Source: Myxococcota bacterium (GTDB lineage: Bacteria > Myxococcota_A > UBA9160 > SMWR01). Taken from it: a stretch of DNA of 64,000 bases. Positions 1 through 64,000 of this stretch are shown here, piece by piece; the first letter of the stretch is position 1; each line of letters opens with the position of its first letter. The stretch is from assembly GCA_039030075.1 (NCBI GenBank), contig JBCCEW010000004.1, positions 25,826 through 89,825 of the forward strand, given 5' to 3'. The position numbers were made by a program, and so were the translations under genes. The notes under the pieces are model-generated. The model was not told the DNA's origin, made no database searches, and saw only the letters and a program-made list of their open reading frames with translations.

Positions 1-705
1 CTCGGCCAGTTCGAGCGGGCCGCCGAGTATGCCGAGACCTCGCTCGCCCTCGCGACTCGCCTTGGCGATCATTTCGGACACGCCCTCGCGCGCTTGGGAG
101 CCGCACACTATCACCGCTTGAGGCACGAGCATCCCGATGCGGAAGCCGTCCTGGTCGAAGGTCTCGAGGACTGCCGGCGACACGATCTGCCTACCGTCGC
201 CGTGGCGCTAGCGGCAGAGCTCGGCCTCGTGCGCGCCGAGCGCGAGGCGAGTGACATCGCTGACCCGATGGCGGACCTCGAGCGGATCACCGACATCGCC
301 GACGATCAGCAGATCCCTCGGTGGTCCCTCGACCTTCGCCTCCTCGCACTCTCGCAGCTGGCCTTGCGTCTGGGCCAGCCGGCAATCGCTTTGCAGCGCG
401 CCGCAGAGGCCTGCCAGGTGAGCCGCGATCACGGGGATCTCGGCACCCTCGGCTGGAGCCTTGTCGCTCGGGCACGGGCGGCCCGAGCCACCGGCGGCGA
501 ACGACCCGACAGCCACCTCGACGAAGCCGCCGCCCTCGCCCTGCGCGGAAACCGCACCCCGCTCCAGGCCGAAGTACTCTTCGCGCGAGCCGAGGTTGCC
601 GCGGGGCGCGCGAGGGAGCGTCACGCGCAGGTCGCCGCGCGGGCGTTCAAGGCGCTCGGCCTCGATACGCGTAGCGACGCCGCGCACGCGATGGCGAGCG
701 CCTAG
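1..705 (+). CDS. TPR/helical-repeat regulator-like protein, C-terminal fragment (N-terminus upstream of window)
   Basis: Frame 1 is open from nt 1 (LGQFERAAEYAETSLALATRLGDHFGHALARL...) and continuous with ORF 94..705; Ala/Leu-rich helical hairpin repeats typical of TPR-like tails of large ATPase regulators; no HTH seen. Confidence 0.45.
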   Translation, partial: LGQFERAAEYAETSLALATRLGDHFGHALARLGAAHYHRLRHEHPDAEAVLVEGLEDCRRHDLPTVAVALAAELGLVRAEREASDIADPMADLERITDIADDQQIPRWSLDLRLLALSQLALRLGQPAIALQRAAEACQVSRDHGDLGTLGWSLVARARAARATGGERPDSHLDEAAALALRGNRTPLQAEVLFARAEVAAGRARERHAQVAARAFKALGLDTRSDAAHAMASA

Positions 706-720
706 CCCGCCTCCGAGCCC

Positions 721-2007
721 TCAGGCGAAGCGGTTGTCGGACAGGTCGCGAATCGCCTGCATGCTCGGCATGAAGAAATAGGCACCGCCTCTGAACCGGG
801 TGAAGGTCGGAAGCTCCTTCTCGGGAAGGCCCGGGATGCGAATGCGCCCGCGTGGGCCCGGCGTGCTGGCACCAAAGGGGTCGCGTCCCCAGCCACCCCC
901 GAAGCTCATCGAGTTCATCCAACGTCGCTGAATGAACTCGAACTGGCCCTCGAGATCCGCGTTGAGAGCAATGAACAGGAGCCCACGCGATCCTTCGTCG
1001 TTCGCCGGAACCTCCTCGTCCAAGGAGCCCGGGAAGCCACTCACGGGCTCCCCGTAAGGAATCCCGCGCCGCACGATTCGACGTTCCTCCGTCGTGACGC
1101 GCCGGGGGTTCGAGCGCCGGATGTGGGCGCTCTGCGCGGTTCGTCCCGGACTCGCCTCGTCGTCGAACTCGAAGTCGTTGTGGTCATGAAGGAGCTCCCC
1201 CGGATCATCGGGAAAGAGTTCGACGGGCGCCCCGTTCCGCCAACGTCCCATCATCAACGCCGCGACGTTCTCGGGCGTGAAGCGTCGCCCCTGCACGAAC
1301 CGCCGGAACTCCGCCACGTCCTGTTCGATCTTGCGGAAGACCAGATAGCTTCCGAGCCGGAGCAGTCTTCGCAGGGTAGGGTCTCCACCGGACGGCGGGA
1401 AGCAGAGGAGACGCGAAAGCGGGTACCTCGAACGCCACTTCATCTGTTCGGTCCAGACGGGCTGGCTGATGCCATCGCGGAAACCGAAATGCTCTCGGCC
1501 CTCCACCAGGCGACGCCCCTTCTCGACATGGACGCGTCGAACCGACGCACCCGACAGGAGCGCCCGACGGTGGACCGCATCCTCGAGTTTCGCCTCGTCG
1601 TCCGCGTAGAGGCTCAGGAGCGCGTGGGGCTGCCTCCCCACCTTGTCTCGCAGATCGCGATCCCACGCGTCGAGGGTCGGAGGATCGCCGAGGGTGGCCC
1701 GGCGCTCCCACATGCCCGCGCGAAACGCTTCGGGAAAGCCTTCGACCAACGAATCGTCCACGCCAAGCGCCCGCATCCCGTCACTCGAGATCGCCACGGT
1801 CGAGAGCACCTCTGAAGGCGGTTGACCTCGCGGCCAGAGCTGGCCATCAGTGAGGTCCTGGTCCCCGAGCCAGGCGCGCGCTCCGGCTGCGTCGTCGAAA
1901 CGGACGAAGACGAAGCGCGCGTGACGGGCTCGGAGACCACGCAGGACGTTGGCCTGCACGTCGGACGTGAAATCCCCCGTGGTCGCGTCCGGGTGCAGCG
2001 AGGTCAT
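721..2007 (-). CDS. Dyp-type (dye-decolorizing) heme peroxidase
   Basis: Motifs HFGFRDGISQP, AHIRRSNPR (proximal His) and FEFIQRRW are hallmark DyP sequences; start refined to MTSLHPDATT (ATG overlaps stop of upstream gene as ATGA); the 5' part of ORF 721..2334 is out of frame. Confidence 0.85.
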   Translation of the reverse strand: MTSLHPDATTGDFTSDVQANVLRGLRARHARFVFVRFDDAAGARAWLGDQDLTDGQLWPRGQPPSEVLSTVAISSDGMRALGVDDSLVEGFPEAFRAGMWERRATLGDPPTLDAWDRDLRDKVGRQPHALLSLYADDEAKLEDAVHRRALLSGASVRRVHVEKGRRLVEGREHFGFRDGISQPVWTEQMKWRSRYPLSRLLCFPPSGGDPTLRRLLRLGSYLVFRKIEQDVAEFRRFVQGRRFTPENVAALMMGRWRNGAPVELFPDDPGELLHDHNDFEFDDEASPGRTAQSAHIRRSNPRRVTTEERRIVRRGIPYGEPVSGFPGSLDEEVPANDEGSRGLLFIALNADLEGQFEFIQRRWMNSMSFGGGWGRDPFGASTPGPRGRIRIPGLPEKELPTFTRFRGGAYFFMPSMQAIRDLSDNRFA

Positions 2008-2738
2008 TGCTCTTGCGAACCCGACGGTGTGCCGACGATCGGATCGAGCGTGTTCAGCAGCTTCTCGACGGCCTCCCGGGCATCGGATCCGAGGCCGTCG
2101 AGCGACTCGCGCGCTCGGTCCAGCTCCGTGCCGACTCGCAGGAGCCGCTCGTTGTCCTGCTTCAGCTCGTCGATCCGAGTCGGACTCGTATCCGTGTGTT
2201 GCACGAAGAAGGTCAGCGCCTGCTTGTCGCTGTGGTTGTCGACGAGACCGGTCCGTACGACCAGATCGACGAATGCCGTGGAGAGCTGGTGGGCAGGCGC
2301 GGGGTTCTCGAAGACGAGGTCGACGCCCTCGCAATGCCGCCAGAACACCTCGAGCGCTTCACGGTACTTGTCCGACATCTCGTCGATGTAGTCCTGCTCG
2401 TCTTCGTGCTCGTCCCAGAACTCGGTCTGGAAGGACACGAATAGCTGGCGGCCCTTCTCGTGGAGTCCGAGCTTTACGAAATACAGGCTCTTGACGTCGT
2501 AGAACGGCGAGGATCGGTCCACTACGCGCTGCTGGAACCACTTGAGCAGGATTTCCATGCTCTCCTGCCAAGTGAACTCGGCGATGTTCACGTCCGTGCG
2601 ATTCAACGCGGCGTTCAACATCGCCGTGTGGTTCTCGTGGTAGCGGTGGTCGGCTTGCACGTTCCCCGTGCGAAGCGGGAGCAGCACGTCCCAGACGGAC
2701 ACGCCGCCCTGGTGAATTTGCGCGATTCGATTGGCCAT
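2004..2738 (-). CDS. hypothetical protein co-transcribed with DyP peroxidase (4-nt overlap)
   Basis: 244-aa ORF with strong RBS (AAGGAGAAACC-ATG); stop overlaps the DyP start; no family recognised. Confidence 0.6.
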   Translation of the reverse strand: MANRIAQIHQGGVSVWDVLLPLRTGNVQADHRYHENHTAMLNAALNRTDVNIAEFTWQESMEILLKWFQQRVVDRSSPFYDVKSLYFVKLGLHEKGRQLFVSFQTEFWDEHEDEQDYIDEMSDKYREALEVFWRHCEGVDLVFENPAPAHQLSTAFVDLVVRTGLVDNHSDKQALTFFVQHTDTSPTRIDELKQDNERLLRVGTELDRARESLDGLGSDAREAVEKLLNTLDPIVGTPSGSQEQ

Positions 2739-3133
2739 GGGTTTCTCCTTGGGGTCAGGTACGAGACGTCATCATCAGAGATCGCGACGCACGCGGCTGT
2801 CAAGGAGTTGACAGCAGGTGATTTTCTCCATCTCCGCCGTCGGATACCGAAGACCGCGCCGGGGTTCGCCCATCTGTAGAGCCGTGTGCGGGATCGCGCC
2901 GTAGCGTCGGGTTGGCTTCTTCGAGGAAGCACCCTGCCCGAAACCGAGCCTGAAGATCTCGAAGCAGTCCAGGCGATCAAGACCGGCCCAGGCGAGTACG
3001 GACTCGTGGTGGTCGCCGACGGGCATCAGCCACAGAGGACCAGCACGCTCGACCAGGAAGACCTGGACTTGGTGGTCGCGTTGGAGCGCTCGCCCGACTC
3101 GAGTGACGACCCGGATCGCTGAACCCGCTTGCG

Positions 3134-3838
3134 CTAGGCATCGCCGTCGACGAACGTGCGCAGCGCCTCCCAATCGTGCACGGTCACGTAGCCGCGTCCG
3201 TGCTCGAGGAGTCCTTCCCGCTGCCAGCTCATCAGCATCTTGTTGACGCTGACCCGCGTGATCCCGGTTGCTTCTGCCAGCTCCTGCTGCGAGAGCCCAT
3301 GTCGAATGTGCTGTCCGCCCCCGTCGGTGGGCTCGCCGTAGCGCGTTGCCAGCACGTCGAGACGCCGTGCGAACCGCCGGGGCACGTCCATGAGGACGGC
3401 ATCCTCGACGAAGGCCGTCGTCTCGCGGATTCGCGCGCAGAGTACCTGGAGGAGCTGGACGGCGAGACCCGGGGATTCCTCGAGCATCGGCTTCACGTCG
3501 CGCCGTTGAAGAACCAGCGCCTCGGTATCGAGGTCCGCCGTGGCCGTTGCCGTGCGCGGCCCTCCGTCGAGGAGCGCGATTTCGCCATGCACCTCGCCGG
3601 GGTTGATGAGGTTGAGGATCACCTCGTTTCCCTCGGGAGAGAGTGACGAGATCACCACCCTGCCCGAGACCACGACCATCATCGATTCACCCGAGTCGTT
3701 GCGCCGATACAGGACGGTCCTCGCGGGATAGCGACGCGCGATCGCCACGCTCGCCAGCTTTTCGAGAACGTCGTCGGACAAGGAACGGAACAGGGAAGAT
3801 GAACGGATCCACTCGGCTTCGCTGCGAGGATTGGGCAT
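3134..3838 (-). CDS. Crp/Fnr family transcriptional regulator
   Basis: N-terminal cNMP-binding-like beta-roll (GEVHGEIALLDGGPRTATATA) and C-terminal HTH (SQQELAEATGITRVSVNKMLMSWQREGLL). Confidence 0.85.
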   Translation of the reverse strand: MPNPRSEAEWIRSSSLFRSLSDDVLEKLASVAIARRYPARTVLYRRNDSGESMMVVVSGRVVISSLSPEGNEVILNLINPGEVHGEIALLDGGPRTATATADLDTEALVLQRRDVKPMLEESPGLAVQLLQVLCARIRETTAFVEDAVLMDVPRRFARRLDVLATRYGEPTDGGGQHIRHGLSQQELAEATGITRVSVNKMLMSWQREGLLEHGRGYVTVHDWEALRTFVDGDA

Positions 3839-3914
3839 GACCCTGTGATTCTACGGCCTCTGGCCTCCGCACATCCAGCATGCCGGGCAGGATCCCTACA
3901 CCATGCGACGCTTC

Positions 3915-4577
3915 TCAGCCCGGCTCCAGTCCCGCGACGATCGCCTTGAGATTCGCGTCGAAGGTGGCGTCGAAGTCGAAGTCGATGCCGTCGGTCGTCC
4001 AGGCGAGGTTCGGGAACGAGGCGCGTTCTTCGGCCGACAGCTGGAAGACGCGGAAGCCGCCGGAGCCGTGCTCGGCCTCGAGCCGAGCGAAGTGCTCCAG
4101 CCCCTGCACCGCCGAGAACGCGTAGTTCACGACGAGGCTGTAGGCGCGCCAGGCGCCCAGCGCGGAGAACCCGGCTTCGCGCAGCACACCGATGGCGTGG
4201 TCGACGATGGCGAAGGCACTCGGCGTGGCCGGGCCGATCTTCGTGCCGTACTCGGCAGCGCCCGGCATCGCGAGCAAGGTGTCGCGGAACCCGTGGGCGA
4301 GCGCCTCGAGGTAGGGGCGCCATTCCAATGAGGCGTCCGGCAGCACGATCCGCGCACAGTACGCCTCCATGGCGAGGGCGAGGAGTTCGTCGCGCGAACC
4401 GACGTGGCGATAGAGGGCGGTGGCCGTCACCCCGAGGTGCCGGGCAACGCTGTGCATCGAGAAACGGTTCACGCCCACGTCGAGCACGGCGCGCACGATG
4501 GCGTCCTGGCTGAGCGGGGCTCGCGCCGCGGCTCGCGCCTCCTTGCTGATGGAGTCCTTGCTTCCCGATGCGGGCAC
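3915..4577 (-). CDS. TetR/AcrR family transcriptional regulator
   Basis: N-terminal TetR HTH (LSQDAIVRAVLDVGVNRFSMHSVARHLGVTATALYRHVGSRDELL); divergent from LLM oxidoreductase/transporter genes. Confidence 0.85.
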   Translation of the reverse strand: MPASGSKDSISKEARAAARAPLSQDAIVRAVLDVGVNRFSMHSVARHLGVTATALYRHVGSRDELLALAMEAYCARIVLPDASLEWRPYLEALAHGFRDTLLAMPGAAEYGTKIGPATPSAFAIVDHAIGVLREAGFSALGAWRAYSLVVNYAFSAVQGLEHFARLEAEHGSGGFRVFQLSAEERASFPNLAWTTDGIDFDFDATFDANLKAIVAGLEPG

Positions 4578-4649
4578 CGCGTGGCAATCCCTCTACTGGA
4601 CGTGTCGTGGCCCGCTCGGTGGCTTGGAGACTTCACGGGTGATCGTGGT

Positions 4650-4668
4650 GAAAATGATTGTCATTTTC
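4650..4668. promoter_or_regulatory. perfect palindrome GAAAATGA-ttg-TCATTTTC in TetR/LLM divergent intergenic region; candidate TetR operator
   Basis: 8-bp inverted arms with 3-bp spacer in the only AT-rich stretch between the divergent genes at 4577 and 4732. Confidence 0.5.
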
Positions 4669-4731
4669 ATGATAACACCATTAACATGGGTCGCGAGGGC
4701 TGGCCTCTCTGCCCTCGTGGAGGAACCGGCC

Positions 4732-5787
4732 ATGTCCGTCGACCCCGCCGCCGGCCGCGCAGCCTGCCGTTTCGGCCTCTTCCTCAACATGGGCGCGAAC
4801 CTCGCCGCCCGCCCCGAGGAGATCTTCGCGTTCACTCTCGAGCAGGCGGACCTCGCCGAGCGCCTCGGCCTCCACGATCTCTGGCTCTCCGAGCACCACT
4901 TCATTCCTTTCGGACTCGACCCGAGCGCGCTGACGGCGGCCGGGTTCTTGCTCGGAAGAACCCGGCGACTGCGCGTCGGCACTGCGGTCGTCCTGGCACC
5001 GCTGCTCGAACCGATCGATCTTGCCGAACGTGCCGCCCTGTTGGATCAGATGAGCGGGGGGCGCTTCGACCTCGGGCTCGGACGCGGCGGCTACCTGCGT
5101 GACTACGAGGTCTTCGGCGTGGACACGAAGCGGTGGGACGAGGAGCCCGTCCGCTCGCTTTCGACGCTGCTCGACCTCTGGTCGGGGAACGAGGAACGCC
5201 GCGCGCGGGTCGATGTCGGCGGTGCCATGCGCGTAGAGCCGCAGCCCTTCTCGCCGCAGGGTCCGCCCCTGTTTGCCGCGACGAGCTCGCCCGGGGGTCT
5301 CGCCTTCGCCGCCCGGAACGGGCTTCCCTTGCAGCACTACTTCGCCATGCCGGCCCAGGGGCGCGTGGCGGTCGAAGCGCAGTACGAGAAGGAACGACCG
5401 GACGCGGTCGACCCTCCGGAACACCTGCACACCCTGATCGTGCACGTCACCAGCGAGCCCGACCGCGATCGCGAGCGACTCCGCGAGGCCCTGACCACCT
5501 CCTTCCAGGACGGCGACTGGCCGGCGGTGCCCGGCGCCGAGGGGCGCCACCGAGACGCTGACGGCAACCCGGTGGACCGGGCAGCGATGGCCACAGGCGT
5601 CGCCGACGGGGCGATTCTCGGTGACCCCCAGCAGGTCGCGGAAGCACTCCGGGCCTTCATCGACACCACGGGAGCGCGCCGGATCGCGCTCTACGCGGAG
5701 GCCATCGCGGACCGCGAAGCGACCCTCGCCTCGATCGAGCGCTTCGCCAAAGAGGTCGCTCCGAGACTTCAGGGAGGAATGGGATGA
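4732..5787 (+). CDS. LLM-class flavin-dependent oxidoreductase (luciferase-like monooxygenase family)
   Basis: MSVDPAAGRAACRFGLFLNMGANLAARPEE...LWLSEHHF... typical TIM-barrel LLM N-terminus; start refined to ATG at 4732 inside ORF 4420..5787. Confidence 0.8.
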   Translation: MSVDPAAGRAACRFGLFLNMGANLAARPEEIFAFTLEQADLAERLGLHDLWLSEHHFIPFGLDPSALTAAGFLLGRTRRLRVGTAVVLAPLLEPIDLAERAALLDQMSGGRFDLGLGRGGYLRDYEVFGVDTKRWDEEPVRSLSTLLDLWSGNEERRARVDVGGAMRVEPQPFSPQGPPLFAATSSPGGLAFAARNGLPLQHYFAMPAQGRVAVEAQYEKERPDAVDPPEHLHTLIVHVTSEPDRDRERLREALTTSFQDGDWPAVPGAEGRHRDADGNPVDRAAMATGVADGAILGDPQQVAEALRAFIDTTGARRIALYAEAIADREATLASIERFAKEVAPRLQGGMG

Positions 5788-5833
5788 CCGGGACCACCTC
5801 GGGACGTAGCGCCGCCCACCGCGAGCAAGACCG

Positions 5834-8206
5834 ATGAGAGTCGAGCGGTTCAACCAGGCTTTCCGTCGAGTCGGCGCCTTCCAGCTCCGCCATCGCTTCT
5901 GGTTCCTGGTCGCCGCGCTGACGCTCGTGGCGGTGGGCGTGTCGGGAGTGGGTCAGGTCTCGATCAACGTGTCGCGCGATAGCTGGTTCGACGACAGCGA
6001 GGCCATCTCGATCGCGACCGAGCGCTTCGAAGACCGGTTCGGGAACAACGACACGATCGGCATTCTGGTCACCGCGCCCGACGTGCTCCACCCCGAGGTG
6101 CTCACCGCGATTCGCGCCCTCGGCAATGAACTCCTCGACGACGTTCCCCACGCCGACGCGGTGAACTCGCTCGTCGAACTCGAGATCTCGGTGGGCACAC
6201 CGGATGGCGTCGAGATCATCAATCCCTTCGAGGACGGGATCCCGACCGATCCGGACCGGCTCGAGGAGATCCGCGCGCTCCTGCTCTCAAGGCCGGCGCT
6301 GGCCAACCGCCTCTTCTCGGACGACTTCACGGAGACCTGGCTCACACTCGAGCTCCACGAGTACCCGGAAGAAGAAGAGTGGTCCCAGCAGGAGGACGCC
6401 CAGGAACCGATGTTCGACATCGGCGAAGCGGCGATCGCAATCGTCACCGACCCGAAATGGGAAAGCGACCGCTTCACCCTGAAGGCGGCCGGGCTCCCCT
6501 ACACCGAGACCGAGGAACGCGACTACTTCGGGGCCGAGGCCCAGAAACGGGTCGTGTCGGGATTCGGTCTGATGGTGTTGCTGCTCAGCGTCTTCCTGCG
6601 TTCGGTTCGCGGCGTGCTCGTCCCGGTCTTCACGACGGTGATGGGCGTCGTCGTGGTCTTCGGGATCATGGGTTGGCTCGGCATCGCCATCGACGCAACG
6701 CTCGTCACGCTCCCGATCCTGCTCGGGATGGCGCTCTCGGTCAGCTACTCGATCCATATCGTCAACGCCTTCAAGCGCAATCACCGCAAGCATGGGGTGC
6801 GACACGAGGCCGCGATCGCCGCCGTCGAAGAGACCGGCTGGCCCATCGGCTTCACGGCGCTCACGACGATGGGATCGGTGCTGTCGTTCGCAACGGTCGG
6901 GATCGAGACGATTCGCTGGCTGGGCTTTACCTGCGCTGCCGTCGTACTCACCGTCTATCTATTCGTCTCGGTGCTGGTCCCCATCCTGATGAGCTTCGGG
7001 AAGGACCGGGCGCCGGCCGCTGATGCGGGGCAACCGCGCGACTCTGCCTTCGACCGCGGCATGCGCGCGGCCGGAAACCTCGTCATCCAGCGACGGGCAC
7101 TGATGTTGGGGCTCATCGCGCTCTTCGTGATGGTTACGGCGCCGGGAGCCGCTTGGATGCAGGTGAACATGGACATGTTCAAGTTCATCGGTCTCGAGGT
7201 GCCCTACGTGAAACGCGTCTGGGACGTCGCCCACTCCCAGCTCGGTTCCTACCTTTCGTACAACATCACGGTCGAACTCGGGGAGGCCCACGCCATCAAG
7301 GACCCCGAGGTGCTCGAAAAGTTCGACGAATTGATCGAGACAGTAGGCGCCTTCCCACTCACCCAGTCGCACAAGGGCGTGCCCCGGGTCTTCTCGATCC
7401 TCGACATCGTGAAGGAGATGAATCAGACCTTTCATGGGGACGATCCTGCCTTCTACCGGGTCCCCGAGACCCGCGATCTCGTCGCCCAGCTGCTCCTGCT
7501 CTACGAAATCTCCGGTGGCACCAAGACCTTCCGCTGGGTCGACCAGGACTACTCGGTGCTGCGCGCCCAGGTGCAGGTACGGGAGTTCGACGCAAACGAG
7601 GTCGCTCGGGAAATGCGCGTGATCGAGCGCTTCGGCGAGACCCACTTCCCCGGCGCCGAGGTGCACGTCGTCGGATCCGCCGTGCAGTTCGCAGAACTCA
7701 ATCGCAAGATCGTCTCGGGCGAGATCCGCTCACTCCTCACTGCACTCGTCGTCATCGCGGCCCTGATGGTGCTGGTTTTCGGAAGCGTCAAGACGGCGTT
7801 GATCGGCATGCTCCCCAACGTGGCACCGCTCGCCGCCATCGCCGGCTACATGGGCTACTTCGACTCGCCCCTCGACATGATGACCATGACCATCATGCCC
7901 ATGCTCCTCGGCGTCGCCGTCGACGACACGATCCACTTCATCAACCACATGAAGGTCGAGTACGAGCGAAGCGGTGACTACGACCGTGCGATCCGCGAGA
8001 CCTTCTCGACGGTCGGCACGAACCTCGCGATGACGACGATCGTGCTGGGCGGCGCCTTCTTGATGTTCACCCTGTCCCCCATCTCGAACATGGCGCGCAT
8101 CGGCTTCCTGGCGTGCACGGGACTCTTCGTCGCGCTGATCACCGACTATCTGGCCACACCGGCCCTGATCTCGTGGTCGAGGCCCTTCGGCGAGGATCGG
8201 CGGTGA
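5834..8206 (+). CDS. MMPL/RND-superfamily transporter
   Basis: 790 aa with two hydrophobic blocks of multiple TM helices separated by periplasmic-like domains, the architecture of MMPL/HpnN-like RND exporters; downstream of LLM gene under TetR. Confidence 0.7.
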   Translation: MRVERFNQAFRRVGAFQLRHRFWFLVAALTLVAVGVSGVGQVSINVSRDSWFDDSEAISIATERFEDRFGNNDTIGILVTAPDVLHPEVLTAIRALGNELLDDVPHADAVNSLVELEISVGTPDGVEIINPFEDGIPTDPDRLEEIRALLLSRPALANRLFSDDFTETWLTLELHEYPEEEEWSQQEDAQEPMFDIGEAAIAIVTDPKWESDRFTLKAAGLPYTETEERDYFGAEAQKRVVSGFGLMVLLLSVFLRSVRGVLVPVFTTVMGVVVVFGIMGWLGIAIDATLVTLPILLGMALSVSYSIHIVNAFKRNHRKHGVRHEAAIAAVEETGWPIGFTALTTMGSVLSFATVGIETIRWLGFTCAAVVLTVYLFVSVLVPILMSFGKDRAPAADAGQPRDSAFDRGMRAAGNLVIQRRALMLGLIALFVMVTAPGAAWMQVNMDMFKFIGLEVPYVKRVWDVAHSQLGSYLSYNITVELGEAHAIKDPEVLEKFDELIETVGAFPLTQSHKGVPRVFSILDIVKEMNQTFHGDDPAFYRVPETRDLVAQLLLLYEISGGTKTFRWVDQDYSVLRAQVQVREFDANEVAREMRVIERFGETHFPGAEVHVVGSAVQFAELNRKIVSGEIRSLLTALVVIAALMVLVFGSVKTALIGMLPNVAPLAAIAGYMGYFDSPLDMMTMTIMPMLLGVAVDDTIHFINHMKVEYERSGDYDRAIRETFSTVGTNLAMTTIVLGGAFLMFTLSPISNMARIGFLACTGLFVALITDYLATPALISWSRPFGEDRR

Positions 8207-8474
8207 GCATTGGCAGAGCGCGCCACGGCCGGCATCTGCCGGCCCGAACCCTCCGTGACGGCGATTCTTTCACCCAGCTGTGCGAACAGCGTCCGAACCT
8301 GCTCATGTGTCGTCGAGCGACGCGGGCTGCGGTTTGGGGGAGCGCCAGTAGTATCTGACCACTCGAAGCGCGTAGGAGCCTGGCACGTCGCCTCTCCCCA
8401 ATCGCGCCAACGCGACGGTCGTAGCCGCCAGCTCGGGCCAGCAAGCGAAGGGCGTCGAACCTGGAGAAGCCATC

Positions 8475-9656
8475 ATGAGAACCAAAGGAAGCCTGGCTGG
8501 CCGAGCCCTTGCCTTAGCCGCCATCGGTATCGTCACCCTCTCTTCTGCGAGCAGCGCCCAGATCACCGAGATCATCGACATGACCGGTGACGGCGGGGGC
8601 AACATCCTCGACCGCCCGCGGGTCATCGACGTCGACAGCGCGGGGAACGTGTACGTCCCCGGCCAGACCTCGGACAACGCGTTCAAGGTGACGCCAGGGG
8701 GCGTCATCACTGAGATCATCGATTCGACGGGCGATGGGCTGGGCAACATCCTGGATGCCCCGGAGAGCCTGACCGTCGCGGCATCGGGCAACGTGTACGT
8801 GGCCGGCCGCACCTCGGACAACGTCTTCCGCGTGACGCCGGGTGGCGTGATCACCCAGATCCTCGACTCGACCGGAGACGGCACCAACGGTTTCGACAAT
8901 CCCCGGTCGATCACGGTGGACAGCGCCGAGAACGTCTACGTCTCCGGCCTTCTCTCAAACAACGTCTTCCAGATCACTCTGGGCGGAACCATCACGCAGA
9001 TCATCGACGCGACTGGGGATGGTTCGGGCAACACCCTCAGCGCTCCGGACGGTGTGGCCGTGGACACGTCGGGCAACGTCTACGTCGTGGGCAGCGGCAG
9101 CAACAATGCATTCCGCATCGACCCCGTTGGCAGCACGATCACCCAGATCATCGACAACACGGGAGACGGAGCGGGAAACGCGCTCGTCGCCCCGCGTGCC
9201 ATCGCCGTCGCCAACAACGGCAACGCGTACATCGCGGCGTTCTCGGACAATGCGTTCGAGATCACGCCGGGCGGCGTCATCACCGAGATCATCGACTCCT
9301 CCGGCGACGGGCTAGGCAACATTCTCGTCGACGCGCAGGGAGTCGCGGTGAGCTACGCAGGCGTCGTCTACGTCTCGGGGTTCGCCAGCGACAACGTCTT
9401 CCGGATCCCGACGGCCGGGAACACGATCGAAGTGATCGACGCGCTCGGCGATGGCGGGGGGAACTTGCTCAACGTGGGCTACGGCGTGGCCGTGGACAAC
9501 TCCGGCAACGCCTTCGTCGCGGGCCGCAACAGCAACAACGTATTCAAGATCACGAACAACCTGCCGGTTCCCCTGCTGGGGCCCTGGGGCGTATCGCTGC
9601 TGAGCGCCCTGCTCGTCGGCGCAAGCGCCATCGCAGTGCGACGGTCGCGCCAGTAG
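8475..9656 (+). CDS. secreted NHL-repeat beta-propeller protein with PEP-CTERM-like C-terminal sorting signal
   Basis: Signal peptide; about six repeats of GNVYV.G..SDNVF.VTPGGVIT.IIDSTGDG.GN.LD.P; C-terminus LPVPLLGPWGVSLLSALLVGASAIAVRRSRQ (PEP-like motif, TM helix, Arg cluster). Confidence 0.7.
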   Translation: MRTKGSLAGRALALAAIGIVTLSSASSAQITEIIDMTGDGGGNILDRPRVIDVDSAGNVYVPGQTSDNAFKVTPGGVITEIIDSTGDGLGNILDAPESLTVAASGNVYVAGRTSDNVFRVTPGGVITQILDSTGDGTNGFDNPRSITVDSAENVYVSGLLSNNVFQITLGGTITQIIDATGDGSGNTLSAPDGVAVDTSGNVYVVGSGSNNAFRIDPVGSTITQIIDNTGDGAGNALVAPRAIAVANNGNAYIAAFSDNAFEITPGGVITEIIDSSGDGLGNILVDAQGVAVSYAGVVYVSGFASDNVFRIPTAGNTIEVIDALGDGGGNLLNVGYGVAVDNSGNAFVAGRNSNNVFKITNNLPVPLLGPWGVSLLSALLVGASAIAVRRSRQ

Positions 9657-9745
9657 ACAGAGCCGATCGATTGCCGCGCGCGAGCGGGGCGACCTCGATG
9701 GATCGTCGGCTCGGGCTCGCGCTTCTGCGAGGGCCCGGGCCGGCG

Positions 9746-10174
9746 TCAGTCCAGCATCCGCACCAGCACGAAGCCGAGGCCCACGAGCTGAACGAAGTTC
9801 AGCACGACGCTCGCCCGGTGTGCGGCCTGGAAGGGCTGCGCTGCCGCAGCGTCGCCCGCCAGCTCGCGATCTCGCAACGCGTTGATCCGTGGCATCAACC
9901 ACTGGCGCGCCAACACGAAGCCAGCGGCGATGGCGGCACAAACGATGCCGTCGAAGCGATCGTCGGTGCTTGCGAGCAGCACCAGGGCGCCCACGCCCGT
10001 CACCACGGCGAGCACCGCGTAGTACCAGGGAAACACCTGGCGGATGAAGCGACCAGCCGTCTCTTCGGGAAGGCGGGTGAAGATGAGCGGCGCCATCACA
10101 CTGGAGAAGAAGACCATCGCGCCGAAGCCCGTGGCCACGCACACGCCGGCCACGATGGACAGGACGCCGGTCAT
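9746..10174 (-). CDS. DUF4149-like small membrane protein
   Basis: 142 aa with 4 predicted TM helices; overlaps the upstream gene's stop by 4 nt (operon). Confidence 0.55.
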   Translation of the reverse strand: MTGVLSIVAGVCVATGFGAMVFFSSVMAPLIFTRLPEETAGRFIRQVFPWYYAVLAVVTGVGALVLLASTDDRFDGIVCAAIAAGFVLARQWLMPRINALRDRELAGDAAAAQPFQAAHRASVVLNFVQLVGLGFVLVRMLD

Positions 10175-10815
10175 GATGCTCGCCCGTCAGCCGGCTCGGC
10201 TTCCCCCCCGGCCATCGCGCGGGCACGGTGGGTCAGCACGATCGTCTGACCGGCTACTTCGCGGACCGTGTCGCAGACCTCCTCGAACCGGAAGTAGAGC
10301 AGCGCATCGCCGGCGCGCAGATGCATCCCCTCCGGGTCGACCGCGACCATCCTGGGCTCGGCCACCTCGACACCCCGAAGCTGGGCGCACATGAGCTGCA
10401 TCTCGGATACGTGGTCGTCGTTCATGTGATCGAGAATGAACTGCTCCTGGTCGACCCAACCAGGCGTGTCGAGTGTCCATTCCTCCGCGGAGGCGGTCGA
10501 ACCGTCCAGGAGCGCCGCCTCCTGGATCTCGAACCGGTGCAGACGCGCGGGGTCGGCGTCGGGGAGCACCCCCAGGAAGCGTGACCGCTCGGATTCGCTG
10601 GCCGGTTGCAGCCATCCCCGCAGCGCGAGGCCCTCGGGGCCGAGAAGCTCGACTGAAGTCTCCGACGCAAGCGGCTCGGGGAGCTCGACCACAGGCTCAC
10701 CTTCTCGGGCGCATACCAGGGCGGCTCGGACGTGCTGCGCGCCACTGCGGATCTCGACGCTGTCCGCCTCGCGCAGGCGCCAACGGGATTCTCGGAGGGT
10801 GTCGACTTTCGGCAT
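10171..10815 (-). CDS. DUF2470 domain-containing protein (PNPOx-associated family)
   Basis: C-terminal ILDHMNDDHVSEMQLM motif (HMN.DH hallmark of DUF2470); start refined to MPKVDTLRES within ORF 10171..11307, the rest of which is antisense to the PPOX gene. Confidence 0.6.
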   Translation of the reverse strand: MPKVDTLRESRWRLREADSVEIRSGAQHVRAALVCAREGEPVVELPEPLASETSVELLGPEGLALRGWLQPASESERSRFLGVLPDADPARLHRFEIQEAALLDGSTASAEEWTLDTPGWVDQEQFILDHMNDDHVSEMQLMCAQLRGVEVAEPRMVAVDPEGMHLRAGDALLYFRFEEVCDTVREVAGQTIVLTHRARAMAGGEAEPADGRAS

Positions 10816-10833
10816 CGGGCTAGCGTAGGGCAC

Positions 10834-11265
10834 ATGCCTGGACGAATGAACCGCGACCAGATCCACGCCTTCCTGGACTCCCGCCCGGGTTGGGCAATCC
10901 TCACCACGCTCAGCGCCGACGGCCTCCCGCACACCGTGCCCCTCGGCTACTACCGGCTTGGCGACGAGATCGTGATGGGAGTGCGCGACGGGACCGCCAA
11001 GGTCGCGAACATCGAGCGTGACTCGCGGGCGAGCGTTCTCCTCGAGTCCGGCAGCACCATGTCGGACATTCGCGGCGTGATGCTGCAGGGACACGCCCGT
11101 GTCCATCGCGCGCCCGACGAAGTCCTGCACTACGCGCGTGAAGGGGCGCGTGCGCGGGGCGTTCCCGAAGCCGAATTGCCGACTGAGGCCCGGGCCGGTG
11201 CGGTCTACATCCGCGTCACCCCGGAGCGGGCGATCTCGTGGGACTACGGGGCCGGCGGCGACTAG
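10834..11265 (+). CDS. pyridoxamine 5'-phosphate oxidase family protein (PPOX class, probable F420/FMN-binding)
   Basis: MPGRMNRDQIHAFLDSRPGWAILTTLSADGLPHTVPLGYYRLGDEIVMG...SVLLE; split-barrel PPOX-class signature; start refined to ATG at 10834. Confidence 0.75.
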   Translation: MPGRMNRDQIHAFLDSRPGWAILTTLSADGLPHTVPLGYYRLGDEIVMGVRDGTAKVANIERDSRASVLLESGSTMSDIRGVMLQGHARVHRAPDEVLHYAREGARARGVPEAELPTEARAGAVYIRVTPERAISWDYGAGGD

Positions 11266-11319
11266 CCCGGTCCGATCGTGGGGGCCTCTGCGGGTCGCCG
11301 CTGGCAAGCGAGCATCGCC

Positions 11320-12195
11320 CTACCCCACCTTCGCGATCACGTTGTCCGCGAACCAGTGGATCTGGCCGACCATGTCCTCGAGACTACGGGTGTCGGGCTC
11401 TGCGTCGTAGGGGTTGCGGAACGCGACGATCGACTCCGCCACTCCGTAGTCTTCGAGCTTCTTCACCCCGTCGGTGGAGAACGCGTCGCCGCTCATGGCC
11501 TGGTACTCGAAGGGCGCGTTCTCGCGACCGTACTCGCGGCGGTAGCCGTCGATCTCGTCGATCAGCACCTTGAATTCGTCGGCTGAGCCGCCGGCGTGGA
11601 TGAAACCATCGGCGAGACGCGCGGCCCGGCGCAGCGCCGGCTTCGCGTGCCCGCCGATCAGCAGCGGCACCGGCTCACTCGGCGCCGGACAGATCTTGAT
11701 CGGATCGAGCTGGAAGATCTCGCCGTCGTAGCCGAAGTACTCGCCGGTGAGGAGCCCGCGCAGGATCTCCATCATTTCGTCCATGCGCTTCCCGCGCCGC
11801 TCCCAGGGGATCTGCGTCGCCGCGAAGTCGTCGGGCCAGGGACTGATCCCGATGCCGAAGGTGAAACGGTTCTTCGTGAGCACCGCCACCGAAGCGAGCT
11901 GCTTCGCCACGATCGCCGGCTGCCGGATCGCCAATTTGTACACGGACGTCGAGAAGCGCAGCTTCGTCGTGATCGCGCCCATCGCCGGCACCACGGTGAA
12001 GGGCTCCAGGAAGGGGACGCCATCCAGGAACTCGCGATCACCGTCGCCGTTGTAGGGGTACTTGCTGTCCGACTCCTGCGGGTAGCAGATGCTGTCGGGC
12101 AGCGTGAAGGTGTCGAAGCCGACTTCTTCGCAGGCCAGCGCGAGGGGCAGGTAGAAGTCGGGATCGCACATGGCGGCGTGGTAGGCAAAACGCAT
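11320..12195 (-). CDS. LLM-class F420-dependent oxidoreductase
   Basis: MRFAYHAAMCDPDFYLPLALACEEVGFDTFTLPDSICYPQ...; 291-aa luciferase-like TIM-barrel of the F420-dependent subfamily. Confidence 0.75.
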   Translation of the reverse strand: MRFAYHAAMCDPDFYLPLALACEEVGFDTFTLPDSICYPQESDSKYPYNGDGDREFLDGVPFLEPFTVVPAMGAITTKLRFSTSVYKLAIRQPAIVAKQLASVAVLTKNRFTFGIGISPWPDDFAATQIPWERRGKRMDEMMEILRGLLTGEYFGYDGEIFQLDPIKICPAPSEPVPLLIGGHAKPALRRAARLADGFIHAGGSADEFKVLIDEIDGYRREYGRENAPFEYQAMSGDAFSTDGVKKLEDYGVAESIVAFRNPYDAEPDTRSLEDMVGQIHWFADNVIAKVG

Positions 12196-12220
12196 GGGGG
12201 CTCCAGAGAATGAGGGGCGT

Positions 12221-13180
12221 TCAGCTCGCGCTGCCGCCGCATTCGGTGTTGTGCACGAAATCGACGACCGAAGGTCCGGCTTCGTCGGTCAGTGCGAGTA
12301 GGACCGTGTAGTGGTTGCGACCTTCGACGCGCTGCAGGCGAGCGGTCGCGCCCGCGTCGGTGAGCGCCTGCTCGAGCAACGCCGCCTGGTGCCGCAGCGC
12401 ATCCCAGTCGTGTTCGGCGTAGAGCACCAGGGCGGGCGGCGCGTCTCCATGAATGCGCGGAATCACCGACGCCTCCTGCTGCCAGGCCTCGTCCGCGACC
12501 CGGAAGCGACGCTCGTAGTAGGACAAACGGGCTCCCTGCTCGTAGGTCGCCTCGTCGGCGAGGTCGTAGCCGGCCCCGCTCACCGGGATCACGCCACAGA
12601 CGCGACCCGCGCCGTGCGCGTCGGCGGTTCCCGGATCGAAAGCGACGAAGCTCGCCAGTTGAGCTCCCGCCGAATGCCCCATCAGGAAGACAGCGTCGGG
12701 GTCGCCGCCGTAGCTCGCGGCGTGGGCTTGCACCCAGGCGAGCGCGCGCGCGACGTCTTCGACCTGATCGGTCCAATCTACGTCGAACTGCAGGCGGTAG
12801 CTGATCACTGCGGCGCCGATGCCGTGGGAAGCCAGATAGCGCCCGAAGTTCCCGTAGATGTCTGCGCCGCCCACCGTGTAGCCGCGATCGCCACTGGTCC
12901 AGCCACCTCCGTGGACGAATACGACGATGGGCCAGCCCTCGCCCGCGTCTGCCGCGTCGGGCAGGAAGAGGTCGAGGCGGTGCTTCTCGGCGTCCGCATC
13001 GTCACCGAGCCGATACGGCACGTCTCGCTTGACCAGCGCTGCGGCGATCGGAACCTCGTCGTAGACGAAGGGGGTCGCGACGTAGCCGAGGATGTTGCGA
13101 CAGCCTCCGGCAAACAGAAGGAGTGCGGCGAGCGCGACGACAAGCCGTGCGGATCTGGGCCCTGCAAGGGAAAGCGACAT
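12221..13180 (-). CDS. secreted alpha/beta-hydrolase (esterase/lipase, HSL-like)
   Basis: Signal peptide, HGGGW oxyanion motif, GHSAGAQL nucleophile elbow (GxSxG). Confidence 0.8.
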   Translation of the reverse strand: MSLSLAGPRSARLVVALAALLLFAGGCRNILGYVATPFVYDEVPIAAALVKRDVPYRLGDDADAEKHRLDLFLPDAADAGEGWPIVVFVHGGGWTSGDRGYTVGGADIYGNFGRYLASHGIGAAVISYRLQFDVDWTDQVEDVARALAWVQAHAASYGGDPDAVFLMGHSAGAQLASFVAFDPGTADAHGAGRVCGVIPVSGAGYDLADEATYEQGARLSYYERRFRVADEAWQQEASVIPRIHGDAPPALVLYAEHDWDALRHQAALLEQALTDAGATARLQRVEGRNHYTVLLALTDEAGPSVVDFVHNTECGGSAS

Positions 13181-13316
13181 GCGGCGACACTAGCGGCGCG
13201 TCACGGCGGCTGCCGCGCGCCGCGGGCGCCGCTCACCTTTTCTCGGAGCGCACCGCAAGATCCACCGCGGCCGAGACGTAGAACCCTTCGAGCGCGCCTG
13301 CGTCTGGAGGAGTTCA

Positions 13317-13556
13317 ATGCGCATCGCCGCGATTTCACTGCTGATTCTCGCCACGTTCACGGGCTGCCTGAGCCTGCACGCCCAGGTCCCCGAGGACGTC
13401 GTGCGCCAGCACGCGGCCCAGGAAGAGGGCCTCGAGTTTGCCGCGATCTGCTCCCACGAGGATCGGCGCTTCTCGGAAGGCGCGTCCGTGTGCATGACCG
13501 AGCGCCGCATGGTCTGCGACCCGAGCGGACGCTGGATGCGCGAGGGCGACTGCTAG
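13317..13556 (+). CDS. small Cys-rich secreted/lipoprotein, hypothetical
   Basis: 79 aa, signal peptide with lipobox-like LTGC, four Cys residues. Confidence 0.45.
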   Translation: MRIAAISLLILATFTGCLSLHAQVPEDVVRQHAAQEEGLEFAAICSHEDRRFSEGASVCMTERRMVCDPSGRWMREGDC

Positions 13557-13632
13557 CGGGACGCAGGGGTGGGCCTCCGAGCGGAGGCCTGCCCCGCAGC
13601 GTCGAACCCGCCAAACGACCTGGCGCCGGGGG

Positions 13633-16554
13633 TCAGCCCCCCATCAGGCGCGAAAGCACGCCTTTGCCCTTCCCCTTGCGCTCGCGCATCTCGATGACGC
13701 GCAGCTCCTGGATGGCAGGGCGGAAGTCGGGTTTCAGCAGCAGTGCTTTCGAGAAGATCTTCTTCGCGACCTCGACTTCTCCCTTGGCCTTGTGGATGCG
13801 TCCGAGGAAGACGTAGGGAAGCGGCTGGTCGGATGACAGTTTGATGCCCTTCGCGACGTTCTCGAGGGCCTCGCGCTGGACGACCGCATCGCTCGGATTG
13901 GTGAGGTAGAGCGCGTAGCCCAGGTGCGCGACGTAGTCGCCCTGCTCCGGATCGAGATGCGACGCCATTCCGAAGGCCTCGGTCGCCTGGTCGTACTGCT
14001 TCGCGTCGAGGTGGGTCTCGCCCTTGCGGAACCAGCGCTCGCCCTCGAGCACCCGCTCGGCGCTCGACTGGGCGCGGCGGTCCTCGGCTTCCTCGTCGCG
14101 TAGCATCGCGTAGGCGCGGCGCTTCTCCGCGTTTCCCAGGTTGTCGAAGGCAGCGCGAATCCGCACCCGGATCCGGTCGGCCTGCTGGCAGAGCACGAGG
14201 TTGGCGGTGGTCGACTCGACCTCGGGCACTTCGTCGAGGCGAGCCCGGTGTGCCGCGCGCACTTCGCTGTCGGAGGAATCGGGGCCCACCCCGAGCACTT
14301 CGAAGTCGTCACTCGAGAGCAGCCGCTGGGCCAGCTCGCGCATGGTCACGACGAGGTTCTCGCGGTCCAGCGGTTCCGTCTGGGCCGGCTCGGGCACCGG
14401 CGCCTCGGCCACGAGCGCGGGCGCGTCATCTCGAAGCGCGGGTTCGGACGGGTCTTCGGCGTCCAGGTCGACGTCGATCTCGGGAGCGACATCGGGCTCC
14501 GGTTCCGATTCCGGTTCGGAAACCGGCTCCGGTTTCGCCTGCGCGACGGCCGCCGCGACGACCATGGTGGCCGTGTCTTCGTCGGATGCGGCCGCCATCG
14601 ACTGGGTGTCGGCTTCGGATTCCAACGCGTCGAGCGCGGGCGCACTCGGCACCACGGCCTCGAGGGTCGGCGCGTCGTCGACCGCGGTCCTGGCGAGCGC
14701 GTCCATCTCCCGCTCGAGTTCCTGGCGCACCCGGCGCAGGGCCTCGAGCTCGCGCGTCTCCTGGGCGCGAGTCCGCGTCAGCTCCTCGAGCTCTTGCGCG
14801 CGCTCGGCGCGGGCGCGGGCGAGGCCCTCGAGCTCCTGGGCGCGATCCGCCACGGCGCGTGCCAGGTGTTCGAGTTCGTCGGCGTGCTCCGCCCGGGCAA
14901 CGGCCAGCTCCTCGAGTTCCTGCTCATGCTCTTCCCGCACCTTGGCCAGCGCGTCGATCTCTCGTGCGCGCTCCTCCAAGGCCGGTGCGAGCGCTTCGAG
15001 CTCTCGCACGTGGTCTTCGCGGGTCTGCGCCAGCTCCTCGATGGCGCGCTCGTGCTCATCGCGGGTGCGCGCCAGGGCCTCGAGTTCCCGAGCGCGCGCG
15101 GTGCGCGCCTCTTCGAGGGCTTCGAGCTCCTGGGCACACTCTTCGAGGGCCGGCACCATCGCGTTGTGCTGACGGGCGCGCTCCTGCCGCGCTGCGGCCA
15201 GCTCCGCCAGCTCTTCCTCGTGCCGTTCCCGGGCCGCCGCAAGACTCTCGAGCTCGCGGGTGCGGCGTTCGCGCGCGCGTTCGAGGCGCTCGAGCTCCGC
15301 GGCCTGCTCCTCGAGCGCCGGTGCCAGCGCGTCGCGCTCGCGTTCGTACTCGAATCGGGTCCGGGCGAGTTCGTCGAGTTCGTTCAACCGCGCCTCGCGG
15401 TCGCGAGCGAGCTGCTGGATCTCGGCCTCGCGGGCCTCACGGTCGCGGGCCAGCGCCGCGAGCTCACGCTCGCTCTCGTCGCGCGTGCGCTGCAGCTCTT
15501 CGAGCGCCTCCTGCTGGGACGCGAGCGCTTCGGGCTCGGGCGTCGCCTCCGTGCCGAGCAGCGCGGTGAGGGTCAGGGTGGGCGTCGTGCGCAGCTCGAT
15601 CGTGCCACTCACCCACAGCGCGTAGATTTCACGGTCGTCGAAGACGACGGAATCGAGCAGCACGGCAAGGGTGTCCTCGCCCGACAGCGCTTCGAGCGCA
15701 CGCTGCTGCTTCTCGCTCAGCGACCAGCGGCCAAGGGTGGTCGGCGCATCCTCGGCCAGGGAGACATAGAGCGACCCGCGCTTCGCCAACCGATCGCGCA
15801 CGCGGCGCAAAGGCGCCGCATCGAGCACGCCGTCCGCCAGAAGCGCCACCGGGTCGACGTCGAACTTCCGCAGCGTGCGAGGCTCGAGGCCGCGCCCGCG
15901 GTAGAAATGGTACTCGCCCTCTTCCCAACCGAATGCCTCGAAGAGCGGCTTCGTCGGATTGCGTCGGGCCCGCATGCGCAATCCGATCGGCACGCCACGA
16001 CGCACTTGCACCGCGACCCGTCGTCTTCCTCGTCGGAGGCCGAGCACACCCGTGTCGGTTCGCCTGCGCAGCCGCGCGAGGAGCTCGGGGACGGGGACGT
16101 CTTCGAGGTCCCCTTCGAGGTCGGCTTCCGGTCGTCGTGAGCGCCCGGCGGCTTCGATCGCGAGCTCCGGCAGCGTGTCCTTGACGAGAGACAGGACGGC
16201 GGACGCCGCAGCCGGCTTCGTGAGGAAGTCGACGCAGCCCAGCGCGATGGCCTCTCCGTGCTCTGCCGAGTCGCGCGAAAGTTGCGTCAGGACGAGCACC
16301 GGAATGGCGCCCGCATCGACTTCGCGGATCCCGGCCATGAGATCGAGCCCGTCGTAGTGGGAGCTCTCGATCTCGAGCAGCACCATCGCCGGCCGTTCGG
16401 CGTGCACCCACTGCATCGCCTCCTCGGGATCTGCGGTCTGACGCAGTTCGCAGTCCGCCTCCCGCAATCGGTCGGAGACCGAAGCAGGGAGATCCAGACC
16501 GTCGTCGATCGAGAGGATCCAAGGGGGCATGGGGGCGGCGTCTGCGAGGAGCAA
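13633..16554 (-). CDS. response-regulator receiver + DUF4388 + about 280-aa repetitive coiled coil + degenerate J-like segment + TPR protein
   Basis: N-terminal receiver (Asp in VLLEIESSHYDGLDLM), DUF4388-like block (PVPELLARLRRRTDTGVLGLRRGRRRVAVQVRRGVPIG...), long E/A/R/L heptad repeats, then DFEVLGVGPDSSDSEVRAAHRARL (J-like, no HPD) and C-terminal TPR repeats. Confidence 0.8.
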   Translation of the reverse strand: MLLADAAPMPPWILSIDDGLDLPASVSDRLREADCELRQTADPEEAMQWVHAERPAMVLLEIESSHYDGLDLMAGIREVDAGAIPVLVLTQLSRDSAEHGEAIALGCVDFLTKPAAASAVLSLVKDTLPELAIEAAGRSRRPEADLEGDLEDVPVPELLARLRRRTDTGVLGLRRGRRRVAVQVRRGVPIGLRMRARRNPTKPLFEAFGWEEGEYHFYRGRGLEPRTLRKFDVDPVALLADGVLDAAPLRRVRDRLAKRGSLYVSLAEDAPTTLGRWSLSEKQQRALEALSGEDTLAVLLDSVVFDDREIYALWVSGTIELRTTPTLTLTALLGTEATPEPEALASQQEALEELQRTRDESERELAALARDREAREAEIQQLARDREARLNELDELARTRFEYERERDALAPALEEQAAELERLERARERRTRELESLAAARERHEEELAELAAARQERARQHNAMVPALEECAQELEALEEARTARARELEALARTRDEHERAIEELAQTREDHVRELEALAPALEERAREIDALAKVREEHEQELEELAVARAEHADELEHLARAVADRAQELEGLARARAERAQELEELTRTRAQETRELEALRRVRQELEREMDALARTAVDDAPTLEAVVPSAPALDALESEADTQSMAAASDEDTATMVVAAAVAQAKPEPVSEPESEPEPDVAPEIDVDLDAEDPSEPALRDDAPALVAEAPVPEPAQTEPLDRENLVVTMRELAQRLLSSDDFEVLGVGPDSSDSEVRAAHRARLDEVPEVESTTANLVLCQQADRIRVRIRAAFDNLGNAEKRRAYAMLRDEEAEDRRAQSSAERVLEGERWFRKGETHLDAKQYDQATEAFGMASHLDPEQGDYVAHLGYALYLTNPSDAVVQREALENVAKGIKLSSDQPLPYVFLGRIHKAKGEVEVAKKIFSKALLLKPDFRPAIQELRVIEMRERKGKGKGVLSRLMGG
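14691..15528 (-). repeat. intragenic tandem coding repeats (coiled-coil units of about 28 aa, RELEALA.ARE.HE.ELEELA)
   Basis: Periodic protein repeats residues about 343-622 of the response-regulator gene; the DNA repeats are coding, not CRISPR. Confidence 0.7.
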
Positions 16555-16768
16555 GGGACACGCCCTGCCGGCCAGGTGCGCGTCGGAGCCCGCCCCGACA
16601 CGAGCCGGGAGGGCATCCGGGAGTCATCGGACGGACCCGCCCACCCCTTGAGGTCCGCGGGGTGGGCCGAGGTGTCGCGCGCGACCCTGGACGACGCTCG
16701 TTCCCACCAACGCCTGGCTGCGCTACCGGACTCTGCGGGAGGCGCACTCCGCGCACCCAGGAGGACCC

Positions 16769-18724
16769 ATGCACCCCAACTGGCTTCGCGCTCGCCCCCT
16801 GCCTCTCTGGCTCACGCTGGGTCTTGCTTGCCTCTCCACCGCGTGCCCGGGCCTGCGTGCGCAAGAAGCGGCAAGCGACGGATCCGAAGCGCCGCTCGCC
16901 ATCTCGGGTCCGACCCCGGAGCGCAACGACGATCCGGTGTACGCACCGGCACTGCGCACCGAGCACCCCGACCGCGTCTTCTGGGGCGACACGCATCTGC
17001 ACACGCGTCTGTCGATGGACGCCTACACCTTCGGTACCGCCCTCGGGCCGGAGGAGGCCTACCGCTTCGCCAAGGGCGAGACGGTGATGGCCACCCACGG
17101 ACAACCGACACGGCTGGAACAGCCCCTCGATTTTCTGGTCGTCGCCGACCACGCCGACGGCCTCGGTGCCATGCTCGCGCTCGAAGCCGGTGATCCCACC
17201 CTTCTGGCCAACGCGAAGCTCCGGGAGTGGCGCGAGATCCTGCGCTCTCCCGACCGGGCGGTGCGTCGCGCCCTCGAAGGAACGCAGACGGCCCGCGACA
17301 ACCCGAAGGAGCTCGACGCCGAGCGCGTTCGCGGACCCGCGTGGCGCGCGCTCGCCCGTCTGGCCGACGCCCACTACGCGCCGGGCCGGTTCACACCCCT
17401 CGTTGGATACGAGTTCACGGGACAGCGCGGCGGGCAGAACCTGCACCGAGTCGTGATCTACCGCGACGGCGCCGAACGCGCGGGAGATCACCTCCCCCTC
17501 TCGCCCGCTCCCTCCGGCGATCCGCGTCGCCTCTGGGCCGACCTGGCGCGCTACGAACGCGAGACCGGCGGACGGGTGCTCGCCATCCCCCACAACGGGA
17601 ACCTTTCCAACGGCATCCTCTTTCCGTTGGCCGAGACCGAGTTCGGCGATGCGATGGACGAGCACTACGTTCGCGCGCGGGCGCGCTGGGAACCGGTGTA
17701 CGAGGTGACCCAGATCAAGGGTGACGGCGAGACCCATCCCTATCTCTCGGAAGACGACGCCTTCGCCGACTACGAGACCTGGGACGTCGGCGACTTCGCG
17801 GGGGTTCCGAAAGAGAAGGCGATGCTCGCGGGCGAGTATGCCCGCTCGGGGCTGCGTCGCGGCCTCGAGCTCGAAGCGCGCTTCGGCACCAATCCCTACC
17901 GCTTCGGCATGATCGGCTCGACCGATTCACACACGGGTCTGGCCACCGCGGACGAGGACAACTTCTTCGGGAAGCACAGCGCGGACATGGAGCCGTCGCC
18001 CACGCGCTGGAAGGATGCCGTGGGCGGCCGGGGCGAGTTCGTGATCCCGGGCTGGATGATGGCTTCCTCGGGCTATGCCGCGGTCTGGGCACGCGACAAC
18101 ACACGTGAGGAGATCTGGGATGCGCTCGCCCGACGCGAGGTCTACGCCACCACCGGGCCGCGCATTCGCGTGCGCTTCTTCGGAGGGTGGGACTACGCAG
18201 CAGCCGACGCCGCCGCATCGGACCTCGCCGCGGTGGGCTATGCGGGAGGCGTGCCCATGGGTGGCGTCCTCCCGGCACGCTCGAAGGGAGCGCCGCGCTT
18301 CCTCGTTGCCGCCGCGAAGGATGCGCGCAGCGCACATCTCGATCGGGTGCAGATCGTGAAGGGCTGGATCGACGCCGACGGCCGGACCCACGAGCGGGTC
18401 CACGACGTGGCGTGGAGTCAGCCCGGGATGCGAAAGCCAGGGCCAGATCGCGTAGTCCCGCCGGTTCCTTCGACGGTGGACGTGGAACGGGCGCGGTACA
18501 CGCAGAATCACGGGGCCGCGCAGCTCGCGGTCGTGTGGACCGATCCCGACTTCGACCCAAAGGCCGCCGCGTTCTACTACGTACGTGTGCTCGAGATCCC
18601 GACGCCACGCTGGACCACCTATGACCAGCGCGTGCTCGGAGCCACCCTCGGCGAGCGGGTTCCCCGGGTGACCCAGGAACGCGCCTATTCGTCGCCCATC
18701 TGGTATCAGCCCGAGAGCGGCTAG
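16769..18724 (+). CDS. DUF3604 domain-containing secreted protein
   Basis: Signal peptide (LWLTLGLACLSTACPG), then VFWGDTHLHTRLSMDAYTFG, a metal-binding His-rich N-terminal motif characteristic of DUF3604; 651 aa. Confidence 0.6.
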   Translation: MHPNWLRARPLPLWLTLGLACLSTACPGLRAQEAASDGSEAPLAISGPTPERNDDPVYAPALRTEHPDRVFWGDTHLHTRLSMDAYTFGTALGPEEAYRFAKGETVMATHGQPTRLEQPLDFLVVADHADGLGAMLALEAGDPTLLANAKLREWREILRSPDRAVRRALEGTQTARDNPKELDAERVRGPAWRALARLADAHYAPGRFTPLVGYEFTGQRGGQNLHRVVIYRDGAERAGDHLPLSPAPSGDPRRLWADLARYERETGGRVLAIPHNGNLSNGILFPLAETEFGDAMDEHYVRARARWEPVYEVTQIKGDGETHPYLSEDDAFADYETWDVGDFAGVPKEKAMLAGEYARSGLRRGLELEARFGTNPYRFGMIGSTDSHTGLATADEDNFFGKHSADMEPSPTRWKDAVGGRGEFVIPGWMMASSGYAAVWARDNTREEIWDALARREVYATTGPRIRVRFFGGWDYAAADAAASDLAAVGYAGGVPMGGVLPARSKGAPRFLVAAAKDARSAHLDRVQIVKGWIDADGRTHERVHDVAWSQPGMRKPGPDRVVPPVPSTVDVERARYTQNHGAAQLAVVWTDPDFDPKAAAFYYVRVLEIPTPRWTTYDQRVLGATLGERVPRVTQERAYSSPIWYQPESG

Positions 18725-19024
18725 CGCGGTGCCGCGAAGCGGCGGTGTGTCACTGGAACTTGTTCTCGGGTGCGCCTAACACGGCCTGCGTCCCTCCGCT
18801 CGTGGAACACGTTTCAACCCTCGCGCCTCCGTCAATCCCGCCGGACGATTCCGCTTCTTTTCCTACACCGCTTGGCGTTAGGGTGGTGGCGTGCGTAAGT
18901 CGGGAAGACCGACGTGCGCCCGCGGTGGAGATCTCCTTCGACCACCCGAGCGTTTCGCTGGACGGCTGAACCACGTCGGTTCGGTCGTCATGGTCCTTCC
19001 CGCTCCCATCCTGGAGGGATCTTC

Positions 19025-20179
19025 ATGAAGTCCCAACGCTTACTCACCCGGTGCGCCCGAATCACCGCCTCCAGCTTCTTGCTGCTGGCATTGGCACTGC
19101 CCGCAACGGCTGTGATCGTCGAGTTCACCTCGACCTCGACGGCCGGCATTGGCGACGGCGGCAACCCCGCAACCATCGACGTGTCACCGAACGGGCTGCC
19201 GATCTGCAACATGGGCCTGCAGCCCCACCTGAACGCGTCGATTCCGGCGGCTGGTTTCGCCGATGTCGGCACGGTCGCGCCGCGTTCGCTGATGGCGGTG
19301 CGCCCGTTCAAGTACGGCCCGCCCGGTGCCACAACCGGCAACGCCACGATCATGGCGCGGCCCGGTGTCGCAGGCGTGAACGGCGCGGCGCAGTACGCGT
19401 CGAGCACCTGCAACATCCCGTTCCCGACGGCGTTCCTGCCGGCGATCCTCGCCGGTCGCACCCAGTTCTCGCGCTTCACCGGCCCGGCGGACAACGCCAT
19501 CACCACCACCACGACGGCGATGGGCAAGATGAACTTCATGGTCACCACCATGGGTCTCGAGGATCATCACCTCCGCGCAGGCGGTGGCCCCGGAAACTTC
19601 ACGTTCATGGTCCCCACGGTCCTGGGCACGCCGATGCAGACGATCATGGGCACCGCCGGCGCCAACACCTTCGGCGGTGGCTGGCGTGGGTCGGGCGGTG
19701 GCCGTGTGAACCTGGCCGTGAACGCGGCGCCGGGCGTCGTGATCTCGGGCTACTGGCTGACCGGCCCGCGCAAGGGCGGTCACAATGATCCGGTGAACAC
19801 CCAGCTCGTGACCCAGTCCGGTCTCTTCACCAATCTCGCCACGATGGGCGTGGCGCCGGTGACCCTGCGCGCCTGGAATGCACGGTTCACGACGGGCATG
19901 GTGAAGGCCGAGGACAACGGCGGTCAGTTCATCACGATCCGTACCCAGACCGGAGGCGACAACCGCACGGGCCCGTCGTCGAGCATGGGCACCCTGCTGC
20001 TCGTCACGCCGTTCACGGCGAGCCTGATCCCGTTCCTGGGTGGCGCCGCGAACCTGTACTTCGGTGGCACGGCGACGACCCGCTTCAACTTCCTGCCCGA
20101 GCCCGGCCCCACGGCCCTGCTCGCGGCGGGCGTCCTCGGCGTGATCGCCCTGCACCTGCTGGCGAGACGCCGCAAGTAG
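19025..20179 (+). CDS. PEP-CTERM protein, paralog family member P1 (subtype A)
   Basis: Signal peptide MKSQRLLTRCARITASSFLLLALALPATA; conserved N-terminal block VIVEF.STSTAGIGDGGNPATIDVSPNG.PICN.GLQPHLNAS; C-terminus FLPEPGPTALLAAGVLGVIALHLLARRRK is a PEP motif, TM helix and Arg cluster; own terminator. Confidence 0.85.
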   Translation: MKSQRLLTRCARITASSFLLLALALPATAVIVEFTSTSTAGIGDGGNPATIDVSPNGLPICNMGLQPHLNASIPAAGFADVGTVAPRSLMAVRPFKYGPPGATTGNATIMARPGVAGVNGAAQYASSTCNIPFPTAFLPAILAGRTQFSRFTGPADNAITTTTTAMGKMNFMVTTMGLEDHHLRAGGGPGNFTFMVPTVLGTPMQTIMGTAGANTFGGGWRGSGGGRVNLAVNAAPGVVISGYWLTGPRKGGHNDPVNTQLVTQSGLFTNLATMGVAPVTLRAWNARFTTGMVKAEDNGGQFITIRTQTGGDNRTGPSSSMGTLLLVTPFTASLIPFLGGAANLYFGGTATTRFNFLPEPGPTALLAAGVLGVIALHLLARRRK

Positions 20180-20216
20180 GGAGCGGAAACGCGTCCCTAT
20201 CGCGAGTGACCCAACC

Positions 20217-20255
20217 GAGGCCCGGGTGGCGATGCCGCCCGGGCCTCTTCTTTTC
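20217..20255 (+). terminator. intrinsic terminator-like hairpin after P1
   Basis: GAGGCCCGGG-tggcgatgccg-CCCGGGCCTC followed by TTCTTTTC. Confidence 0.6.
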
Positions 20256-20345
20256 GGGAATGCGCGAGACGCCGAAATGCGCCGTTGCTTCTCGGAGGGT
20301 GGGTCGGGGACAATGCGGGTCCCTCATCGCCCCACTGGAACCGCC

Positions 20346-21491
20346 ATGCAGACGCGTTTTCCAGCCCGCTGGCTTCCGCGCAAGTTCGCTTGCGTCGCTC
20401 TGTGGCTCGCCGTTGCCATCCCCGCGCAGGGGTTGGTGGTGGAGTTCGATGCCACCTACACGGCGGGCCTCGGTGATGGAGGGAACCCCGCCACGGTCGA
20501 CGTGGCGCCGAACGGAAGGCCCGCCTGCAATCAGGGCCTCCAACCGCATATCAACGCGTCGATCCCGGGTCACGGATTCGCCCAGCTCGGGATCACCGCG
20601 CCGCGCTCGTTGATGGCGGTGCGCCCCTTCCACTACGGCGAAGCCGGCCCCACGACCGGCAACGCGACGATCATGGCAAAGCCCGGAGTCGCGGGCGTGA
20701 ACGGTTTCGCGCGGTACACCTCGAGCACCTGCAGCGTCACCTTCCCAACGGCGTTCATTCCCAGGTTCTTCGACCTCACCCTGTTCGGGCGCTTCACGGC
20801 GCCCGCCCACAACGCCATCAGCACGACGACGACACCGATGGGCCGGATGAGTTTCATGGCCACGACCATGGGACTCGAATCCCATCACCTCCGCGCAGGC
20901 GGTGGCGGAGGCGATTTCAGCTTCATGATCCCGACGAGCCTCTCGTGGATGCAAACGATCATGGGAACTGCCGGCGCGAACACCTTCGGGGGCGGCTGGC
21001 GTGCCTCCGGTGGAGGACGCGAGCACTGGTGGTACCCGGTCGCACCGGGTCAGGTCGTCTCGGGCTACTGGCTGAGTGGTCCCTGGAAGTTCGGGCACAA
21101 CGAACCGGTGAATACCCAGATCGTGAGCGCATACGGGGTATTCACCAACCTGGGCACGATGGGCGTGTTCCCGGCGACCGCACGCTTCTGGAATGCCCGC
21201 TTCACGACGGGCATGGTGAAGGCCGAGGACCACGGCGGACAGTTCATCACGATCCGGACGCAGACCGGTGGCGACAACCGGACGGGCCCCCACTCGAGCA
21301 TGGGGACACTCCTCCTCGTCACGCCCTGGACGGCGAACGTCATCCCGTTCCTAGGAGTCACGACCCTCCATTTCGGCGGCACCGCGACCTTGCGCTTCGA
21401 TTTCCTGCCCGAGCCGGGGCCAACTGTGCTCCTCGCACTCGGCGTGGGCGCCGTGCTGGTACTCCATCTCCTCTCGCGGCGCGGTCACTAG
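20346..21491 (+). CDS. PEP-CTERM protein, paralog P2 (subtype B)
   Basis: Signal peptide; LVVEFDATYTAGLGDGGNPATVDVAPNGRPACNQGLQPH...; C-terminal FLPEPGPTVLLALGVGAVLVLHLLSRRGH. Confidence 0.85.
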   Translation: MQTRFPARWLPRKFACVALWLAVAIPAQGLVVEFDATYTAGLGDGGNPATVDVAPNGRPACNQGLQPHINASIPGHGFAQLGITAPRSLMAVRPFHYGEAGPTTGNATIMAKPGVAGVNGFARYTSSTCSVTFPTAFIPRFFDLTLFGRFTAPAHNAISTTTTPMGRMSFMATTMGLESHHLRAGGGGGDFSFMIPTSLSWMQTIMGTAGANTFGGGWRASGGGREHWWYPVAPGQVVSGYWLSGPWKFGHNEPVNTQIVSAYGVFTNLGTMGVFPATARFWNARFTTGMVKAEDHGGQFITIRTQTGGDNRTGPHSSMGTLLLVTPWTANVIPFLGVTTLHFGGTATLRFDFLPEPGPTVLLALGVGAVLVLHLLSRRGH

Positions 21492-21494
21492 ACG

Positions 21495-22646
21495 ATGGGT
21501 GCGCACAGACGATCCGGGTTTGGAGTCGTTGCCGTCATCGCCGCCGCGCTCCTTCTCCTCGATCTCGCTCCTGCGTCAGCACTGGTCGTCGAATTCGACG
21601 CTACCTACACCGCCGGCCTCGGCGACGGCGGGAACCCGGCCACGATCGACGTGAGGCCGAATGGTCGGCCCATCTGCAACAAACGCTTGCAGCCACACCT
21701 CAACGCATCGATCCCAGGCCATGGGTTCGCAGCGCTGGGGGCGACCGCGCCGCGATCGCTCATGGCAGTCCGACCCTTCCACTACGGAGAAGCCGGGCCG
21801 ACCACAGGCAACGCCACGATCATGGCGAAGCCGGGCATCGCCGGATCCAACGGCTTCGCGAGGTACACGACGGGGACGTGCACCCTCACCTTCTCGCCGT
21901 TCATTCCCCTGTGGAGGTACTCCGACTTTTTTGGGAGGTTCACGGCCCCAGCCAACCACGCCATCGCAACGACGACCACGTCGATGGGGCGCATGAGATT
22001 CATGGCCACGACCATGGGCCTGGAGTCGCACCATCTGCGGGCAGGCGGTGGACCGGGAAGCTTCAGCTTCATGGTCCCAGCAACCCTCTCGCCGATGCAG
22101 ACGATCATGGGGACGGCCGGCGTGAACACCTTCGGCGGCGGCTGGCGCGCCTCGGGTGGCGGACGTCGCAGCGACGCGATCAACGCTGCTCCGGGAGTCG
22201 TGGTTTCGGGCTACTGGCTCACCGGCCCCTGGAAGTTCGGGCACAACGAACCCGTGAACACCCAGCTCGTGACCCAGTTCGGCGTCTTCACGAATCTGGC
22301 CACGATGGGCACGGCGCAGGTGACGGTTCGGGTGTGGAACGCCCGGTTCACGACGGGCATGGTCAAGGCCGAGGACAACGGAGGGCAGTTCATCACGGTC
22401 CGCACCCAGACCGGTGGCGACAACCGCACCGGACCCCACTCGAGCATGGGGACGCTTCTGCTCGTCACGCCCTGGACCGCGAATGTGATCCCGTACCTCG
22501 GAGGCGCCGCCAACCTCTACTTCGGAGGCACCGCGACGCTGCGCTTCGAATTCCTCCCCGAGCCCGGCCCGACGGCGCTTTTCGCGCTGGGTGTCGTGGC
22601 GGTGCTGACGCTCCATCGAGCATTGCGAGGACGCGGTCGGTCATGA
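21495..22646 (+). CDS. PEP-CTERM protein, paralog P3
   Basis: Same conserved N- and C-terminal blocks; 3-nt spacing from P2. Confidence 0.85.
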   Translation: MGAHRRSGFGVVAVIAAALLLLDLAPASALVVEFDATYTAGLGDGGNPATIDVRPNGRPICNKRLQPHLNASIPGHGFAALGATAPRSLMAVRPFHYGEAGPTTGNATIMAKPGIAGSNGFARYTTGTCTLTFSPFIPLWRYSDFFGRFTAPANHAIATTTTSMGRMRFMATTMGLESHHLRAGGGPGSFSFMVPATLSPMQTIMGTAGVNTFGGGWRASGGGRRSDAINAAPGVVVSGYWLTGPWKFGHNEPVNTQLVTQFGVFTNLATMGTAQVTVRVWNARFTTGMVKAEDNGGQFITVRTQTGGDNRTGPHSSMGTLLLVTPWTANVIPYLGGAANLYFGGTATLRFEFLPEPGPTALFALGVVAVLTLHRALRGRGRS

Positions 22647-23809
22647 ACGGACTCCTCGTCCGGAGAACCGCGGCCCTCCTCGCTGCCCTCACCACGCTCG
22701 TGTGGCCCCTTTACAGTTGCGCGCTGGTCGTCGAGTTCGACGCCACGTACACGGCGGGACAGGGCGATGGAGGTAATCCCGCAACCTTCGAGAATGCGCC
22801 GAATGGGCGTCCTATCTGCAACAAGGGGCTCCAAGCGCACCTCAATGCATCGATCCCAGGTCACGGCTTCGCCGAGTTGGGTGGCACGGCACCGCGTTCG
22901 CTGATGGCCGTGCGCCCGTTCCGCTACGGGGAGGCCGGCCCCACCACCGGTAACGCCACCGTCATGGCCAAACCCGGTATCGCGGGTGCGAACGGCTTCG
23001 CTCGCTACACGACGCACACCTGCGTCGTGTCGTTTCCGCCACCGTTCCTGCCTGCGATCTTTCCGGACCGAACCCTGTCTGGACGCTTCACAGCTCCGGC
23101 AGACAACGCGATCACGACCACGACTACGACGATGGGCCGGATGAGCTTCATGGTCACCACGATGGGTCTCGAATCCCACCACCTCCGCGCCAGCGGCGGC
23201 CCTGGCGACTTCAGCTTCATGGTGCCCGCATCCCTCGAGCCGAACAACGCCTGGAGTGGCAGCCCGATGCAGGGAATCCAAGGGGAGGCGGGTCCCAACA
23301 GCTTCGGTGGGGGTTGGAGGGCGTCCGGGTTCCATCGCGACAATCTGCAGTACCTCTTCGGGCCGGTGGTCTTCTCCGGCTACTGGGTGAGCGGCCCCTG
23401 GAAGTTCGGGCACAACGAGCCGGTAAATACCCAGGTGGTGAGCCAGTTCGCGGTCATGACGAACCTCGCCACCATGGGCACCTTCCCTGCAACCGTGCGT
23501 GTCTGGAACGCGCGCTTCACCACCGGGATGGTCAAGGCCCTGGACAACGGAGGGCAGTTCATCACGATTCGCACCCAGACCGGTGGCGACAACCGCACCG
23601 GCCCGCACTCGAGCATGGGAACCCTCCTGCTGGTCACACCGTGGACGGCCAGCGTGACGCCTTGGCTGGGAGGCGCGGCCAACCTCTACTTTGGCGGCAC
23701 CGCGACGCTGCGCTTCGAGTTCCTCCCCGAGTCCGGCCCGACCGCGCTATTCGCGCTCGGAGCCATGACGGTGCTAGCCCTCCACTTTTTCTCGCGGCGA
23801 GATCGCTAG
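22643..23809 (+). CDS. PEP-CTERM protein, paralog P4
   Basis: Start MNGLLVRRTAALLAALTTLVWPLYSCA overlaps P3 stop (ATGA); conserved blocks; PEP-CTERM FLPESGPTALFALGAMTVLALHFFSRRDR. Confidence 0.85.
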   Translation: MNGLLVRRTAALLAALTTLVWPLYSCALVVEFDATYTAGQGDGGNPATFENAPNGRPICNKGLQAHLNASIPGHGFAELGGTAPRSLMAVRPFRYGEAGPTTGNATVMAKPGIAGANGFARYTTHTCVVSFPPPFLPAIFPDRTLSGRFTAPADNAITTTTTTMGRMSFMVTTMGLESHHLRASGGPGDFSFMVPASLEPNNAWSGSPMQGIQGEAGPNSFGGGWRASGFHRDNLQYLFGPVVFSGYWVSGPWKFGHNEPVNTQVVSQFAVMTNLATMGTFPATVRVWNARFTTGMVKALDNGGQFITIRTQTGGDNRTGPHSSMGTLLLVTPWTASVTPWLGGAANLYFGGTATLRFEFLPESGPTALFALGAMTVLALHFFSRRDR

Positions 23810-23812
23810 ACG

Positions 23813-24985
23813 ATGGGCGCACGAGAACGAGCGAAGCTCGGTGGCGTCGTGGCTTCCCTACTCCTCCTGGCGGGGTTCGACTCCGCGTCGGCGCTGGTCG
23901 TCGAGTTCGACGCCACCTACTCCGCCGGCCTCGGCGATGGTGGAAACCCTGCCACGATCGACGTGCAGCCGAACGGCCGTCCCGCCTGCAATAGGGGCCT
24001 CCAGCCGCATCTCAATGCGTCGATTCCGGGCCACGGATTCGCCGAGCTGGGTGCGACAGCGCCGCGCTCGCTCATGGCCGTCCGCCCCTTCCACTACGGC
24101 GAAGCCGGGCCCACGACCGGCAACGCGACGATCATGGCGAAGCCCGGCGTCGCGGGCGTGAACGGCTTCGCGCGCTACTCCACCGCGACCTGCATCCTCA
24201 GCCTGCCTCCGAACTGCTGCCCGATCCTGGTCATCGACCACACCTGGATCGGTCGTTTCACCGCACCCGCCGACAACGCCATCACGACCTCGACGACGAC
24301 GATGGGACAGATGAGTTTCATGGTGACGACGATGGGGCTCGAATCGCACCACCTGCGGGTGGGTGGAGGCCCCGGCGACTTCACGTTCATGGTTCCGACC
24401 TCGCTGGCGCCGGATCCCATGGGCCTGAGCCCAATACAGAGCTTGATGGGCGCAGCAGGGCCCCACACCTTCGGCGGCGGTTGGCGCGCCTCCGGCGGCG
24501 GCCGTGAACGGTTCGTGCTCAATGCGGGCGTTGGCGTGGTGCTCTCGGGATCCTTCACAAGCGGCCCGTGGAAGTTCGGTCACAACGAGCTGGTGAACAC
24601 GCAGCTCGTGAGCCAGGTCGGATCTTTCACCAACCTGGCGACGATGGGAGTCGCCCCGGTCACCCTGCGCATCTGGAACGCCCGCTTCACCACGGGCGTG
24701 GTGAAGGCCGAGGACAACGGCGGGCAGTTCATCACCATCCGCACCCAGACGGGGGGCGACAACCGGACCGGCCCCCAATCGAGCATGGGCACGCTGCTCC
24801 TCGTCACACCCTGGACCGCGAGCGTCATCCCCTTCATCGGGGGCGCCGCCAACCTCTACTTCGGCGGCACCGCCAACCTTCGCTTCGAGTTCCTCCCCGA
24901 GCCCGGCCCGACGGCGCTCCTCGCACTCGGAGTCGCCCTGGTGCTGGGGCTCCACAGGGTCGCCCGAAGAGAAAGAGACCGATGA
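23813..24985 (+). CDS. PEP-CTERM protein, paralog P5
   Basis: Conserved blocks; C-terminal FLPEPGPTALLALGVALVLGLHRVARRERDR. Confidence 0.85.
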   Translation: MGARERAKLGGVVASLLLLAGFDSASALVVEFDATYSAGLGDGGNPATIDVQPNGRPACNRGLQPHLNASIPGHGFAELGATAPRSLMAVRPFHYGEAGPTTGNATIMAKPGVAGVNGFARYSTATCILSLPPNCCPILVIDHTWIGRFTAPADNAITTSTTTMGQMSFMVTTMGLESHHLRVGGGPGDFTFMVPTSLAPDPMGLSPIQSLMGAAGPHTFGGGWRASGGGRERFVLNAGVGVVLSGSFTSGPWKFGHNELVNTQLVSQVGSFTNLATMGVAPVTLRIWNARFTTGVVKAEDNGGQFITIRTQTGGDNRTGPQSSMGTLLLVTPWTASVIPFIGGAANLYFGGTANLRFEFLPEPGPTALLALGVALVLGLHRVARRERDR

Positions 24986-26154
24986 GACGAACGCTGCTCC
25001 AGGCTCGAAGCGCGCGTGCCGCGATCGTGATCGGACTCTACCTTCTCGCGTGGTCCCTTCCTGCGTCCGCCCTGGTCGTGGAGTTCGATGCCACCTATTC
25101 CGCCGGCCTCGGCGACGGTGGAAACCCAGCCACGCTCGATGTGGGGGCGAATGGACGGCCGATCTGCAACAAGGGCCTCCAGCCGCACCTCAACGCTTCG
25201 GTCCCGGGTCACGGCTTTGCCGAGTTGGGTGCGACGGCACCGCGGTCGCTGATGGCCGTCCGCCCCTTCCACTACGGCGTAGCAGGGCCCACCACCGGCA
25301 ACGCAACGATCATGGCAAAACCCGGGATCGCCGGCCTGAACGGCTTCGCCCGCTACACGATGGCCACCTGCGAGGTGACGGTGCCGCCCCACGGCCTCCC
25401 CGTTCCCCAGGTGGACCACACCTGGATCCAACGCTTCACCGCTCCCGCGAATCACGCGATCACGACCACCACGACGCCTATGGGCCGGCGCAGCTTCATG
25501 GCGAACCTCGGGATCCTGGAGTCACATCACCTGCGCGCCGAGGGCGGCCCGGGCACCTTCAGCTTCGTGGTCCCGGAGTCCCTGGAGCCCGCCCCCTGGA
25601 CCGGCAGCCCGATGCAGGGAATCCAAGGGGCCGCGGGCCCGAACACCTTCGGTGGCGGCTGGCGCGCCTCCGGCGGAGGCCGCCAGCAGCAGCAGGTCAA
25701 TGCGGCGCCCGGCGTGGTGATCTCCGGCTATTGGTTGAGCGGTCCGTGGAAGTTCGGCCACAACGAACCCGTGAACACCGAGCTCGTGAGTGCGTACGGC
25801 GTGTTCACCAACCTGGCCACGATGGGCACCATGCCCTTGACCCTCCGCGTCTGGAATGCCCGATTCACGACCGGCGTGGTGAAGGCCGAGGACAACGGCG
25901 GGCAGTTCATCACCATCCGCACCCAGACGGGCGGCGACAACCGGACGGGCCCGCATTCGAGCATGGGAACGCTGCTGCTCGTCACCCCGTGGACGGCGAG
26001 CGTCATTCCGTTCCTAGGAGTCACGACCCTCCACTTCGGCGGCACCGCCACGCTGCGCTTCGAGTTCCTGCCCGAGCCCGAGCCGACGGCGCTATTCGCG
26101 CTCGGAGCCATGACGGTGCTGGCGCTCCACTTCGTCTCGCGGCGAGATCGCTAG
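24982..26154 (+). CDS. PEP-CTERM protein, paralog P6
   Basis: Start MRRTLLQARSARAAIVIGLYLLAWSLPASA overlaps P5 stop (ATGA); conserved blocks; PEP-CTERM. Confidence 0.85.
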   Translation: MRRTLLQARSARAAIVIGLYLLAWSLPASALVVEFDATYSAGLGDGGNPATLDVGANGRPICNKGLQPHLNASVPGHGFAELGATAPRSLMAVRPFHYGVAGPTTGNATIMAKPGIAGLNGFARYTMATCEVTVPPHGLPVPQVDHTWIQRFTAPANHAITTTTTPMGRRSFMANLGILESHHLRAEGGPGTFSFVVPESLEPAPWTGSPMQGIQGAAGPNTFGGGWRASGGGRQQQQVNAAPGVVISGYWLSGPWKFGHNEPVNTELVSAYGVFTNLATMGTMPLTLRVWNARFTTGVVKAEDNGGQFITIRTQTGGDNRTGPHSSMGTLLLVTPWTASVIPFLGVTTLHFGGTATLRFEFLPEPEPTALFALGAMTVLALHFVSRRDR

Positions 26155-26157
26155 ACG

Positions 26158-27354
26158 ATGGGCGCACGAGAACGAGCGAAGTTCGGTGGCGTCGTGGCTT
26201 CCCTACTCCTCCTGGCGGGGTTCGACTCCGCGTCGGCTCTGGTCGTCGAATTCGACGCTACCTACACCGCTGGCCTCGGCGACGGCGGGAACCCCGCCAC
26301 GATCGACGTGGGGCTGAACGGTCGGCCCGTCTGCAACAAGGGCCTGCAACCGCATCTCAATGCGTCGGTCCCGGGCCACGGCTTCGCCGAGATCGGGACC
26401 ACCGCACCGCGGTCACTGATGGACGTGCGACCCTTCCGCTACGGGGAGGCGGGTCCCACCACCGGCAACGCAACGATCATGGCGAAACCCGGGATCGCGG
26501 GCATGAACGGCTTCGCCCGGTACACGCCGGGCACCTGCGTCATCCCGTTCCCCACGCCATTTCTACCGGCGATCTTCCCGAAGCAGACCCCGTCCGGACG
26601 ATTCACGGCGCCCGCGGACAACGCCCTGACGACCACGACGACGCCGATGGGCCGAATGAGCTTCATGGCCACGACCATGGGCCTCGAGTCACACCATCTG
26701 CGCGCGGGCGGTGGTGGTGGCAACTTCAGCTTCATGCTCCCGGCGTCGTTGGCGCCCATCAACCCTTGGAGCGGTAGCCCCATGCAGGGCATCCGAGGTA
26801 CCGCTGGCCCGAATTCCTTTGGAGGCGGCTGGCGGGCATCGGGTGCACACCGCCACAACCTGCAGATCTTCGCGGCCCCGGGGGTCGTCTTCTCGGGGTA
26901 TTGGGCGACCGGCCCCTGGAAGTTCGGTCACAACGAGCCGGTGAACACGCAGGTCGTCAGCCATCTCGCGATCCTCACGAACCTCGCAACCATGGGAACG
27001 CTTCAAGCCACCGCGCGCGTGTGGAATGCGCGTTTCACCACCGGCATGGTGAAGGCCGAAGACAACGGCGGGCAGTTCATCACGGTTCGGACCCAGACCG
27101 GTGGTGACAATCGGACCGGGCCGCACTCGAGCATGGGATCGTTGCTGCTCGTCACTCCCTGGACGGCCAGCGTGGTCCCATGGCTCTTCGGCGCCGCCAA
27201 CCTCCACTTCGGCGGCACTGCAACGCTGCGCTTCGAGTTCCTGCCCGAGCCGGGCCCGACAGCCCTCTTCGTCGCCGGCACGGTCGCGATCTCCGTCCTT
27301 CACGCGTTCTTCCGTCTGCGGGCGACGCGCCGATCAGCGCGACGCGGAGAGTAG
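26158..27354 (+). CDS. PEP-CTERM protein, paralog P7
   Basis: Conserved blocks; C-terminal FLPEPGPTALFVAGTVAISVLHAFFRLRATRRSARRGE. Confidence 0.85.
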   Translation: MGARERAKFGGVVASLLLLAGFDSASALVVEFDATYTAGLGDGGNPATIDVGLNGRPVCNKGLQPHLNASVPGHGFAEIGTTAPRSLMDVRPFRYGEAGPTTGNATIMAKPGIAGMNGFARYTPGTCVIPFPTPFLPAIFPKQTPSGRFTAPADNALTTTTTPMGRMSFMATTMGLESHHLRAGGGGGNFSFMLPASLAPINPWSGSPMQGIRGTAGPNSFGGGWRASGAHRHNLQIFAAPGVVFSGYWATGPWKFGHNEPVNTQVVSHLAILTNLATMGTLQATARVWNARFTTGMVKAEDNGGQFITVRTQTGGDNRTGPHSSMGSLLLVTPWTASVVPWLFGAANLHFGGTATLRFEFLPEPGPTALFVAGTVAISVLHAFFRLRATRRSARRGE

Positions 27355-27556
27355 AAGAGCGGCAACCCTTCCTAGCGCCGCCCGCTGACCCCCAGCGAAT
27401 CCCCAGGACGCCCCGACACTGCGCGGGGTTAGTGTGGGCGCGTGTCGCTGGGGGGTGCCCGGCCCGCTCTTCGAAGGCCCGGGAGCCCAGCGCTCCTGGA
27501 CGCGAGGCGCGCCTCACCGGCGCGCTCGTCCCGCTTGCGCCACAGGAGGGAATCGC

Positions 27557-28711
27557 ATGAAGACAGAACGAACCTTCACGCACCGTGCCGTCGTGGCAGC
27601 CTTCACGATCGCCCTGATCACACTCGGCCTGCCGGCCACCGCAGCGATCGTGGAGTTCAATGCCACCTACACCGCCGGGCTCGGAGACGGCGGCAACCCG
27701 GCGACGATCGACAACTCGCCGAACGGCCTACCGATCTGCAACCAGGGTCTACAGCCCCACCTCAACGCGTCCATCACGGGCAACGGCTTCGCCGAGCTCG
27801 GTGCAGTCGGGCCACGCTCACTCATGGCGGTGCGCCCGTTCAAGTACGGGGACGCCGGCATGACCACGGGCAACGTCACCATCATGGCGCGGCCCGGGGA
27901 GCCGGGCGTCAACGGCTTCCCGCAGTACGCCTCGAACACCTGCGTCGTTCCGTTCCCCGCGGCCTTCTTGCCCGCGATCCTGGCCGGTCGGACTCAGCTG
28001 TCTCGCTTCACCGGACCGGCGGACGATGCAATCACGACGACCGTGACCCCAATGGGCAAGATGAACTTCATGGTCACCAACATGGGACTCGAATCCCACC
28101 ACCTCCGCGCGGGCGGGGGTCCCGGAAACTTCAACTTCAAGGTGGACCCCGCCCTCTCGCCGATGCAGACGATCATGGGCACCGCCGGCGCCAACACCTT
28201 CGGTGGCGGCTGGCGCGCTTCGGGCGGAGGGCGCGTGAACCTCGCGGTCAACGCGGCACCCGGTGTCGTGATCTCCGGCTTCTGGCTCACCGGCCCCCGG
28301 AAGCTCGGTCACAACGAAGCGGTGAATACCCAGCTCGTCACCCAGACGGGCCTGTTCACGAACCTGGCGACGATGGGCGTCGCGCCCGTGACGCTGCGCG
28401 TCTGGAACGCACGCTTCACGACGGGCATGGTGAAGGCCGAGGACAACGGCGGCCAGTTCATCACGATCCGCAGCCAGACGGGCAACGACAACCGGACGGG
28501 CCCGTCTTCCAGCATGGGAACGCTCTTGCTGGTGACGCCCTGGACGGCGAGTCTGATCCCGTTCCTCGGCGGTGCGGCCAACCTCTACTTCGGCGGGACC
28601 GGCACCGTGCGCTTCGAGTTCGTGCCCGAGCCAGGGCCGACGACCCTGCTCGCGGCGGGCGTCCTCGGCGTGATCGCGCTGCACCTGGGCGTGCGCCGCC
28701 GCCGCCGCTAG
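27557..28711 (+). CDS. PEP-CTERM protein, paralog P8 (subtype A, most similar to P1)
   Basis: RBS AGGAGGG upstream of MKTERTFTHR...; AIVEFNATYTAGLGDGGNPATIDNSPNGLPICNQGLQPH...; C-terminal FVPEPGPTTLLAAGVLGVIALHLGVRRRRR. Confidence 0.85.
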   Translation: MKTERTFTHRAVVAAFTIALITLGLPATAAIVEFNATYTAGLGDGGNPATIDNSPNGLPICNQGLQPHLNASITGNGFAELGAVGPRSLMAVRPFKYGDAGMTTGNVTIMARPGEPGVNGFPQYASNTCVVPFPAAFLPAILAGRTQLSRFTGPADDAITTTVTPMGKMNFMVTNMGLESHHLRAGGGPGNFNFKVDPALSPMQTIMGTAGANTFGGGWRASGGGRVNLAVNAAPGVVISGFWLTGPRKLGHNEAVNTQLVTQTGLFTNLATMGVAPVTLRVWNARFTTGMVKAEDNGGQFITIRSQTGNDNRTGPSSSMGTLLLVTPWTASLIPFLGGAANLYFGGTGTVRFEFVPEPGPTTLLAAGVLGVIALHLGVRRRRR

Positions 28712-28747
28712 CCGAAGCGTCCTTTCCTCAGTAGATGGACCCACCGC

Positions 28748-28778
28748 GAGGCCCGGGTGGCGGCGCTGCCCGGGCCTC
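28748..28778 (+). terminator. GC-rich hairpin after P8, same sequence family as the P1 terminator
   Basis: GAGGCCCGGG-tggcggcgctg-CCCGGGCCTC; no clear U-tract. Confidence 0.45.
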
Positions 28779-29132
28779 TCCTCGTCTACCGGTGCACGCA
28801 CGAGGGCTCGGACACAGCTCTCTGCGCAGCGGACCTCCTCGGGGCCTTGGGTGGCATCCAGATCGGGGCACGGGCCACCGGCGCGAGCACCGCAACGCGG
28901 GCGCGACGCGACCTGTCGTCGCACCCGCTCTCGCAACCTGCGGGCTCTCGCGCGTGCAGCTTTCCACCGGAACCGCGCGTTGCGTTGGCTGCGGTGGGTT
29001 TCCCGTCGCGAATCCATCGCTGCATTCGAATCAACAAATGTGTTTGCGATAGCTCTTTTTCGTGCCGACACAGTTGACACCGGAATGAGTCTCGTTACTC
29101 TGCCGCGCGCTCACAAGGGGAGCACCGTTCCA

Positions 29133-29294
29133 TGAAGAACCGATCGACGTACAAGCGCCATTCGATCGCCGCGAACGCGGCGGGCGAAGAGATCGCGCGC
29201 TCGCTCGGTTGCGGTGCTTCTTGGCGAACTCCGCATGCCGGCCGTTTCGCGCCCGCACTCGTCGGCCCGTTCGCCTTGGTGGATCCGAAGTAGC
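29133..29294 (+). CDS. small hypothetical ORF (53 aa) upstream of the tRNA array
   Basis: Strong RBS AAGGGGAG 7 nt upstream of ATG; preceded by TTGACA-like -35 at 29074; not in supplied track because under 60 aa. Confidence 0.3.
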
Positions 29295-29441
29295 GATCCG
29301 CGTCTGATTCCCGTTGGAGCCAGGACCTCCTAGCGCCGGAATCGGCGCGAAGGAGGTTTCTCTCTTTCGGGTTGTGTTCGCGCTCGAGGCGCGGGCTCGC
29401 TGGCGGCGTCGCCGCGGCGAACAGAACAGCCCTACGCATAC

Positions 29442-29517
29442 GCCGCATTGGCTCAGTGGCTAGAGCATCCGCTTGTCGAGCGGAAGAGCGCGGGTTCGAA
29501 TCCCGCATGCGGCGCCA
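29442..29517 (+). tRNA. tRNA-Asp (GTC)
   Basis: Cloverleaf: acceptor GCCGCAT/ATGCGGC, D GCTC-AGTGGCTA-GAGC, anticodon loop TTGTCGA, T-arm GCGGG-TTCGAAT-CCCGC, encoded CCA. Confidence 0.85.
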
Positions 29518-29523
29518 GTTCAC

Positions 29524-29600
29524 CAGGGTGTAGCTCAGTCGGGAAGAGCTCTTTCTTCGGAAGGAAGCGGTCGTTGGTTCGAATCCAACCACCCTGACCA
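29524..29600 (+). tRNA. tRNA-Pro (CGG)
   Basis: Acceptor CAGGGTG/CACCCTG, anticodon loop TTCGGAA, canonical T-loop TTCGAAT, CCA. Confidence 0.85.
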
Positions 29601-29601
29601 G

Positions 29602-29678
29602 GCCGGGGTAGCCCAATCGGCAGAGGCGACGGTCTTAGACACCGTTCAGTGTGGGTTCGAATCCCACCTCCGGTACCA
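29602..29678 (+). tRNA. non-canonical tRNA with anticodon TAG (Leu-decoding): class-II-like 3-bp D-stem but short 5-nt variable loop
   Basis: Acceptor GCCGGGG/CTCCGGT (2 G.U), D-arm GCC-CAATCGGCAGA-GGC resembling tRNA-Leu, anticodon stem ACGGT/ACCGT with loop CTTAGAC, variable TCAGT, T-arm GTGGG-TTCGAAT-CCCAC, A73, CCA. Confidence 0.6.
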
Positions 29679-29684
29679 GTTTTC

Positions 29685-29760
29685 ATCGGCGTAGCTCAGA
29701 GGACAGAGCACCGCTCTGCGAAGGCGGAGGCCGCAGGTTCGAGTCCTGCCGCCGATACCA
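29685..29760 (+). tRNA. tRNA-Arg (GCG; G34 where bacterial Arg tRNAs normally carry A34)
   Basis: Acceptor ATCGGCG/CGCCGAT, anticodon loop CTGCGAA, T-arm GCAGG-TTCGAGT-CCTGC, CCA. Confidence 0.7.
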
Positions 29761-29785
29761 GGATCCCAACAGAGGAGACGTTCGT

Positions 29786-29874
29786 TCCGTGGTGGCGGAA
29801 TTGGCAGACGCACCGGGTTGTTACCCCGGCGCCCGACACCGGGCTTGCAGGTTCGAGGCCTGCCCACGGAGCCA
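29786..29874 (+). tRNA. non-canonical class-II tRNA (long variable arm, Leu-like D-arm) with anticodon GTT (Asn-decoding)
   Basis: Acceptor TCCGTGG/CCACGGA, D-arm GCG-GAATTGGCAGA-CGC (near-identical to E. coli tRNA-Leu D-arm), anticodon stem CCGGG/CCCGG with loop TTGTTAC, 17-nt variable arm with GCCCG-ACAC-CGGGC stem-loop, T-arm GCAGG-TTCGAGG-CCTGC, G73, CCA. Confidence 0.6.
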
Positions 29875-29875
29875 G

Positions 29876-29950
29876 GCCGACATAGCTCATCGAGCAGAGC
29901 ACCTGTTTCGTAACCAGGAGAGCGGGGTGCAAGTCCTCGTGTCGGCTCCA
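29876..29950 (+). tRNA. tRNA-Thr (CGT), T-loop TGCAAGT (G55)
   Basis: Acceptor GCCGACA/TGTCGGC, anticodon loop TTCGTAA, D-loop lacks GG, T-arm CGGGG-TGCAAGT-CCTCG, CCA. Confidence 0.7.
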
Positions 29951-29955
29951 CAACA

Positions 29956-30030
29956 CGCGCGGTAGCTCAGGAAGCAGAGCGCCCGGTTGAAGCCCGGGAG
30001 GCGCTGGTGCGACTCCAGCCTGCGCGACCA
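29956..30030 (+). tRNA. tRNA-Phe (GAA), T-loop TGCGACT (G55)
   Basis: Acceptor CGCGCGG/CTGCGCG, anticodon loop TTGAAGC, T-arm GCTGG-TGCGACT-CCAGC, A73, CCA. Confidence 0.75.
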
Positions 30031-30062
30031 GATTCGATCGATTGGAGAAGTCGTTTGAAACA

Positions 30063-30129
30063 TGCGGAGAGACTCGGAGTCGACCCGGCGTCATGAGCCG
30101 GGGGAGCGGGTTCGACTCCCGCCTCCGCG
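30063..30129 (+). pseudogene. degenerate tRNA-Met-like element (anticodon CAT) with truncated D-arm, no encoded CCA
   Basis: Anticodon arm CCGGC-GTCATGA-GCCGG, T-arm GCGGG-TTCGACT-CCCGC, acceptor TGCGGAG/CTCCGCG, but only 15 nt between acceptor and anticodon stem (tight GACTC-G-GAGTC hairpin instead of a D-arm). Confidence 0.4.
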
Positions 30130-30134
30130 AGTTC

Positions 30135-30209
30135 GTCCACGTGGTCCAGCAGCACGGATTCCGGGTTCTCACCCCGGAGACGCGGGTGCAAACCCCGCCG
30201 TGGGCACCA
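30135..30209 (+). tRNA. tRNA-Glu (CTC), T-loop TGCAAAC (G55)
   Basis: Acceptor GTCCACG/CGTGGGC, D-arm GTCC-AGCAGCAC-GGAT, anticodon loop TTCTCAC, T-arm GCGGG-TGCAAAC-CCCGC, CCA. Confidence 0.75.
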
Positions 30210-30213
30210 GTTC

Positions 30214-30289
30214 TGGCGAGTAGCTCAGAGGAAAGAGCGCCGGTCTGATATGCCGGAGGTCGGGGGTGCGAGGCCCTCCTCGCCAACCA
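30214..30289 (+). tRNA. tRNA-Ile (GAT), T-loop TGCGAGG (G55)
   Basis: Acceptor TGGCGAG/CTCGCCA, anticodon loop CTGATAT, T-arm GGGGG-TGCGAGG-CCCTC, CCA. Confidence 0.75.
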
Positions 30290-30315
30290 GGATTCGAAAC
30301 AGAGGAGAACACTTC

Positions 30316-30390
30316 ACCGTCGTAGCTCAACGAATAGAGCGCCGCGCTTCGGACGCGGAGGATGGGGGTTTGAATCCCCCCGACGGTTCC
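30316..30390 (+). tRNA. tRNA-Arg-like (TCG) with D-loop lacking GG and T-loop TTTGAAT (T56)
   Basis: Acceptor ACCGTCG/CGACGGT perfect 7 bp, D-arm GCTC-AACGAATA-GAGC, anticodon stem CCGCG/CGCGG with loop CTTCGGA, CCA. Confidence 0.55.
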
Positions 30391-30396
30391 ATGCCA

Positions 30397-30469
30397 GGCG
30401 GACGTAGCTCAGGTGGCAGAGCGCCGGCGTGCCACGCCGGAGGCCGCGGGATCGAAGCCCGCCGTCCGC
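30397..30469 (+). tRNA. tRNA-Gly (GCC), T-loop ATCGAAG (A54), CCA not encoded
   Basis: Acceptor GCGGACG/CGTCCGC, D GCTC-AGGTGGCA-GAGC, anticodon loop GTGCCAC, T-arm GCGGG-ATCGAAG-CCCGC, U73. Confidence 0.7.
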
Positions 30470-30471
30470 TC

Positions 30472-30547
30472 CTGGGGGCAGGCGCAATCGGAAGCGCATC
30501 CGGATCTGACCCGGAAGGTTCGGGGTTCGACTCCCCGGCCCCCATCC
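30472..30547 (+). tRNA. tRNA-Gln (CTG)
   Basis: Acceptor TGGGGGC/GCCCCCA, D GCGC-AATCGGAA-GCGC, anticodon stem TCCGG/CCGGA with loop ATCTGAC, T-arm CGGGG-TTCGACT-CCCCG, CCA. Confidence 0.8.
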
Positions 30548-30556
30548 AAAGACGCA

Positions 30557-30629
30557 CAGGGTGCCCGTCGGCTGCGGCCCGGGGACTCCAAATCCCGCGG
30601 AGGAGGGATCGACACCTTCGCACCCTGCC
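30557..30629 (+). tRNA. tRNA-Trp (CCA) with shortened atypical D-arm and A54 T-loop
   Basis: Acceptor AGGGTGC/GCACCCT (like E. coli tRNA-Trp), anticodon loop CTCCAAA identical to E. coli Trp, T-arm GAGGG-ATCGACA-CCTTC, G73 CCA; only 14 nt for the D-arm region. Confidence 0.6.
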
Positions 30630-30636
30630 AAGAACA

Positions 30637-30713
30637 CGGTGGTCGTAGCTCAACGGGCGAGAGTGCCGCTCTGTGACTGCGGAGACCCGGGTTCGAGTCC
30701 CGGCGACCGCCCC
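30637..30713 (+). tRNA. tRNA-His (GTG) with G-1
   Basis: Extra 5' G(-1) opposite C73, acceptor GTGGTCG/CGACCGC, anticodon loop CTGTGAC, T-arm CCGGG-TTCGAGT-CCCGG, CCA. Confidence 0.8.
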
Positions 30714-30728
30714 AACCCGAAAGACACG

Positions 30729-30803
30729 CTGAGGCGTAGCTCGAAGGCAGAGCAACCGATTCTTAATCGGTGGGGTGTGGGTTCGAGTCCCACCGCCTCA
30801 ACC
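30729..30803 (+). tRNA. tRNA-Lys (CTT)
   Basis: Acceptor TGAGGCG/CGCCTCA, D GCTC-GAAGGCA-GAGC, anticodon stem ACCGA/TCGGT with loop TTCTTAA, T-arm GTGGG-TTCGAGT-CCCAC, CCA. Confidence 0.85.
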
Positions 30804-30954
30804 AACCACACCGCGCGATGCGCGCGAGAAGGAGACACGAACGAGGTCAGCGTGGGCGGATCGTCGCCAGCGGAGCCGGTTCTGCATGCCGGCCTGGCGC
30901 GCGGGAGCTGAGAATCGCTCTGGCGCGTACCCGCGACGGACGCAGCGCTTGCCG

Positions 30955-31030
30955 GCATGGATAGCTCCAGTGGAAGAGCAACGGTTTGTCACACCGTGGG
31001 TCGTCGGTTCGAATCCGACTCCAAGCGCCA
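30955..31030 (+). tRNA. tRNA-Asp (GTC), second copy
   Basis: Acceptor GCATGGA/TCCAAGC (one A-A mismatch), D GCTC-CAGTGGAA-GAGC, anticodon stem ACGGT/ACCGT with loop TTGTCAC, T-arm GTCGG-TTCGAAT-CCGAC, CCA. Confidence 0.7.
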
Positions 31031-31095
31031 CTGCCTTCGAAGCAGTCCAATGGTCACGGCACCCGCCGCGGGGTTCGACTCCCCACCAACAAGAG
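31031..31095 (+). other. tRNA-like remnant (anticodon-arm-like CTGC-CTTCGAA-GCAG hairpin plus T-arm-like CGGGG-TTCGACT-CCCC) without a complete acceptor stem
   Basis: Contains GGTTCGACTCC T-loop consensus but cannot be folded into a full cloverleaf; directly abuts the last tRNA. Confidence 0.3.
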
Positions 31096-31426
31096 AAAGA
31101 AACGGGAGGCCCTCCCGCGTCACGGCGCGGAGTCGGTCGGGTGGCGACGCGGTCCTGGCGCTCGCCGCCCGGGTGGCGATGCGAGTGACGCAGCACCGGA
31201 GCGGCCCCGAGCCCGCGCCGCTGCCCGAGCCTGGTCGGTCGCAGCCGGCGGCGAGGAGCCGACCCGGCCCCACTGGTCGGCTCCGCAACCGCCACAAACG
31301 GTTCATCCGGCGCGAGCAAGCGCAGGGCCCGCCGCTCCGGTGTGGAGGGCCTCCCAACCCAACGATTTCCGAGGAGCGAGAGGGTCTCGCACCTCGCCAC
31401 ACACGAAGACCCTGGAGGTCGAGAAC

Positions 31427-32575
31427 ATGCGCAAGCTGTGGAAGCTCTACACGAAGTGGGAGATCGCGGATCACGAGCGCGGTCTGCTCTTTCAGCGCGA
31501 CAACTTCGTCCGCGTGCTGATGCCGGGTACGCACCGGCTCGCGGACCCGTTGGGCCGCATGCACGTGGACAAGTACGACCTCACGAATCCGGTGTTCGAG
31601 CACCCGATCGATGAGTTCCTGGTCAAGACGCACCCGGAGCTCGCGGATCACCTGACGGTGGTCGAGCTGGGTGACCGTGAGGTGGGTCTCGCTCACGTGG
31701 ACGGCAAGCTCGCCGACGTGCTGGCGCCGGCGACGCGGACGATCTTCTGGAAGGGCCTGCACAAGGTGCGGGTCCACGTCCAGGACGTGTCGGACGACTT
31801 CGCCGTGCCGCGCGAGATCGTGGGTCTGCTAGGTCGAGCGCTACCGCTGACGCGGCTGGCGAAGGCGGTCGAGCTGACGCACGTCTCGGACGGCCACGTG
31901 GGCCTGCTGCTGGTGGACGGCGTGCTCGAGCGCGTGCTCGAGCCGGGCGCGCACGCCTTCTGGAAGTGGGGCCGTGGGCTCCAGGTGCGACACCTGGACC
32001 TGCGACTCCAGAGCCTGGAGGTGTCGGGCCAGGAGATCCTGTCGAAGGACAAGGTCAGCCTGCGTCTCAACCTGACGGCGGGCTTCCGGGTCACTGACCC
32101 GGAGCGCGCCTTCCACGCGGTGCCGGACTTCGCGGACTTCCTGTACAAGGAGCTGCAGTTCGCTCTGCGTGAGGCGGTGGGTACACAGACCCTGGACGAG
32201 ATCCTCGCCAGCAAGGACGAGCTCGGCCAGTCGATCCACCGACAGGTCCGAGCGCGTGCGACGGAGGTCGGCCTCGAGGTGTCGAGCGTCGGTGTGAAGG
32301 ACATCATCCTCCCGGGTGAGATGAAGACACTGCTCAACCAGGTGGTGGAGGCGGAGAAGCAGGCGCAGGCCAACCTGATCCGCCGCCGGGAGGAGACCGC
32401 GGCCACGCGGTCGCTTCACAACACGGCGAAGATGCTCGAGCGAAGCCCGACGCTGCTCCGGCTCAAGGAGCTGGAGGCGCTGGAGAAGGTCACCGAGCGG
32501 ATCGACAAGCTCACCGTCTTCGGTGGTCTCGACGGCGTGCTTCACCAGTTGGTGAAGCTGGGCGACGGCGACTGA
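31427..32575 (+). CDS. SPFH/band-7 (slipin-like) domain protein, apparently cytoplasmic, with duplicated N-terminal about 60-aa repeat
   Basis: RBS GGAGGTCGAGAAC-ATG; band-7 core ...VSLRLNLTAGFRVTDPERAFHAV.DFADFLYKELQFALREAVGTQTLDEILASKDELGQSIHRQVRARATEVGLEVSSVGVKDIILPGEM... followed by coiled coil; no N-terminal TM helix. Confidence 0.75.
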   Translation: MRKLWKLYTKWEIADHERGLLFQRDNFVRVLMPGTHRLADPLGRMHVDKYDLTNPVFEHPIDEFLVKTHPELADHLTVVELGDREVGLAHVDGKLADVLAPATRTIFWKGLHKVRVHVQDVSDDFAVPREIVGLLGRALPLTRLAKAVELTHVSDGHVGLLLVDGVLERVLEPGAHAFWKWGRGLQVRHLDLRLQSLEVSGQEILSKDKVSLRLNLTAGFRVTDPERAFHAVPDFADFLYKELQFALREAVGTQTLDEILASKDELGQSIHRQVRARATEVGLEVSSVGVKDIILPGEMKTLLNQVVEAEKQAQANLIRRREETAATRSLHNTAKMLERSPTLLRLKELEALEKVTERIDKLTVFGGLDGVLHQLVKLGDGD

Positions 32576-32684
32576 GCCGACGTCGTGAAGACCCACAACC
32601 GTTCCGGCGTCCCGGGGGCCACCCCGGGGCGTCGGAACTCCTGCAACGCCGGCGCGCGATTCCCGCGCGCCCGGAGAACGAGGC

Positions 32685-34160
32685 ATGGCCAAGCGTCGAC
32701 GACGCGCTCGGCTGCGACCGCGGCTAGCGGTACCGCACCGGGTGGCAAAGCACATCGAGCGGCTCGGACTCTACGACGCGGCGGACTACCTGGCTTGGTG
32801 CCGCGCTCGGGGGTTCCGCGCGTGTGTGCAAAAGAGCTTCGCGGAGCTCGAACAGGAGTGGTGCGTCCACGGTCGCGACCTCGTTCGCGCGCGCTTTCGC
32901 TATCGCAAGGACCGCAAGCCCGGCCGCATGATCGCGGATGTTTGCGCGGGGCGCGCGGTGGCGGGCGATCTCGCGCGGCCCCGGTGGCGCAGCCTCGCGG
33001 AGCGGATCGAGCGCGCCCGGCTGGCTCCGGCCGCACGTCGCGCACTGCGCACGCTCGTCGAGATCTGCGATCGCAAGGGCGACCTGCTCCTCGCCGAAGG
33101 AGTCTTCGGGCACGCCCACTACGCGTTCGTCGACGGCTTGATCGGTCTCAGCCGCCATCATCGATCCTGGCTGCGCTCCCCCCAGGCATGGTGCGTGCGC
33201 ACCCACAACGCGCGGCGGCAGTTCGCCTCGCTCAGTCGACACCTCCTGGCGCGCTACCCCGTGCCGGCGTTTCTCGATGCTGCCTGGCTACGTGACGACC
33301 GCGCCGCGGGCGCCTACCGAGATTGGTTCGTGCGCGTGGGAAACGGACGGAGCCTGCGACGGGTCGCCGCACCCATCACCCTCAGCCACCGCATCGTGCA
33401 CCACTTCCTGGGGGCACCCGAGCACTACTCGATCGAGCAGGCCCTGCGCCGCGGACAGATCCGCGCATCGGGAGGCGACGACCGTCTGGTAGACGCCGTC
33501 GCCGGAACGAGGCTCGGCGACCACTTCCAGCACGAAGCGTTCTGGGCGACCGTCCTCGCGTTCCTCGCGAGGAACCCGGAACTCGACTCCAGCCAGGTCG
33601 GCCCGATCGTCGACTACCTGCACCACCAGCGATTCGTCGAGCGGGACGTCTTCGTAGCCCGCGGAGAACGACGTCGGCTTCCGGCGCCTCAGCCTCACCT
33701 GTCGATGAAGGGACGCCGACTGTCCGTTCTGTTGCGTCAGGTCGCTCGCTGGCATCGGGAACTCGCGCGGAGCGGTCCGGGAGCCAGCATCCGCTGGAAG
33801 CCCAGTGGCATCGGGGCACTGGATTTCGAGACGGGGGTCCCCGGCAAGAGCCTGCGCGTCTGGCGGATTCGGGAACTCCTGTCGGCCTCCGAGCTGCGCC
33901 GCGAAGGCAGCGTGCTGCGCCATTGTGTCGCCAGCTACGCCGGCGCGTGCGCATCGGGGAGTGCGTCGATCTGGACCATGGAACTCTGGAGCTTCGAGGG
34001 CGTCCAGAAGCGCCAGACGATCGAAGTCAGCCCGAACCGGGTGATCGTCCAGTGTCGCGGCCGCTTCAACCGCGATCCGAACGAACAGGAGCGGCAGATG
34101 CTGTCGCGCTGGGCCCAGCAGGAGATGCTGACGATCAGTCGCTTCGTCGCGACGGCGTAG
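32685..34160 (+). CDS. PcfJ-like protein (family common on conjugative elements and phages)
   Basis: C-terminal ELRREGSVLRHCVASYAGACASGSASIWTMELWSFEGVQKRQTIEVSPNRVIVQCRGRFN matches the PcfJ-like domain consensus (..EG..M.HCV.SY......G..SI..L.........T.EV.....V.Q.RG..N). Confidence 0.65.
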   Translation: MAKRRRRARLRPRLAVPHRVAKHIERLGLYDAADYLAWCRARGFRACVQKSFAELEQEWCVHGRDLVRARFRYRKDRKPGRMIADVCAGRAVAGDLARPRWRSLAERIERARLAPAARRALRTLVEICDRKGDLLLAEGVFGHAHYAFVDGLIGLSRHHRSWLRSPQAWCVRTHNARRQFASLSRHLLARYPVPAFLDAAWLRDDRAAGAYRDWFVRVGNGRSLRRVAAPITLSHRIVHHFLGAPEHYSIEQALRRGQIRASGGDDRLVDAVAGTRLGDHFQHEAFWATVLAFLARNPELDSSQVGPIVDYLHHQRFVERDVFVARGERRRLPAPQPHLSMKGRRLSVLLRQVARWHRELARSGPGASIRWKPSGIGALDFETGVPGKSLRVWRIRELLSASELRREGSVLRHCVASYAGACASGSASIWTMELWSFEGVQKRQTIEVSPNRVIVQCRGRFNRDPNEQERQMLSRWAQQEMLTISRFVATA

Positions 34161-34190
34161 CCAGAACGACCGCGGACCTCACGCGCCGAC

Positions 34191-35114
34191 CTACCGATAG
34201 AACTGCTCCGCCCAACGACGGAACTCCGGAACCGGGCCGTCGCCGTCCGAGAGCAGGGGCTTCGCGTGGTAGGCCTTGTTCTCCCAGACCGGGAAATCCT
34301 GGGTCACGGCCCGCGCCAACTCGTCGGCGTACTTCTGGTGGAAGGCTTCGAAGGACTCCTCGGTTCCCCCGCGCCGTTTGCCCAGCACACCGAAGCGAAG
34401 ATGCGTCGTCTCGTCATCGATCGGCGTCATGCCCATCAGAATGGTCGTGTCGAGCATTCCCGAGTAGCGGACGTAGCTGCTGCCGAGGCCCGGGTTGCGC
34501 CCGACGACGTGAATCTGGTCGACGGCCCCGTCCAGCGTCTCGATGTTCTTCGACGTGCTCGCTTCCCACAGCACTTCGTGGGCTTCGAAGCGCACGTCGC
34601 GGTAGTGGGGCATCTCCATCCCGTGGACGTGCTGGAAGTGGGGCCAGTCGACGCTGTTCTCGACGACTTCCTGCGGGTGGGTACGCACGGTCCACTCGTA
34701 GCGGGTCCAGGTCGTCGTCCAGCCCTCGGCGCCATACTCGGCGACGATCGGAGGCTCCCAGGTCGGCTCGGCGCGATCGGCGTGGTACCAGGCCCAGAGC
34801 ATGCCGGCCTGGTCGCGCAGCGGGTAGCGACCGACGTGCGCACCGGGGGGAACCCGTTTCGCGTAGGGCACCTCGATGCAGCTCCCGTCGCTGTCGAAGC
34901 GCCAGGCATGAAACGGACAGCGCAGGGTCTCTCCCTCGACGCGGCCGCCGTGCCCGAGGTGCGCGCCCAGGTGCGGACAGAAGGCATCGAAGCCGTGGAC
35001 CGCTCCGCTCTCGCCGCGGTAGACGACGAGATCGCGGCCGAAGTAGCGCCGCGGCAAGACGCCGCGCACCTCCAGGTCGTCGCTCCACGCGACCGGGTAC
35101 CAGCCCTGGGGCAT
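34191..35114 (-). CDS. Rieske [2Fe-2S] non-heme iron oxygenase, alpha-subunit-like (KshA-type)
   Basis: Rieske CPHLGAHL...CPFHAWRF and mononuclear iron DWPHFQHVH motifs; start refined to MPQGWYPVAW (the remainder of ORF 34191..35936 is out of frame with the upstream gene). Confidence 0.8.
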   Translation of the reverse strand: MPQGWYPVAWSDDLEVRGVLPRRYFGRDLVVYRGESGAVHGFDAFCPHLGAHLGHGGRVEGETLRCPFHAWRFDSDGSCIEVPYAKRVPPGAHVGRYPLRDQAGMLWAWYHADRAEPTWEPPIVAEYGAEGWTTTWTRYEWTVRTHPQEVVENSVDWPHFQHVHGMEMPHYRDVRFEAHEVLWEASTSKNIETLDGAVDQIHVVGRNPGLGSSYVRYSGMLDTTILMGMTPIDDETTHLRFGVLGKRRGGTEESFEAFHQKYADELARAVTQDFPVWENKAYHAKPLLSDGDGPVPEFRRWAEQFYR

Positions 35115-35131
35115 GCCGAAGGGGAAACGGC

Positions 35132-36202
35132 TCACGCGCGGGTCCCGGGCAGCGCGAAGCGCCCGCGCGCGGTGATCGGCGGCAGGTCCAAGGTGGTGCG
35201 GATGCCCGGCGCGGCTTCGCACACGGGGCGAATCGCGTTCACGCAGTTCATCGCCGTGCACTGCAGGCCGAACTCGGTCGACTCGCCGTCGGTCACCGGG
35301 CCGAAGGAGCAGCGCAGCGGCGGCTCGCCGTCGATCTCCACGATGTATTCGAGCACCGCGTCGTAGGGCCAGTTCGGCTCGATGTCGTGCGACATGCGCC
35401 AGTAGGTCTGGAACTCGATGACCGGCTCGCCCGCCACGAGCCCGAGATACTCGTAGTGCTGACCGGCCACGTGGCCCTTCGGGATCTTCCCGGCGGATAC
35501 CTCGAGATCCTCGTTCGCCACCGCGAACTCGAAGGAACTCTTGTGGTCGTCGAGCTCGAACCCGAGCCCCGCGGCGATCAGGTCCATCGACTCGAAGAAG
35601 ATCTTGCTCATCACGCCGAGCAACATCGGCGGTCGCTTGCGCGCAGCGTCGGCCGAGGCGCCGAAACCGAGGGCGCCCATCACCATCTCGGGGCTCTCGC
35701 TCATCACGCTCATGTTGCAGACCTCGATCACGCGGATGCGGTCGATGCGGCGCGAGAGGCCCGACATGACGATCGGAAGACGGTCTCCGCCGAAGCCCGG
35801 GTGAATGCCGGTGCCGTGGAGCGAGCTCCGGCCTTCCGCGCAGGCCGCCTCGATCTTTCGCTTCGCCTTGCCTTCCTTGAGGTAGACCCAGCCCGAAGGC
35901 GTCACGACGTCGAGCCCCGAGGCCAAGAGCCGACACATCTCGTCGAGGTCCGTGAGCAGCGGTGCGTACAACACGCAGTCAGCGCCCAGTGCCAGCAGGG
36001 CGTCGACGTCGCGGGTGGCAGCGACGCCCAGCGGCTCGATCCCCGCCAGGGTTCCGGCGTCCACACCTTCCTTCTCCTCCGAGAACACCCAGACGCCGGC
36101 GAGTTCGAGGGCCGGATCCTCGACGATGGCCGGAATGGCGTGGCGACCCACGCTCCCCGTCGCCCACTGAATCACCCGGATCGGACGCTCCAACGTCGGC
36201 AC
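35132..36202 (-). CDS. DapB-like/NAD(P)H-dependent amine dehydrogenase family oxidoreductase
   Basis: N-terminal Rossmann IRVIQWATGSVGRHAI; dihydrodipicolinate reductase-like fold; 17 nt upstream of the Rieske gene. Confidence 0.55.
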   Translation of the reverse strand: MPTLERPIRVIQWATGSVGRHAIPAIVEDPALELAGVWVFSEEKEGVDAGTLAGIEPLGVAATRDVDALLALGADCVLYAPLLTDLDEMCRLLASGLDVVTPSGWVYLKEGKAKRKIEAACAEGRSSLHGTGIHPGFGGDRLPIVMSGLSRRIDRIRVIEVCNMSVMSESPEMVMGALGFGASADAARKRPPMLLGVMSKIFFESMDLIAAGLGFELDDHKSSFEFAVANEDLEVSAGKIPKGHVAGQHYEYLGLVAGEPVIEFQTYWRMSHDIEPNWPYDAVLEYIVEIDGEPPLRCSFGPVTDGESTEFGLQCTAMNCVNAIRPVCEAAPGIRTTLDLPPITARGRFALPGTRA

Positions 36203-36237
36203 TCCTCATGAGAGAAAGGGAGCCCAGAATACCGGGT

Positions 36238-37221
36238 TCAGCGCCGGCGGGGACGCGCGACCGCGCGCCAGGCACCCACCGCTCCGCATAAGCCGAGCCC
36301 GGCAGCGAGCGCACCGAGCGCCAGCGGCGCGATGCTGGGCACGGCGAACGCGAACGGCGTCTCCGCCACCCACTCGGGTCCGGGCGGAGCGGATCCGCCG
36401 AAGAAGATCGTCCCCGTTCCGCCGTTTCCGGTCGCGTCCGCGGTGGTGGCGCCCGCTCCTTCGTCGAAGTGGTAGAGCGCCGCGGTCTGGGCGTCGGGGG
36501 CGAACGGAGTCGTGGGCGGGGGGAACGGCGTCGTGTAGCGGAGCACCGTCGAGAAGCGCACCTCGTCGAGGAAGCCGTCGTAGTTGATGCCTGCGAACCC
36601 GTGCTTCTCGGCACCGAAGACCCAGAACGGGTCCGAGTTGTCGCAGGGCGAAGCCCCCGAGCCCCCATCCGGGCTGCAGAACGTGCCCGGGACGGCGCCG
36701 ACCGGATAACTGACGTCGCCCGTGGGGCCGCCGGAAACAGGCCCCTCCGTATCGAGTACGCCGTCCACCCAGATTCGCAGCCGTCCGTCGGACGCGCGCC
36801 GCTCCACCGCCACGTGGTGCCATGCATCGTCGGCGACGACGACACTGCCGCACAGGGTGTAGTCGACGAAGTCGTCTCCAACGCCGAAGGCGACCGCGCC
36901 GTCGAGCAGACCGATCCCGACCTTCCGGGGCTGACCGAAACGATCGCGGTCGATCAGGATGTTCGAGTTCACCCAGTCGATCCCGAAACCGCACGCGAAG
37001 CCACCGTTGGGATTGTCGGCAGCGCTCGCGCGCAGGAAGAACTCGATCGTGAAATCCGCAACCCCGATGTTCACCGCGGCAGGGGGCAGCGTGTCGATCT
37101 TCACGCGGTCGGGGAAGACGAAGTTCTCGCCCGGGCTGCCACCGTGGCCGCGAAAGCGCAGCGACTGGGCGTCGGCCGCAAGCGCAGCAAAGCCGAGAAG
37201 GACCACCAGCGCGAGCGGCAT
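36238..37221 (-). CDS. secreted LamG/concanavalin-A-like jellyroll protein with hydrophobic C-terminal anchor
   Basis: Signal peptide MPLALVVLLGFAALAADAQS; LamG-like block (...DDAWHHVAVERRASDGRLRIWVDGVL...); C-terminus ...PLALGALAAGLGLCGAVGAWRAVARPRRR (TM helix and Arg cluster; PEP motif degenerate). Confidence 0.7.
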   Translation of the reverse strand: MPLALVVLLGFAALAADAQSLRFRGHGGSPGENFVFPDRVKIDTLPPAAVNIGVADFTIEFFLRASAADNPNGGFACGFGIDWVNSNILIDRDRFGQPRKVGIGLLDGAVAFGVGDDFVDYTLCGSVVVADDAWHHVAVERRASDGRLRIWVDGVLDTEGPVSGGPTGDVSYPVGAVPGTFCSPDGGSGASPCDNSDPFWVFGAEKHGFAGINYDGFLDEVRFSTVLRYTTPFPPPTTPFAPDAQTAALYHFDEGAGATTADATGNGGTGTIFFGGSAPPGPEWVAETPFAFAVPSIAPLALGALAAGLGLCGAVGAWRAVARPRRR

Positions 37222-37226
37222 TCGCC

Positions 37227-39668
37227 TCACGCTCGGCGTCGACGCCTCAGTGTGACGAGGAACGCGCCCCCCAGCACGAGGGGGAGGACGCCGCCCGGCT
37301 CGGGAAGGAAGCTCGTCTCCGACGCCAGCTCTCCGACCTCGGACGCGGAGAGCGGACGGCCGTAGACGCGGACGCCCTCGATGGCGCCGTTGGAATCGTG
37401 GACGATCTGACCGTCGCCGCCGATCCGCATTGGATCGGGCCCGGTGTCGAGCACGCTTCCACCGAGGGGATCGGTGGTGTCGAGGGCACCGTTCACGTAT
37501 ACGCGCGCCTCGCCGGCCACGGGGTCGAGGGTGGCCGCGAGATGGGTCCAGGCTCCCGCCTCGAGCGTGCCGGGTGTCGTGAAGAGGTTCTGCAGGCTCC
37601 CGTCCACCTCCCACTGCAACTCGAGGAACGTGCCCGTGCGCTGGAACAGGCGCGTGCGCACCTCGCCCGTCAAACCAGACACGAGCGCCTTGAGGTTCTC
37701 GGACGGATCGATCGAATCGAAGCGCGCCCAGAGCGACACCGAGAGCCCCTGTGCAAACGAGGCGGTGGGTGCCGCGATCTGCACTTCGCTCCCGGCCGCG
37801 GCGCCGAACCGCAGGCCCTTCCCGCGCAACGCGGCCTGCCAAGGGGTATCTCGCGGTGTCGTCGTCGGCAGGTTGAGCAGCGCTCCATGGCGCCCGTTAC
37901 CGGACGCATCCTCGGTCATCGTCCCGCGCCCCTCTTCGAGGGGCCACCACCCGAGGACGTCCTCGAGGCCGGTCGGCAGCTCCGGGTTCTCGTAGATCCC
38001 GCGGTCCGTCGACGCTCCCTGTGGCCTCGAGAGCCCGAGGAAGTCGTAGGGCGCTTCGGCGAGATCGACTCCCGTGTTCGCGCCCAGGCTGATCGAAGCC
38101 AGGCGATACAAGCCGTCGGGCGCGGAGACGAAGGCCGGCGCGCCGGTATCCGAGGCCGCGCTGTACCCCTTACCGGCCAGGAGCGCTGCGGGGTCCGCGT
38201 AGAGGTTCGTGTCGAACTCGCTCTGGCGGTCCTCCACGACGTTGTGATCGATCGTGGTCCCGGTGTCGTTGTCACAAGGCGTCGGCGGCGACTGAACGCA
38301 ATTGACGATGCGTTCGCGGTAGTTGTAGGTCGCCGTGTTGTTCCAGAAGACGTTGTTCGAGACCTCGTTGTTCAGGCTCTCGATGCTCTCTTTCGGATCC
38401 GTGTCGTTGACGAACCCTTCGCTGAACTGAACGAGGGTTTCGTTGGCATTGGTGAGACCACTCGCCGTGACGTCCGAGTTGACGACAACGTTGTTGACGA
38501 ACTTCGAGTTGAGCGCACCGATGAAGTTCACGACCGAAGGCGCCACGACGTTGTCGAAGAGGTTGTTGCGCACGATCATCTCGCGCACGACGGGTTTCCC
38601 GGACACGTTGCTGTTCCCACCGATCGCGACGACGGCGAAGCGGGTGCGCAGGTCGTAGAAGCGGTTGCCCTCGACCAGGATTCGGATGCTCTCGTTCTTC
38701 GCAGACACGCCGTTCGTGCGGTAGCCATCGGGGTGTCGCGACGGATCGGGGTCGCGGATCGGGACGCCGTCGTGGATCGAGCAGTTCCGCACAGTCCAGA
38801 AATCGCCACCGGTGATGTCCACGCCGTTCTCACCGAAGTGATAGATGTCCGAGTTCTCGAGGAGGCCGTGGACGCTCTGCAGATCGTTCACGCCATTCGA
38901 GCCGTTGATCTTGAGCCCGTCCTGGAACGAGTTGCGCAAGGTGAGGCGACGACCGGTGAAGTAGTCGCCGCTGACGCGCACGGGATCGTTCGCGTTCTCG
39001 ATCGTCAGGTCTTCGAGAACGATGTGATCGATTCCATCCACGATGTCGATCACCCGCGCCGCGCGCGAGAGTTCGATATTCGTGAGTCCCGGGTTGCCAC
39101 CGCCCTGCACCTGCACCCAGGCGAAAGCATCGATGCAGCCGGTCTCGCGAGAACGCGTCCAGAAGCCCGGCCCCGTGATGTGCTCGGCCAGGCCGTCGTA
39201 GGCGAGGCCGAGGGCGTCCTGCGCCATCTGGAACGAATCGAGATCGACGGTGACGTTGTAGAAGCAGTCGGGGGAGCCGATGTACTTCCACACGCCGGGC
39301 ACGGGCATGCTCATCACGTCGGTCGCGGGCTCCCAGAGCAGCGGGTCCGACGCGTCGATCGCGCCCGACAGCACGACGGCTTCGCCCGGAGCCGCCTTGA
39401 CGGTGATCGGCGCAGCCCCCGTCCCACTGTTCGCGAAGGTCACGGTGGTTTCGCGGTACATACCGGCTCGCACGAGCAGCGTGTCCCCGGCCTGGAGCTG
39501 CGCGGCGCCGAACTTCACCGTGGCCCAAGGGTTGGCCTCGCTGCCGTCGCCGCTGACGTCGTCTCCGGTGGTGGCCGCGTAGTAGGTCGCGGCAGGAGCG
39601 GCCGTCGCCCAGAGCATCGAGAACGCCAAGAGGCCCAGACGGACCGCTCCGGCTCGGCATCGCCGCAT
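37227..39668 (-). CDS. secreted right-handed beta-helix (pectin-lyase fold) + LamG-domain protein with PEP-CTERM
   Basis: RBS GGAGGA before MRRCRAGAVRLGLLAFSMLWATAAPAA signal; parallel beta-helix repeats (NSDIYHFGENGVDITGGDFWTVRNCSIHDG...); C-terminal LamG-like domain; terminal SFLPEPGGVLPLVLGGAFLVTLRRRRRA. Confidence 0.8.
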   Translation of the reverse strand: MRRCRAGAVRLGLLAFSMLWATAAPAATYYAATTGDDVSGDGSEANPWATVKFGAAQLQAGDTLLVRAGMYRETTVTFANSGTGAAPITVKAAPGEAVVLSGAIDASDPLLWEPATDVMSMPVPGVWKYIGSPDCFYNVTVDLDSFQMAQDALGLAYDGLAEHITGPGFWTRSRETGCIDAFAWVQVQGGGNPGLTNIELSRAARVIDIVDGIDHIVLEDLTIENANDPVRVSGDYFTGRRLTLRNSFQDGLKINGSNGVNDLQSVHGLLENSDIYHFGENGVDITGGDFWTVRNCSIHDGVPIRDPDPSRHPDGYRTNGVSAKNESIRILVEGNRFYDLRTRFAVVAIGGNSNVSGKPVVREMIVRNNLFDNVVAPSVVNFIGALNSKFVNNVVVNSDVTASGLTNANETLVQFSEGFVNDTDPKESIESLNNEVSNNVFWNNTATYNYRERIVNCVQSPPTPCDNDTGTTIDHNVVEDRQSEFDTNLYADPAALLAGKGYSAASDTGAPAFVSAPDGLYRLASISLGANTGVDLAEAPYDFLGLSRPQGASTDRGIYENPELPTGLEDVLGWWPLEEGRGTMTEDASGNGRHGALLNLPTTTPRDTPWQAALRGKGLRFGAAAGSEVQIAAPTASFAQGLSVSLWARFDSIDPSENLKALVSGLTGEVRTRLFQRTGTFLELQWEVDGSLQNLFTTPGTLEAGAWTHLAATLDPVAGEARVYVNGALDTTDPLGGSVLDTGPDPMRIGGDGQIVHDSNGAIEGVRVYGRPLSASEVGELASETSFLPEPGGVLPLVLGGAFLVTLRRRRRA

Positions 39669-39962
39669 GAGGGAATCCTCCATGACAGGACCGGGTTTCC
39701 TCGCCCCGTCCGGCCGGGTACGCACGATCCCAGCATACGGGCCCCGACACCGTCCCGGGTAGCGCTTTTCATAGCTCCACTGCGCCAGATTACGGCGTCG
39801 TTCCAACGACTTGCATGGTCGCCGGCCGCCTGCGACCACGCCCTGAGAAGTGGCGAGGCGCCTCGTGCGAGGGCCCGCTGCTTCGACATACACTGGCGAT
39901 CACAGGCTTTCCGGCTCGCCCCGACCGGACCCGTCGCTCCGCGCGACCACAGGAGACCCCCT

Positions 39963-40358
39963 TTGGCTGAACCCATCCCCTTCGTCGACTATCTGGTCCT
40001 CGGTGACCAACCCCACCTGGTCGCCAACGAGTGCACCCAGTGCGGCGCGCGCTACTTCGATCGGCGCAGTGCCTGCGCCCAGTGCTCGGGCACCGAGTTC
40101 AAGCAGGTCCCGATCGCCACCGAGGGCGAGCTGCGCACCTTCACCATCGTCGCCTTCGCCGCGCCGGGCATCCCGGTGCCCTTCGTGTCGGGCGTCGTCG
40201 ACTGCCAGGGCACCAGCGTCCGCGCCAACATCGTGAACGTCCCGGCCGACCCCGAGCACGTGAAGCTCGGCATGAAGGTGCGGCTCACCACCTTCCCGAT
40301 CGGGTCCGACGGCGAGGGCACCGAAGCCATCAACTTCGGCTTCGAACCGATCCCGTAA
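39963..40358 (+). CDS. Zn-ribbon OB-fold protein (DUF35 family), thiolase partner
   Basis: CxxC...CxxC ribbon (CTQCGARYFDRRSACAQCSG) plus OB-fold; TTG start after AGGAGA RBS; only the last 131 codons of ORF 37398..40358 are genuine. Confidence 0.7.
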   Translation: MAEPIPFVDYLVLGDQPHLVANECTQCGARYFDRRSACAQCSGTEFKQVPIATEGELRTFTIVAFAAPGIPVPFVSGVVDCQGTSVRANIVNVPADPEHVKLGMKVRLTTFPIGSDGEGTEAINFGFEPIP

Positions 40359-40447
40359 CCCTCGGGCCCTCGCTTCTTGTCCGACTCATCCGGCGAATTT
40401 TCACTCGACTCATCTGGCGACCCGTCGCCGCTCGAAAAGGAAACACC

Positions 40448-41650
40448 ATGGCCAGCGAAGACCTCTGGATCCTCGGCATCAACATGACCCAGTTCGGGAA
40501 GCACCACGACAAGGACATCCTCGATCTGGCGACCGAAGCCACCTTGGCGGCGCTGAAGGATGGCGGCGTGACCATGCAGGACATGGGCGTCCTCGCCGCC
40601 GGAAACCTGATGGGCCGCGGCTCGGTGGCCCAGGAGATCCAGAAGCAGGTCGGCCAGACCGGGATCCCGGCCTACAACGTCGCTAACGCCTGCGCGACGG
40701 GCGCGACCGCCCTGCGCGTCGCCGCCCTGACGGTGAAGGCCGGCGAAGCCGACATGGGGCTCGCGGTGGGCGTCGAAAAGCTCGCCGGGGCGGGGCTCCT
40801 GGTCGGCGGGTCACGCAAGGACGACGGCGACACCTGGGAGCGATCGGGACGCTTCGGCGCCGTCGCACCGGTGGACGGGCGCATCGGCACCGACACGATG
40901 CCGGGTGTGTTCGCCCAGGTGGGCATGGAGTACGGGCACCGCTACGGCGGCGCGAGTTTCGAGCTCTTCGCCCAGATCTCCGAAAAGAACCACTCTCACT
41001 CGACGCTCAACCCGCTCGCGGCGTACACGAAGAAGATGACGCTCGAGCAGATCATGGGCGACATCATGATCGCCTACCCGAACACGCGCCCGATGTGCTC
41101 GGCGAACTGCGACGGGGCGGCGGCCGCGGTCGTCGTGAGCGACGCGAAGCTGAAGACGCTCTCGCTCGAGCAGCAGCGCCGCGCCGTGAAGATCTCGGCG
41201 TCGATCCTGACCAGCGATCCCTACCAGGAAGCCTGCCAGGTGCTGCCCGACGTCAACACCCTCACGCGACGCGCGGCCGAGCAGGCGTACGAGCAGGCGG
41301 GCGTCGGGCCGGAAGACCTCGACCTCGTCGAGCTGCACGACTGTTTCGCCACCGCCGAGCTCGTGCACTACGACAACCTGAAGCTCTGCCCCGAGGGCGA
41401 GGCCGTCGACTTCTTCAAGTCGGGCGCCACCTGGCGCGACGGCCGCATGCCCGTGAACGTGTCGGGCGGCCTGCAGTCGAAGGGCCACCCCATCGCGGCG
41501 ACGGGCATCGCCAACATCTGGGAGGTCTGCCACCACCTGCGCGGCGAAGCGGGCCCGCGCCAGATCGAGGGCGCAAAGGTCGGCCTGGCCCACGTAATCG
41601 GGCTGGCCTCGGCCTGTGGCGTGCACATCCTGGAGAAGTCGGCCGCCTAG
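40448..41650 (+). CDS. thiolase-like protein (SCP-x/nonspecific lipid-transfer thiolase family)
   Basis: Thiolase fold with NACATGATAL (Cys nucleophile) and C-terminal GHPIAATG...H..CG motifs; the classic DUF35+SCP-x-thiolase pair. Confidence 0.8.
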   Translation: MASEDLWILGINMTQFGKHHDKDILDLATEATLAALKDGGVTMQDMGVLAAGNLMGRGSVAQEIQKQVGQTGIPAYNVANACATGATALRVAALTVKAGEADMGLAVGVEKLAGAGLLVGGSRKDDGDTWERSGRFGAVAPVDGRIGTDTMPGVFAQVGMEYGHRYGGASFELFAQISEKNHSHSTLNPLAAYTKKMTLEQIMGDIMIAYPNTRPMCSANCDGAAAAVVVSDAKLKTLSLEQQRRAVKISASILTSDPYQEACQVLPDVNTLTRRAAEQAYEQAGVGPEDLDLVELHDCFATAELVHYDNLKLCPEGEAVDFFKSGATWRDGRMPVNVSGGLQSKGHPIAATGIANIWEVCHHLRGEAGPRQIEGAKVGLAHVIGLASACGVHILEKSAA

Positions 41651-41733
41651 AACGCGTTCACACGAGCGAAACAGGACGGCCCATCCGAGCGCTCGGATGG
41701 GCCGTCCTCGTTTCCGTGGATGCGTGCGAAGTG

Positions 41734-42075
41734 CTACGGCACGCGCACCGCCATCGCCCGCACTTCCGTGCAGGTCTGGGTGAAGAGGATGAAATTCTTG
41801 CCGACGATGTCGATCGTGATGTCGACCAGGGCGTCGGTGCCGGGCTCCTTGGTCTTGGCCGCCTTCATGGCGTCGGCCACCTGATTGCCCCCGCTGATCG
41901 GAATGAGTCCGAGCAGCATGGTCTTGCAATCCTTGCCGGCGACCGGACCGATCACCGTGTAGCCACCTGGCTCGAGGGGGATGTTGGACGGGGCCACGCC
42001 ACCCGGCGCCCGCACACAGGCGGACATCGCGAAACACACGAAGAGGACGAGCAAGAAACGACGCATCGAGTTCAC
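41734..42075 (-). CDS. TRL-like family small lipoprotein
   Basis: Signal peptide + lipobox (AMSAC); GKDCKTMLLGLIPISGGNQVADAMKAA...ALVDITIDIVGKNFILFTQTCTEV fits TRL-like pattern C..LLGL...GD/G....A....vD.......f....CT.V. Confidence 0.55.
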   Translation of the reverse strand: MNSMRRFLLVLFVCFAMSACVRAPGGVAPSNIPLEPGGYTVIGPVAGKDCKTMLLGLIPISGGNQVADAMKAAKTKEPGTDALVDITIDIVGKNFILFTQTCTEVRAMAVRVP

Positions 42076-42270
42076 TCCATTCGTTGGCGGTTCAGGGACG
42101 CATCACCGTAACGCGAGGCGCCCATCGAGAGAAGCGTGTTCCGAGCCCGGCGTCCGGGCCCGCGGGGCCGCAAGCGCGGCTGCTGCGCGCTCGTGAACTT
42201 CGGGCTTCCGAGCCAGCCGGCCCTCGGAGTAGGCTGGTGGTGTCTGCCACCCCGTCGAGGGAGGTCGCCT

Positions 42271-43413
42271 GTGCGGTTGCGTGACGTCGCGCGAAAGGCC
42301 TTTGGACTTCTCCCGCTCCTGGTGTTCCCAGGCAGCGCCGCGGGCCTGGTCGTGGAATTCGACTCGACCTACGCCGCCGGTGTTGGGAGTGCCGGGAATC
42401 CGTTCAGCTACACGCAACGGATCGGCGCTCGCCCACGCTGCAACCAGGGGCTGGCTCCCCATGCGACCGGTGCGGTCCCTGGACACGGCGTCGCCGAGCT
42501 TGGATCGAGCGCGCCGCGCTCGCTGCGTGCACTGCGTCCTTTCCAGTACGGCACGCCGAACCCGACGGCGAACGTCACGGTAGTGGCGAAGCCCGGTGCC
42601 CCCGGCCCGAACGGCATGGCGCGATACGCGATGAGCACATGCGCAGTGGCGATCCCCACGAGTCTGCTCGGGCCGGCCCACTACACGGAATTCAGCAGTT
42701 TCGCCGCTCCTGCCGAGTTCGAGATCACGACGAGCACCACCGCCTCCGGGATGCGCATCTTTCAGCAGGGCAGCGTGCGGGAGGAGCATCGGGTCGGAGC
42801 CGGCCTCGGGCCCGGCAATCGGACGGTGAGCGTGCCGACGCCGACTGCGGGGGTCCCCTTGATGGCGGTGCTGGAGGCGGGTGCGGCGCGCTTCGGGGGC
42901 GGTTGGCGCGCCAGCGGCGCCGTGCAGAAGCGGCTTGGCGTAAACGCGTCGGCCGGAATCGTGATCGAGCTGGGCTGGCTGAGCGGACCTCACATGGTCG
43001 GCCACAACCGCGCAACTCCGACCCAGATCGTGACGGCAACCGGGTTTGCAACGAACCTGGCGACGATGGGATACGCGCCGATCACGGTGATGGTCTGGAA
43101 CCTGCCGTTCACCACGGGTCGCGTACGGGCGATCGAGCAGCTCGGCACGATTTCGACGGTCCGGACGGCAACCGGTGGTGACAACCGAAGCGGCCCGAAC
43201 TCCAGTATGGGAACGCTTCAGCTGGTGTCCCCTTGGATCGCGAACGTGACCCCTCCGTTCTGGGGGATCCGCTCGGCGGGCACCGCAACGCTCACCTTCG
43301 AGTTCCTGCCCGAACCGGCAGGGACGCTGTCTGCCCTCGCGGGCATCACCGCCGTACTCGTCCTGCATCGCCTTGCTCGCCGACAAGCGAGCCGGCGCTC
43401 CCGAACCGGGTGA
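42271..43413 (+). CDS. PEP-CTERM protein, diverged ninth member of the P1-P8 family
   Basis: GTG start after GGAGG; LVVEFDSTYAAGVGSAGNPFS...RPRCNQGLAPH...; C-terminal FLPEPAGTLSALAGITAVLVLHRLARRQASRRSRTG. Confidence 0.75.
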   Translation: MRLRDVARKAFGLLPLLVFPGSAAGLVVEFDSTYAAGVGSAGNPFSYTQRIGARPRCNQGLAPHATGAVPGHGVAELGSSAPRSLRALRPFQYGTPNPTANVTVVAKPGAPGPNGMARYAMSTCAVAIPTSLLGPAHYTEFSSFAAPAEFEITTSTTASGMRIFQQGSVREEHRVGAGLGPGNRTVSVPTPTAGVPLMAVLEAGAARFGGGWRASGAVQKRLGVNASAGIVIELGWLSGPHMVGHNRATPTQIVTATGFATNLATMGYAPITVMVWNLPFTTGRVRAIEQLGTISTVRTATGGDNRSGPNSSMGTLQLVSPWIANVTPPFWGIRSAGTATLTFEFLPEPAGTLSALAGITAVLVLHRLARRQASRRSRTG

Positions 43414-43799
43414 CCTAAGCGCGGGCCGGGGTGAGCGCGGGTACCGAACGGACCGTGCGGCGCGCGCGTACGCGCGACCAGGAGCGCTCTCCCGCGACGA
43501 GGACGCCGATCCCGAAGGACACGAACACGAACCAGGCCAGGAACAGAATCGGGAAGGTAATGGTCATGGGATCCTCCGGGGCGGCCCCTCTCGGGCACGA
43601 CCCCAAGGAACCGCAGGCCGGTGCCCGGGAGGTGTGAAGCACTTCACAGCCCGCGAGGGAAATCCCAAGGACCCGACCGGGATTCCTCCAAACCCCTGAA
43701 AAGAATGCACTTTCGACTCTACCCTCCGGCGCCTGGAAACGGTCCCCGCGCGCAAAAAGAGCGGTGGTGGCGCCCCTCGCAGGCCACACTCTCCGGGGA

Positions 43800-45053
43800 A
43801 TGGCCGGACCTGCCCCGCCCCTCGACCTCTCGAAGCCGATCCCGCTCGCGACCCAGGCGTTCGCGACCCACAAGTACGCCTACTACGAGCGCCTGCGGGC
43901 CGAGGCCCCGGTGTGCCGGGCCCGAGCCGGCTTCCTCCCGATCTACGTGGTCGCGCGGCACTCGGACTGCCTCGATCTCCTGAAGGACACGCGCTTCGTC
44001 CGCAACCGCTCGACGGCCACGGGAGGCGGGCGCATGCCCTTCCCTACCCCCCGGTCGGTGGCCCTGCTCGCCCAGAGCATGATCACCGAGGACGATCCGG
44101 CGCACCGGCGGCTGCGCAACCTCGTCAACCAGGCATTCACGCCCCGCGCCGTGGCGCGGCTGGAGCCGAGCATCCGCGCGTTCACCGCGCAGGCGCTCGA
44201 CAACCTCGAAGCCACCGCGCGTCGCCACCCCGAACGCGAGGTCGACCTGCTGCGCCACTTCGCCGCGCCGATTCCCGTCGCAGTGATCGGCGAGCTCGTC
44301 GGGGTGCCGCGCGCGATGATGCCCCGCTTCCAGGAGAGCGTGCGCGCGCTCACCGGCGGCCTCTCCCTATGGATGGTGCTGCGGCTGTTCGCCTGGGACT
44401 TGCGACGCGCGATCGCCCTCGTTCGCGAGCTCGTCGAAGCGAAGCGCAAGGACCCGGGGGACGATCTCTTGACCGGCCTCCTCGAAGCCGAAGCGGAAGG
44501 AGACCGGCTGACCGAGGACGAAGTGGTGAGCATGGTCTTCCTCCTGGTGGTGGCGGGCTTCGAGACGACGACGCACCTGATCGGCAACGGCGTCCGCACG
44601 CTCTTGCAGCACCCGGAGGCCTGGCGCGCACTCCGCGCAGATCCCGACGGTTGGCCGACCGCCGTCGAAGAGATCCTGCGCTTTCGCGGTCCGATTCACG
44701 GAACCAAGCTCCAGTACGCCACCGAAGAGGTCGAGCTCGCCGGCGTGAAGATCCCGAAGGGGTCGGCGGTGATCCCCCTGTTGGGTTCGGCGAACCACGA
44801 CCCCGACGCCTTCGACGCGCCCGAACGCTTCGACATCGCCCGCCACCCGAACCCGCACCTCGGCTTCTCCCACGGAAATCACTTCTGTCTGGGCGCGCAA
44901 CTCGCGCGACTCGAAACGCGCATCGCCCTCGAGGCGCTGATCGAGCGCTTTCCCGAAGCCCGCCTTGCCCCGCGAGCGGATGCGCTGGAACCCCAGAAGA
45001 TGCTGCTCTGGCATCGCTACGCCGAGATGCCGCTCACGCTTCCCGCAGGCTGA
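43800..45053 (+). CDS. cytochrome P450
   Basis: Heme-binding FSHGNHFCLGAQLA (FxxGxHxCxG) and EILRFRGP (ExxR) motifs. Confidence 0.9.
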   Translation: MAGPAPPLDLSKPIPLATQAFATHKYAYYERLRAEAPVCRARAGFLPIYVVARHSDCLDLLKDTRFVRNRSTATGGGRMPFPTPRSVALLAQSMITEDDPAHRRLRNLVNQAFTPRAVARLEPSIRAFTAQALDNLEATARRHPEREVDLLRHFAAPIPVAVIGELVGVPRAMMPRFQESVRALTGGLSLWMVLRLFAWDLRRAIALVRELVEAKRKDPGDDLLTGLLEAEAEGDRLTEDEVVSMVFLLVVAGFETTTHLIGNGVRTLLQHPEAWRALRADPDGWPTAVEEILRFRGPIHGTKLQYATEEVELAGVKIPKGSAVIPLLGSANHDPDAFDAPERFDIARHPNPHLGFSHGNHFCLGAQLARLETRIALEALIERFPEARLAPRADALEPQKMLLWHRYAEMPLTLPAG

Positions 45054-45128
45054 TTCGCTCCGGTGATTCGAATCGACGATCCGCCCGTGCCGCCTCCGTC
45101 CCCGCCAAACTGGTAGGCTGTTCCGACC

Positions 45129-45581
45129 ATGGTCGACGCACTCGTTCTGGTCAGTGTCGCCGTACTCGGAATCGCCGCGGGCGCCTTGATCGCCGAGGGC
45201 GCGATCCTCGTCCCCTTCTGGCGGGGCCTCGCGCCGCGCGACTTCCTCGACTGGTACGCGAAGCATGCCGACCTGTTGTTGCGCTTCTTCGGACCGCTCG
45301 AGGTGGCCGCCGTGCTGATGCCGGCCCTCGCGGTCGCAGGCGTTCTGAGCGTCGAGGCTCCGGGGCTCGAAGCCCTCGCGGTCGCGACGGGCGCATCCGT
45401 GCTCGTCGTGGCGTCGTTCCCGCTCTACTTCCAACGCGCGAATGCGTCGTTCGCCTCCGGCGAGATTGCACCCGAGGACGTCGCGGCCGAGCTGCGCCGC
45501 TGGTCGCTCTGGCATTGGGGACGCACCGCAATCGCCGTCCTGGCGTTCATTGCCGCCATCGTCGCCGCGTTGGGCTTCTAG
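45129..45581 (+). CDS. DUF1772 family membrane protein
   Basis: 150 aa, four TM helices, pattern typical of DUF1772. Confidence 0.55.
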   Translation: MVDALVLVSVAVLGIAAGALIAEGAILVPFWRGLAPRDFLDWYAKHADLLLRFFGPLEVAAVLMPALAVAGVLSVEAPGLEALAVATGASVLVVASFPLYFQRANASFASGEIAPEDVAAELRRWSLWHWGRTAIAVLAFIAAIVAALGF

Positions 45582-45650
45582 CCCACGCGTAGCTTGGCAC
45601 GGTGATAGGATGACACCGCGCCGTGACTCGCGCGGCCGGGGAGGAATCCG

Positions 45651-46043
45651 ATGACGACACCCTTCTGGTGCCTGTTGATCGTCTTGGTCATGCCCTACGT
45701 CCTCGCCGGACTGGGCGGAGCGCTCCGGGTGAAGCAACTCGGCAGCCTCGACAACAACCATCCGCGCGTGCAGGCGCAGGAGCTGCGCGGAATCGCTGCG
45801 CGCGCCTACGCGGCCCAGCAGAACGCCTGGGAGGCGGTGAGCTTCTTCGGTACCGCGGTGGTGATCAATCACCTCGCCGGGGGAGCGCCGGGCACCTCGG
45901 CCACCCTCGCGATGGTCTACGTCGCAGCCCGCCTGGGACACGCAGCGGCCTACCTCGCTGACCAGCCGATACTGCGCACGATCGTGTTTCTGGTGAGCCT
46001 GGTTTGCGGCGTCTGGCTCATCGTCCTCGGGATCAACGCGTAG
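45651..46043 (+). CDS. MAPEG family membrane protein
   Basis: 130 aa, three to four TM helices; ...HPRVQAQELRGIAARAYAAQQNAWE...YLADQPILRTIVF consistent with MAPEG. Confidence 0.6.
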   Translation: MTTPFWCLLIVLVMPYVLAGLGGALRVKQLGSLDNNHPRVQAQELRGIAARAYAAQQNAWEAVSFFGTAVVINHLAGGAPGTSATLAMVYVAARLGHAAAYLADQPILRTIVFLVSLVCGVWLIVLGINA

Positions 46044-46046
46044 TCG

Positions 46047-46442
46047 ATGCTCGACCACCTCAGCACCTACGCCACCGACTTCCCCAGGACGAAAACCTTC
46101 TACGAGCAAGCCCTGGCGCCCCTTGGCTACACGCTGCAGATGGAGATGACCGCCGCGTGGGACACCGAGTTCCCGGAGCGCCGGCTGTGCGCCTTCGGGC
46201 CACCCGGGAAGCCGGCCTTCTGGGTGGTCGAGACCCTGGTGGAGTACACGCCGCGGCACGTGGCGTTCCTCGCTCCCGATCGCCCGGCCGCCGACGCCTT
46301 CCACGCGGCTGCGCTCGCCGCCGGCGGCAGCGACTTCGGCACCCCGGGGCCGCGGCCCATCTATCACGAGCACTACTACGGCGCGTTCGTGCTGGACCCG
46401 GATGGCAACAACGTCGAGGCGGTCTGCCACGCCCCCGGCTGA
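46047..46442 (+). CDS. VOC (glyoxalase/bleomycin-resistance/dioxygenase) family protein
   Basis: MLDHLSTYATDFPRTKTFYEQALAPLGY... beta-alpha-beta-beta-beta VOC module. Confidence 0.75.
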   Translation: MLDHLSTYATDFPRTKTFYEQALAPLGYTLQMEMTAAWDTEFPERRLCAFGPPGKPAFWVVETLVEYTPRHVAFLAPDRPAADAFHAAALAAGGSDFGTPGPRPIYHEHYYGAFVLDPDGNNVEAVCHAPG

Positions 46443-46794
46443 GCTCTCGTCTGCGCTGCGCAGCTGGCGACATAGCATGTCGCTGCAGGCGTCCGCCCAA
46501 CGGCGCAGCGCTGCGCCACGAACCCCGCGGTTCGTAGCGCGCTCGGACATGCTCGACATCACGGTGGCGACCAGGTCCGCATCGAAGTCGCGGCGCCCGC
46601 GTCGTTCGGGTTGCGCTTCGCGCGGGAAGCGTCGGATCTGTTCGAGCATGCGCTTCCGCACCGGCCCGACGACATTCGTCTCGCCGAAGTACCTGCGAAG
46701 GTCGGAAGCTCCGGCTGCTCGTGGCCCCGAGTGATTCAGAATCCTCAACCTTTACGGGATGTTGAGTCCAGATTGCAGGCCACCTTCGACGCGG

Positions 46795-46825
46795 CTCCAA
46801 ACTTGGAATAGACTCCAAGCTTGGA
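46795..46825. promoter_or_regulatory. two 12-bp palindromes TCCAAACTTGGA and TCCAAGCTTGGA overlapping the start of the TetR gene; candidate autoregulatory TetR operators
   Basis: Near-identical self-complementary 12-mers 7 bp apart directly upstream of, and overlapping, the TetR start. Confidence 0.45.
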
Positions 46826-46847
46826 TGAGCCTCGAAGGTCACTCACG

Positions 46848-47468
46848 GTGAACGAAGCCCCCGAGACCGCCCCCACCGGTCGGCGCGAGCGCCGCAAGCG
46901 CGAGGTGCGCGAGCGGATCTACAACGCCGCGCGCGAGCTTTTCTCGAAGCAGGGCTTCGACGCGACGACGGTCGACGAAATCGCCGAACTCGCCGACGTG
47001 GCGACGGCCACCTTCTTCAACCACTTCGCCGGCAAGCAGAGCCTGCTCGGATGGATGGCCACGGAGGTCGTCGACAAGCTGCAGCTGTTGATGCAGGCCC
47101 ACCTCTTGGGCGACGCACCGAGCGAGGAGCGGCTGCGACGTTTCGTCGCGTCGGCCACCGATGCGATCGCCGCCCAGCGCGGCGTCGCCCGAGACGTGCT
47201 GCTCGAGTTCATGCGCCAGGACGCAACGCCGGACGGACCACACCCGTACCTGGACCGCGTCCACGAGCCCTTCGAGGCGCTGATCGCCGCTGGCCAGGCG
47301 CGCGGCGAGATGCGCGACGACGCAGACCCCGCCTTCCTCGCGCAGATGGCGGTGGGCATGCTCAACTCCGCCATCACGCGCTGGCTCGCGGATCCCCACT
47401 ACCCCGTCGAGCGAGGACTCTTCGACGCGACGGAGTTCGTCTTGTCGACGCTCGCCCAACGCGACTGA
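46848..47468 (+). CDS. TetR/AcrR family transcriptional regulator (start uncertain: TTG 46821 or GTG 46848)
   Basis: HTH RRERRKREVRERIYNAARELFSKQGFDATTVDEIAELADVATATFFNHF; precedes P450 and DUF3179 genes. Confidence 0.8.
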   Translation: MNEAPETAPTGRRERRKREVRERIYNAARELFSKQGFDATTVDEIAELADVATATFFNHFAGKQSLLGWMATEVVDKLQLLMQAHLLGDAPSEERLRRFVASATDAIAAQRGVARDVLLEFMRQDATPDGPHPYLDRVHEPFEALIAAGQARGEMRDDADPAFLAQMAVGMLNSAITRWLADPHYPVERGLFDATEFVLSTLAQRD

Positions 47469-47525
47469 TCGACCCTCTCTCATCTGCGGGTCGCGCGCCC
47501 GGCGCCCCGCCACGAAGGAACGGCC

Positions 47526-48782
47526 ATGGAACCCGATGTCGATTTCGCTCACTCCTCCAGCTGGGACGCCGAGATGCCCGCGCGCCTCGAGCGCCTGCGC
47601 GAGAACCACCCGGTCTATTGGAGCGAGAAGACCGGTGCCTTCATCGCGACGCGCTTCGAGGACGTGATCCACGTCTCGAAGCACAACGAGATCTTCTGCT
47701 CGGGCGAAGGTGTGCTGCCCGGCGCTGCGAGCCCGAAGATCGGCATGATCGACGAAGACGAGCCCCGCCACGGCGAGATGCGGAGCCTGATCAACCGCGG
47801 CTTCACCCCGCGCATGGTCAAGAAGTGGGAAGCGGTCTTCCAGCAGATCACCGACGACGCCCTCGACGCCATCGCCCGACAAGAAGAGTGCGACTTCGTC
47901 GAGGACGTGGCCGTTCCGCTGCCGCTGATCCTGATCGCCGAGATGATCGGCATTCGGAAAGAAGACCGGGATCGCTTCCACCAGTGGTCGGATCACATGA
48001 TCCTGGCCCAGGGCAACTTCGACAAACCCGAGATCGCCGCGCGAGCCGGCCAGGCCGCCGTCGAGTACATCGGCTACGTCACCCAGGTGATCGAAGACCG
48101 CCGCCGCGAGCCCAAGGACGACCTGATCAGCATCCTCGTCCGCGCGAAGGACGACGGCGTCCTCAAGCAGCTCGAGGGGCGCATGTCGGCGATCGAGACG
48201 GCCCTCGACCGGGACGACGAGACGCGCGAGATGAGCAACGACGAGCTCATCAAAATGTGCATCCTGCTGATGGTCGCGGGCAACGAGACCACGCGGAACG
48301 GCCTCTCGGGCGGGCTCCAGCTCTTGATCGAGAACCCGGAAGCGCGCCAGCGCTTGGTCGAGGACCCGAGTCTGATCCCGGATGCCGTCGAGGAGATGCT
48401 GCGCCTGACTTCGCCCGTGCTCAGCTTCATTCGCACGGCGACCCAGGACACCGAGCTGCGCGGCACCCCGATTCGCCAGGGGCAGAAGGTGCTGATGATC
48501 TACGGCGCCGCGAACCGCGACCCCCGGCAGTACGAGAACCCGGGCGTCTTCGACATCGACCGCAAGCCTCAACACCTCGCCTTCGGCATCGGCAACCACT
48601 TCTGTCTGGGCGCGAACCTCGCGCGGATGGAGATGCGGGTCGCCTTCCGCGAGATCCTGCGCCGTTTCCCGGACATGGAGTACTCGAACGGCGGCCCCAA
48701 GTTCGCGCCGTCGGCCCTGGTCCGGAGCGTCTCCGAGCTCCGGGTGCGGTACACGCCCGAAGACCAGCGGAAGAGCGCGTAG
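47526..48782 (+). CDS. cytochrome P450
   Basis: FGIGNHFCLGANLA heme-binding loop; EMLRLTSP (ExxR). Confidence 0.9.
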   Translation: MEPDVDFAHSSSWDAEMPARLERLRENHPVYWSEKTGAFIATRFEDVIHVSKHNEIFCSGEGVLPGAASPKIGMIDEDEPRHGEMRSLINRGFTPRMVKKWEAVFQQITDDALDAIARQEECDFVEDVAVPLPLILIAEMIGIRKEDRDRFHQWSDHMILAQGNFDKPEIAARAGQAAVEYIGYVTQVIEDRRREPKDDLISILVRAKDDGVLKQLEGRMSAIETALDRDDETREMSNDELIKMCILLMVAGNETTRNGLSGGLQLLIENPEARQRLVEDPSLIPDAVEEMLRLTSPVLSFIRTATQDTELRGTPIRQGQKVLMIYGAANRDPRQYENPGVFDIDRKPQHLAFGIGNHFCLGANLARMEMRVAFREILRRFPDMEYSNGGPKFAPSALVRSVSELRVRYTPEDQRKSA

Positions 48783-48848
48783 GCCCGGAGTCCTCGAAAA
48801 GCGCAGAGACTACGCGCAACGCTTCGTTCGACCGATCATCGAAGGAGC

Positions 48849-50300
48849 GTGCCGAACCCGAGCCCGACCCGAGCGACCCCGCTTCCCACTCCTCGACACT
48901 GCCCGCTTCTGCGCGCGGCAGCTCTGATCCTGGCCCTGGGGGTCGGGGTCGCCTGCAGCGTGGAGGCCGTCCCGGACGCGGAGGCACCTACAGCGCCCGC
49001 GGCAAGTGAGGCGCGCCCGCCGATCCCCGTCGAGATCTTCTTCGCCCTCGTCCAGAACGATCCGCTACTGGCGAAGGAGGCCCTGGACCTGATTACGAGC
49101 GACTGGCGGGACGGCTACGCCCCGATGCTCCTCGAGGTGTCCCGCTTCAGCCGCCACCGCTCCGCAATCTTCGAGGCTCTCGAGCGCGGGACGAAGACGA
49201 GCTTCGGCACGGATCACGACGCCGCCTTCCGCTGGGTGTGGTCGCGCGAAATCACGCCGCATCCCGACTACGGCGTCTTCAAAGCGCGACTCTACGAGTA
49301 CCTGGACCCGGACTTCGCCGCCTACTTCGACGATCACACCGAGGATGCGCGCATCCGTCTCGACGAGGTGCGGTGGGGCGGCGTCGCCCGCGACGGAATC
49401 CCGCCCCTCGACCGCCCCCGCATGATCCCGGCCGCCGAAGCCGACTACCTCGCTCCCGACAACGTCGTCTTCGGCATCGCGCTCGGCGGCGAGGCACGCG
49501 CCTACCCGAAGCGCATTCTCGCCTGGCACGAAATGTTCAAGGACACGATCGGCGGCACGAGCGTCGCGGGCGTCTACTGCACCCTCTGCGGAAGCATGAT
49601 CGTCTACGAGACCGAGTTCGAGGGGACGCACCACGAGCTCGGAACCAGCGGCTTCCTCTACCGCTCGAACAAGCTCATGTACGACCACGCCACCGAGTCC
49701 CTGTGGTCGACCCTGCGTGGCGAGCCCGCGATCGGGCCGCTCGTCGGAAAGGGCATCCGCCTCACTCCGCGCCACGTCGTCACCACCACCTGGGAACGCT
49801 GGCAGGCCCTTCACCCCGAGACGACGGTCCTCTCCCTCGACACGGGCCACGAGCGGGACTACGGAGAAGGCGTCGCCTACCGCAGCTACTTCGCCACCGA
49901 CGAGCTGATGTTCGAGGTGCCGAGCCTCGATCGCCGCCTCGCGAACAAGTCCGAGGTGCTCGCCCTGCGTTTCGGAGCGGGCGCTTCGCCCACTGCCATC
50001 GCCGTGGAGAAGCTCGCCGCGACGCCGACGCTCGAGGGCACCGAGAACGGGGTTCCCTACGTGATCTTCACCGACACGTCGGGAGCGAGTCGCGTCTATG
50101 CGCGCGGAGAGCACCAGTTCCGCTCGTTCGATGGCGACCGCACGGCCGTCGACAACGTCGGCGGCAGCTGGCGGCTCACCGAGGACGCCCTGGTGCGGAA
50201 CACGCCAGACGCGGCAGCGCGCCTCGACCGACTCCCTGCGCACCGGGCCTTCTGGTTCGGCTGGTACGCGGCCTACCCGAACACCCGGCTCTTGCAGTAG
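48849..50300 (+). CDS. DUF3179 domain-containing secreted protein
   Basis: Signal/lipoprotein-like N-terminus; RDGIPPLDRPRM and SMIVYETEFEGTHHELGTSGFLYRSNKLMYD are DUF3179 hallmarks. Confidence 0.65.
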   Translation: MPNPSPTRATPLPTPRHCPLLRAAALILALGVGVACSVEAVPDAEAPTAPAASEARPPIPVEIFFALVQNDPLLAKEALDLITSDWRDGYAPMLLEVSRFSRHRSAIFEALERGTKTSFGTDHDAAFRWVWSREITPHPDYGVFKARLYEYLDPDFAAYFDDHTEDARIRLDEVRWGGVARDGIPPLDRPRMIPAAEADYLAPDNVVFGIALGGEARAYPKRILAWHEMFKDTIGGTSVAGVYCTLCGSMIVYETEFEGTHHELGTSGFLYRSNKLMYDHATESLWSTLRGEPAIGPLVGKGIRLTPRHVVTTTWERWQALHPETTVLSLDTGHERDYGEGVAYRSYFATDELMFEVPSLDRRLANKSEVLALRFGAGASPTAIAVEKLAATPTLEGTENGVPYVIFTDTSGASRVYARGEHQFRSFDGDRTAVDNVGGSWRLTEDALVRNTPDAAARLDRLPAHRAFWFGWYAAYPNTRLLQ

Positions 50301-50373
50301 CCGGCGCCCGAAACGCGAACGGCCCCGATGGCGAGGTCGCCACCGGGGCCGTTGCTGTTTGCGAGACGCTCCG

Positions 50374-52134
50374 TCAGCCGACGTCGGCCAGGGCGTCGAG
50401 GGCGCGCTGGGCGAGCCCGGCGACGTGACGGTTGTCGTCCTTGGCGGCGTCGGCGAGCGCGTCACGGAAGTACGCTGCGTCGACTCGGGTCATGGCGTTC
50501 ACCGCGTAGAACCGCTCGGTCGGATCTCCCGAACGCTGCGCCGCGACCAGTTCACGGGCCACGTCGAGGCGCCGCTTCTCGTTCTTCGCGTCGCGGAAGG
50601 CGTGGGCCAGTCGCTCGTAGCGATCCTGCACCGCGCCATCGCTCGTGACGACACCGCCGCCGTCGCCGGCCGGCGCCTCGCTGGCCGGCGCTTCGCTCGC
50701 CGGAGCCTCGGGCTCTCCGACCGCGACCATCCGGCGCAGCTCGTCGACCTTGCGGGTCCTAGCGCGTGGCTTCGCCGCGGCGGCTTTCTCGCGCGCCGCC
50801 GTGGCCTTCGACTTCGGACCGCGACGACCCAGGCGTCGGTAGAGCTCGCCCACCGTGGTGGCGCTCTCCGGAGCATCCGGGGCCGCTTCGGCCTCGGCTT
50901 CGGCACCGGGCTGGCGCAGGACATCCGCCAGTCGTGGCATGTCCTTCGTCGGCGCCTTCGTCGACTTCTCGGCGAGAGGGGCCGGCCGATTCGGGACGCG
51001 CGGCCCGCGCGGCACCGCATGCCGGCGCAGGCGGAGCTGGTCGAGGCTACCGAGATCGATCGCCTTCACCGTCTGCTGGACCTTCGACTGGATGGTGTCG
51101 GCTTCGCGCGTCGCCTCTTCGAGCATGTCGTCGATCGAGGCGGGGAGCGCCTGGGATGCCGAGATCATCCGCACCGTCGCAGTCGCGTCGTCGGACGCGA
51201 TGTTGCGGTACAGGCCGATGTACACGGCAGCGCCGCCCGTCTCGCGCTTCAGCTGCTCGACGATCTTCTCGTAGAGAGAGAAGGGGCTCGCCGTCAGAGC
51301 GCGCTCGGACGCCTCGATCACGAGACCGAGGTAGGACACGTCCTTCATGTCCGAGTCCTTCGGCATCATCGGGTTCTCACCGATCGCGCCGCGCACCGAA
51401 TCGAGCACGCCTTCGGCGTTGAGCTCGGGCAGCTCCTCGGTGTGGTAGCTCAGCACACCACCCGAGAAGAGCAGCGTGCGGAAGTCCTCACCATCGAGGG
51501 TGCGAATCGCCTGTGCCGAGTCGCGATCGTTCAGGCGGTTGAAGACGTCGATCGGCTCGACGATCTCGCGGTTGATGGTCTCGAAGTACGAATCGAGGGG
51601 GACGTCCTGGTGGCCCTGCGCCAGACGCGCGTTGTCGATCAGCACCCATCCGTAGGCCGGCGTCGCGGACAGGTCGCGAATCGCGCGCAGCGCGTTCACC
51701 TTGGCGATGCCGCTCTCGTGGTGGTGGGGCAGCGCGGTGAGGATCACGACGGGGAGCGAGAGATCCTCGATCACCTTCGTGAGCTCGGCGACGCACGAAC
51801 CCGTGCCCCCACCGAGGCCGGCGCAGAGCGCCACGACGTCGGCGCCGACGGCATGCTCTTCGACTGCCTTGCGGATGAGATCGGCGTTCTCCGTGACGCA
51901 CTCGGTGCCGTAGTGGGTATCGCTCCCGGCGCCATCCGAGCCTTCGAGGCCGATGTAGATGCGCTGGGATTCGGGCAGGGCGAGGCGGCTGGCCCCGAGG
52001 GAGGTGAGGTCGGTTTGGGCCGTGTTGAAGGCCAGGCCGCGGTATCCACGTCGGTGGAACTCGGCCGCGATGTTGCCGCCGGCCTGACCGAGGCCAACCG
52101 CGACGATCTCGAGAGAACGACCAGAGGGTTTCAT
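50374..52134 (-). CDS. divergent FtsZ/tubulin-superfamily GTPase with about 330-aa basic/Ala-rich C-terminal extension ending in a helical module
   Basis: RBS GGAGAT; LEIVAVGLGQAGGNIAAEF (G-box), FNTAQTDL, ADVVALCAGLGGGTGSCVA (tubulin/FtsZ signature [SAG]GGTG[SA]G), LPVVILTALPHHHESG..., then a long KA/PE-rich tail and a terminal helical module. Confidence 0.75.
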   Translation of the reverse strand: MKPSGRSLEIVAVGLGQAGGNIAAEFHRRGYRGLAFNTAQTDLTSLGASRLALPESQRIYIGLEGSDGAGSDTHYGTECVTENADLIRKAVEEHAVGADVVALCAGLGGGTGSCVAELTKVIEDLSLPVVILTALPHHHESGIAKVNALRAIRDLSATPAYGWVLIDNARLAQGHQDVPLDSYFETINREIVEPIDVFNRLNDRDSAQAIRTLDGEDFRTLLFSGGVLSYHTEELPELNAEGVLDSVRGAIGENPMMPKDSDMKDVSYLGLVIEASERALTASPFSLYEKIVEQLKRETGGAAVYIGLYRNIASDDATATVRMISASQALPASIDDMLEEATREADTIQSKVQQTVKAIDLGSLDQLRLRRHAVPRGPRVPNRPAPLAEKSTKAPTKDMPRLADVLRQPGAEAEAEAAPDAPESATTVGELYRRLGRRGPKSKATAAREKAAAAKPRARTRKVDELRRMVAVGEPEAPASEAPASEAPAGDGGGVVTSDGAVQDRYERLAHAFRDAKNEKRRLDVARELVAAQRSGDPTERFYAVNAMTRVDAAYFRDALADAAKDDNRHVAGLAQRALDALADVG

Positions 52135-52545
52135 GGGGGGATCTCCGGGAAGGGACGAGGTGGATGCCCGCGAACCCGGAGAGGGTCCGCCGGCGGGTTT
52201 CTCGTAGGTAACCCCGGAAGCCGAGTGGGTGTCGCGCAGAAATCGCTGGGAGCGACACTTTCCCGCGACGCCCTCGGGAGCGCGCAGCTTTGGACGCAAA
52301 CGGGCGGACCGCCTGTCGACGGCGGCGGCGTTCGGGAGCCGGATTTCGGCCGATCGACGGCCGCCCCGCGGGCAGGCGGTCTCAGCGACCGGCACTGCCC
52401 TCCGCAGACCTTCGAAGACTCCACTCGCGCTGCAAATGGCCGGCTGAACCCGCCGGGTCCGGCGCCCGCTTCCGGATGAAGCGGGCGCCTCGTCGCCGGA
52501 GAGGAGTGATCCGACGAACCCGGGAGTGGCAGGGCGCCTCTGGGA

Positions 52546-53916
52546 TCAGACGCCGGCTTCGAGGAACTCGGCGAGGCGCGCGACCTCACCCGAGGCGCGG
52601 AGCTTCTCGAGCGCGCCCATCTGGAGCTGGCGGACGCGCTCGCGCGACAGGCCGATCCGGTCGCCGATCTCGTGGAGCGTGAGCGGGTTGCCGTCGGCCC
52701 AGCCGAAGCGCAGCGACAGGACGCTCTGCTCGCGCTGGCTGAGCGCTCGCATCGCATCGCCGAGCACGCGGTGCACGCGCCGCATGTCGAACCCCGAAGC
52801 CGGATCTTCCTCTTCCTCTGCGAGCCGGTCGCCGAGGGTGACCTCACCGTCTTCGGTCACCGGCTCGTCGATCGACTTCGCGCGCGCGGTGACGCCCGCG
52901 ATCCGGTCGACGGTCTCGAAGGGGAGATCCAGCGCGGTGGCCAGGTCCAGAGAATCGGGCTCGGCGGCCTGGCGGGTGAGGAGGCTCTCCCGCGCGCGAC
53001 GTACCGCTCGCTCCTGATCGTAGAGGTTCGAGGGAAGTCGAACGGTTCGCGAGTGGTGCTGGATCGCGCGGATCATCGCCTGCTCGATCCACCACACGGC
53101 GTAGGTCGAGAACTGGAAACCGCGATCCGGATCGAACTTCTCGACCGCCCGCAAGAGACCCACGTTGCCTTCCTGGATCAGGTCGATGAAGGGCACGCCC
53201 AGCTTGCGATAGCGCTTCGCCACCTTGATCACGAGGCGCAGGTTGCGGCTCGCGAAGGTCTGTCGCGCCTCGGAACGATCGCCGCGGGCGCTGGCCGCGG
53301 ACTTGGCGGAGCGCCGGTCACACGCCGCCAGCCCGAGTGCCTTGCGGCGCGCCCGGATCTCGCGGGTGGCCGGTGCAGCAAGTACGGCGGCGAGTTCGGT
53401 GTGCACGTCCTCGAGGATCTCGAGGAGAACGTGCGCCTCCTGGAGTTCCGCGCCGATCTTCTCCGCGACGCGCTGGGTCTGCGTCGCGCTGCGGCCGTGG
53501 CGGTCGACCGATTCCTGCCAGGACGCGAGGTGCTGCTCGAGCGCCTCCATGTGCGCGTCGAACGGCGTGGTCCAGTCGTGGCTCGGGTTCTCCCGGTAGC
53601 GGTGCGCCATCGTGCCCGTCACCCGACCGTCGCGCCGGCGCTCCTGCCAGCGCTCGACCACCAGGCGCGACGCTGCCGGCATCTCGGCGAGAGAAGCCCG
53701 CAGGGCTTCCTCCCCCGCCCGGATCCGGTGGGCGAGTTCGGTGGCCTCGCCGGGCTTCATCAGCGGCAGGCGCCGCAGGGTCTCGAGGTAGCGGCCGACC
53801 GCATCGGGCCCTGCGCCGCTCCCCGAGTCGGAGGGTTGGGTGGTGGCCTCGGGAGCCGGCTCCAGGGCCAGCGGGAGGTCGCGGGTTTCGGAGGTCGAAT
53901 CGAGGTGGTGGTCCAT
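52546..53916 (-). CDS. RNA polymerase sigma factor, sigma-70 family (RpoD/group-2-like)
   Basis: Region 2 ([58 protein letters not shown]), region 3 and region 4 ([29 protein letters not shown]); ATG at 53916 with GAGGGGAA RBS. Confidence 0.85.
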
Positions 53917-53957
53917 TGGGGTTCCCCTCAGTGTTGCGCGCACTGTCTATATTAAAT

Positions 53958-53990
53958 CTAGATTTTTTCTCGACAAGACCTAGACAGACA
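53958..53990. promoter_or_regulatory. three tandem 11-bp direct repeats (CTAGATTTTTT / CTCGACAAGAC / CTAGACAGACA) inside a 70-bp AT-rich island between divergent sigma-70 and MerR/B12 regulator genes
   Basis: About 25% GC in a genome of about 69% GC; repeat spacing of 11 bp exactly; flanked by inverted TGTCTA...TAGACA. Confidence 0.5.
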
Positions 53991-54296
53991 TTATTCTGAA
54001 AAAACTCCCCGGCCCGGAGCCCTCGATGAATCCCACCTCTCCGCAGACTCGACAAAGCCAGAATCCCCCCGGGGGATCCGAGCGTTCCACCTTGCCGGTG
54101 TCGGCCGCTCCGTGCACGTTCCGGCAACTGCTCGACTGGATGCGTGACCTCGAGCTCGACGACCAACAGATCGCCGAGGCGCTGGACGACCTGGTCCAGT
54201 CGGGAACCGTGCGGATCCTCGGACGCCGGGCGACCCACCGCATCCTGGGAGGGCGCCGGCATTGAGCGGACGAAACGCCAGCGGCCGAGGCGCGCC

Positions 54297-55229
54297 ATGA
54301 CACTCGAAGACATCGATCGCAGCGAACCCGTCTCGCTGATCGAGGCGGACGCCACGCCCTACTCTCTGGGCGCCGTCGTGCGCCTCACGGGCCTGACCGC
54401 CCACACCCTCCGCGCCTGGGAGCGCCGCTACGGCGCCGTCGCTCCGGCGCGCACACCGCGCGGCACGCGCCGCTACAGCCGCGAGGAAGTGTCACGGCTG
54501 CGCTTGCTGCGTTCGGCGGTCGACGCAGGACATCGCATCAGCGACATCGCACAGCTGAGCGATGACGACCTCGAGCTGCACCTGCAGCCGATCGCGCGTG
54601 CGCCGGTCGACACGCTGAGCGGCGCACTCGAAGCGCTCGAGGCGCTGGACGCGCCGGGGATCGAACAGCTCCTCACCGACCAGCTCGATCTGCTCGGGCC
54701 CAGTCGCTGCGTCCGTCGCGTGATCCTGCCGTTGATGCGCGAAGTCGGTGACCGCTGGGCCCGCGGCGAAGGATCGGTCGAAGCCGAGCACCTGCTGAGC
54801 AGCACCACCCGCGCGCTGCTGGGCGTGGTACTCCGCAACACGCCGCGCCTTCCGCAGGCCCCTCAGCTCCTGTTCTCCACTCCGGAAGGAGAACCCCACG
54901 AGTTCGGATCGCTGTGTGCCGCGGTGATCGCCGCCGGCGCCGGCGCCGCCGTGACCTACCTCGGCCCCAATCTCCCGGTCTCTGCGGTGATCGGCGCGAC
55001 GCGAAAGTCGAACCCGATCGCCGTGGCACTCGGCGTTGTCACCCTCGACCCGCGCCGGGCGCGGGCCTATCTGCGCGAGTTGCGGGCTTCCCTACCCGAT
55101 GAAACCGGGCTCTGGGTCGGCGGCGCTGCGCTCGCCGAGCCGTTGGCCGGCATCGAGGCACTGGACATCGACACGCTCGAGCGGCGCGTGGCGCGCGCGG
55201 CCCGAAGCGCGCTCGCGCCCAGCCGCTGA
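54297..55229 (+). CDS. MerR-family regulator with C-terminal B12-binding domain (CarH/LitR-like light-responsive repressor)
   Basis: MerR HTH (YSLGAVVRLTGLTAHTLRAWERRYG); C-terminal Rossmann-like B12-binding domain with E-P-H-E-F-G (ExHxxG cobalamin lower-ligand motif) ...AAVIAAGAGAAVTYLGPNLP... Confidence 0.7.
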   Translation: MTLEDIDRSEPVSLIEADATPYSLGAVVRLTGLTAHTLRAWERRYGAVAPARTPRGTRRYSREEVSRLRLLRSAVDAGHRISDIAQLSDDDLELHLQPIARAPVDTLSGALEALEALDAPGIEQLLTDQLDLLGPSRCVRRVILPLMREVGDRWARGEGSVEAEHLLSSTTRALLGVVLRNTPRLPQAPQLLFSTPEGEPHEFGSLCAAVIAAGAGAAVTYLGPNLPVSAVIGATRKSNPIAVALGVVTLDPRRARAYLRELRASLPDETGLWVGGAALAEPLAGIEALDIDTLERRVARAARSALAPSR

Positions 55230-55242
55230 CCCGCTACGGCGA

Positions 55243-55839
55243 TTACTGCTGGGCCGCCCCCAGCCCCCCGCCCTCGTCGTTCATGTAGATCGACTTGCGC
55301 GGCGCGGCGAGGAGCTTGCGCACCATCGGCTCGAAGTGCTCGAGCGGAAGAGTCTCGTATTCGGGATCGAAGCTGTTCTGGTCGTACTTCTGACAGAACG
55401 CGGCGCACTCGCGGAACAGCGGGTGGTCCCGGAATGCGTCCCGCGCGTTTCGGTCGAGACCCAGGTGGTGGAAGAAGTAGTACCCCTGGAAGATGGCGTG
55501 GTGCTTCACGATCCAGTGGTTCTCGTCGGAGACGAAGGGCTCGAGGATCGTCGCCGCAAGATCGGCGTGGTTGGCGGTGGCGAGGGTGTCCCCGATGTCG
55601 TGGAGCAGCGCACACACCACGTACTCGTCGTCACGTCCGTCGCGCTCCGCGCGGGTGGCGGTTTGCAGGCTGTGGGTGAGCCGACTCACGGCATAGCCAC
55701 CGGAATCGCCGTCGAGGATCTGGAGATGCCGGAGCACCCGGTCGGGAAGTCCCTGGAAGAAGTCGAGGCTGTGCTTCCCGATGACCTGGTAGTCCTCGCG
55801 GGTCGCGTCCTGCATCCGCGTGAAGGTGGTGTCCGGCAT
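55243..55839 (-). CDS. HD-domain metal-dependent phosphohydrolase/oxygenase-like protein
   Basis: H..H...ALLHDIGD metal-binding motif; start refined to MPDTTFTRMQ after GGAGGAA RBS. Confidence 0.65.
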   Translation of the reverse strand: MPDTTFTRMQDATREDYQVIGKHSLDFFQGLPDRVLRHLQILDGDSGGYAVSRLTHSLQTATRAERDGRDDEYVVCALLHDIGDTLATANHADLAATILEPFVSDENHWIVKHHAIFQGYYFFHHLGLDRNARDAFRDHPLFRECAAFCQKYDQNSFDPEYETLPLEHFEPMVRKLLAAPRKSIYMNDEGGGLGAAQQ

Positions 55840-55961
55840 GGTTCCTCCGATCGGCGCGTGGGCTTGGCGCGTTCTGGAAGGCTGCCACAGGCACCGAGGG
55901 GCCGCTCGGCTCGGTTCGGCCATCCGGGGGCCGCGGACGCCGTCCAGGGCCCAGCTAAGCT

Positions 55962-56300
55962 GTGCGGGTGAACGAGCCCTCTGAAGAGCAACCCGGGCCC
56001 GAGGCCAGCGGCGCACCCGACTGGCTGCTGACCTTCTTTCGCGACTCCAGCCTCTGGCCCGTCACCTTCGCCGCCATCGCCATCTTCGTGGTGTTCGGCG
56101 CGTCGGGCCTGTTGCTGGCGGTGGTCGAGCGAAACTTCTTCGCGGTGGCGGCGATCCTGATCGCCTTCTGGATCGGCGTCGACATCGCGGTCCGGGAGTG
56201 GCGCCAGCACGGCTTAGGCCTGGCCACGGGCCTGGTGGTGGGCTTCTGGACGCTCTCGGCGGCCGCGGCGGTGACCGTGCGCACGCTGGGCTGGTACTGA
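55962..56300 (+). CDS. small hypothetical membrane protein
   Basis: 112 aa, three hydrophobic helices; GTG start. Confidence 0.4.
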   Translation: MRVNEPSEEQPGPEASGAPDWLLTFFRDSSLWPVTFAAIAIFVVFGASGLLLAVVERNFFAVAAILIAFWIGVDIAVREWRQHGLGLATGLVVGFWTLSAAAAVTVRTLGWY

Positions 56301-56346
56301 AGTGACGGCGCAGCGCACGCGGCATCCGAGGGCGCGGGGAGGACGC

Positions 56347-57786
56347 ATGCGACCCAATCGACGCCTGGTCGTGGGGCTGCTCGGCGCAGCCCTGCTCGCC
56401 CTGGGCTGCACCACCAGCCTGAAGCCCGGCCCGAATCTCGGCACGATCTACGACCGCGCCGCTCGCTTCGGCGACCTGTACCGGAACCCGATCATCGTCA
56501 TGCCGGGCGTACTCGGAACCGTGCTGCGCGACGCCGAGAGCCAGCGGGTGGTGTGGGGCAGCTTCGCGGGCACCTACGCGAATCCCGATTTCGGTCCCGA
56601 CGCGCGCCTGGTCGCCCTCCCGATGGCCGAGGGTCAGGCGCTCTCGACGCTGACCGACGAGGTCCAACCGGACGGCGTTCTCGAGAGTGTCACCGTGAGC
56701 CTGCTGGGGCTGCCGGTGGAACAACACGCGTACATCTCGATCCTGCGCACCTTGGGAGCGGGTGGCTACCGGGACCAGCAGCTCGCCGAAGCCGGCGCCA
56801 TCGACTACGGCACCGATCACTTCACCTGCTTCCAGTTCGCCTACGACTGGCGACGCGACAACATCGAGAACGCCCAGCGTCTCCACGCCTTCATCCTGGA
56901 GAAGAAGGCCTTCGTGGAAGCGCGCCTCAAGGAAATCTACGGCGTGGAGCGCGACGTGCGCTTCGACATCGTCGCGCATTCGATGGGGGGCCTGCTGAGC
57001 CGGTACTACCTCCGCTACGGAGCCCGCGATCTCCCCGCCGACGGGAGCGCTCCCGAGATTACCTGGGCCGGTACCGAACACGTCGAACGCTTGATCATGG
57101 TCGGGACGCCGAACGCGGGGTCGCTCGACGGGCTCTCGAACCTCGTCGACGGCACCCAACTCGCCTTCTTCCTGCCGCACTACGTCCCGCCCATCCTCGG
57201 GACCATGCCGGCCATCTATCAGCTGCTGCCGCGCAACCGGCACAAGGCCGTCGTCGACGCATCGGGTCGGGGTGTCGACCTCTTCGATCCGACGACCTGG
57301 GAGCGCTACGACTGGGGCTTGATGGCCGAAGAGGCGGATGCGACGCTTCAGGTGCTGCTGCCCGATGAGAGCAGCAAAGAGGCGCGGAGACGCGTCGCGC
57401 GCGAGCACCTCGCCAAGTCGTTGCGGCGTGCGCAGCGATTCCATGCAGCCCTCGACCGACCGGCAGCGCCCCCCGCCCACACCTCCCTCCACCTCTTCTC
57501 GGGAGATGCCGTCCAGACTGCGGCGCGCATGCAGGTCGACGCAGAGGGTGCGCTCACGCTGGTCGAATCCGACGCCGGCGATTCGCGGGTGCTGCGCACC
57601 AGCGCGGTGATGGACGAGCGCGTGGGCCGTGATCGTTGGGAGCCGGGTCTGGAGACACCGATCGCCTGGAGCGACGTGAACTTCGTGTTCAGCGACCATC
57701 TCGCGATGACGCGCGACCCGTCGTTCAGCGACAACCTGCTCTGGCGCCTACTCGACGCCCCGAAGCGCGAGCCCAACGCGCCCTAG
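56347..57786 (+). CDS. secreted LCAT/PGAP1-like alpha/beta-hydrolase (lipase/acyltransferase family)
   Basis: Lipoprotein-type signal (LLALGCTTS), PIIVMPGVLGT, AHSMGGLL nucleophile elbow. Confidence 0.7.
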   Translation: MRPNRRLVVGLLGAALLALGCTTSLKPGPNLGTIYDRAARFGDLYRNPIIVMPGVLGTVLRDAESQRVVWGSFAGTYANPDFGPDARLVALPMAEGQALSTLTDEVQPDGVLESVTVSLLGLPVEQHAYISILRTLGAGGYRDQQLAEAGAIDYGTDHFTCFQFAYDWRRDNIENAQRLHAFILEKKAFVEARLKEIYGVERDVRFDIVAHSMGGLLSRYYLRYGARDLPADGSAPEITWAGTEHVERLIMVGTPNAGSLDGLSNLVDGTQLAFFLPHYVPPILGTMPAIYQLLPRNRHKAVVDASGRGVDLFDPTTWERYDWGLMAEEADATLQVLLPDESSKEARRRVAREHLAKSLRRAQRFHAALDRPAAPPAHTSLHLFSGDAVQTAARMQVDAEGALTLVESDAGDSRVLRTSAVMDERVGRDRWEPGLETPIAWSDVNFVFSDHLAMTRDPSFSDNLLWRLLDAPKREPNAP

Positions 57787-57797
57787 CGCCGCACCGC

Positions 57798-58148
57798 TCA
57801 GCGGTCCGTGTCGCGCGCCAACAGGATCGCGCCCACCATCTCTTCGGGCATCGCAGCAGGCAACGTGTCGTCGTCTTCGCAAAGACGCTGGCCGAGCTCG
57901 ATGGCGCGCAGGTAGTCCTGGAAGGCCACCTGGCACATCGGACACAGGGTCATGTGGATGTCGAAGCGAGATCGCACCGAGCTCGGCAAGTGGCCCTCGT
58001 AGTAGTCGTGCATGAACGACTCGAACGCTTCACAGGTCAGCATCCCGGGGACGCGGCGAAGCATCCACGAGCCGATCCGGCGCTTCCACGGCGGAGGCGG
58101 ACCGCCGCCCTTCGCGCGCATCAGGAGTCTGGAGAGGAGCGACCACAT
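57798..58148 (-). CDS. zinc-finger (ZAS, HxxxCxxC) anti-sigma factor
   Basis: 116 aa; H...C..C in ...RFDIHMTLCPMCQVAF...; start overlaps the sigma stop as TGATG. Confidence 0.7.
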   Translation of the reverse strand: MWSLLSRLLMRAKGGGPPPPWKRRIGSWMLRRVPGMLTCEAFESFMHDYYEGHLPSSVRSRFDIHMTLCPMCQVAFQDYLRAIELGQRLCEDDDTLPAAMPEEMVGAILLARDTDR

Positions 58149-58780
58149 CAGTCGGCGTCCTCCGCGAAGAGTGGCGCGAGGAGCGTGCGCAAGGCGGATC
58201 GCGCTCGGTGGAGACGCATCTTGATGCTCCCGCGGCTGGTTCCGAGCAACTCGGCGGTCTCTTCGGTAGAGAAGCCGTCGATGTCGCGCAGGAAGAGCAC
58301 GGTGCGGTGGCTCTCGGGCAGGCGCTCGATCGCTTCGCGCACGTGCTTCGCGGTATCGGCGCGGCGGTAGAGCTCCTCGGGGGTGAGATCGTTCGTGTGA
58401 ACCGGACCTTCCCGAAACCCGTAGCGGTCGTAGCGAGGGAGCCAGTCTTCGAGCAGCTCTTCGGGCTTCGCCCGGCGGGAGCGAAGCCGCATCAGCGCGG
58501 CGTTGACGACGATCCGATGGAGCCAGGTCCCGAGGAGCGCGCGCCCTTCGAACCGCCCGATCGATCGATGGGCCGCGAGAAACGCCTCTTGCACGCACTC
58601 GCGCGCGTCATCCTCGTTCTGGAGGTAGCGCTGGGCCACCGAGAGCATGCGCGGGCCCTGGGCGCGGACCAGCTCTTCGAAAGCGGCGGCATCCCCCTCT
58701 CGTAGGCGCGCGACCAGCGCCGACTCGGTCGCCGGGCCGCTCGGGCCAGGAGGATCTTTCGGGTCGCGCGCGTCGCCCAT
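58148..58780 (-). CDS. ECF (sigma-24/sigma-E-like) RNA polymerase sigma factor
   Basis: Region 2 (FEELVRAQGPRMLSVAQRYLQNEDDARECVQEAFLAAHRS) and region 4 (LPESHRTVLFLRDIDGFSTEETAELLGTSRGSIKMRLHRAR). Confidence 0.85.
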   Translation of the reverse strand: MGDARDPKDPPGPSGPATESALVARLREGDAAAFEELVRAQGPRMLSVAQRYLQNEDDARECVQEAFLAAHRSIGRFEGRALLGTWLHRIVVNAALMRLRSRRAKPEELLEDWLPRYDRYGFREGPVHTNDLTPEELYRRADTAKHVREAIERLPESHRTVLFLRDIDGFSTEETAELLGTSRGSIKMRLHRARSALRTLLAPLFAEDAD

Positions 58781-58967
58781 GGGCTCGGGCGCATCCTATC
58801 ACGCGCGCTGGCGTGACCTCTGATGGTCCCCTGCATCTCGGAAGACGAGCCCCAGCGAAGCGGGGGCGGGGAGGTTCCATGCGAAGGAATATCGAGATGC
58901 GCGGCAGCCCAGCACGCCGTTCGCGGCAGCCCGCCCAAACCGGATTGACCTGGCCGCCGAGGCACCG

Positions 58968-60329
58968 ATGAGCGAGGGCCATTGGCTATGGGCCGTGGCG
59001 CTCGGCGCCCTGAGCGCCGCGGCGCTGCCGCTCGGCGCCTGGTTCGGCCTGACCCTGCGGCTTCCGCCCGCGGCCACTGCCGTGTTCGCGTCCTTCGGCG
59101 CCGGTGCCCTGATCGCAGCGCTGAGTCTCGAACTGGTCGCCCCGACCGTGGCCGAGCTCGGACACGACGCCCATGGCGCCGGCGTCTTGGTGACGCTGCT
59201 CGTGGCCTCGGGGATCGGCGGCGTGCTCTTCACCCTCCTCGACCGGATGCTCGCGAGTCGCGGCGGTTTCCTGCGCAAGGTCTCGACGACGATGATGCAC
59301 TTCGCGGCCCTCGACCGCGAGCGCGATGCGACCCGTGTGCGAGAGCTGTGCGCCATCCCGCTCTTGTGGACGCTCCCTGAACGCGAGGTCTCGAAGGCCG
59401 TCCACGATGTCGCCGAGCTGACCTATGCGCCGTCGGAGGTGCTCTTCGCCGAAGGCGACGCCGGTGACCACATCGCCATCGTGCGCTCCGGAGAGGTCCG
59501 GCTCTGGCGCGCGGGCGGGAGCATCGGGACCGTGGGGCCGGGCGCGATCCTCGGCGAGCTCGCCGTACTCACCGAGGGGCCGCACAGCCTCTCCGCCACC
59601 GCCGTCGATGAAGTCGAGGTCCTGACGATCCCCCGCGCCGCGATCGAGGCGTGGCGCACGCGCCATCCCGCCTTCGACGCAGCGCTCCGGGAGATCGGGT
59701 CCGAGCACCTCCGCGACGTGCGTCAGCGCGACGCGATTCGCAGTCGAGAAGAAGAGGACTGGGCGATGCGTGCGATCGATGCGCTCGCGACCGGGGGCCG
59801 GGTACCGACTCCCACCGAGTGGCGACGCGAGGCCGAGAACCACACAGGCTCGGGCCTGGCGGTGTGGTTGGGGTTGCTGATCGATGGAATCCCCGAGAGC
59901 TTCGTGATCGGTGCCGGCCTCCTGGGTCTGGTCTCGGCCGAGCTCGCGGCGAACGGAAGTGTGGCGTTCGCGAACGTGATTCCGTTCACGCTGGTCGGGG
60001 GTCTGTTCCTCGCGAACTTCCCCGAGGCCTTGTCGAGCTCGGTGGCCATGCGCGACCAGGGGTTCTCCCCCACGCGCATTCATCTCTTGTGGGGCAGTCT
60101 CGTTGCCGTCACCGCCGTCGGCGCGGGCTTCGGCTACGTGCTCGGCGCGTCCACGACGCATGCCACCCTCGTCGCGGTGGAGGGAATCGCCGCCGGCGCG
60201 ATGCTGGCTTCCATCGCATCGACGATGATCCCCGAGGCCGTCCACCTCGCGGGCTCGGGCCGGCTGGTCGGGCTCTCGACCCTCGCCGGTTTCCTCGCAG
60301 CCGTCGCCTTCAAGCTACTCGAACACTGA
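58968..60329 (+). CDS. ZIP-fold (ZupT-like) membrane transporter with cyclic-nucleotide-binding (CAP-type) domain inserted in the TM3-TM4 cytoplasmic loop
   Basis: Three N-terminal TM helices, then cNMP-binding fold (...LFAEGDAGDHIAIVRSGEVRL...GAILGELAVLTEGPHSLSATAV...), then ZIP TM4-TM8 with LLIDGIPESFVIGAGL and LANFPEALSSSVAM (ZIP HNxPEG-like motifs with His replaced by Asp/Ala). Confidence 0.7.
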   Translation: MSEGHWLWAVALGALSAAALPLGAWFGLTLRLPPAATAVFASFGAGALIAALSLELVAPTVAELGHDAHGAGVLVTLLVASGIGGVLFTLLDRMLASRGGFLRKVSTTMMHFAALDRERDATRVRELCAIPLLWTLPEREVSKAVHDVAELTYAPSEVLFAEGDAGDHIAIVRSGEVRLWRAGGSIGTVGPGAILGELAVLTEGPHSLSATAVDEVEVLTIPRAAIEAWRTRHPAFDAALREIGSEHLRDVRQRDAIRSREEEDWAMRAIDALATGGRVPTPTEWRREAENHTGSGLAVWLGLLIDGIPESFVIGAGLLGLVSAELAANGSVAFANVIPFTLVGGLFLANFPEALSSSVAMRDQGFSPTRIHLLWGSLVAVTAVGAGFGYVLGASTTHATLVAVEGIAAGAMLASIASTMIPEAVHLAGSGRLVGLSTLAGFLAAVAFKLLEH

Positions 60330-60337
60330 GGAGCCCC

Positions 60338-61096
60338 ATGCTCGCCGTCGCGACCCTGCTCGTCGTGCTGTTGCTCTCGGTCCTGGTCACGCGCATCGCC
60401 AGCGTGGCGCTGGTGCATACCGGCCTCGGCGAAGAAGCAGCGCGCTTCCAGGCGCGCTCGGCCTTCACCGGAACCGGCTTCACGACGGCCGAGACAGAGG
60501 CGATCGTTTCGCATCCGCTGCGTCGTCGCATCGTCGGACACCTCATGCTCGCGGGAAACGTCGGCATCGTGACCGCCGTGTCGTCGCTGCTCGTCTCGAT
60601 GTGGAGCTTCGAAGCCGGCGGTTGGCAGCGTCCCGCTGCGCTCGCGGTGGGGCTTCTGGCGCTATGCGGGTTCGCGACGAGTCGCTGGGTCGATGGCTGG
60701 CTCTGCGCCGCGATCCGCTGGGGTCTGATGCGCTTCTCCGACATCGACCTCCGCGACTACGCGCGCGTCCTCCACCTGCGCGACGACTACAGCATCCACG
60801 AGCTTCGGATCACCTCCGACGACTGGATCTGCGAGCGCACCCTCGGCGAACTGAAGCTGGAGGACGAGGGCGTCCGCGTGCTAGCCGTCGCCTGTCCGGG
60901 CGGAGGGTTCTTGGGGGCGCCACCGTCGGACACGGAGCTGCAAGCGGGAGATCAGCTCGTGATCTACGGACGCGCGTCGCGCATCGCCGAGCTCGAGCAG
61001 CGGCCTGTCGGCGCTTCCGGGGACGAGCGCCACGCCGCCGCCCGCCGCGAGCAGGACGAGCGCACCGCCATGGAGCGGGAGCGCGCGGGGCGCTAG
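60338..61096 (+). CDS. membrane protein with C-terminal TrkA-C/RCK_C regulatory domain
   Basis: Three to four N-terminal TM helices; C-terminal ...ELRITSDDWICERTLGELKLEDEGVRVLAVACPGGGFLGAPPSDTELQAGDQLVIYG... (RCK_C); RBS GAGGAG; 8 nt after the ZIP gene. Confidence 0.65.
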   Translation: MLAVATLLVVLLLSVLVTRIASVALVHTGLGEEAARFQARSAFTGTGFTTAETEAIVSHPLRRRIVGHLMLAGNVGIVTAVSSLLVSMWSFEAGGWQRPAALAVGLLALCGFATSRWVDGWLCAAIRWGLMRFSDIDLRDYARVLHLRDDYSIHELRITSDDWICERTLGELKLEDEGVRVLAVACPGGGFLGAPPSDTELQAGDQLVIYGRASRIAELEQRPVGASGDERHAAARREQDERTAMERERAGR

Positions 61097-61136
61097 GGTC
61101 GCCGCGCGGCTGCGAGCCGCACGAGGGAGGCTGCCC

Positions 61137-61439
61137 ATGTATATCGCCATGAATCGATTCCGGATCGCGCGCGGCGCGGAAGAGACCTTCGAGAAGCTCT
61201 GGCGCGAACGCGAGTCTCACCTCGATGGCGTGCCGGGGTTCCAGGAGTTCCACCTGCTGCGCGGCGAGAGCGACGACGACGCGACCCTCTATGCGTCCCA
61301 CAGTCTCTGGAAGGACGAGTCAGCGTTTCGCGCCTGGACCGAGTCGGAGAGTTTCAAGCAGGCGCACGCCCAGGCGCGCGCTCCCCAGGGCACCTACCTC
61401 GAGCATCCGAAGTTCGAGGGCTTCGAGGTGATCCTCTAG
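61137..61439 (+). CDS. antibiotic biosynthesis monooxygenase (ABM) family protein
   Basis: 100 aa ferredoxin-like ABM fold (MYIAMNRFRIARGAEETFEKLWRERESHLDGVPGFQEFHLLRG...). Confidence 0.75.
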   Translation: MYIAMNRFRIARGAEETFEKLWRERESHLDGVPGFQEFHLLRGESDDDATLYASHSLWKDESAFRAWTESESFKQAHAQARAPQGTYLEHPKFEGFEVIL

Positions 61440-61898
61440 GAGCCCGAGGGCGACGACTTCGGAATGCCCTCGATCCGGTCGCCCGGGAAGACGGCATGAT
61501 CCCGAAACCAGTCGCGGCGCATCTCGAGCGCGTAGCGCGCCGGGTAGCGACTGCTGACCGGCGTTTCGACGTGGGGTTCGAGGTCGGCGATGTGGACGAT
61601 GCGACCGGCGGCGTCCGCATACGCGATCGTGAGTGGCAACGGTGTGTTGCGCATCCAGAAGCCGCGCACCCGATCGTCCTGGAAGACGAAGAGCATGCCG
61701 TGATCCGTGGGCAGGCTCTCGCGGAACATCAGGCCGCGGTTGCGCTCAGCCGGCGTTCGGGCGATCTCGGCGCTGATGCGGTGGGTTCCGATCCGCAGCC
61801 ACTCGACGGGCAGCTCCGAGCCGTCGATGGGCGGCGGCGCGCCGTTGCCACAGGCGGCGACGAGCGCGAACACGAGAACCAGGGCGCAATGACGCATC
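61436..61898 (-). CDS. DUF192 domain-containing secreted protein
   Basis: Signal peptide MRHCALVLVFALVAACG; ...RNRGLMFRESLPTDHGMLFVF...PLTIAYADAAGRIV... DUF192 pattern; start +/-1 nt. Confidence 0.6.
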
Positions 61899-61971
61899 GC
61901 GCGAGAGCATACCCGCCCCCTGGCGCGGCGCGCCGAAGCGCGATTCCCTGGGCCCACATGCAGGACGCCCA

Positions 61972-62925
61972 ATGCTCGCCCTGACCCTCGACGGCAACAC
62001 CACGCGCGTCGAGGAGCGACCGCCGCCCGAACCCGGGGAAGGCGAAGCCCTGGTGCGGGTGGCGTGGGCCGGCGTCTGCAACACCGACCTCGAGTTGGCC
62101 CGCGGCTACATGGGGTTTCAGGGCGTGCTCGGCCACGAGTTCGTCGGGCAGGTCGAAGCGGGCCCCGACGGCTGGCGTGGCCGTCGCGTCGTCGGCGAGA
62201 TCAACTTCGCGTGCGGTCGCTGCGACGCCTGCGCGCGCGGGCTCGGACGCCACTGCCCCACCCGACGGGTGATGGGAATCCAGGACGCGGACGGGGCGCT
62301 GGCCGAGTACGTCGCCGTTCCCGTCGCCAATCTCCATGCGGTGCCCGACACGGTGAGCGACACCCAGGCGGTGTTCACCGAGCCGCTGGCCGCCGCCTTC
62401 GAGATCCTGGAGCAGGTGACGGTCGAACCCGGCGCGAGCTGCGTGGTGCTGGGCGACGGGAAGCTCGGCCTCCTGGTGGCCCAGGTGCTGGCGTCGGCGG
62501 GCGCCGACGTACTCGCCGTGGGCCATCACCCGGAGAAGCTCGCGCTCCTCGAAGCCCGCGGGATCCGAAGCCGGCTGGCGCGCGACTGGTCCCCCGAACC
62601 CACCGACCTCGTCGTAGAAGCGACGGGCAGCGCGGCGGGCTTCCGCGCGGCGATCGCGGCGACCCGACCGCGCGGGACCCTGGTGCTGAAGAGCACCGTG
62701 GCCGACGAGATCGCCACCGACCTCGCGCCCCTCGTGATTCACGAGATCCAGGTGGTGGGATCGCGTTGCGGGCCATTCGCGCCCGCACTCGAGGCCCTGC
62801 GCGACGGGCGCGTCGACGTCGAGCCCCTGATCCACGCGCGACTCCCGCTCGCGCGAGCGAACGAAGCCCTGGCGCGCGCGGCAGAGCGCGACGTCCTCAA
62901 GGTCCTCGTCGAAGTCGCCGGCTGA
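61972..62925 (+). CDS. zinc-binding medium-chain dehydrogenase/reductase (MDR) family alcohol dehydrogenase
   Basis: GVCNTDLELARG...GHEFVG (catalytic Zn site), structural Zn CGRCDACARGLGRHC, Rossmann VLGDGKLGLLVAQV. Confidence 0.8.
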   Translation: MLALTLDGNTTRVEERPPPEPGEGEALVRVAWAGVCNTDLELARGYMGFQGVLGHEFVGQVEAGPDGWRGRRVVGEINFACGRCDACARGLGRHCPTRRVMGIQDADGALAEYVAVPVANLHAVPDTVSDTQAVFTEPLAAAFEILEQVTVEPGASCVVLGDGKLGLLVAQVLASAGADVLAVGHHPEKLALLEARGIRSRLARDWSPEPTDLVVEATGSAAGFRAAIAATRPRGTLVLKSTVADEIATDLAPLVIHEIQVVGSRCGPFAPALEALRDGRVDVEPLIHARLPLARANEALARAAERDVLKVLVEVAG

Positions 62926-62940
62926 GCCGACGCAACGCCG

Positions 62941-63639
62941 CTAGGCCGGGAACGCCTTCGCCACGTCCGCTTCCAGCCCGCGCTCGATCTCGTCGAGGAG
63001 TCCACCGCGGGCGCGTGCCCGCGTGTTCAAGAAGGGCTTCCGCGGGAGCTTGCCGAGCCGTTCGGCGGCGGCGAGGGCCGTCTCGAAGTTGGCCTCGGCG
63101 GCGACCACCTCGTCGAAGAAGCCCGCGTCGATGGCCTCGTCCGGCCCATAGACCTCGGCTTCGACGGTGCCGCGCAGGAAATGGCGCTTCGACATCCGCT
63201 CGCGGGCGAGCTCCAAGAGGAAGAGCGGCGTCGTCATCCCGATCGCGACTTCGTTGAAGCCCACCTTGAAGTCACCGGCCGAGCCCACCCGATGGTCTGC
63301 CGCCATCAAGAGGACGGCCCCCATCGCCAGCGCGTGGCCGTTGCAGGCGATCACGACGGGCACCGACAGGCGTCCGAGTCGGATGGCCAGTCGGCCGCCA
63401 GCCGTCACCATCGCGCGTCCCGCTTCGGGCCCGCCCTCGCGCATCACACCGAGATCGAAGCCCGCAGAGAACCGGTTCGGTCGTCCGGTCAGAAGCAGCG
63501 CCTGCCCGCTCTCTTCGACCTGATCGAGGGCCACGTTGATCGCGTCGAGCACCGGCGGCCCGAGGGCGTTCGCCTTGCCGTCATCGAGGCGCAGGACGGC
63601 GACGTCGCCGGAAGTTTCGAGGGTGACGGTTTCGCTCAT
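62941..63639 (-). CDS. enoyl-CoA hydratase/isomerase (crotonase) family protein
   Basis: ...LLTGRPNRFSAGFDLGVM...ACNGHALAMGAVLLMAADHRV... crotonase oxyanion-hole motifs. Confidence 0.75.
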   Translation of the reverse strand: MSETVTLETSGDVAVLRLDDGKANALGPPVLDAINVALDQVEESGQALLLTGRPNRFSAGFDLGVMREGGPEAGRAMVTAGGRLAIRLGRLSVPVVIACNGHALAMGAVLLMAADHRVGSAGDFKVGFNEVAIGMTTPLFLLELARERMSKRHFLRGTVEAEVYGPDEAIDAGFFDEVVAAEANFETALAAAERLGKLPRKPFLNTRARARGGLLDEIERGLEADVAKAFPA

Positions 63640-63716
63640 GGGGTCCTCCGATGCGATGAGAAGGCGAGCAGGATACCGCGCCGGGACCGGGTCGAAAGCC
63701 GAGGCCGGGCCGCGCC

Positions 63717-64000
63717 TCAGACCGGGCGATCGCCCTCGATCACCACGCGCAGCATCTCGCGACGGTGTCCGGTGTAGTCGTTGAGCGCGTAATGCTGGGT
63801 CGAGCGGTTGTCCCAGATCGCGAGCGTCCCGGGCTCCCAGTGCAGGCGGGTGACGAACGCGTCGTCGGTGACGTGCTGCACGAGTTCCCCCAGGAGCTCC
63901 CTGGACTCGGATTCCGGCAGGTCGGCGATGCCCACCGTGAAGGCGAGGTTCACGTAGAGGATCTTCTCGCCGGTCTCGGGGTGGGTGCGCACGACCGGGT
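63717..64000 (-). CDS. TauD/TfdA-family Fe(II)/2-oxoglutarate dioxygenase, C-terminal part (N-terminus beyond window end)
   Basis: ...[42 protein letters not shown] is the typical TauD C-terminus; ORF runs off the window. Confidence 0.7.

Follow-up and report, generated by a model that had tools for sequence, protein, structure and literature searches.

Protein sorting by the PEP-CTERM/exosortase system is widespread in environmental bacteria. To our knowledge, almost none of its cargo proteins has a known structure or function, and the step by which they cross the outer membrane is undefined. As a class, PEP-CTERM substrates (TIGR02595, PF07589; Haft 2006, PMC1569441) carry a signal peptide and, at the extreme C-terminus, a PEP motif that runs directly into a membrane helix and then an Arg cluster. 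Their mature parts are rich in Thr and Asn and poor in charged residues and Cys, they expand as lineage-specific paralogs, and they lack homology to enzymes. Most of their genes are reported to stand as operons of one gene, in many cases with a sigma-54 element (PMC1569441). Among individual members, the flocculation protein PepA of Zoogloea and Aquincola is smaller than 29 kDa and RpoN-dependent; its gene adjoins prsT, and the protein tethers exopolysaccharide to the cells (PMC9850573). ZepA of Anabaena, from the THxN family (NF038125), is a small secreted PEP-CTERM exoprotein involved in zinc handling (PMC10957091). Within the Myxococcota, the TonB-dependent transporter Oar is required for secretion of PopC in Myxococcus xanthus (PMC6434023).

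We analysed eight tandem genes, termed P1 to P8, in a window comprising the whole 64,000-nt stretch of Myxococcota DNA under study. The encoded proteins share the protein features given above with PEP-CTERM substrates generally, and differ from them in tails that fall below the model thresholds and take a family-specific form, PEPGPT...LH...RRR. The explanation that we lean towards, with slightly better than even confidence, is that the array encodes exported, exosortase-sorted, all-beta paralogs of approximately 35 kDa, linked to a conserved gene module and acting as surface variants or as a hetero-oligomer. The features of the array are as follows.

18862..18893, + strand: block upstream of P1, common to the P8 upstream region; 132-163 nt before the P1 ATG
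19025..20179, + strand: P1, 384 aa; P1/P8 subtype; predicted monocistronic; ATG preceded by GGAGGG; signal peptide ...PATA; Cys61 and Cys129; tail PEPGPTALLAAGVLGVIALHLLARRRK; identical to NCBI AAF430_05345
20217..20257, + strand: terminator-like element 3' of P1; hairpin and T tract, resembling an intrinsic terminator
20346..21491, + strand: P2, 381 aa; opens the predicted P2-P7 operon; identical to AAF430_05350
21495..22646, + strand: P3, 383 aa; starts 3 nt past the P2 stop; copy used for the AlphaFold2 model
22643..23809, + strand: P4, 388 aa; ATGA overlap with P3; PES in the tail; identical to AAF430_05365
23813..24985, + strand: P5, 390 aa; starts 3 nt past the P4 stop
24982..26154, + strand: P6, 390 aa; ATGA overlap with P5; identical to AAF430_05375
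26158..27354, + strand: P7, 398 aa; starts 3 nt past the P6 stop; closes the predicted operon
27413..27444, + strand: block upstream of P8, common to the P1 upstream region; 113-144 nt before the P8 ATG
27557..28711, + strand: P8, 384 aa; P1/P8 subtype; own 5' region; AGGAGGG ribosome-binding site; identical to AAF430_05385

The original prediction, made from the DNA alone, described eight same-strand genes with P1 standing apart behind its own terminator, P2 to P7 coupled and P8 following a gap of about 200 nt. This layout was borne out by measurement. All eight ORFs lie on the + strand between 19025 and 28711, with products of 381-398 aa. P1 is followed by a strong terminator-like hairpin (20217-20247; 12 of the 14 stem pairs G-C, loop of 3 nt) and then by TTCTTTTC, the sequence 3' of the stem within 20217..20257 reading TTCTTTTCGG. 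The P2/P3, P4/P5 and P6/P7 junctions are 3-nt gaps (TAGACGATG), and ATGA overlaps occur at P3/P4 and P5/P6; the intergenic gaps measure 166 nt between P1 and P2 and 202 nt between P7 and P8. The start of P2 is less certain because further in-frame ATGs occur at 20313 and 20277. It was also noted that the NCBI annotation of P3 covers its last 214 aa only (AAF430_05360). From this arrangement, P1 and P8 would be separate transcription units and P2 to P7 a translationally coupled operon. Unlike most PEP-CTERM genes, the array thus appears to combine a six-gene coupled operon with two single genes, and no sigma-54 element was found: the promoter search performed at chance level, and the regions upstream of P1, P2 and P8 contained no site. 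A sigma-70 scan found nothing. The blocks upstream of P1 and P8 match at 24 of 32 bases, where 50 shuffles yielded at most 21, and may represent a shared promoter or regulatory element.

The signal peptide and the conserved N- and C-terminal blocks that had been described are present in the copies. On inspection, each of the sequences shows a basic n-region followed by a hydrophobic core, and its AxA-type site immediately precedes [IV]VEF (8/8); two Cys residues are invariant in all eight. The mature regions contain few charged residues and are composed of 14.6% Gly, 11.5% Thr, 5.6% Asn, 5.9% K+R and 0.7% Cys, compared to a window background of 4.8% Thr, 1.9% Asn and 11.5% K+R; PEP-CTERM proteins are reported to have such a composition (PMC1569441). 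The mature domain had been called unassignable, and it remained so, with no match among Pfam, NCBIfam or PDB sequences. Every public relative of the family is named "hypothetical protein". Scans with family patterns returned one locus from genome contigs and one from metagenome contigs; the superfamily alignment, termed A2, comprises 39 members and is too diverse for patterns to be derived from it. The mature domain thus belongs to no described family, and the family is new to the databases while falling within a known class of surface proteins.

Family members were found to adjoin a conserved gene module in seven Myxococcota lineages. The module consists of a TPR protein, a membrane-anchored sulfatase-like enzyme of the alkaline-phosphatase superfamily, a TonB-dependent receptor and alpha-solenoid anchored proteins. 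It also includes a small protein with a C-terminus that, as read by eye from its residues, ends in aromatic positions like those of outer-membrane beta-barrel proteins. The module adjoins family members at four loci of relatives (L002, L005, L006 and L007) and, in the same MAG as the array, at the dispersed paralog AAF430_16365 (L011). Two further regions from distant Myxococcota (L012/13 and L014/15), reached through the sulfatase-like gene alone, also carry the module, with family members that score 266 and 238 bits. No module genes are adjacent to the eight-gene array itself. A functional link to the DUF3604 gene upstream of the array was considered weak and dropped; the DUF3604 gene at L002 is 36% identical and lies 6 kb away.

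The best match of the module's TPR protein was by far PrsT (TIGR02917; 184.6 bits, E 2.4e-54); this is below the cut-off of 312.2, and TPR proteins cross-match readily, so the protein is PrsT-like by similarity and cannot be named PrsT. The family therefore resembles PepA in that its gene sits beside a PrsT-like TPR gene, a position seen in relatives as well as for the dispersed paralog in this genome, and in its presumed structural role outside the cell. In contrast to PepA, its neighbours are the sulfatase-like enzyme and the TonB-dependent receptor and not exopolysaccharide synthesis genes, and no similarity extends beyond the tail, the PepA model NF033554 matching one of the 39 A2 members at E 0.001. 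Neither NF033554 nor NF038125 matched any of the eight array proteins. In the distant superfamily proteins examined, NF038125 matches are confined to the tail, at model positions 219-244 of 246; in A2, this model matches 11 of 39 members.

A gene neighbourhood with TonB-dependent transporters is a trait shared with ZepA, whose surroundings also hold other PEP-CTERM genes. On one alternative account, the array proteins would be secreted or surface ligand-binding proteins that pass a substrate to the module's receptor, as hemophores or ZepA do, and the array would form a repertoire of binding specificities. Unlike ZepA, the family lacks both a His-rich metal site and a Zur/FUR context, is twice as long and occurs in many copies. 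We regard the ligand-binding account as rather unlikely.

The exosortase-sorted surface proteins that we favour depend on the assignment of the C-terminus, which the original prediction had called a textbook PEP-CTERM signal. The motif, a membrane helix without a spacer and an Arg cluster occupy the extreme C-terminus in seven of the eight copies, with PES in P4 and PEPEP in P6 as variants. PF07589 reported P8 alone (13.9 bits, below its gathering score of 20.7), and none of the eight tails was reported by TIGR02595. Since the tails score under the curated thresholds, "textbook" is the wrong word. Membership of the class itself stood, because homologous tails in A2 match the models at the same position (E<=1) in 25/39 members for TIGR02595 and 23/39 for PF07589; one relative (P0053) exceeds the PF07589 cut-off at 21.2 bits. 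The array tails are thus, by alignment, divergent PEP-CTERM signals homologous to the recognised tails of distant relatives. In addition, a beta-helix/LamG protein with no relation to the family, encoded at 37227-39665 on the minus strand of the window, scores 16.3 against the TIGR02595 cut-off of 16, which indicates that the genome uses this sorting class. Myxosortase substrates were also considered and rejected. The defining mark of MYXO-CTERM is an invariant Cys within the signature motif that precedes the membrane helix (10.1101/2023.06.07.544157), and no Cys occurs in any of the eight tails; TIGR03901 scored P8 only, at 14.2 bits against a cut-off of 20.

A different reading of the same helix is that it serves as a plain, uncleaved anchor and that the proteins stay periplasmic on the inner membrane, the PEP-like motif being incidental. 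The sub-threshold scores of all eight tails and the loss of the third motif residue in P4 speak for it, as does the exosortase search, which found none within the window, as originally stated, or in any other locus retrieved. However, P355 is invariant and E356 and P357 nearly so across A2, the superfamily, whose tails are mostly recognised by PEP-CTERM models, conserves the motif position, helix and Arg cluster, and a different protein of the window exceeds a PEP-CTERM cut-off. The composition of the mature regions is likewise typical of extracellular proteins. Permanent periplasmic anchoring appears distinctly unlikely to us.

Structure prediction of one member gave a confident model. With the 39-sequence superfamily alignment, AlphaFold2 returned an all-beta structure for P3 at pLDDT 79.9; a run on 21 close sequences reached pLDDT 39 and was discarded. 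Fold searches with the P3 model matched no solved fold and provided no functional clue. The mature part comprises two modules, an N-terminal one of approximately 175 aa, which has one conserved Cys pair and is specific to the array family, and a C-terminal one of approximately 150 aa, modelled as an eight-strand up-and-down beta domain. That the all-beta proteins are themselves porin-like or OmpW-like outer-membrane barrels is highly improbable and was dismissed on TM-scores and strand polarity, as the model gave no closed barrel that could be superposed on known ones, with hydrophobic strand faces turned to the lipid.

The C-terminal beta domain was found to recur immediately before PEP-CTERM tails in more than 100 protein clusters. 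With tails removed, an HMM of the domain reached 20 bits or more for 131 of 145 distant proteins; no shuffled control did so. Other proteins carry the domain joined to FG-GAP/TSP3, FGE-sulfatase and Cys-rich repeats. This recurrence directly before the tail suggests a generic stalk or anchoring module.

We then assessed how the copies are related. Pairwise protein identity ranges from 66 to 81%, with P1 and P8 the closest pair (81%), and the proposed division into a P1/P8 and a P2-P7 subtype proved real by both identity and tree. Three paralogs dispersed over the rest of the genome group with P1 and P8. At least 12 family copies were counted in the genome, eight of them in the array; the ancestral copy was probably kept at the module while the family expanded. 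The bootstraps of deep clades were set aside as unreliable, since clades had been matched on a rooted tree. The copies have diverged to a dS of approximately 0.9, with third-codon identity of 50-60%, and purifying selection acts on each of them (dN/dS 0.20). Because the copies are this old and individually constrained, the dosage-driven function that had been suggested for the array is unlikely to have arisen through amplification. The proposed phylogenetic choice between recent duplication and concerted evolution favoured neither: recent amplification was dropped on the dS value, and concerted evolution is confined to short conversion tracts such as the one between P5 and P7, whose first ~30 codons are 91-99% identical at the DNA level. 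The alternating junction types hinted at duplication of a two-gene unit, which found no support in the tree, where P4 groups with P7 and P5 with P6. The array is a mosaic. Variation clusters in three segments, where dN/dS rises to 0.5-0.7; the six P2-P7 variants differ mainly there on a conserved scaffold, and a surface-variant set or a hetero-oligomer is therefore suggested.

The proposed path for these surface proteins runs as follows. Their sequence features point to Sec export through the N-terminal signal peptide. The PEP motif, membrane helix and Arg cluster would then hold the protein in the inner membrane. Cleavage at the PEP motif would fall to an exosortase whose gene would lie outside the window, after which the mature protein would move to the cell surface or the extracellular matrix. 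The family would represent the PEP-CTERM component of a module conserved across the Myxococcota. The P2-P7 operon should yield six diverged variants together, and its most likely product would be a set of co-produced surface variants or a hetero-oligomeric surface structure working with the module.

A bolder form of this proposal, to which we assign a low probability, makes the module a dedicated trans-envelope machine that modifies the PEP-CTERM beta-protein and either transports it through the outer membrane or assembles it at that site. The receptor would act as export conduit in the manner of Oar with PopC, the beta domain before the tail as a recognition or anchoring module, and P2 to P7 as six subunits of a hetero-oligomer. 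Oar offers a Myxococcota precedent for protein export across the outer membrane, and the module likewise has a TonB-dependent receptor; unlike the family, PopC has no PEP-CTERM tail, and the export role of the receptor is hypothetical, drawn by analogy. The enzyme in such a machine belongs to the alkaline-phosphatase superfamily with a Thr nucleophile, and the alpha-solenoid anchored proteins number two. If this form were true, it would provide the first defined outer-membrane route for PEP-CTERM proteins.

New here are one PEP-CTERM cargo family and a beta domain of ~150 aa that directly precedes the sorting tail. The linkage to a TonB-dependent receptor module in seven lineages provides a concrete genetic handle on the processing and surface placement of this cargo, and the array would be an unusually clear case of long-maintained, co-translated surface-protein paralogs.

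The eight paralogous genes P1-P8 (381-398 aa) were originally predicted to lie on one strand at 19025-28711, and this was confirmed, with plus-strand open reading frames and junctions as described. Start codons were set by the position of a conserved [IV]VEF block together with ribosome-binding sites.

19025-20179, plus strand, P1
20217-20257, hairpin with a 14-bp G+C-rich stem and a T tract, 3' of P1
20346-21491, plus strand, P2
21495-22646, plus strand, P3 (383-aa frame)
22643-23809, plus strand, P4
23813-24985, plus strand, P5
24982-26154, plus strand, P6
26158-27354, plus strand, P7
27557-28711, plus strand, P8

A 3-nt spacing (TAGACGATG) occurs at the P2/P3, P4/P5, and P6/P7 junctions and an ATGA overlap at P3/P4 and P5/P6, and P2-P7 form a coupled six-gene operon. 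P8 follows P7 after 202 nt with its own AGGAGGG site, and the upstream regions of P1 and P8 have a 32-nt block in common (24/32 bases identical vs at most 21 in shuffles). PEP-CTERM genes typically stand as operons of one gene, in Proteobacteria often bearing a sigma-54 element (PMC1569441), whereas the array includes this coupled operon and no sigma-54 motif was found for it. It was noted that the public annotation retains only the last 214 aa of P3 (AAF430_05360), though its full frame is open and conserved throughout, and that it begins P5 and P7 12 codons late, so that their signal peptides lose the basic n-region and the 3-nt coupling disappears. The G+C content is approximately 68% across the whole window and composition is unbroken at the array; the numerous antisense ORFs there are a product of high G+C content.

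P1-P8 all begin with a signal peptide, followed by a mature part (325-335 aa, two invariant Cys) and a C-terminal tail: PEP (PES in P4), approximately 20 hydrophobic residues that include a conserved LH, then an Arg cluster. The proteins are composed of 14.6% Gly, 11.5% Thr, and 5.6% Asn, with few charged residues. The tail had been called a textbook PEP-CTERM signal, which fails on the P4 motif and on curated thresholds: models reported it for P8 only, below cut-off (PF07589, 13.9 bits vs 20.7; MYXO-CTERM, 14.2 vs 20). MYXO-CTERM and its relatives require a Cys (10.1101/2023.06.07.544157), and that assignment was rejected because the tails have none. Among 39 diverse superfamily members, however, the same C-terminal position is called PEP-CTERM in 25 by TIGR02595 and in 23 by PF07589, so the window tails are best read, from sequence, as divergent PEP-CTERM signals. 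Architecture, composition, and tail homology thus fit placement of P1-P8 in the PEP-CTERM class, although the curated score thresholds are failed.

The genome probably uses PEP-CTERM sorting, since an unrelated 812-aa right-handed beta-helix and LamG protein (37227-39665, minus strand; ending ...FLPEPGGVLPLVLGGAFLVTLRRRRRA) exceeds the TIGR02595 cut-off (16.3 vs 16). An NHL/SBBP beta-propeller protein (8475-9656, plus strand) resembles the scytonemin PEP-CTERM protein ScyF below cut-off (64.7 bits); its tail lacks PEP, is closest to IPTL-CTERM (17.6 vs 20.5), and may represent a second sorting-signal flavour. At locus L004 (1053-2899), the start of AAF430_22725 (387 aa), which is the MAG's most divergent paralog, overlaps as ATGA with an upstream 228-aa gene that has no family match, yet carries a PEP-type tail (...DVLPEPDGFGALTAGAAGLVALARRRRG).

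That the mature domain fits no described family was borne out: Pfam and NCBIfam gave zero matches on the mature region of any of the eight copies or of the 39 superfamily members, and a profile search of all PDB sequences found nothing. A profile run exhaustively against 1.84 billion cluster representatives picked up 254 clusters with E<=1e-3, 59 of them with E<=1e-10; most of the 254 match only profile positions 170-380. After tail removal, separate HMMs were built for the C-terminal domain (P3 residues 205-352) and the N-terminal module (residues 30-204). The former scored at least 20 bits in 131/145 distant proteins and in no shuffled controls, and the latter in only 12 of the 145. Other proteins combine this C-terminal domain with FG-GAP/TSP3 repeats, an FGE-sulfatase domain, or Cys-rich repeats, and in them it always directly precedes a PEP-CTERM tail. 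From these tail-free scores and this constant place, it is a real, undescribed "pre-tail" domain. AlphaFold2 with the 39-sequence alignment (pLDDT 79.9, pTM 0.79) predicted an all-beta fold between two terminal helices, the C-terminal domain being modeled as eight consecutive antiparallel strands.

The P1-P8 proteins match AAF430_05345-05385 exactly; these belong to a Myxococcota MAG in which four further paralogs occupy other contigs (AAF430_16365, _19390, _09435, and _22725). Very few close relatives exist (25 of 5.8 billion proteins; a single locus in 185,579 species genomes and one further in JGI metagenomes); all are named "hypothetical protein" and occur as one or two copies without translational coupling. 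By neighbor joining, all 12 copies in the MAG cluster, split into a P2-P7 clade and a second that unites P1 and P8 with the dispersed paralogs; family growth here is a lineage-specific expansion. The copies share 66-81% protein identity and only 50-60% at third codon positions, with a mature-region dS of approximately 0.9 and dN/dS of 0.20 (Nei-Gojobori), the latter rising from 0.08-0.16 in conserved blocks to 0.5-0.7 within three variable stretches (alignment columns 126-153, 201-222, and 237-247). Local conversion tracts lie across the P4/P5 and P6/P7 junctions: P5 and P7 share 91-99% DNA identity over their opening ~30 codons (23813-23900 vs 26158-26245), and the P4 and P6 tails share ~89% (23700-23809 vs 26045-26154), compared with ~74% overall. 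Junction types alternate as if a two-gene unit had once duplicated; the gene tree pattern differs. Because dS is high, dN/dS low, and conversion limited to short tracts, the copies are old and individually maintained. Dosage through recent amplification was therefore not borne out, and of concerted evolution and recent duplication neither applies, the array not being homogenized.

In four relatives' loci (L002, L005, L006, and L007), the family gene divergently adjoins a conserved module comprising an ~800-aa TPR protein (best model PrsT, TIGR02917; 184.6 bits, below the 312.2 cut-off), a membrane-anchored sulfatase-family protein, a TonB-dependent receptor, and 2-3 unannotated proteins. Searching with the sulfatase-like protein, we found the MAG ortholog (P0191; 70% identity) on a 141,719-bp contig with AAF430_16365. 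A Logan contig (L011) runs from a paralog N-terminus, its 84 residues at the contig end identical to AAF430_16365, divergently into the TPR, sulfatase-like, receptor, and 343-aa protein genes. Two distant Myxococcota loci, reached only via the sulfatase-like gene, carry a superfamily member beside the TPR gene.

L002: 5834-7210, sulfatase-like gene; 929-3201, anchored solenoid coding region
L005: 5767-7140, sulfatase-like gene; 747-2971, anchored solenoid coding region
L006: 5382-6758, sulfatase-like gene
L007: 5793-7169, sulfatase-like gene
L011: 3082-4461, sulfatase-like gene; 7076-8107, anchored solenoid gene
L012/13: superfamily member, 353 aa, 266 bits; L012 14057-15289, anchored solenoid gene
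L014/15: superfamily member, 452 aa, 238 bits; L014 14159-15427, anchored solenoid gene

Linkage of module and family thus holds in seven lineages; the array of eight genes arose as a derived expansion and lies apart from the ancestral locus. The sulfatase-like protein (>3,700 relatives, many from Myxococcota) is anchored by a single N-terminal membrane helix; it has no CxPxR formylglycine motif and carries an invariant Thr (SSWTKSSMASLWT) at the expected nucleophile position; it is probably not a sulfatase and appears to fit better a hydrolase/transferase of the phosphoethanolamine-transferase type. Downstream of the receptor, the membrane-anchored proteins that carry no annotation are paralogs of one another, built of alpha-solenoid repeats with a recurring W..DP..A..W motif, and match designed PPR proteins at E 1e-21. 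By inspection of C-termini, the block's final protein terminates in aromatic residues, like outer-membrane beta-barrel proteins.

Around the array, the window contains neither exosortase nor EPS genes, as had been stated for the exosortase. A DUF3604 gene directly precedes P1 (16769-18724, plus strand; 777 bits to PF12228). Relatives also carry one (L001 6183-8165; L002 17162-19144), ~4.6 kb downstream of the family pair and only 36% identical to that of the window, and the link may be coincidental. Divergent from this gene and the array is a 966-aa protein gene (13633-16533, minus strand) with a response-regulator receiver, DUF4388, a ~300-aa Glu/Arg/Ala-rich coiled coil, and C-terminal TPRs. 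Sixteen head-to-tail tRNA genes occupy 1.6 kb (29442-31030, plus strand), the first 730 nt after P8; Rfam confirms 15, leaving a 70-nt "Met" at 30061-30130 unconfirmed. Oddities among them are two tRNA-Asp(gtc) genes, a "Leu(tag)" of 77 nt that lacks a long variable arm, and an "Asn(gtt)" of 89 nt that has one, and the SPFH/Band-7 (31427-32575) and PcfJ-like (32685-34160) genes that follow hint at a mobile or atypical array. Farther along, two minus-strand genes (50374-52131 and 52546-53946) encode a 585-aa protein and, directly upstream of it, a sigma-70-family protein; the 585-aa protein starts with a tubulin/FtsZ GTPase domain (PF00091, E 7e-16) and continues into a long C-terminal part of low complexity.

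Export signals, a PEP-CTERM-type tail, operon structure, and purifying selection are shown for the array proteins, as is module linkage for the family, and a role as a surface component working with the module is favored. By analogy with the PEP-CTERM system (PMC1569441; 10.1101/2023.06.07.544157), the tail would retain the proteins in the inner membrane, an exosortase would cleave them, and they would then reach the surface or matrix. The first rival is a protein that captures a ligand for the module's TonB-dependent receptor, for which ZepA (PMC10957091) offers a comparison; the array proteins are unrelated in sequence to both ZepA and PepA. A second is a periplasmic protein anchored uncleaved in the inner membrane. 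An outer-membrane barrel is the weakest. It is also unlikely that the receptor exports or assembles family cargo in the manner of Oar, which serves PopC in Myxococcus (PMC6434023). Under the favored surface-component role, P2-P7 would supply a co-translated set of six variants acting with the module. The functional claim for the family is modest; the family and its domain are real and undescribed, inside a known kind of system, and the conserved module is the most useful lead.

Follow-up and report, generated by a model that had tools for sequence, protein, structure and literature searches.

A dense tRNA gene array in a Myxococcota genome, probably an accessory operon coupled to an Rtc RNA-repair module

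Results and Discussion

The window analysed here, a 64 kb stretch of DNA from a Myxococcota MAG, carries 17 tRNA-like genes, all on the + strand, at 29442–31030. The last of them appears to be a band-7-associated tRNA-like RNA, and the 16 tRNA and tRNA-like genes before it probably constitute an accessory operon coupled to an Rtc RNA-repair module, where they would form a stress-linked auxiliary or decoy set. The arrangement suggests a reserve of tRNAs to draw on once those of the cell itself are damaged. The locus is a variation on what is already known of tRNA arrays and of the Rtc/Band-7 module.

Composition of the array

ARAGORN called 16 tRNA genes between 29442 and 31030 on the + strand, with anticodons exactly as in the earlier note, and 15 of the 17 members passed the gathering score of the Rfam tRNA model RF00005 (47.7–73.6 bits, E values from 3e-14 to 4e-7), the Met-like and Trp-like members falling below it. 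Fifteen independent tRNA-model matches within 1.6 kb cannot be a product of chance. The earlier note had described a dense same-strand array of 17 tRNA-like genes and proposed ARAGORN and covariance scores as a check, and both bear the array out. Its tight packing and single 150-nt gap were also recovered, although the spacers in the ARAGORN calls otherwise measure 0–30 nt rather than 1–25 nt, and the segment at 31031–31095, which it had counted within the array, is a partial tRNA-like piece beyond the 17 genes. The array is non-periodic, with 16–17 genes at a density of about 10 per kb. No Y RNA model reached threshold in the Rfam search.

Unless stated otherwise, the members were detected by both ARAGORN and Rfam. 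The array begins with tRNA-Asp (GTC; 29442–29517; 73.6 bits), 87% identical to positions 6457–6532 of L003, a locus from an uncultured relative, followed by tRNA-Pro (CGG; 29524–29600; 62.8 bits; L003 orthologue 95% identical). The tRNA-Arg (GCG; 29685–29760) has orthologues in L003 (95% identical) and in a further relative, L004; its anticodon, rare in bacteria, is the Watson–Crick complement of CGC, the top Arg codon of the host. Further along are tRNA-Thr (CGT; 29876–29950), tRNA-Phe (GAA; 29956–30030; 96% identity to L003), tRNA-Glu (CTC; 30135–30209), whose L003 counterpart has a 53-nt insertion within the T arm, tRNA-Ile (GAT; 30214–30289), tRNA-Arg (TCG; 30316–30391) and tRNA-Gly (GCC; 30398–30472). 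The 3' end of the latter abuts tRNA-Gln (CTG; 30473–30548; L003 counterpart at 7807–7880), and therefore the last A of its CCA is not encoded. A tRNA-His (GTG; 30639–30714) with encoded G-1 and C73 and a tRNA-Lys (CTT; 30730–30804) complete this group. Most array members encode CCA and retain the standard identity elements, among them G-1/C73 (His), C1-G72/A73 (Pro) and U73 together with G1-C72, C2-G71 and G3-C70 (Gly). Besides the five aberrant members described below, several genes show an unusual pair at 1-72 (A1, U1 or C1) but are normal in their remaining identity elements.

Five members are clearly aberrant: a short-arm gene with anticodon TAG, a long-arm gene with anticodon GTT, the Met-like and Trp-like genes and the last 'Asp'. 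The 'many non-canonical members' of the earlier note are partly borne out by these five; the others largely keep their usual identity elements. The TAG gene (29602–29678) is of the short-variable-arm tRNA-Leu type; it has A73, and its D arm combines a Leu-type 3-bp stem with an 11-nt loop. Its L003 and L004 orthologues carry a CAG anticodon, with compensatory changes in the anticodon stem. The GTT (Asn) gene (29786–29874; 47.7 bits) is class-II-shaped: the D arm is Leu-like, the variable arm is long and position 73 is G. Its L003 counterpart is identical in the anticodon loop and G73 but has a short variable arm instead. The Met-like gene (CAT; 30061–30130), called by ARAGORN with a sub-threshold tRNA-Sec match of 24 bits, is 70 nt long, with a mismatched acceptor stem, a hairpin-type D arm and no encoded CCA; it shares 86% identity with L003 7085–7156, including a compensatory T-stem change. 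The Trp-like gene (CCA; 30558–30630), called only at a relaxed ARAGORN threshold and scoring 21 bits in Rfam, nevertheless forms a cloverleaf in which the acceptor stem has 8 bp and the D arm is small. It is the best-conserved member, with 71 of 73 positions (97%) identical to L003 7891–7963.

The array lacks tRNAs for Ala, Val, Ser, Cys and Tyr, as well as a canonical Leu and an initiator, and for most boxes it offers only C34 or G34 anticodons. Because of these five missing amino acids and the C34/G34 restriction, it cannot be the sole tRNA set of the cell, and other tRNA genes must be presumed elsewhere in the genome. The same data support the claim of the earlier note that the array holds about one gene per amino acid and differs from a normal housekeeping tRNA operon.

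Conservation and codon match

Compared with L003, the tRNA bodies of the window show 87% identity and the inter-tRNA spacers 40%, with changes at 15 of 340 stem positions and 50 of 419 other positions. The difference between bodies and spacers indicates purifying selection on every array member, the odd ones included. For 12 of 15 amino acids, the array anticodon is the Watson–Crick complement of the codon used most in 38 genes of the window, and the anticodons fit the preferred G/C-ending codons of the host.

Promoter and leader region

Upstream of the array, we read a putative sigma-70-like promoter from the sequence (TTGACA, 16-nt spacer, TACTCT; 29074–29101, + strand). L003 has TTGACA-N16-TAATCT followed by GCCGCGCGCTC, conserved with the promoter region of the window; a consensus scanner missed the element because its -10 hexamer matches at three of six positions only. 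It is followed on the + strand by a leader with a small ORF of about 53 codons (29133–29293), the peptide of which is not conserved: L003 has a 50-codon ORF at the matching place with a dissimilar peptide, while the nucleotide sequence of its 3' end is conserved. A strong hairpin with a T-tract, resembling an intrinsic terminator and overlapping in part with a terminator-scan call, is located at 29324–29368 (+ strand), 70 nt 5' of the first tRNA and thus between the array and its only recognisable promoter. In a two-sequence consensus fold, the window and L003 share a conserved hairpin of 14 bp, which could act as an attenuator. No sigma-54-like element was found upstream of the array.

The b7a-tRNA, Band-7 and PcfJ genes

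All features 3' of tRNA-Lys described here are likewise on the + strand. The 150-nt gap (30805–30954) is a conserved non-tRNA spacer, 79% identical to L003 versus 40% for the inter-tRNA spacers, and is partly conserved in L004 too. It precedes the gene at 30955–31030, called tRNA-Asp (GTC) by ARAGORN (RF00005, 56 bits), which has an A·A mismatch in its acceptor stem and lies 397 nt upstream of the start of a Band-7 gene. All Band-7 loci examined have one such element at 270–420 nt 5' of the Band-7 start codon; its body is conserved but the anticodon varies or is aberrant. The window gene aligns with the single same-position element of seven other loci. When a model was built from these seven, leaving the window out, 30955–31030 was the best non-training match at 73.6 bits, although the model is only modestly specific, since ordinary tRNAs on a plasmid locus (L113) reach 69 bits. 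By alignment and position, the 17th 'tRNA-Asp' appears to be the known band-7-associated tRNA-like RNA (b7a-tRNA).

The partial tRNA-like piece at 31031–31095, made up by fold of an anticodon-arm-like and a T-arm-like hairpin, is conserved in L003 and L008 and absent from L004. Next comes the conserved non-coding leader of the Band-7 gene (31096–31426), recognised by block conservation across four loci, which contains GGGAGGCCCTCCC (31104–31116) and the reverse complement GGAGGGCCTCCC (31344–31355). The Band-7/SPFH (slipin) gene itself (31427–32575; 382 aa; Pfam Band_7, E = 8e-30; MEM7409660.1) encodes a putatively cytosolic protein, with no membrane segment evident in the 382-aa translation. 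A PcfJ-domain protein of 491 aa follows (32685–34160; Pfam PcfJ, E = 1.7e-12; MEM7409661.1, Myxococcota MAG); many loci from metagenomes place relatives of this PcfJ-like gene beside RtcB, Hen1 or RlaP.

Link to the Rtc system and occurrence in relatives

Band-7 orthologues with 52–81% identity lie inside RtcR(-)–RtcB–RtcA operons in L004/L005, L086, L087, L089 and the P0145 contig, and another, in L088, is near Hen1-Pnkp. The SPFH/Band-7 gene of the window is the orthologue of the Band-7 gene in these RtcR-RtcB-RtcA operons. An SPFH gene has also been placed in the rtc locus of Pseudomonas aeruginosa (PMC13086221), and a band-7-associated tRNA beside RtcB was described by Burroughs & Aravind 2016, as quoted in bioRxiv 10.1101/312249. 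In the 64 kb window, tblastn gave no matches to RtcR, RtcB, RtcA, Pnkp, Hen1 or RlaP. Given that neither rtcR, rtcB, rtcA nor a sigma-54-like element accompanies the array, the Rtc link comes from orthology and from the relatives and not from the window locus.

In uncultured relatives, the slot upstream of b7a–Band-7–PcfJ holds 0, 2, 5 or about 20 tRNAs. The array of about 20 in L003 is orthologous to that of the window and has the same order. L004 has five tRNAs in the slot, plus a tRNA-Arg(GCG) 28 nt before rtcB, within the rtcB leader and downstream of a GGCAC-N5-TCGC sigma-54-like element; L087 has two, and L086, L088 and L089 have none. Among eight Band-7 loci, the array is long in two and short in two, and extra tRNAs are known from four independent loci only. 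Clear orthologues between the small (L004, L087) and large arrays are limited to the short-arm Leu (83%) and Arg-GCG (79%) genes. The Asp and His genes of the small arrays, at 67–72%, are no closer than tRNAs in general, and thus part of the pattern could reflect independent recruitment.

Comparison with known systems

The b7a-tRNA/Band-7 module is recognisable in the window by a tRNA-like non-coding RNA gene without a conserved anticodon, a few hundred nucleotides upstream of a cytosolic-type Band-7 gene orthologous to those of RtcR-RtcB-RtcA operons. The locus differs from it in that rtcBA, and with it an RNA ligase gene, is not adjacent, in the 16 further tRNA and tRNA-like genes before b7a and in the PcfJ-domain gene after Band-7. 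In Salmonella, damaged tRNAs acting via RtcR and sigma-54 induce the rsr-yrlBA-rtcBA operon, which encodes a Ro60 orthologue and Y RNAs bearing a tRNA-like domain (Hughes et al. 2020, PMC7790460). It resembles the window locus in pairing an Rtc-linked scaffold protein with tRNA-mimicking RNA, but here the scaffold is Band-7 instead of Ro and the RNAs are mostly complete, probably chargeable tRNAs instead of Y RNAs.

Among tRNA arrays, the L-array of PCC 7120 (PMC8421152) is similarly same-strand, tight and non-periodic, with about one gene per amino acid and aberrant members. The window array has the same-direction genes and operon-like intergenic distances of L-arrays, for which that study sets no numeric length cut-off, although it comprises 16–17 genes versus 23–43. 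It also differs in lying in a Myxococcota MAG chromosome, in lacking a homing-endonuclease neighbour and in being physically fused to a b7a/Band-7/PcfJ module, which PMC8421152 does not mention. The neighbourhood of cyanobacterial long arrays includes rtcB, co-induced with the array under translational stress, and replacement and sponge roles have been proposed for them (Santamaria-Gomez et al. 2021, PMC8421152). The window array shares its high density with tRNA array units (PMC4758250) and Mycobacterium arrays (PMC5966550), which belong to a different phylum and context. By the definition of Tran et al. 2016 (PMC4758250), a tRNA array unit has at least 20 tRNA genes at a density of at least 2 per kb; with 15–17 genes, the window array stays below 20 despite its density. 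Clusters in phages and huge phages have in common with it dense same-strand arrays, the short-arm tRNA-Leu family and embedded PcfJ-like genes (in several viral contigs of 130–490 kb). Unlike them, the window array is chromosomal, has the GC content of its host and matches the host codons rather than complementing them.

Possible function and origin

We propose that the array grew in the slot just upstream of b7a, the Band-7 (slipin) gene and the PcfJ-domain gene, and that together they make up a module belonging to the Rtc (RtcR-RtcB-RtcA) RNA-repair system. Damage to tRNAs, such as anticodon nucleases or translational stress might cause, would switch the module on, and the array, if co-transcribed and its products aminoacylated, would provide a compact replacement tRNA set tuned to the most-used G/C-ending codons of the host. 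The array tRNAs may double as nuclease decoys, while b7a-tRNA, Band-7 and PcfJ might help an RNA ligase whose gene lies elsewhere in the genome. Both in the window and in L003, the module would have parted from rtcBA and its sigma-54 promoter and would now stand behind its own sigma-70-like promoter, leader and terminator-like hairpin.

A purely non-decoding role, in which the array RNAs are cofactors, decoys or substrates for Band-7, PcfJ or the ligase in the manner of b7a-tRNA or the tRNA-like domain of Y RNA, seems quite unlikely. It would fit the contiguity of the array with b7a and the strong conservation of five members of aberrant architecture. Bodies and anticodons are also mixed: a Leu-like class II body carries GTT, and a Tyr-like body in L003 carries GGT. 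An unusual G37-A38 in the anticodon loop is common to all four Rtc-linked tRNA-Asp genes. Asp and His, which are found in the smallest arrays, have GUN anticodons, the target class of colicin-E5-type nucleases. For YrlA, a function as decoy has been put forward (PMC7790460). However, most members encode CCA and keep standard identity elements (His, Pro and Gly, for example), and their anticodons follow the codon preference of the host, as would be expected only of tRNAs that decode. We consider it very improbable that the array is an ordinary compact housekeeping operon or a decaying pseudogene cluster, even with 15 members above the Rfam tRNA threshold and a tight, same-strand arrangement: the missing tRNAs, the C34/G34 restriction, the five aberrant members and a gene number that ranges between 0 and about 20 in relatives speak against housekeeping, and the 87% identity of bodies versus 40% of spacers against decay.

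The earlier note had viewed the array as island-like and mobile-element-like, with the SPFH and PcfJ-like genes as markers of the island, and had called for GC-skew and codon-usage comparisons and for a search for integrase or att repeats beyond the window. When about 50 ORFs from across the 64 kb were scanned with Pfam, none proved to encode an integrase, transposase, relaxase or phage structural protein; no homing endonuclease was found near the array and no att-like direct repeats flank it. GC content is flat across the window (0.64–0.72) and the anticodons fit local codon usage as native genes would. Within the 64 kb, the array therefore finds no support as a mobile element or island, and the supposed markers are instead its conserved partners (the Band-7 of Rtc operons, with b7a-tRNA). 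It is accordingly unlikely that a horizontally acquired L-array from a phage or mobile element landed by b7a, by chance or by attraction of insertions to tRNA-like sequences, with no functional tie to Band-7 and PcfJ. No phage or plasmid record has more than two adjacent array members in common with the window, and none has the array order. Position and orientation relative to b7a–Band-7–PcfJ are kept across loci whose Band-7 proteins differ by 19–33%, and one L004 member sits inside the rtcB leader. Nevertheless, horizontal spread of long arrays is known (PMC8421152; PMC4758250), array size varies widely among relatives and PcfJ-like genes occur in phage tRNA clusters. Some horizontal input is still plausible, because the array includes a member of a phage-borne tRNA-Leu family and the chromosomal neighbours of the module differ between the window, L003 and L004. 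The member at 29602–29678 has the features of short-variable-arm tRNA-Leu and aligned with the 77-nt tRNA-Leu of Pseudomonas phage ZC03. A scan with the motif of this family (3-bp D stem, 11-nt loop CAAYNGGCAGA, 5-nt variable loop, T arm GTGGGTTCGAATCCCAC and A73) detected it on 37 IMG/VR viral contigs. Their anticodons are all of the Leu type, TAA or CAA, though the motif permitted any NAN.

The tRNA-like genes of the array

Seventeen tRNA-like genes had been claimed on one strand, and all were recovered: sixteen were called by ARAGORN (29442-31030, plus strand), whereas the remaining one, Trp-like, appeared only with a relaxed ARAGORN threshold. The anticodons are exactly those listed in the earlier note. 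The array is indeed compact, with measured spacers of 0-30 nt plus a single one of 150 nt, compared with the 1-25 nt and one 150-nt gap stated before. The claim that many members are non-canonical stands for five genes, but 15 of the 17 pass the curated threshold of the Rfam tRNA model (47.7-73.6 bits). The clearly non-canonical members, all on the plus strand, include a short-variable-arm body with a TAG anticodon (29602-29678), a class II, long-arm body whose anticodon is GTT and which combines G73 with a D arm of the Leu type (29786-29874), and the last 'Asp' gene (30955-31030), discussed below as a b7a copy. The two genes that miss the Rfam threshold are degenerate: a Met-like gene with CAT (30061-30130, plus strand), which yielded only a sub-threshold tRNA-Sec-like match, and the Trp-like gene with CCA (30558-30630, plus strand), which retains a cloverleaf fold in which the acceptor stem has 8 bp and the D arm is small. 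Exact-motif scans of viral contigs with these two members gave zero matches. Several other array tRNAs begin with A, U or C instead of G, and one member carries the rare Arg anticodon GCG.

Association with the Band-7 arm of Rtc RNA repair

The two genes 3' of the array, a Band-7 gene (31427-32575, plus strand) and a PcfJ gene (32685-34160, plus strand), are annotated by NCBI as encoding a slipin family protein (MEM7409660.1) and a PcfJ domain-containing protein (MEM7409661.1), on a 331,712-bp contig of a Myxococcota MAG. Contigs encoding homologues of both proteins were retrieved. The JGI locus L004/L005 contains, in order, RtcR on the minus strand, tRNA-Arg(GCG), RtcB, RtcA, tRNAs for Asp, Phe, Leu(CAG), Tyr and His, an aberrant tRNA-like gene, Band_7, PcfJ, two RlaP genes and Pnkp-Hen1. 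The Band-7 orthologue is also flanked by RtcR, RtcB and RtcA in L086, L087, L089 (Microbulbifer variabilis) and the P0145 contig, and L088 encodes Hen1-Pnkp near it. Since its orthologues sit with RtcR, RtcB and RtcA, gene context identifies the window Band-7 gene as the Band-7 of Rtc RNA-repair operons. No rtc gene was found inside the 64-kb window, and a scan of viral sequences with the Band-7 protein retrieved no relatives. The assignment agrees with the SPFH gene embedded in the rtc locus of P. aeruginosa (PMC13086221) and with the 'band 7-associated tRNA' next to RtcB and Band-7 predicted by Burroughs & Aravind (2016), as quoted in a passage of bioRxiv 10.1101/312249.

All four readable RtcR-RtcB intergenic regions contain a sigma-54-promoter-like element of the -24/-12 type, GGCAC-N5-TCGC (L004:4772-4785, L086:7097-7110, L087:6445-6458 and L089:8049-8062), and in L004 the tRNA-Arg(GCG) gene lies between this element and rtcB.

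Exactly one tRNA-like gene occurs 270-420 nt upstream of the Band-7 start in each of the eight Band-7 loci for which DNA was available. The body of this b7a element is conserved (…GGATAGCTCAG..GGTAGAGCAACGG…CCGTGGGTCGCAGGTTCGAATCCTGCTCCA…), while the anticodon is variable (GTC, GTG, GCC, TTG or ATG), unreadable or missing. By the same synteny, 30955-31030 is identified as the b7a copy of the window. A covariance model built from the seven other loci gave it 73.6 bits, the best match outside the training set and 14 bits ahead of every other window tRNA; ordinary tRNAs on a plasmid locus reached 69 bits, so that the model tells b7a apart from ordinary tRNAs only imperfectly and synteny is the stronger argument. 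In contrast to the inter-tRNA spacers, the flanks of b7a show nucleotide-level conservation in three to four loci, both the 150-nt spacer before it (30805-30954) and the approximately 400 nt leading to Band-7 (31031-31426), which include a partial tRNA-like piece (31031-31095). Two complementary 12-13-mers approximately 230 nt apart, GGGAGGCCCTCCC (31104-31116) and its reverse complement (31344-31355), could pair or serve as operators. A longer RNA or a structured leader may include the b7a unit as one of its domains.

Conservation and growth of the array among relatives

Locus L003 (ENA) encodes Band-7 and PcfJ proteins 81% and 67% identical to those of the window, and its b7a-Band-7-PcfJ unit is preceded by approximately 20 tRNA genes whose order is that of the window; Ala, Val and Cys genes occur there in addition, as does a Tyr-like gene whose anticodon is GGT. 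In L003, the orthologue (7157-7289) of the tRNA-Glu(CTC) gene at 30135-30209 carries an insertion of approximately 53 nt with GC-rich hairpins inside the T arm, because of which both ARAGORN and Rfam missed it.

The number of tRNAs in the slot upstream of b7a ranges from none (L086, L088 and L089) through two (L087: Asp and His) and five plus one (L004) to 16 in the window and approximately 20 in L003, and only four independent loci carry such extra tRNAs. Clear orthologues between small and large arrays are limited to the short-arm Leu (83%) and Arg-GCG (79%) genes. Given that the Asp and His genes of small and large arrays are no closer to each other than tRNAs in general, part of the growth may reflect independent recruitment into the same slot. 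A Tyr-like class II body (GGAT…ATCCACCA) carries GTA in L004 (7919-8002) and GGT (Thr) in L003 (7717-7802), which, together with the class II GTT tRNA of the window, indicates that these arrays mix anticodons and bodies. All four tRNA-Asp genes linked to Rtc or Band-7 (29442-29517, L003:6457-6532, L004:7640-7713 and L087:9189-9262) have the anticodon loop YUGUCGA, with G37-A38 where E. coli tRNA-Asp has A37-C38; they fall into two sequence types with a mutual identity of only approximately 70%.

The leader is shared between the two long-array loci (29074-29368; L003:5963-6262). It comprises a sigma-70-like candidate promoter, TTGACA-N16-TACTCT (29074-29101), a small ORF whose peptide is not conserved, two small conserved hairpins and a strong terminator-like hairpin with a T-tract (29324-29368), also conserved. 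The proposed promoter rests on this conservation, as a sigma-70 scanner flagged none upstream of the array; no sigma-54-like element was found there either. Comparison of the two sequences suggests that the strong hairpin may be an attenuator.

A probable short-arm tRNA-Leu of a phage-borne family

In the TAG-anticodon gene at 29602-29678, the D arm is of the Leu type, with a 3-bp stem and an 11-nt loop, position 73 is A and the variable loop measures 5 nt; the gene aligns, with compensatory stem changes, to a 77-nt tRNA-Leu of Pseudomonas phage ZC03 (L112:1501-1577). A motif scan that left all but the D arm, the variable/T region and A35 free matched 37 viral contigs from IMG/VR (L114-L150; 36-53% GC); the tRNA-Leu family so defined is 77 nt long, with A73, a Leu-type D arm and a 5-nt variable loop. 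Since all 37 have a Leu anticodon (TAA or CAA) although only A35 was fixed, the gene is assigned on sequence grounds to this widespread phage-borne family and is probably a genuine tRNA-Leu. The spread of the family on viral contigs bears on the recognition requirements of LeuRS.

PcfJ relatives and tRNA clusters

Among 80 metagenomic loci, PcfJ relatives often adjoin RtcB (L010, L020-L025, L059 and L083) or Hen1 and RlaP (L046 and L047); the metagenomic locus L085 has 18 tRNAs. Relatives in IMG/VR, 26-40% identical, are encoded on viral contigs of 130-490 kb, some of them inside tRNA clusters (L090, 9 tRNAs; L092, 25; L097, 7; L104, 5). In L092, which has its 25 tRNAs in 17 kb, a tRNA-Trp gene begins 5 nt past the PcfJ-type gene. 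L098 groups with L097 among the huge-phage contigs with a PcfJ relative in a tRNA cluster. A Planctomycetota locus with a relative 45% identical has no tRNAs. The PcfJ-domain family is a candidate tRNA-related protein family.

A very dense array that is unannotated in the PLSDB gene table was also seen on the 440-kb actinobacterial plasmid pYJN5-1 of Paenarthrobacter sp. YJN-5 (L113), with more than 30 tRNA-model matches in 6.6 kb (98.5-105.2 kb).

Possible roles of the array

The best-supported reading, which we consider reasonably probable, treats the array as an accessory tRNA operon that is tied, both physically and in its evolution, to the b7a/Band-7/PcfJ arm of Rtc repair. In response to tRNA damage, it would provide replacements, decoys or both. 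A precedent comes from cyanobacteria, where rtcB is found near long tRNA arrays and translational stress induces the two together; it was proposed that these arrays refill the tRNA pool or serve as a sponge for toxin RNases (PMC8421152). That study, however, mentions neither Band-7 or slipin nor Myxococcota.

That the genes are a housekeeping operon or a cluster of pseudogenes seems very improbable. Identity between the window and L003 is 87% in the tRNA bodies and 40% in the spacers between tRNAs; changes affect 15 of 340 helix sites and 50 of 419 other sites, and even the aberrant members are retained (Met-like 86%, short-arm Leu 92%, Trp-like 97%). This conservation against diverged spacers argues that the array genes are functional RNAs, not decaying pseudogenes. 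As tRNAs for five amino acids and U34 isoacceptors for most codon boxes are missing, the array must, judging from its gene content, be supplementary.

A purely non-decoding role of the RNAs, as cofactors or decoys, could accommodate the aberrant members, but we regard it as improbable. Most members encode CCA and keep identity elements under E. coli rules, including His (G-1/C73), Pro (C1-G72/A73), Gly (U73 with G1-C72, C2-G71 and G3-C70), Phe, Ile, Lys and Leu (A73) and Asp (G73); G73 is also present in the GTT tRNA. For 12 of 15 amino acids, the array anticodon is a Watson-Crick match to the top codon in 38 window genes, Arg-GCG to CGC among them, as expected for tRNAs decoding in a GC-rich host. 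This fit also speaks against a recent arrival from a low-GC phage. Horizontal acquisition with chance adjacency to the module, which would agree with the phage-borne relatives of the short-arm tRNA-Leu, is considered unlikely, if somewhat less so than the purely non-decoding role.

Beyond an accessory tRNA operon, we would tentatively suggest, as a more doubtful extension, that the array, the b7a RNA, a cytosolic Band-7 and the PcfJ protein form a dedicated tRNA-pool-rescue or anti-ribotoxin system common to bacteria and huge phages. The array would give replacement or nuclease-resistant tRNAs, including the short-arm tRNA-Leu and the class II GTT body, and PcfJ would be an enzyme acting on tRNA that has so far gone unrecognised, perhaps with a GNAT-like fold.

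tRNA arrays were already known, and so was the b7a/Band-7 module found in Rtc operons; what appears to be new is the fusion of array and module with an array size from 0 to approximately 20 tRNAs, the PcfJ partner and its presence in phage tRNA clusters, and the conserved aberrant tRNAs. Bacterial tRNA arrays are mostly regarded as cryptic horizontally transferred cargo, and to our knowledge the b7a-tRNA/Band-7 arm of Rtc repair has never been experimentally tested; the window locus and its relatives physically unite the two. With an array member in the rtcB leader of at least one relative and slots of 0, 2, 5 and approximately 20 tRNAs, they offer a concrete, testable model in which some bacteria would meet tRNA damage by repair plus expression of a spare, codon-optimised tRNA set. 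Phage tRNA genes are thought to serve likewise, against tRNA-cleaving host defences.

Genomic surroundings

The earlier note had described the surroundings as island-like, which did not hold up. Pfam scans of approximately 50 ORFs detected no integrase, transposase or phage gene, a direct-repeat search around the array found no att-like repeats, and GC content is 64-72% across the entire window, with no mobility signal in its profile; a prophage or island reading was dropped on these three results. The idea of a whole array shared with plasmids or phages was also dropped, as matches were single tRNAs or two adjacent tRNAs, never in a common order. Comparison of Band-7, PcfJ and an upstream paralogue with defence-system and NCBIfam models gave nothing informative.

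Outside the array, the window contains unremarkable genes for regulation and metabolism, of the sort found in a large, soil-type genome; they encode P450s, TetR regulators, sigma factors, a CarH-like regulator and a response regulator that has DUF4388 and TPR domains. The array region is immediately preceded by eight tandem paralogues (18914-28711, plus strand) of approximately 385-425 aa and 64-76% mutual identity, without Pfam or NCBIfam matches; a ninth copy, 47% identical, is located at 42136-43413 (plus strand). A 673-aa protein encoded at 50374-52395 (minus strand) has a Tubulin/FtsZ GTPase domain (Pfam E = 1e-15) and is unusually long for FtsZ; its gene adjoins one for a 465-aa sigma-70 family protein.

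Follow-up and report, generated by a model that had tools for sequence, protein, structure and literature searches.

To our knowledge, textbooks limit the class II tRNAs of bacteria to those for Leu, Ser, Tyr and Sec. The type I tRNALeu(CAA) of Streptomyces coelicolor is leucylated, and type I tRNALeu is charged by ScoLeuRS and SazLeuRS, whereas EcLeuRS does not charge it (PMC6614811). Dense arrays of tRNA genes are a further relevant system: translational stress induces an L-array in Anabaena, 23 tRNAs of which are aminoacylated in vivo (PMC8421152), and tRNA arrays are regarded as putative anti-defence elements (PMC12803027). In addition, phage tRNAs for Lys, Thr and Asn rescue cells from AriB of the PARIS system (PMC12409363).

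In this study, a window of Myxococcota DNA (the whole stretch that was analysed, 64,000 nt) was found to contain a tRNA array of a type that is common to bacteria and large phages, with two members of unexpected structural class: a class I tRNA-Leu and a class II tRNA-Asn. Both genes are intact, conserved, structurally constrained and syntenic, and they lie in arrays that serve the range of amino acids. As judged from sequence, we consider it rather probable that both are working isoacceptors of a horizontally spread, supernumerary array, the bodies of which were remodelled while the features read by the synthetases were kept.

The tRNA array and its orthologues

The features of the locus, by position in the window, are the following.

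29282–29372, + strand: conserved leader 5′ of the array, including a terminator-like hairpin (29348–29369)
29361–29436, + strand: slot of tRNA-Ala(CGC) in the orthologous arrays L210 and L268, occupied by non-tRNA sequence in the window
29442–31030, + strand: tRNA array, 16 genes by ARAGORN, supported by Rfam RF00005
29602–29678, + strand: class I tRNA-Leu, anticodon UAG (tRNA-Leu(tag) in ARAGORN), with a Leu-type 3-bp D stem, A73 and encoded CCA
29786–29874, + strand: class II tRNA, anticodon GUU (tRNA-Asn(gtt) in ARAGORN), with a 17-nt variable arm and an Asn-type acceptor end
30061–30130, + strand: atypical tRNA(CAU) with a 6-bp anticodon stem, a tiny D-arm and a 3-nt variable region, without encoded CCA
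30557–30630, + strand: Trp-like tRNA with the anticodon loop CUCCAAA, G73-CCA and non-standard D and T arms
30840–30954, + strand: Y-shaped structured RNA of 115 nt, between tRNA-Lys and the last tRNA
30986–32575, + strand: gene with an SPFH/Band_7 domain (Pfam PF01145, E = 2.3e-29)

The 16 genes called by ARAGORN, in the order Asp, Pro, Leu, Arg(GCG), Asn, Thr, Phe, Met, Glu, Ile, Arg(UCG), Gly, Gln, His, Lys and Asp, all lie on the same strand at a density of ∼10 genes per kb; CCA is encoded in 14 of them, and 15 have 0–1 mismatches across the 21 stem pairs. With up to three atypical genes the total comes to 16–19 within 1.6 kb. The anticodons mostly have G34 or C34, and the GC content of the host is 68%. 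Departures from the consensus are frequent at positions 32 and 38 of the anticodon loops. Among the unusual members, the tRNA(CAU) was called by ARAGORN, gives only a weak, tRNA-Sec-like match to Rfam and is kept in both L210 and L268. The Trp-like tRNA was missed by ARAGORN; its minimum-free-energy fold is cloverleaf-like, its Rfam match is weak and it is ∼90% conserved in L210. The 115-nt RNA, with a fold z-score of −2.0 and 86% conservation in L210, matched no family in Rfam.

The loci were compared by blastn and tblastn, tblastx being dominated by high-GC noise. L210 (21 tRNAs) and L268 have the same gene order as the window array, and the class I tRNA-Leu and the class II tRNA-Asn occupy the same slots in all three. 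The homology extends from the leader through the array to the end of the SPFH gene (29282–32575), with different flanking genes. The SPFH gene shows 71% amino-acid identity to its L210 counterpart, with homology that begins at ∼31271 and stops exactly at 32575; its real start is probably downstream of the last array tRNA, and the gene is carried along with the array. Searches of the SPFH, PcfJ-like and paralogue proteins with PADLOC and NCBIfam yielded no informative match. L210, when the Trp-like gene is counted, serves all 20 amino acids; its sole tRNA-Leu is class I, its sole tRNA-Asn is class II and it otherwise has one tRNA per amino acid. Five L210 genes (Ala, Ser, Val, Cys and Tyr) are missing from the window array, which may therefore be eroding, and tRNA-Ala(CGC) has been lost or replaced, since its slot is filled by non-tRNA sequence. 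No aminoacyl-tRNA synthetase, integrase or phage structural gene was found among the 53 window ORFs scanned against Pfam, so that neither a dedicated synthetase beside the array nor a prophage setting is supported.

Anatomy and conservation of the two tRNAs

The tRNA-Leu(UAG) scores 57.8 bits against RF00005 (E = 5e-11; gathering score 29), and its minimum-free-energy fold is the cloverleaf. It has G1–U72, a D stem of GCC/GGC, the anticodon loop CUUAGAC and the 5-nt variable loop UCAGU. Its D-arm, GUAGCCCAAUCGGCAGAGGC, has the architecture of that of E. coli leuV with a C13–A22 mismatch; position 13–22 is also unpaired in the L210 and L268 orthologues, and all other stem positions of the window gene are paired. 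The Leu-type core (3-bp D stem, unpaired 13–22, U8–A14 and the placement of G18G19) is present, as is the Leu identity element A73, but the long variable arm of a class II body is missing.

The class I tRNA-Leu is a known and common type. It occurs on at least 120 viral contigs, is matched by 707 GenBank phage records and is annotated as tRNA-Leu in hundreds of GenBank phages; along its whole length, the window gene shares ∼80% identity with tRNA-Leu genes annotated in cultured phages. Where arrays were sampled irrespective of their Leu genes, class I accounts for 28 of 48 tRNA-Leu, and in the same arrays class II is found in 42 of 43 tRNA-Ser and in 23 of 23 tRNA-Tyr. A73 is present in 132 of the 143 class I Leu tRNAs of phage arrays.

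The tRNA-Asn(GUU) scores 47.7 bits (E = 3e-8; gathering score 29) and folds as a cloverleaf with an extra 5-bp variable stem, its stems being fully paired except at 13–22. The acceptor end comprises U1–A72, C2–G71, C3–G70, G73 and encoded CCA, the anticodon loop is UUGUUAC and the variable arm is C-GCCCG-ACAC-CGGGC-UU. The D-arm, GTGGCGGAATTGGCAGACGC, shares 19 of its 20 positions with that of E. coli leuV. The variable stem is flanked by one unpaired nucleotide on the 5′ side and two on the 3′ side (1/2, the Leu mode), as against 1/1 in the Ser mode. Of the identity elements of tRNA-Asn, GUU, G73 and U1–A72 are all found, although the body is not class I. Leu identity would call for A73, in place of which there is G73, whereas for Ser identity the long arm and G73 are present but C2–G71 stands instead of G2–C71 and the D-arm is of the Leu type. 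With the anticodon masked, the body was best matched by class II Leu (33.6 bits), with Asn below 9 bits and outside the top four; the isotype profiles were sequence profiles from phage-array tRNAs, used in place of the tRNAscan-SE isotype models. An intron in place of the arm was considered and rejected, as the insert between the anticodon and T stems is a covarying hairpin.

ARAGORN, Rfam and folding thus agree on the anatomy that the initial annotation had assigned to both genes (for the UAG gene, class I with a 5-nt variable loop, A73 and a D-arm of the Leu type; for the GUU gene, class II with a 17-nt variable arm, G73 and a D-arm like that of E. coli tRNA-Leu), and the conflict between body and anticodon that it had seen in the latter was reproduced. 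Its premise that all bacterial tRNA-Leu are class II proved to be wrong, given the type I tRNALeu of S. coelicolor (PMC6614811) and the frequency of class I in arrays and phages. A different anticodon register is ruled out: with U33 and A37 in a 7-nt loop, neither gene can be read in a register that would reconcile isotype and class. Sequencing errors in the anticodons are ruled out by the homologous arrays that had been proposed as a check, in which both genes are conserved: the Leu slot of L210 and L268 holds a class I tRNA-Leu of 77 nt that is 88% identical to the window gene and reads CAG, likewise an anticodon for Leu, and the Asn slot holds an 87-nt gene with GUU that is 90% identical. 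The differences lie mainly at loop positions; the L268 Asn gene has two stem mismatches.

The long-armed tRNA-Asn is a member of a little-noticed lineage, of which at least 37 distinct genes were found in arrays of bacteria and in phages of 84–208 kb, and which also has short-armed members (L197, L204 and others); no paper describing a class II tRNA-Asn was found in the literature. In the viral scans a 14-base pattern gave mainly chance matches in coding sequence, and a 19-base pattern was used afterwards. A BLAST search of each focal tRNA against 5,426 E. coli genomes returned no match at E ≤ 10, the queries being too short for a database of that size. The cultured Brevundimonas phage Bajun (vB_BgoS-Bajun, host Brevundimonas goettingensis) carries an 86-nt homologue with a T arm identical to that of the window gene. 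All 37 aligned members have GUU, which the search pattern required; G73 is present in 37 of 37 (37 of 41 before filtering), U1–A72 in 31 of 37, and 13–22 is unpaired in every aligned member. Compensatory (double-sided) changes occur at 16 of the 17 variable pairs, and the covariation score is 0.787, compared with 0.18 for shuffles and at most 0.14 when the partners are slid; the 99.5% of cells that are paired across the 37 sequences is an inflated figure, because the parser picked the acceptor and T arms by pairing. The stems of the variable arms covary, and GNRA caps are frequent. The acceptor end of the window gene agrees with that of ordinary phage-array tRNA-Asn (U1–A72 in 39 of 55, G73 in 47 of 55) and is unlike that of phage-array Leu (A73 in 34 of 36), Ser or Tyr. 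In a few singletons (L223 and L206), the same body and GUU are found with A73 and G1–C72. In 18 of the 22 arrays with at least ten tRNAs, Asn codons have no decoder other than the long tRNA-Asn. Long variable arms are also found in arrays on Lys, Thr and Ile(UAU) tRNAs.

It is very improbable that the two genes are decaying pseudogenes in a dead, horizontally acquired array. Such a history might account for the shortfall of five genes relative to L210, for the result of the array promoter scan, in which no sigma-70-type consensus was found, and for the stem mismatches of the L268 Asn copy. However, the only unpaired stem position of the focal genes, 13–22, is unpaired in the Asn lineage and in the Leu orthologues too, the Rfam scores are far above the threshold, and the retention of both slots, the confinement of orthologue differences mainly to loops and the extensive compensatory change in the lineage all argue against decay.

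Charging, decoding and possible function

LeuRS requires neither the anticodon nor a long variable arm. According to the mechanism that we propose, the tRNA-Leu would have lost its long variable arm and retained A73 and the Leu D-arm, and on account of these it is expected to accept leucine and to decode CUA and CUG. Since some LeuRS have no need for the long arm (PMC6614811), its absence does not exclude charging with Leu; function would depend on the LeuRS of the host, as the E. coli enzyme fails to charge the Streptomyces type I tRNA.

The class II tRNA-Asn most likely still carries asparagine. It would combine a Leu-derived core and a long arm with the retained GUU, G73 and U1–A72. In E. 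coli, the anticodon and G73 transfer Asn identity into a foreign body; U1–A72 specifies amidation as a determinant for GatCAB. G73 is an antideterminant for LeuRS (E. coli) and TyrRS, and C2–G71 for SerRS (PMC9976931). With these determinants and antideterminants, the tRNA should receive Asn, either directly or via Asp-tRNA(Asn), and read AAC and AAU. Cognate charging appears more likely than mischarging because the Asn identity set is kept, because antideterminants for LeuRS, TyrRS and SerRS are present and because this tRNA is the sole Asn decoder in most arrays, and we infer it from these features. Class IIb synthetases such as AsnRS and AspRS approach the tRNA from the side of the variable loop, and if this applies here the 17-nt arm could hinder them.

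Alternatively, LeuRS (or SerRS) might charge the GUU tRNA, with AAC and AAU sometimes read as Leu or Ser in a deliberate or tolerated mistranslation. The masked body, which is best matched by class II Leu, the leuV-like D-arm, the Leu geometry of the variable arm and the disregard of LeuRS for the anticodon all lend themselves to this reading, and the singletons L223 and L206 join the same body and GUU to A73 and G1–C72. ScoLeuRS ignores N73 and accepts A73G at 66–83% efficiency (PMC6614811), so that G73 would not block leucylation in a host with an enzyme of this type, and nematode nev-tRNAs with Gly and Ile anticodons are charged with Leu only (PMC3333845). Against this, G73 in the window gene and in 37 of 41 lineage members contrasts with A73 in 49 of 51 array Leu tRNAs, U1–A72 and the UCC start form an Asn acceptor signature, G73 and C2–G71 oppose LeuRS, TyrRS and SerRS (PMC9976931), and in L210, with otherwise one tRNA per amino acid, as in most arrays, Asn codons would be left with this decoder only. 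We consider mistranslation unlikely, and the identity of the UAG tRNA is consistently that of Leu. The anatomy and the isotype conflict of the GUU tRNA stand from the initial annotation; its suggestion of mischarging or missense suppression is less favoured, whereas its suggestion of decayed pseudogenes and its denial of class I tRNA-Leu in bacteria do not stand.

It is also conceivable, although quite improbable, that the tRNAs do not decode and act as nuclease or toxin decoys or sponges, as regulators or as donors for aminoacyl-tRNA-dependent enzymes. Non-standard tRNA-like RNAs are present in the array (the Trp-like tRNA, the 115-nt element and the tRNA(CAU) with its anticodon stem of 6 bp), expression of arrays elsewhere is poor when growth is normal, and the off-consensus positions 32 and 38 would suit such a role. 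However, the anticodon, the discriminator, the first pair and the encoded CCA are all conserved, and a decoy would not need all of them; the dominance of G34 and C34 anticodons suits a host with 68% GC, and the array tRNAs of Anabaena are aminoacylated in vivo (PMC8421152).

As working isoacceptors, which is the reading preferred here, the two tRNAs would belong to a remodelled spare set that is shaped unlike the housekeeping tRNAs and stays usable when nucleases or toxins cut the latter, or under translational stress. The nuclease-decoy reading may be regarded as near to the present view of arrays as anti-defence elements, but substitute tRNAs that resist nucleases would fit better than decoys. 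A correlation points to escape from tRNA-targeting nucleases as what the remodelling is for: Asn, Lys and Thr, isotypes on which long arms appear in arrays, overlap with the targets of the PARIS nuclease, and this overlap provides a testable idea for the oddness of array and phage tRNAs. We suggest tentatively, and with considerable doubt, that the switching of structural class is an immune evasion evolved by phages or mobile arrays, in which a Leu-type core and an arm hide Asn, Lys, Thr and Ile(UAU) tRNAs, removal of the arm hides tRNA-Leu, and the acceptor end and the anticodon preserve the identity seen by the synthetases. PARIS AriB (Lys, Thr and Asn) is a candidate target of such evasion, as are nucleases that recognise the class II variable arm. 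If this is true, bacteria have in the class II tRNA-Asn a fourth class II isoacceptor family, natural and fully functional.

The class II Asn lineage, the long-armed Lys, Thr and Ile(UAU) tRNAs and the common class I tRNA-Leu show that tRNA class is more plastic on mobile elements than has been assumed. The Asn lineage can be regarded as a natural identity experiment, in which a Leu core is combined with an Asn acceptor end and anticodon and with antideterminants against the three synthetases of class II tRNAs. Annotation pipelines will label such genes as isotype mismatches or pseudogenes although they are probably functional, and such scaffolds may serve as orthogonal tRNAs.

Comparison with known systems

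The L-arrays (Santamaria-Gomez et al., 2021; PMC8421152), which are defined as long, supernumerary and horizontally spread, and the tRNA array units (Tran et al., 2016; PMC4758250), which include Mycobacterium arrays, are dense single-strand clusters that cover most amino acids, occur sporadically in varied chromosomal contexts and contain tRNA types common to phages. The window array resembles them in its single strand, in the presence of the same module in a different gene context and in its phage-type tRNAs. Its density conforms to the published definition of an array unit (at least 20 genes, at least 2 per kb), whereas its 16 called genes plus up to three fall below the number, and its linkage to an SPFH gene is a further difference. 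A keyword search of the tRNA array papers returned no mention of class-switched members.

The closest relatives of the tRNA-Leu are the S. coelicolor type I tRNALeu(CAA) (Fan et al., 2019; PMC6614811), which has the same NCAGY-type 5-nt variable loop, Leu-type D-arm, A73 and a Leu anticodon, and the 74–78 nt phage tRNA-Leu of Bacillus phage TsarBomba and Pseudomonas phage ZC03, which share the variable loop, the D-arm, A73 and a Leu anticodon. The window gene differs in that it has a UAG anticodon and lies in a chromosomal Myxococcota array, and its leucylation is predicted.

The tRNA-Asn resembles the nematode nev-tRNAs (Hamashima et al., 2012; PMC3333845) in being a class II tRNA derived from tRNA-Leu with the anticodon of a class I amino acid. 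However, the nev-tRNAs retain the determinants of Leu and accept this amino acid, whereas the tRNA-Asn is of bacterial or phage origin and has an Asn acceptor end (U1–A72 and G73) with antideterminants for LeuRS, TyrRS and SerRS. The T5 tRNA variants are likewise mobile-element copies of the same isoacceptor that are distinct from the host tRNAs; they escape by point substitutions at positions ∼39–41, whereas the tRNA-Asn has a whole extra arm and a foreign core, and its nuclease resistance is putative. Finally, the allo-tRNAs and selC*-type tRNAs (Mukai et al., 2017; PMC5389517), which came from metagenome mining in bacteria or phages, also join a long variable arm to an anticodon that would not be expected, but they have 8/4 or 9/3 acceptor/T structures and Ser or Cys identity, whereas the tRNA-Asn described here retains the standard 7/5 structure.

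Structure of the two genes and occurrence of class I tRNA-Leu

The two genes under study lie on the forward strand of the window, within a tRNA array.

Array and focal genes (the latter from sequence, Rfam alignment and fold)
29442-31030, + strand: tRNA array, 16 tRNA genes by ARAGORN
29602-29678, + strand: class I tRNA-Leu(UAG)
29786-29874, + strand: class II tRNA(GUU)

The tRNA-Leu gene has G1-U72, a 3-bp D stem (GCC/GGC), a C13-A22 mismatch, the anticodon loop CUUAGAC, a variable loop of 5 nt (UCAGU), A73 and an encoded CCA, whereas the GUU gene has U1-A72, C2-G71 and C3-G70, the anticodon loop UUGUUAC, a variable arm of 17 nt (C-GCCCG-ACAC-CGGGC-UU), G73 and an encoded CCA. The minimum-free-energy structure of each is a cloverleaf, and the structural description of both genes in the initial annotation matches sequence and fold, as does its claim of a D-arm like that of E. 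coli tRNA-Leu in the GUU gene, which shares 19 of 20 D-arm positions, as well as the arm geometry, with leuV. Neither gene offers another anticodon register that would give a class-consistent isotype.

That every bacterial tRNA-Leu is class II, as the initial annotation assumes, is wrong, because the class I type is found in phages, in tRNA arrays and in Streptomyces coelicolor, whose own LeuRS, unlike that of E. coli, leucylates its type I tRNALeu(CAA), a tRNA with a loop of 5 nt (PMC6614811). A structural pattern for class I tRNA with anticodon UAG matched at least 120 viral contigs, and among the matches listed the first 30 loci include at least 24 where ARAGORN calls a 74-78 nt tRNA-Leu(tag) within a phage tRNA cluster; the viral genes have in common the D-arm GUAGCCCAA..GGCAGAGGC, an NCAGU-type loop and A73. 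The window gene itself matches 707 GenBank phage records (122 with query coverage of at least 80%), and the full-length matches listed are about 80% identical and annotated as tRNA-Leu, as in Bacillus phage TsarBomba and Pseudomonas phage ZC03. In arrays gathered through the Asn pattern described below, a choice that puts no bias on Leu, class I accounts for 28 of 48 tRNA-Leu; the long arm is kept in 42/43 tRNA-Ser and 23/23 tRNA-Tyr of the same arrays. Class I tRNA-Leu is thus an already known and common type.

The class II tRNA-Asn lineage and its predicted charging

A pattern combining the Leu-type D-arm with a GUU anticodon loop was found at nine places in 185,579 species genomes, three of which (L191, L193 and L196) are class II tRNA(GUU), the first belonging to an Alphaproteobacteria MAG, in an array of 18 tRNAs; another of the nine, L197, combines this D-arm with a short loop and lies in a 22-tRNA Planctomycetaceae array. 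The pattern occurred at 73 places in metagenomes and in eight viral contigs of IMG/VR (84-208 kb), six of which are equal in length to metagenome contigs already counted and are probably identical with them. Parsing left 41 distinct Asn-type genes, about 30 with arms of 13-18 nt and 11 with loops of 5-7 nt, most of them in clusters of 5-31 tRNAs. In an alignment of 37 sequences 99.5% of cells are paired, a figure that is inflated because the parser chose arms by their pairing; pair-type diversity is unaffected by this, with double-sided changes in 16 of 17 variable pairs and a covariation score of 0.787, against 0.18 when shuffled and at most 0.14 with slid partners. Covariation extends to the variable arms, whose stems include GCC/GGC, CCC/GGG, GAGA/UCUC and GUCC/GGAC, often with a GNRA loop at the tip. 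The cultured Brevundimonas phage vB_BgoS-Bajun carries an 86-nt gene annotated as tRNA-Asn, with U1-A72, G73 and CCA, the T arm of which is identical to that of the window gene. Judged from these sequences, the window GUU gene is a member of a conserved class II tRNA-Asn lineage. No description of this lineage was found in the literature searched, and a keyword search of one review of non-canonical tRNAs returned no passage on it; since literature coverage was incomplete, the lineage, which exists in public sequence data and has an annotated member in one cultured phage, is only provisionally regarded as undescribed.

The same pattern returned other kinds of gene. L223 and L206 are stand-alone genes with anticodon GUU and full Leu identity (G1-C72, A73 and a class II Leu body) and, unlike the window gene, are candidate readers of Asn codons as Leu. 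Nine Acidobacteria-type Leu-like genes (L195, L198, L199, L153, L225, L227, L247, L211 and L243; A73, Leu D-arm) matched by chance through UUGUUAG; about 40 extra nt are inserted at their anticodon loop, perhaps as a small intron or as an extension of the loop.

When the anticodon was masked and the window GUU gene was scored against profiles built from phage-array tRNAs, class II Leu ranked first (33.6 bits) and Asn fell outside the top four, so the isotype/anticodon conflict predicted in the initial annotation is real. The arm geometry is likewise that of Leu, with 1 nt unpaired on the 5' side and 2 nt on the 3' side (Ser mode 1/1, Tyr mode 1/3). The acceptor end, at the level of sequence, is an Asn signature: ordinary phage-array tRNA-Asn have U1-A72 in 39/55 and G73 in 47/55, while tRNA-Leu have A73 in 34/36, tRNA-Ser start with GGA and tRNA-Tyr have A73. 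In the identity rules reviewed by Giege and Eriani (PMC9976931), the anticodon and G73 can confer Asn identity on a different tRNA, U1-A72 specifies amidation of Asp-tRNA(Asn), and antideterminants are G73 for LeuRS and TyrRS and C2-G71 for SerRS; each of these features is present in the window gene. Moreover, of 22 arrays with at least ten tRNAs, 18 have the long Asn gene and no other for Asn. Because of this acceptor end, the identity rules and the sole-gene status, cognate charging with Asn is the favoured prediction. A LeuRS indifferent to N73, like that of Streptomyces, could instead leucylate the Leu-shaped body. Class IIb synthetases approach the tRNA from the variable-loop side, and the long arm might interfere with such an enzyme; both points count against cognate charging. 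The interpretation of the two genes in the initial annotation is partly supported.

Orthologous arrays and neighbouring elements

The window has a GC content of 68% and an ordinary chromosomal gene content (cytochrome P450s, TetR regulators, a CarH-like MerR/B12 regulator, a DUF4388 response regulator and sigma factors); no phage structural gene, integrase or aminoacyl-tRNA synthetase was found among the ORFs scanned. In the array, 15 of 16 tRNAs match Rfam RF00005 at 47.7-73.6 bits (gathering score 29), the tRNA(CAU) gene giving only a weak tRNA-Sec-like match; 15 of 16 have 0-1 mismatches over 21 stem pairs, and CCA is encoded in 14. Most other acceptor ends agree with the anticodon (identity rules: PMC9976931), as in Pro (C1-G72, A73), Thr (G1-C72, C2-G71), Gln (U1-A72), Gly (GCG start, U73) and His (encoded G-1, C73), and departures are few, such as U73 in Gln and Arg(UCG).

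Two metagenome contigs, L210 (21 tRNAs) and L268, hold an orthologous array with the same gene order, Ala-Asp-Pro-Leu-Arg(GCG)-Asn-Thr-Phe-Ser-Met-Glu-Ile-Val-Arg(UCG)-Gly-Cys-Tyr-Gln-His-Lys-x, from which the window copy has lost Ala, Ser, Val, Cys and Tyr. Both contigs have a class I tRNA of 77 nt in the Leu slot, its anticodon CAG versus UAG in the window, and a class II tRNA of 87 nt in the Asn slot. This is the conservation in related arrays that the initial annotation had proposed to check, and its suggestion of decayed pseudogenes is ruled out by the retention of both odd types in the same slots and by the intactness of the remaining window tRNAs. With a Trp-like gene, L210 has a 20-amino-acid set in which the two odd types are the sole Leu and Asn decoders. 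Nucleotide homology spans window positions 29282-32575 (leader, array and SPFH-domain gene), outside which the genes are unrelated.

Other elements of the conserved segment
29282-29436, + strand: conserved 90-nt leader 5' of the array, with a terminator-like hairpin (29348-29369), then the 75-nt slot of tRNA-Ala(CGC)
30061-30130, + strand: tRNA(CAU), 6-bp anticodon stem, tiny D-arm, 3-nt variable region, CCA not encoded
30557-30630, + strand: Trp-like tRNA, anticodon loop CUCCAAA, G73-CCA
30840-30954, + strand: 115-nt Y-shaped structured RNA, long stem and two hairpins, fold z-score -2.0
30986-32575, + strand: SPFH/Band_7-domain gene, co-inherited with the array

The leader may be a regulatory element; the 75 nt after it, the slot of tRNA-Ala(CGC) in L210 and L268, hold an unrelated, strongly folding sequence in the window. 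The tRNA(CAU), kept in both contigs, resembles a tRNA-Pyl-like architecture. The Trp-like tRNA, missed by ARAGORN, has a D loop of 4 nt and a T loop of 8 nt lacking the usual motif, and is about 90% conserved in L210. The 115-nt RNA sits after tRNA-Lys and before the final tRNA; its conservation in L210 is 86%, it has no match among Rfam families, and one of its hairpins is anticodon-arm-like (loop UCUGCAU in the window, UCUGUAU in L210). The last tRNA (30955-31030; L210 4963-5035) has orthologous bodies with an A-A mismatch in both acceptor stems, and its anticodon loops differ: the window has UUGUCAC (Asp GUC), L210 has CUAAUCC (called Ile AAU). The SPFH/Band_7 product is 71% identical in amino acids to that of L210, homology stopping at its stop codon, and a PcfJ-like gene (32685-34160) comes after it in the window alone. 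Directly upstream of the window array, and absent beside that of L210, are eight tandem paralogues (18914-28711) of roughly 390 aa, 64-79% identical to each other, with a signal-peptide-like N-terminus; a diverged ninth lies 14 kb from them (42310-43317), and none is matched by Pfam, NCBIfam or PADLOC.

Remodelled tRNA bodies and a possible link to tRNA-cutting defences

The cutting of tRNA is the action of many bacterial defences. In 89 phage arrays chosen without regard to these isotypes, long-armed versions make up 7/22 Ile-UAU, 6/58 Thr-UGU, 4/58 Asn-GUU and 2/36 Lys-UUU, and long arms on normally class I tRNAs occur with U36 anticodons in 20/393 versus 6/609 for others (Fisher p = 1.2e-4). 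Long Lys(CUU) genes occur too, such as an 84-nt gene in Caulobacter phage Ccr29. The overlap of the long-armed isotypes with the target set of the PARIS nuclease AriB (Lys, Thr and Asn tRNAs) is suggestive of nuclease escape; close to the AriB cut site, the window tRNA-Asn has U-A-C-C in place of the U36-A-A-U motif.

Long-armed genes (82-95 nt) for Ile(UAU), Thr(UGU), Lys(UUU/CUU), Gln(UUG), Cys and Arg(UCU) are found repeatedly in arrays of both phages and bacteria.

Loci with long-armed class I isotypes
Phage arrays: L016, L020, L022, L026, L039, L063, L102
Also: L218, L234, L235, L252; L274 1125-1208

Arrays of this type have been named L-arrays and spread horizontally, the Anabaena example being induced by translational stress with 23 of its tRNAs charged in vivo (PMC8421152). 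Mycobacterial arrays are viewed as putative anti-defence elements, the tRNAs of which differ from their chromosomal counterparts in three arms, the D, the anticodon and the variable arm (PMC12803027).
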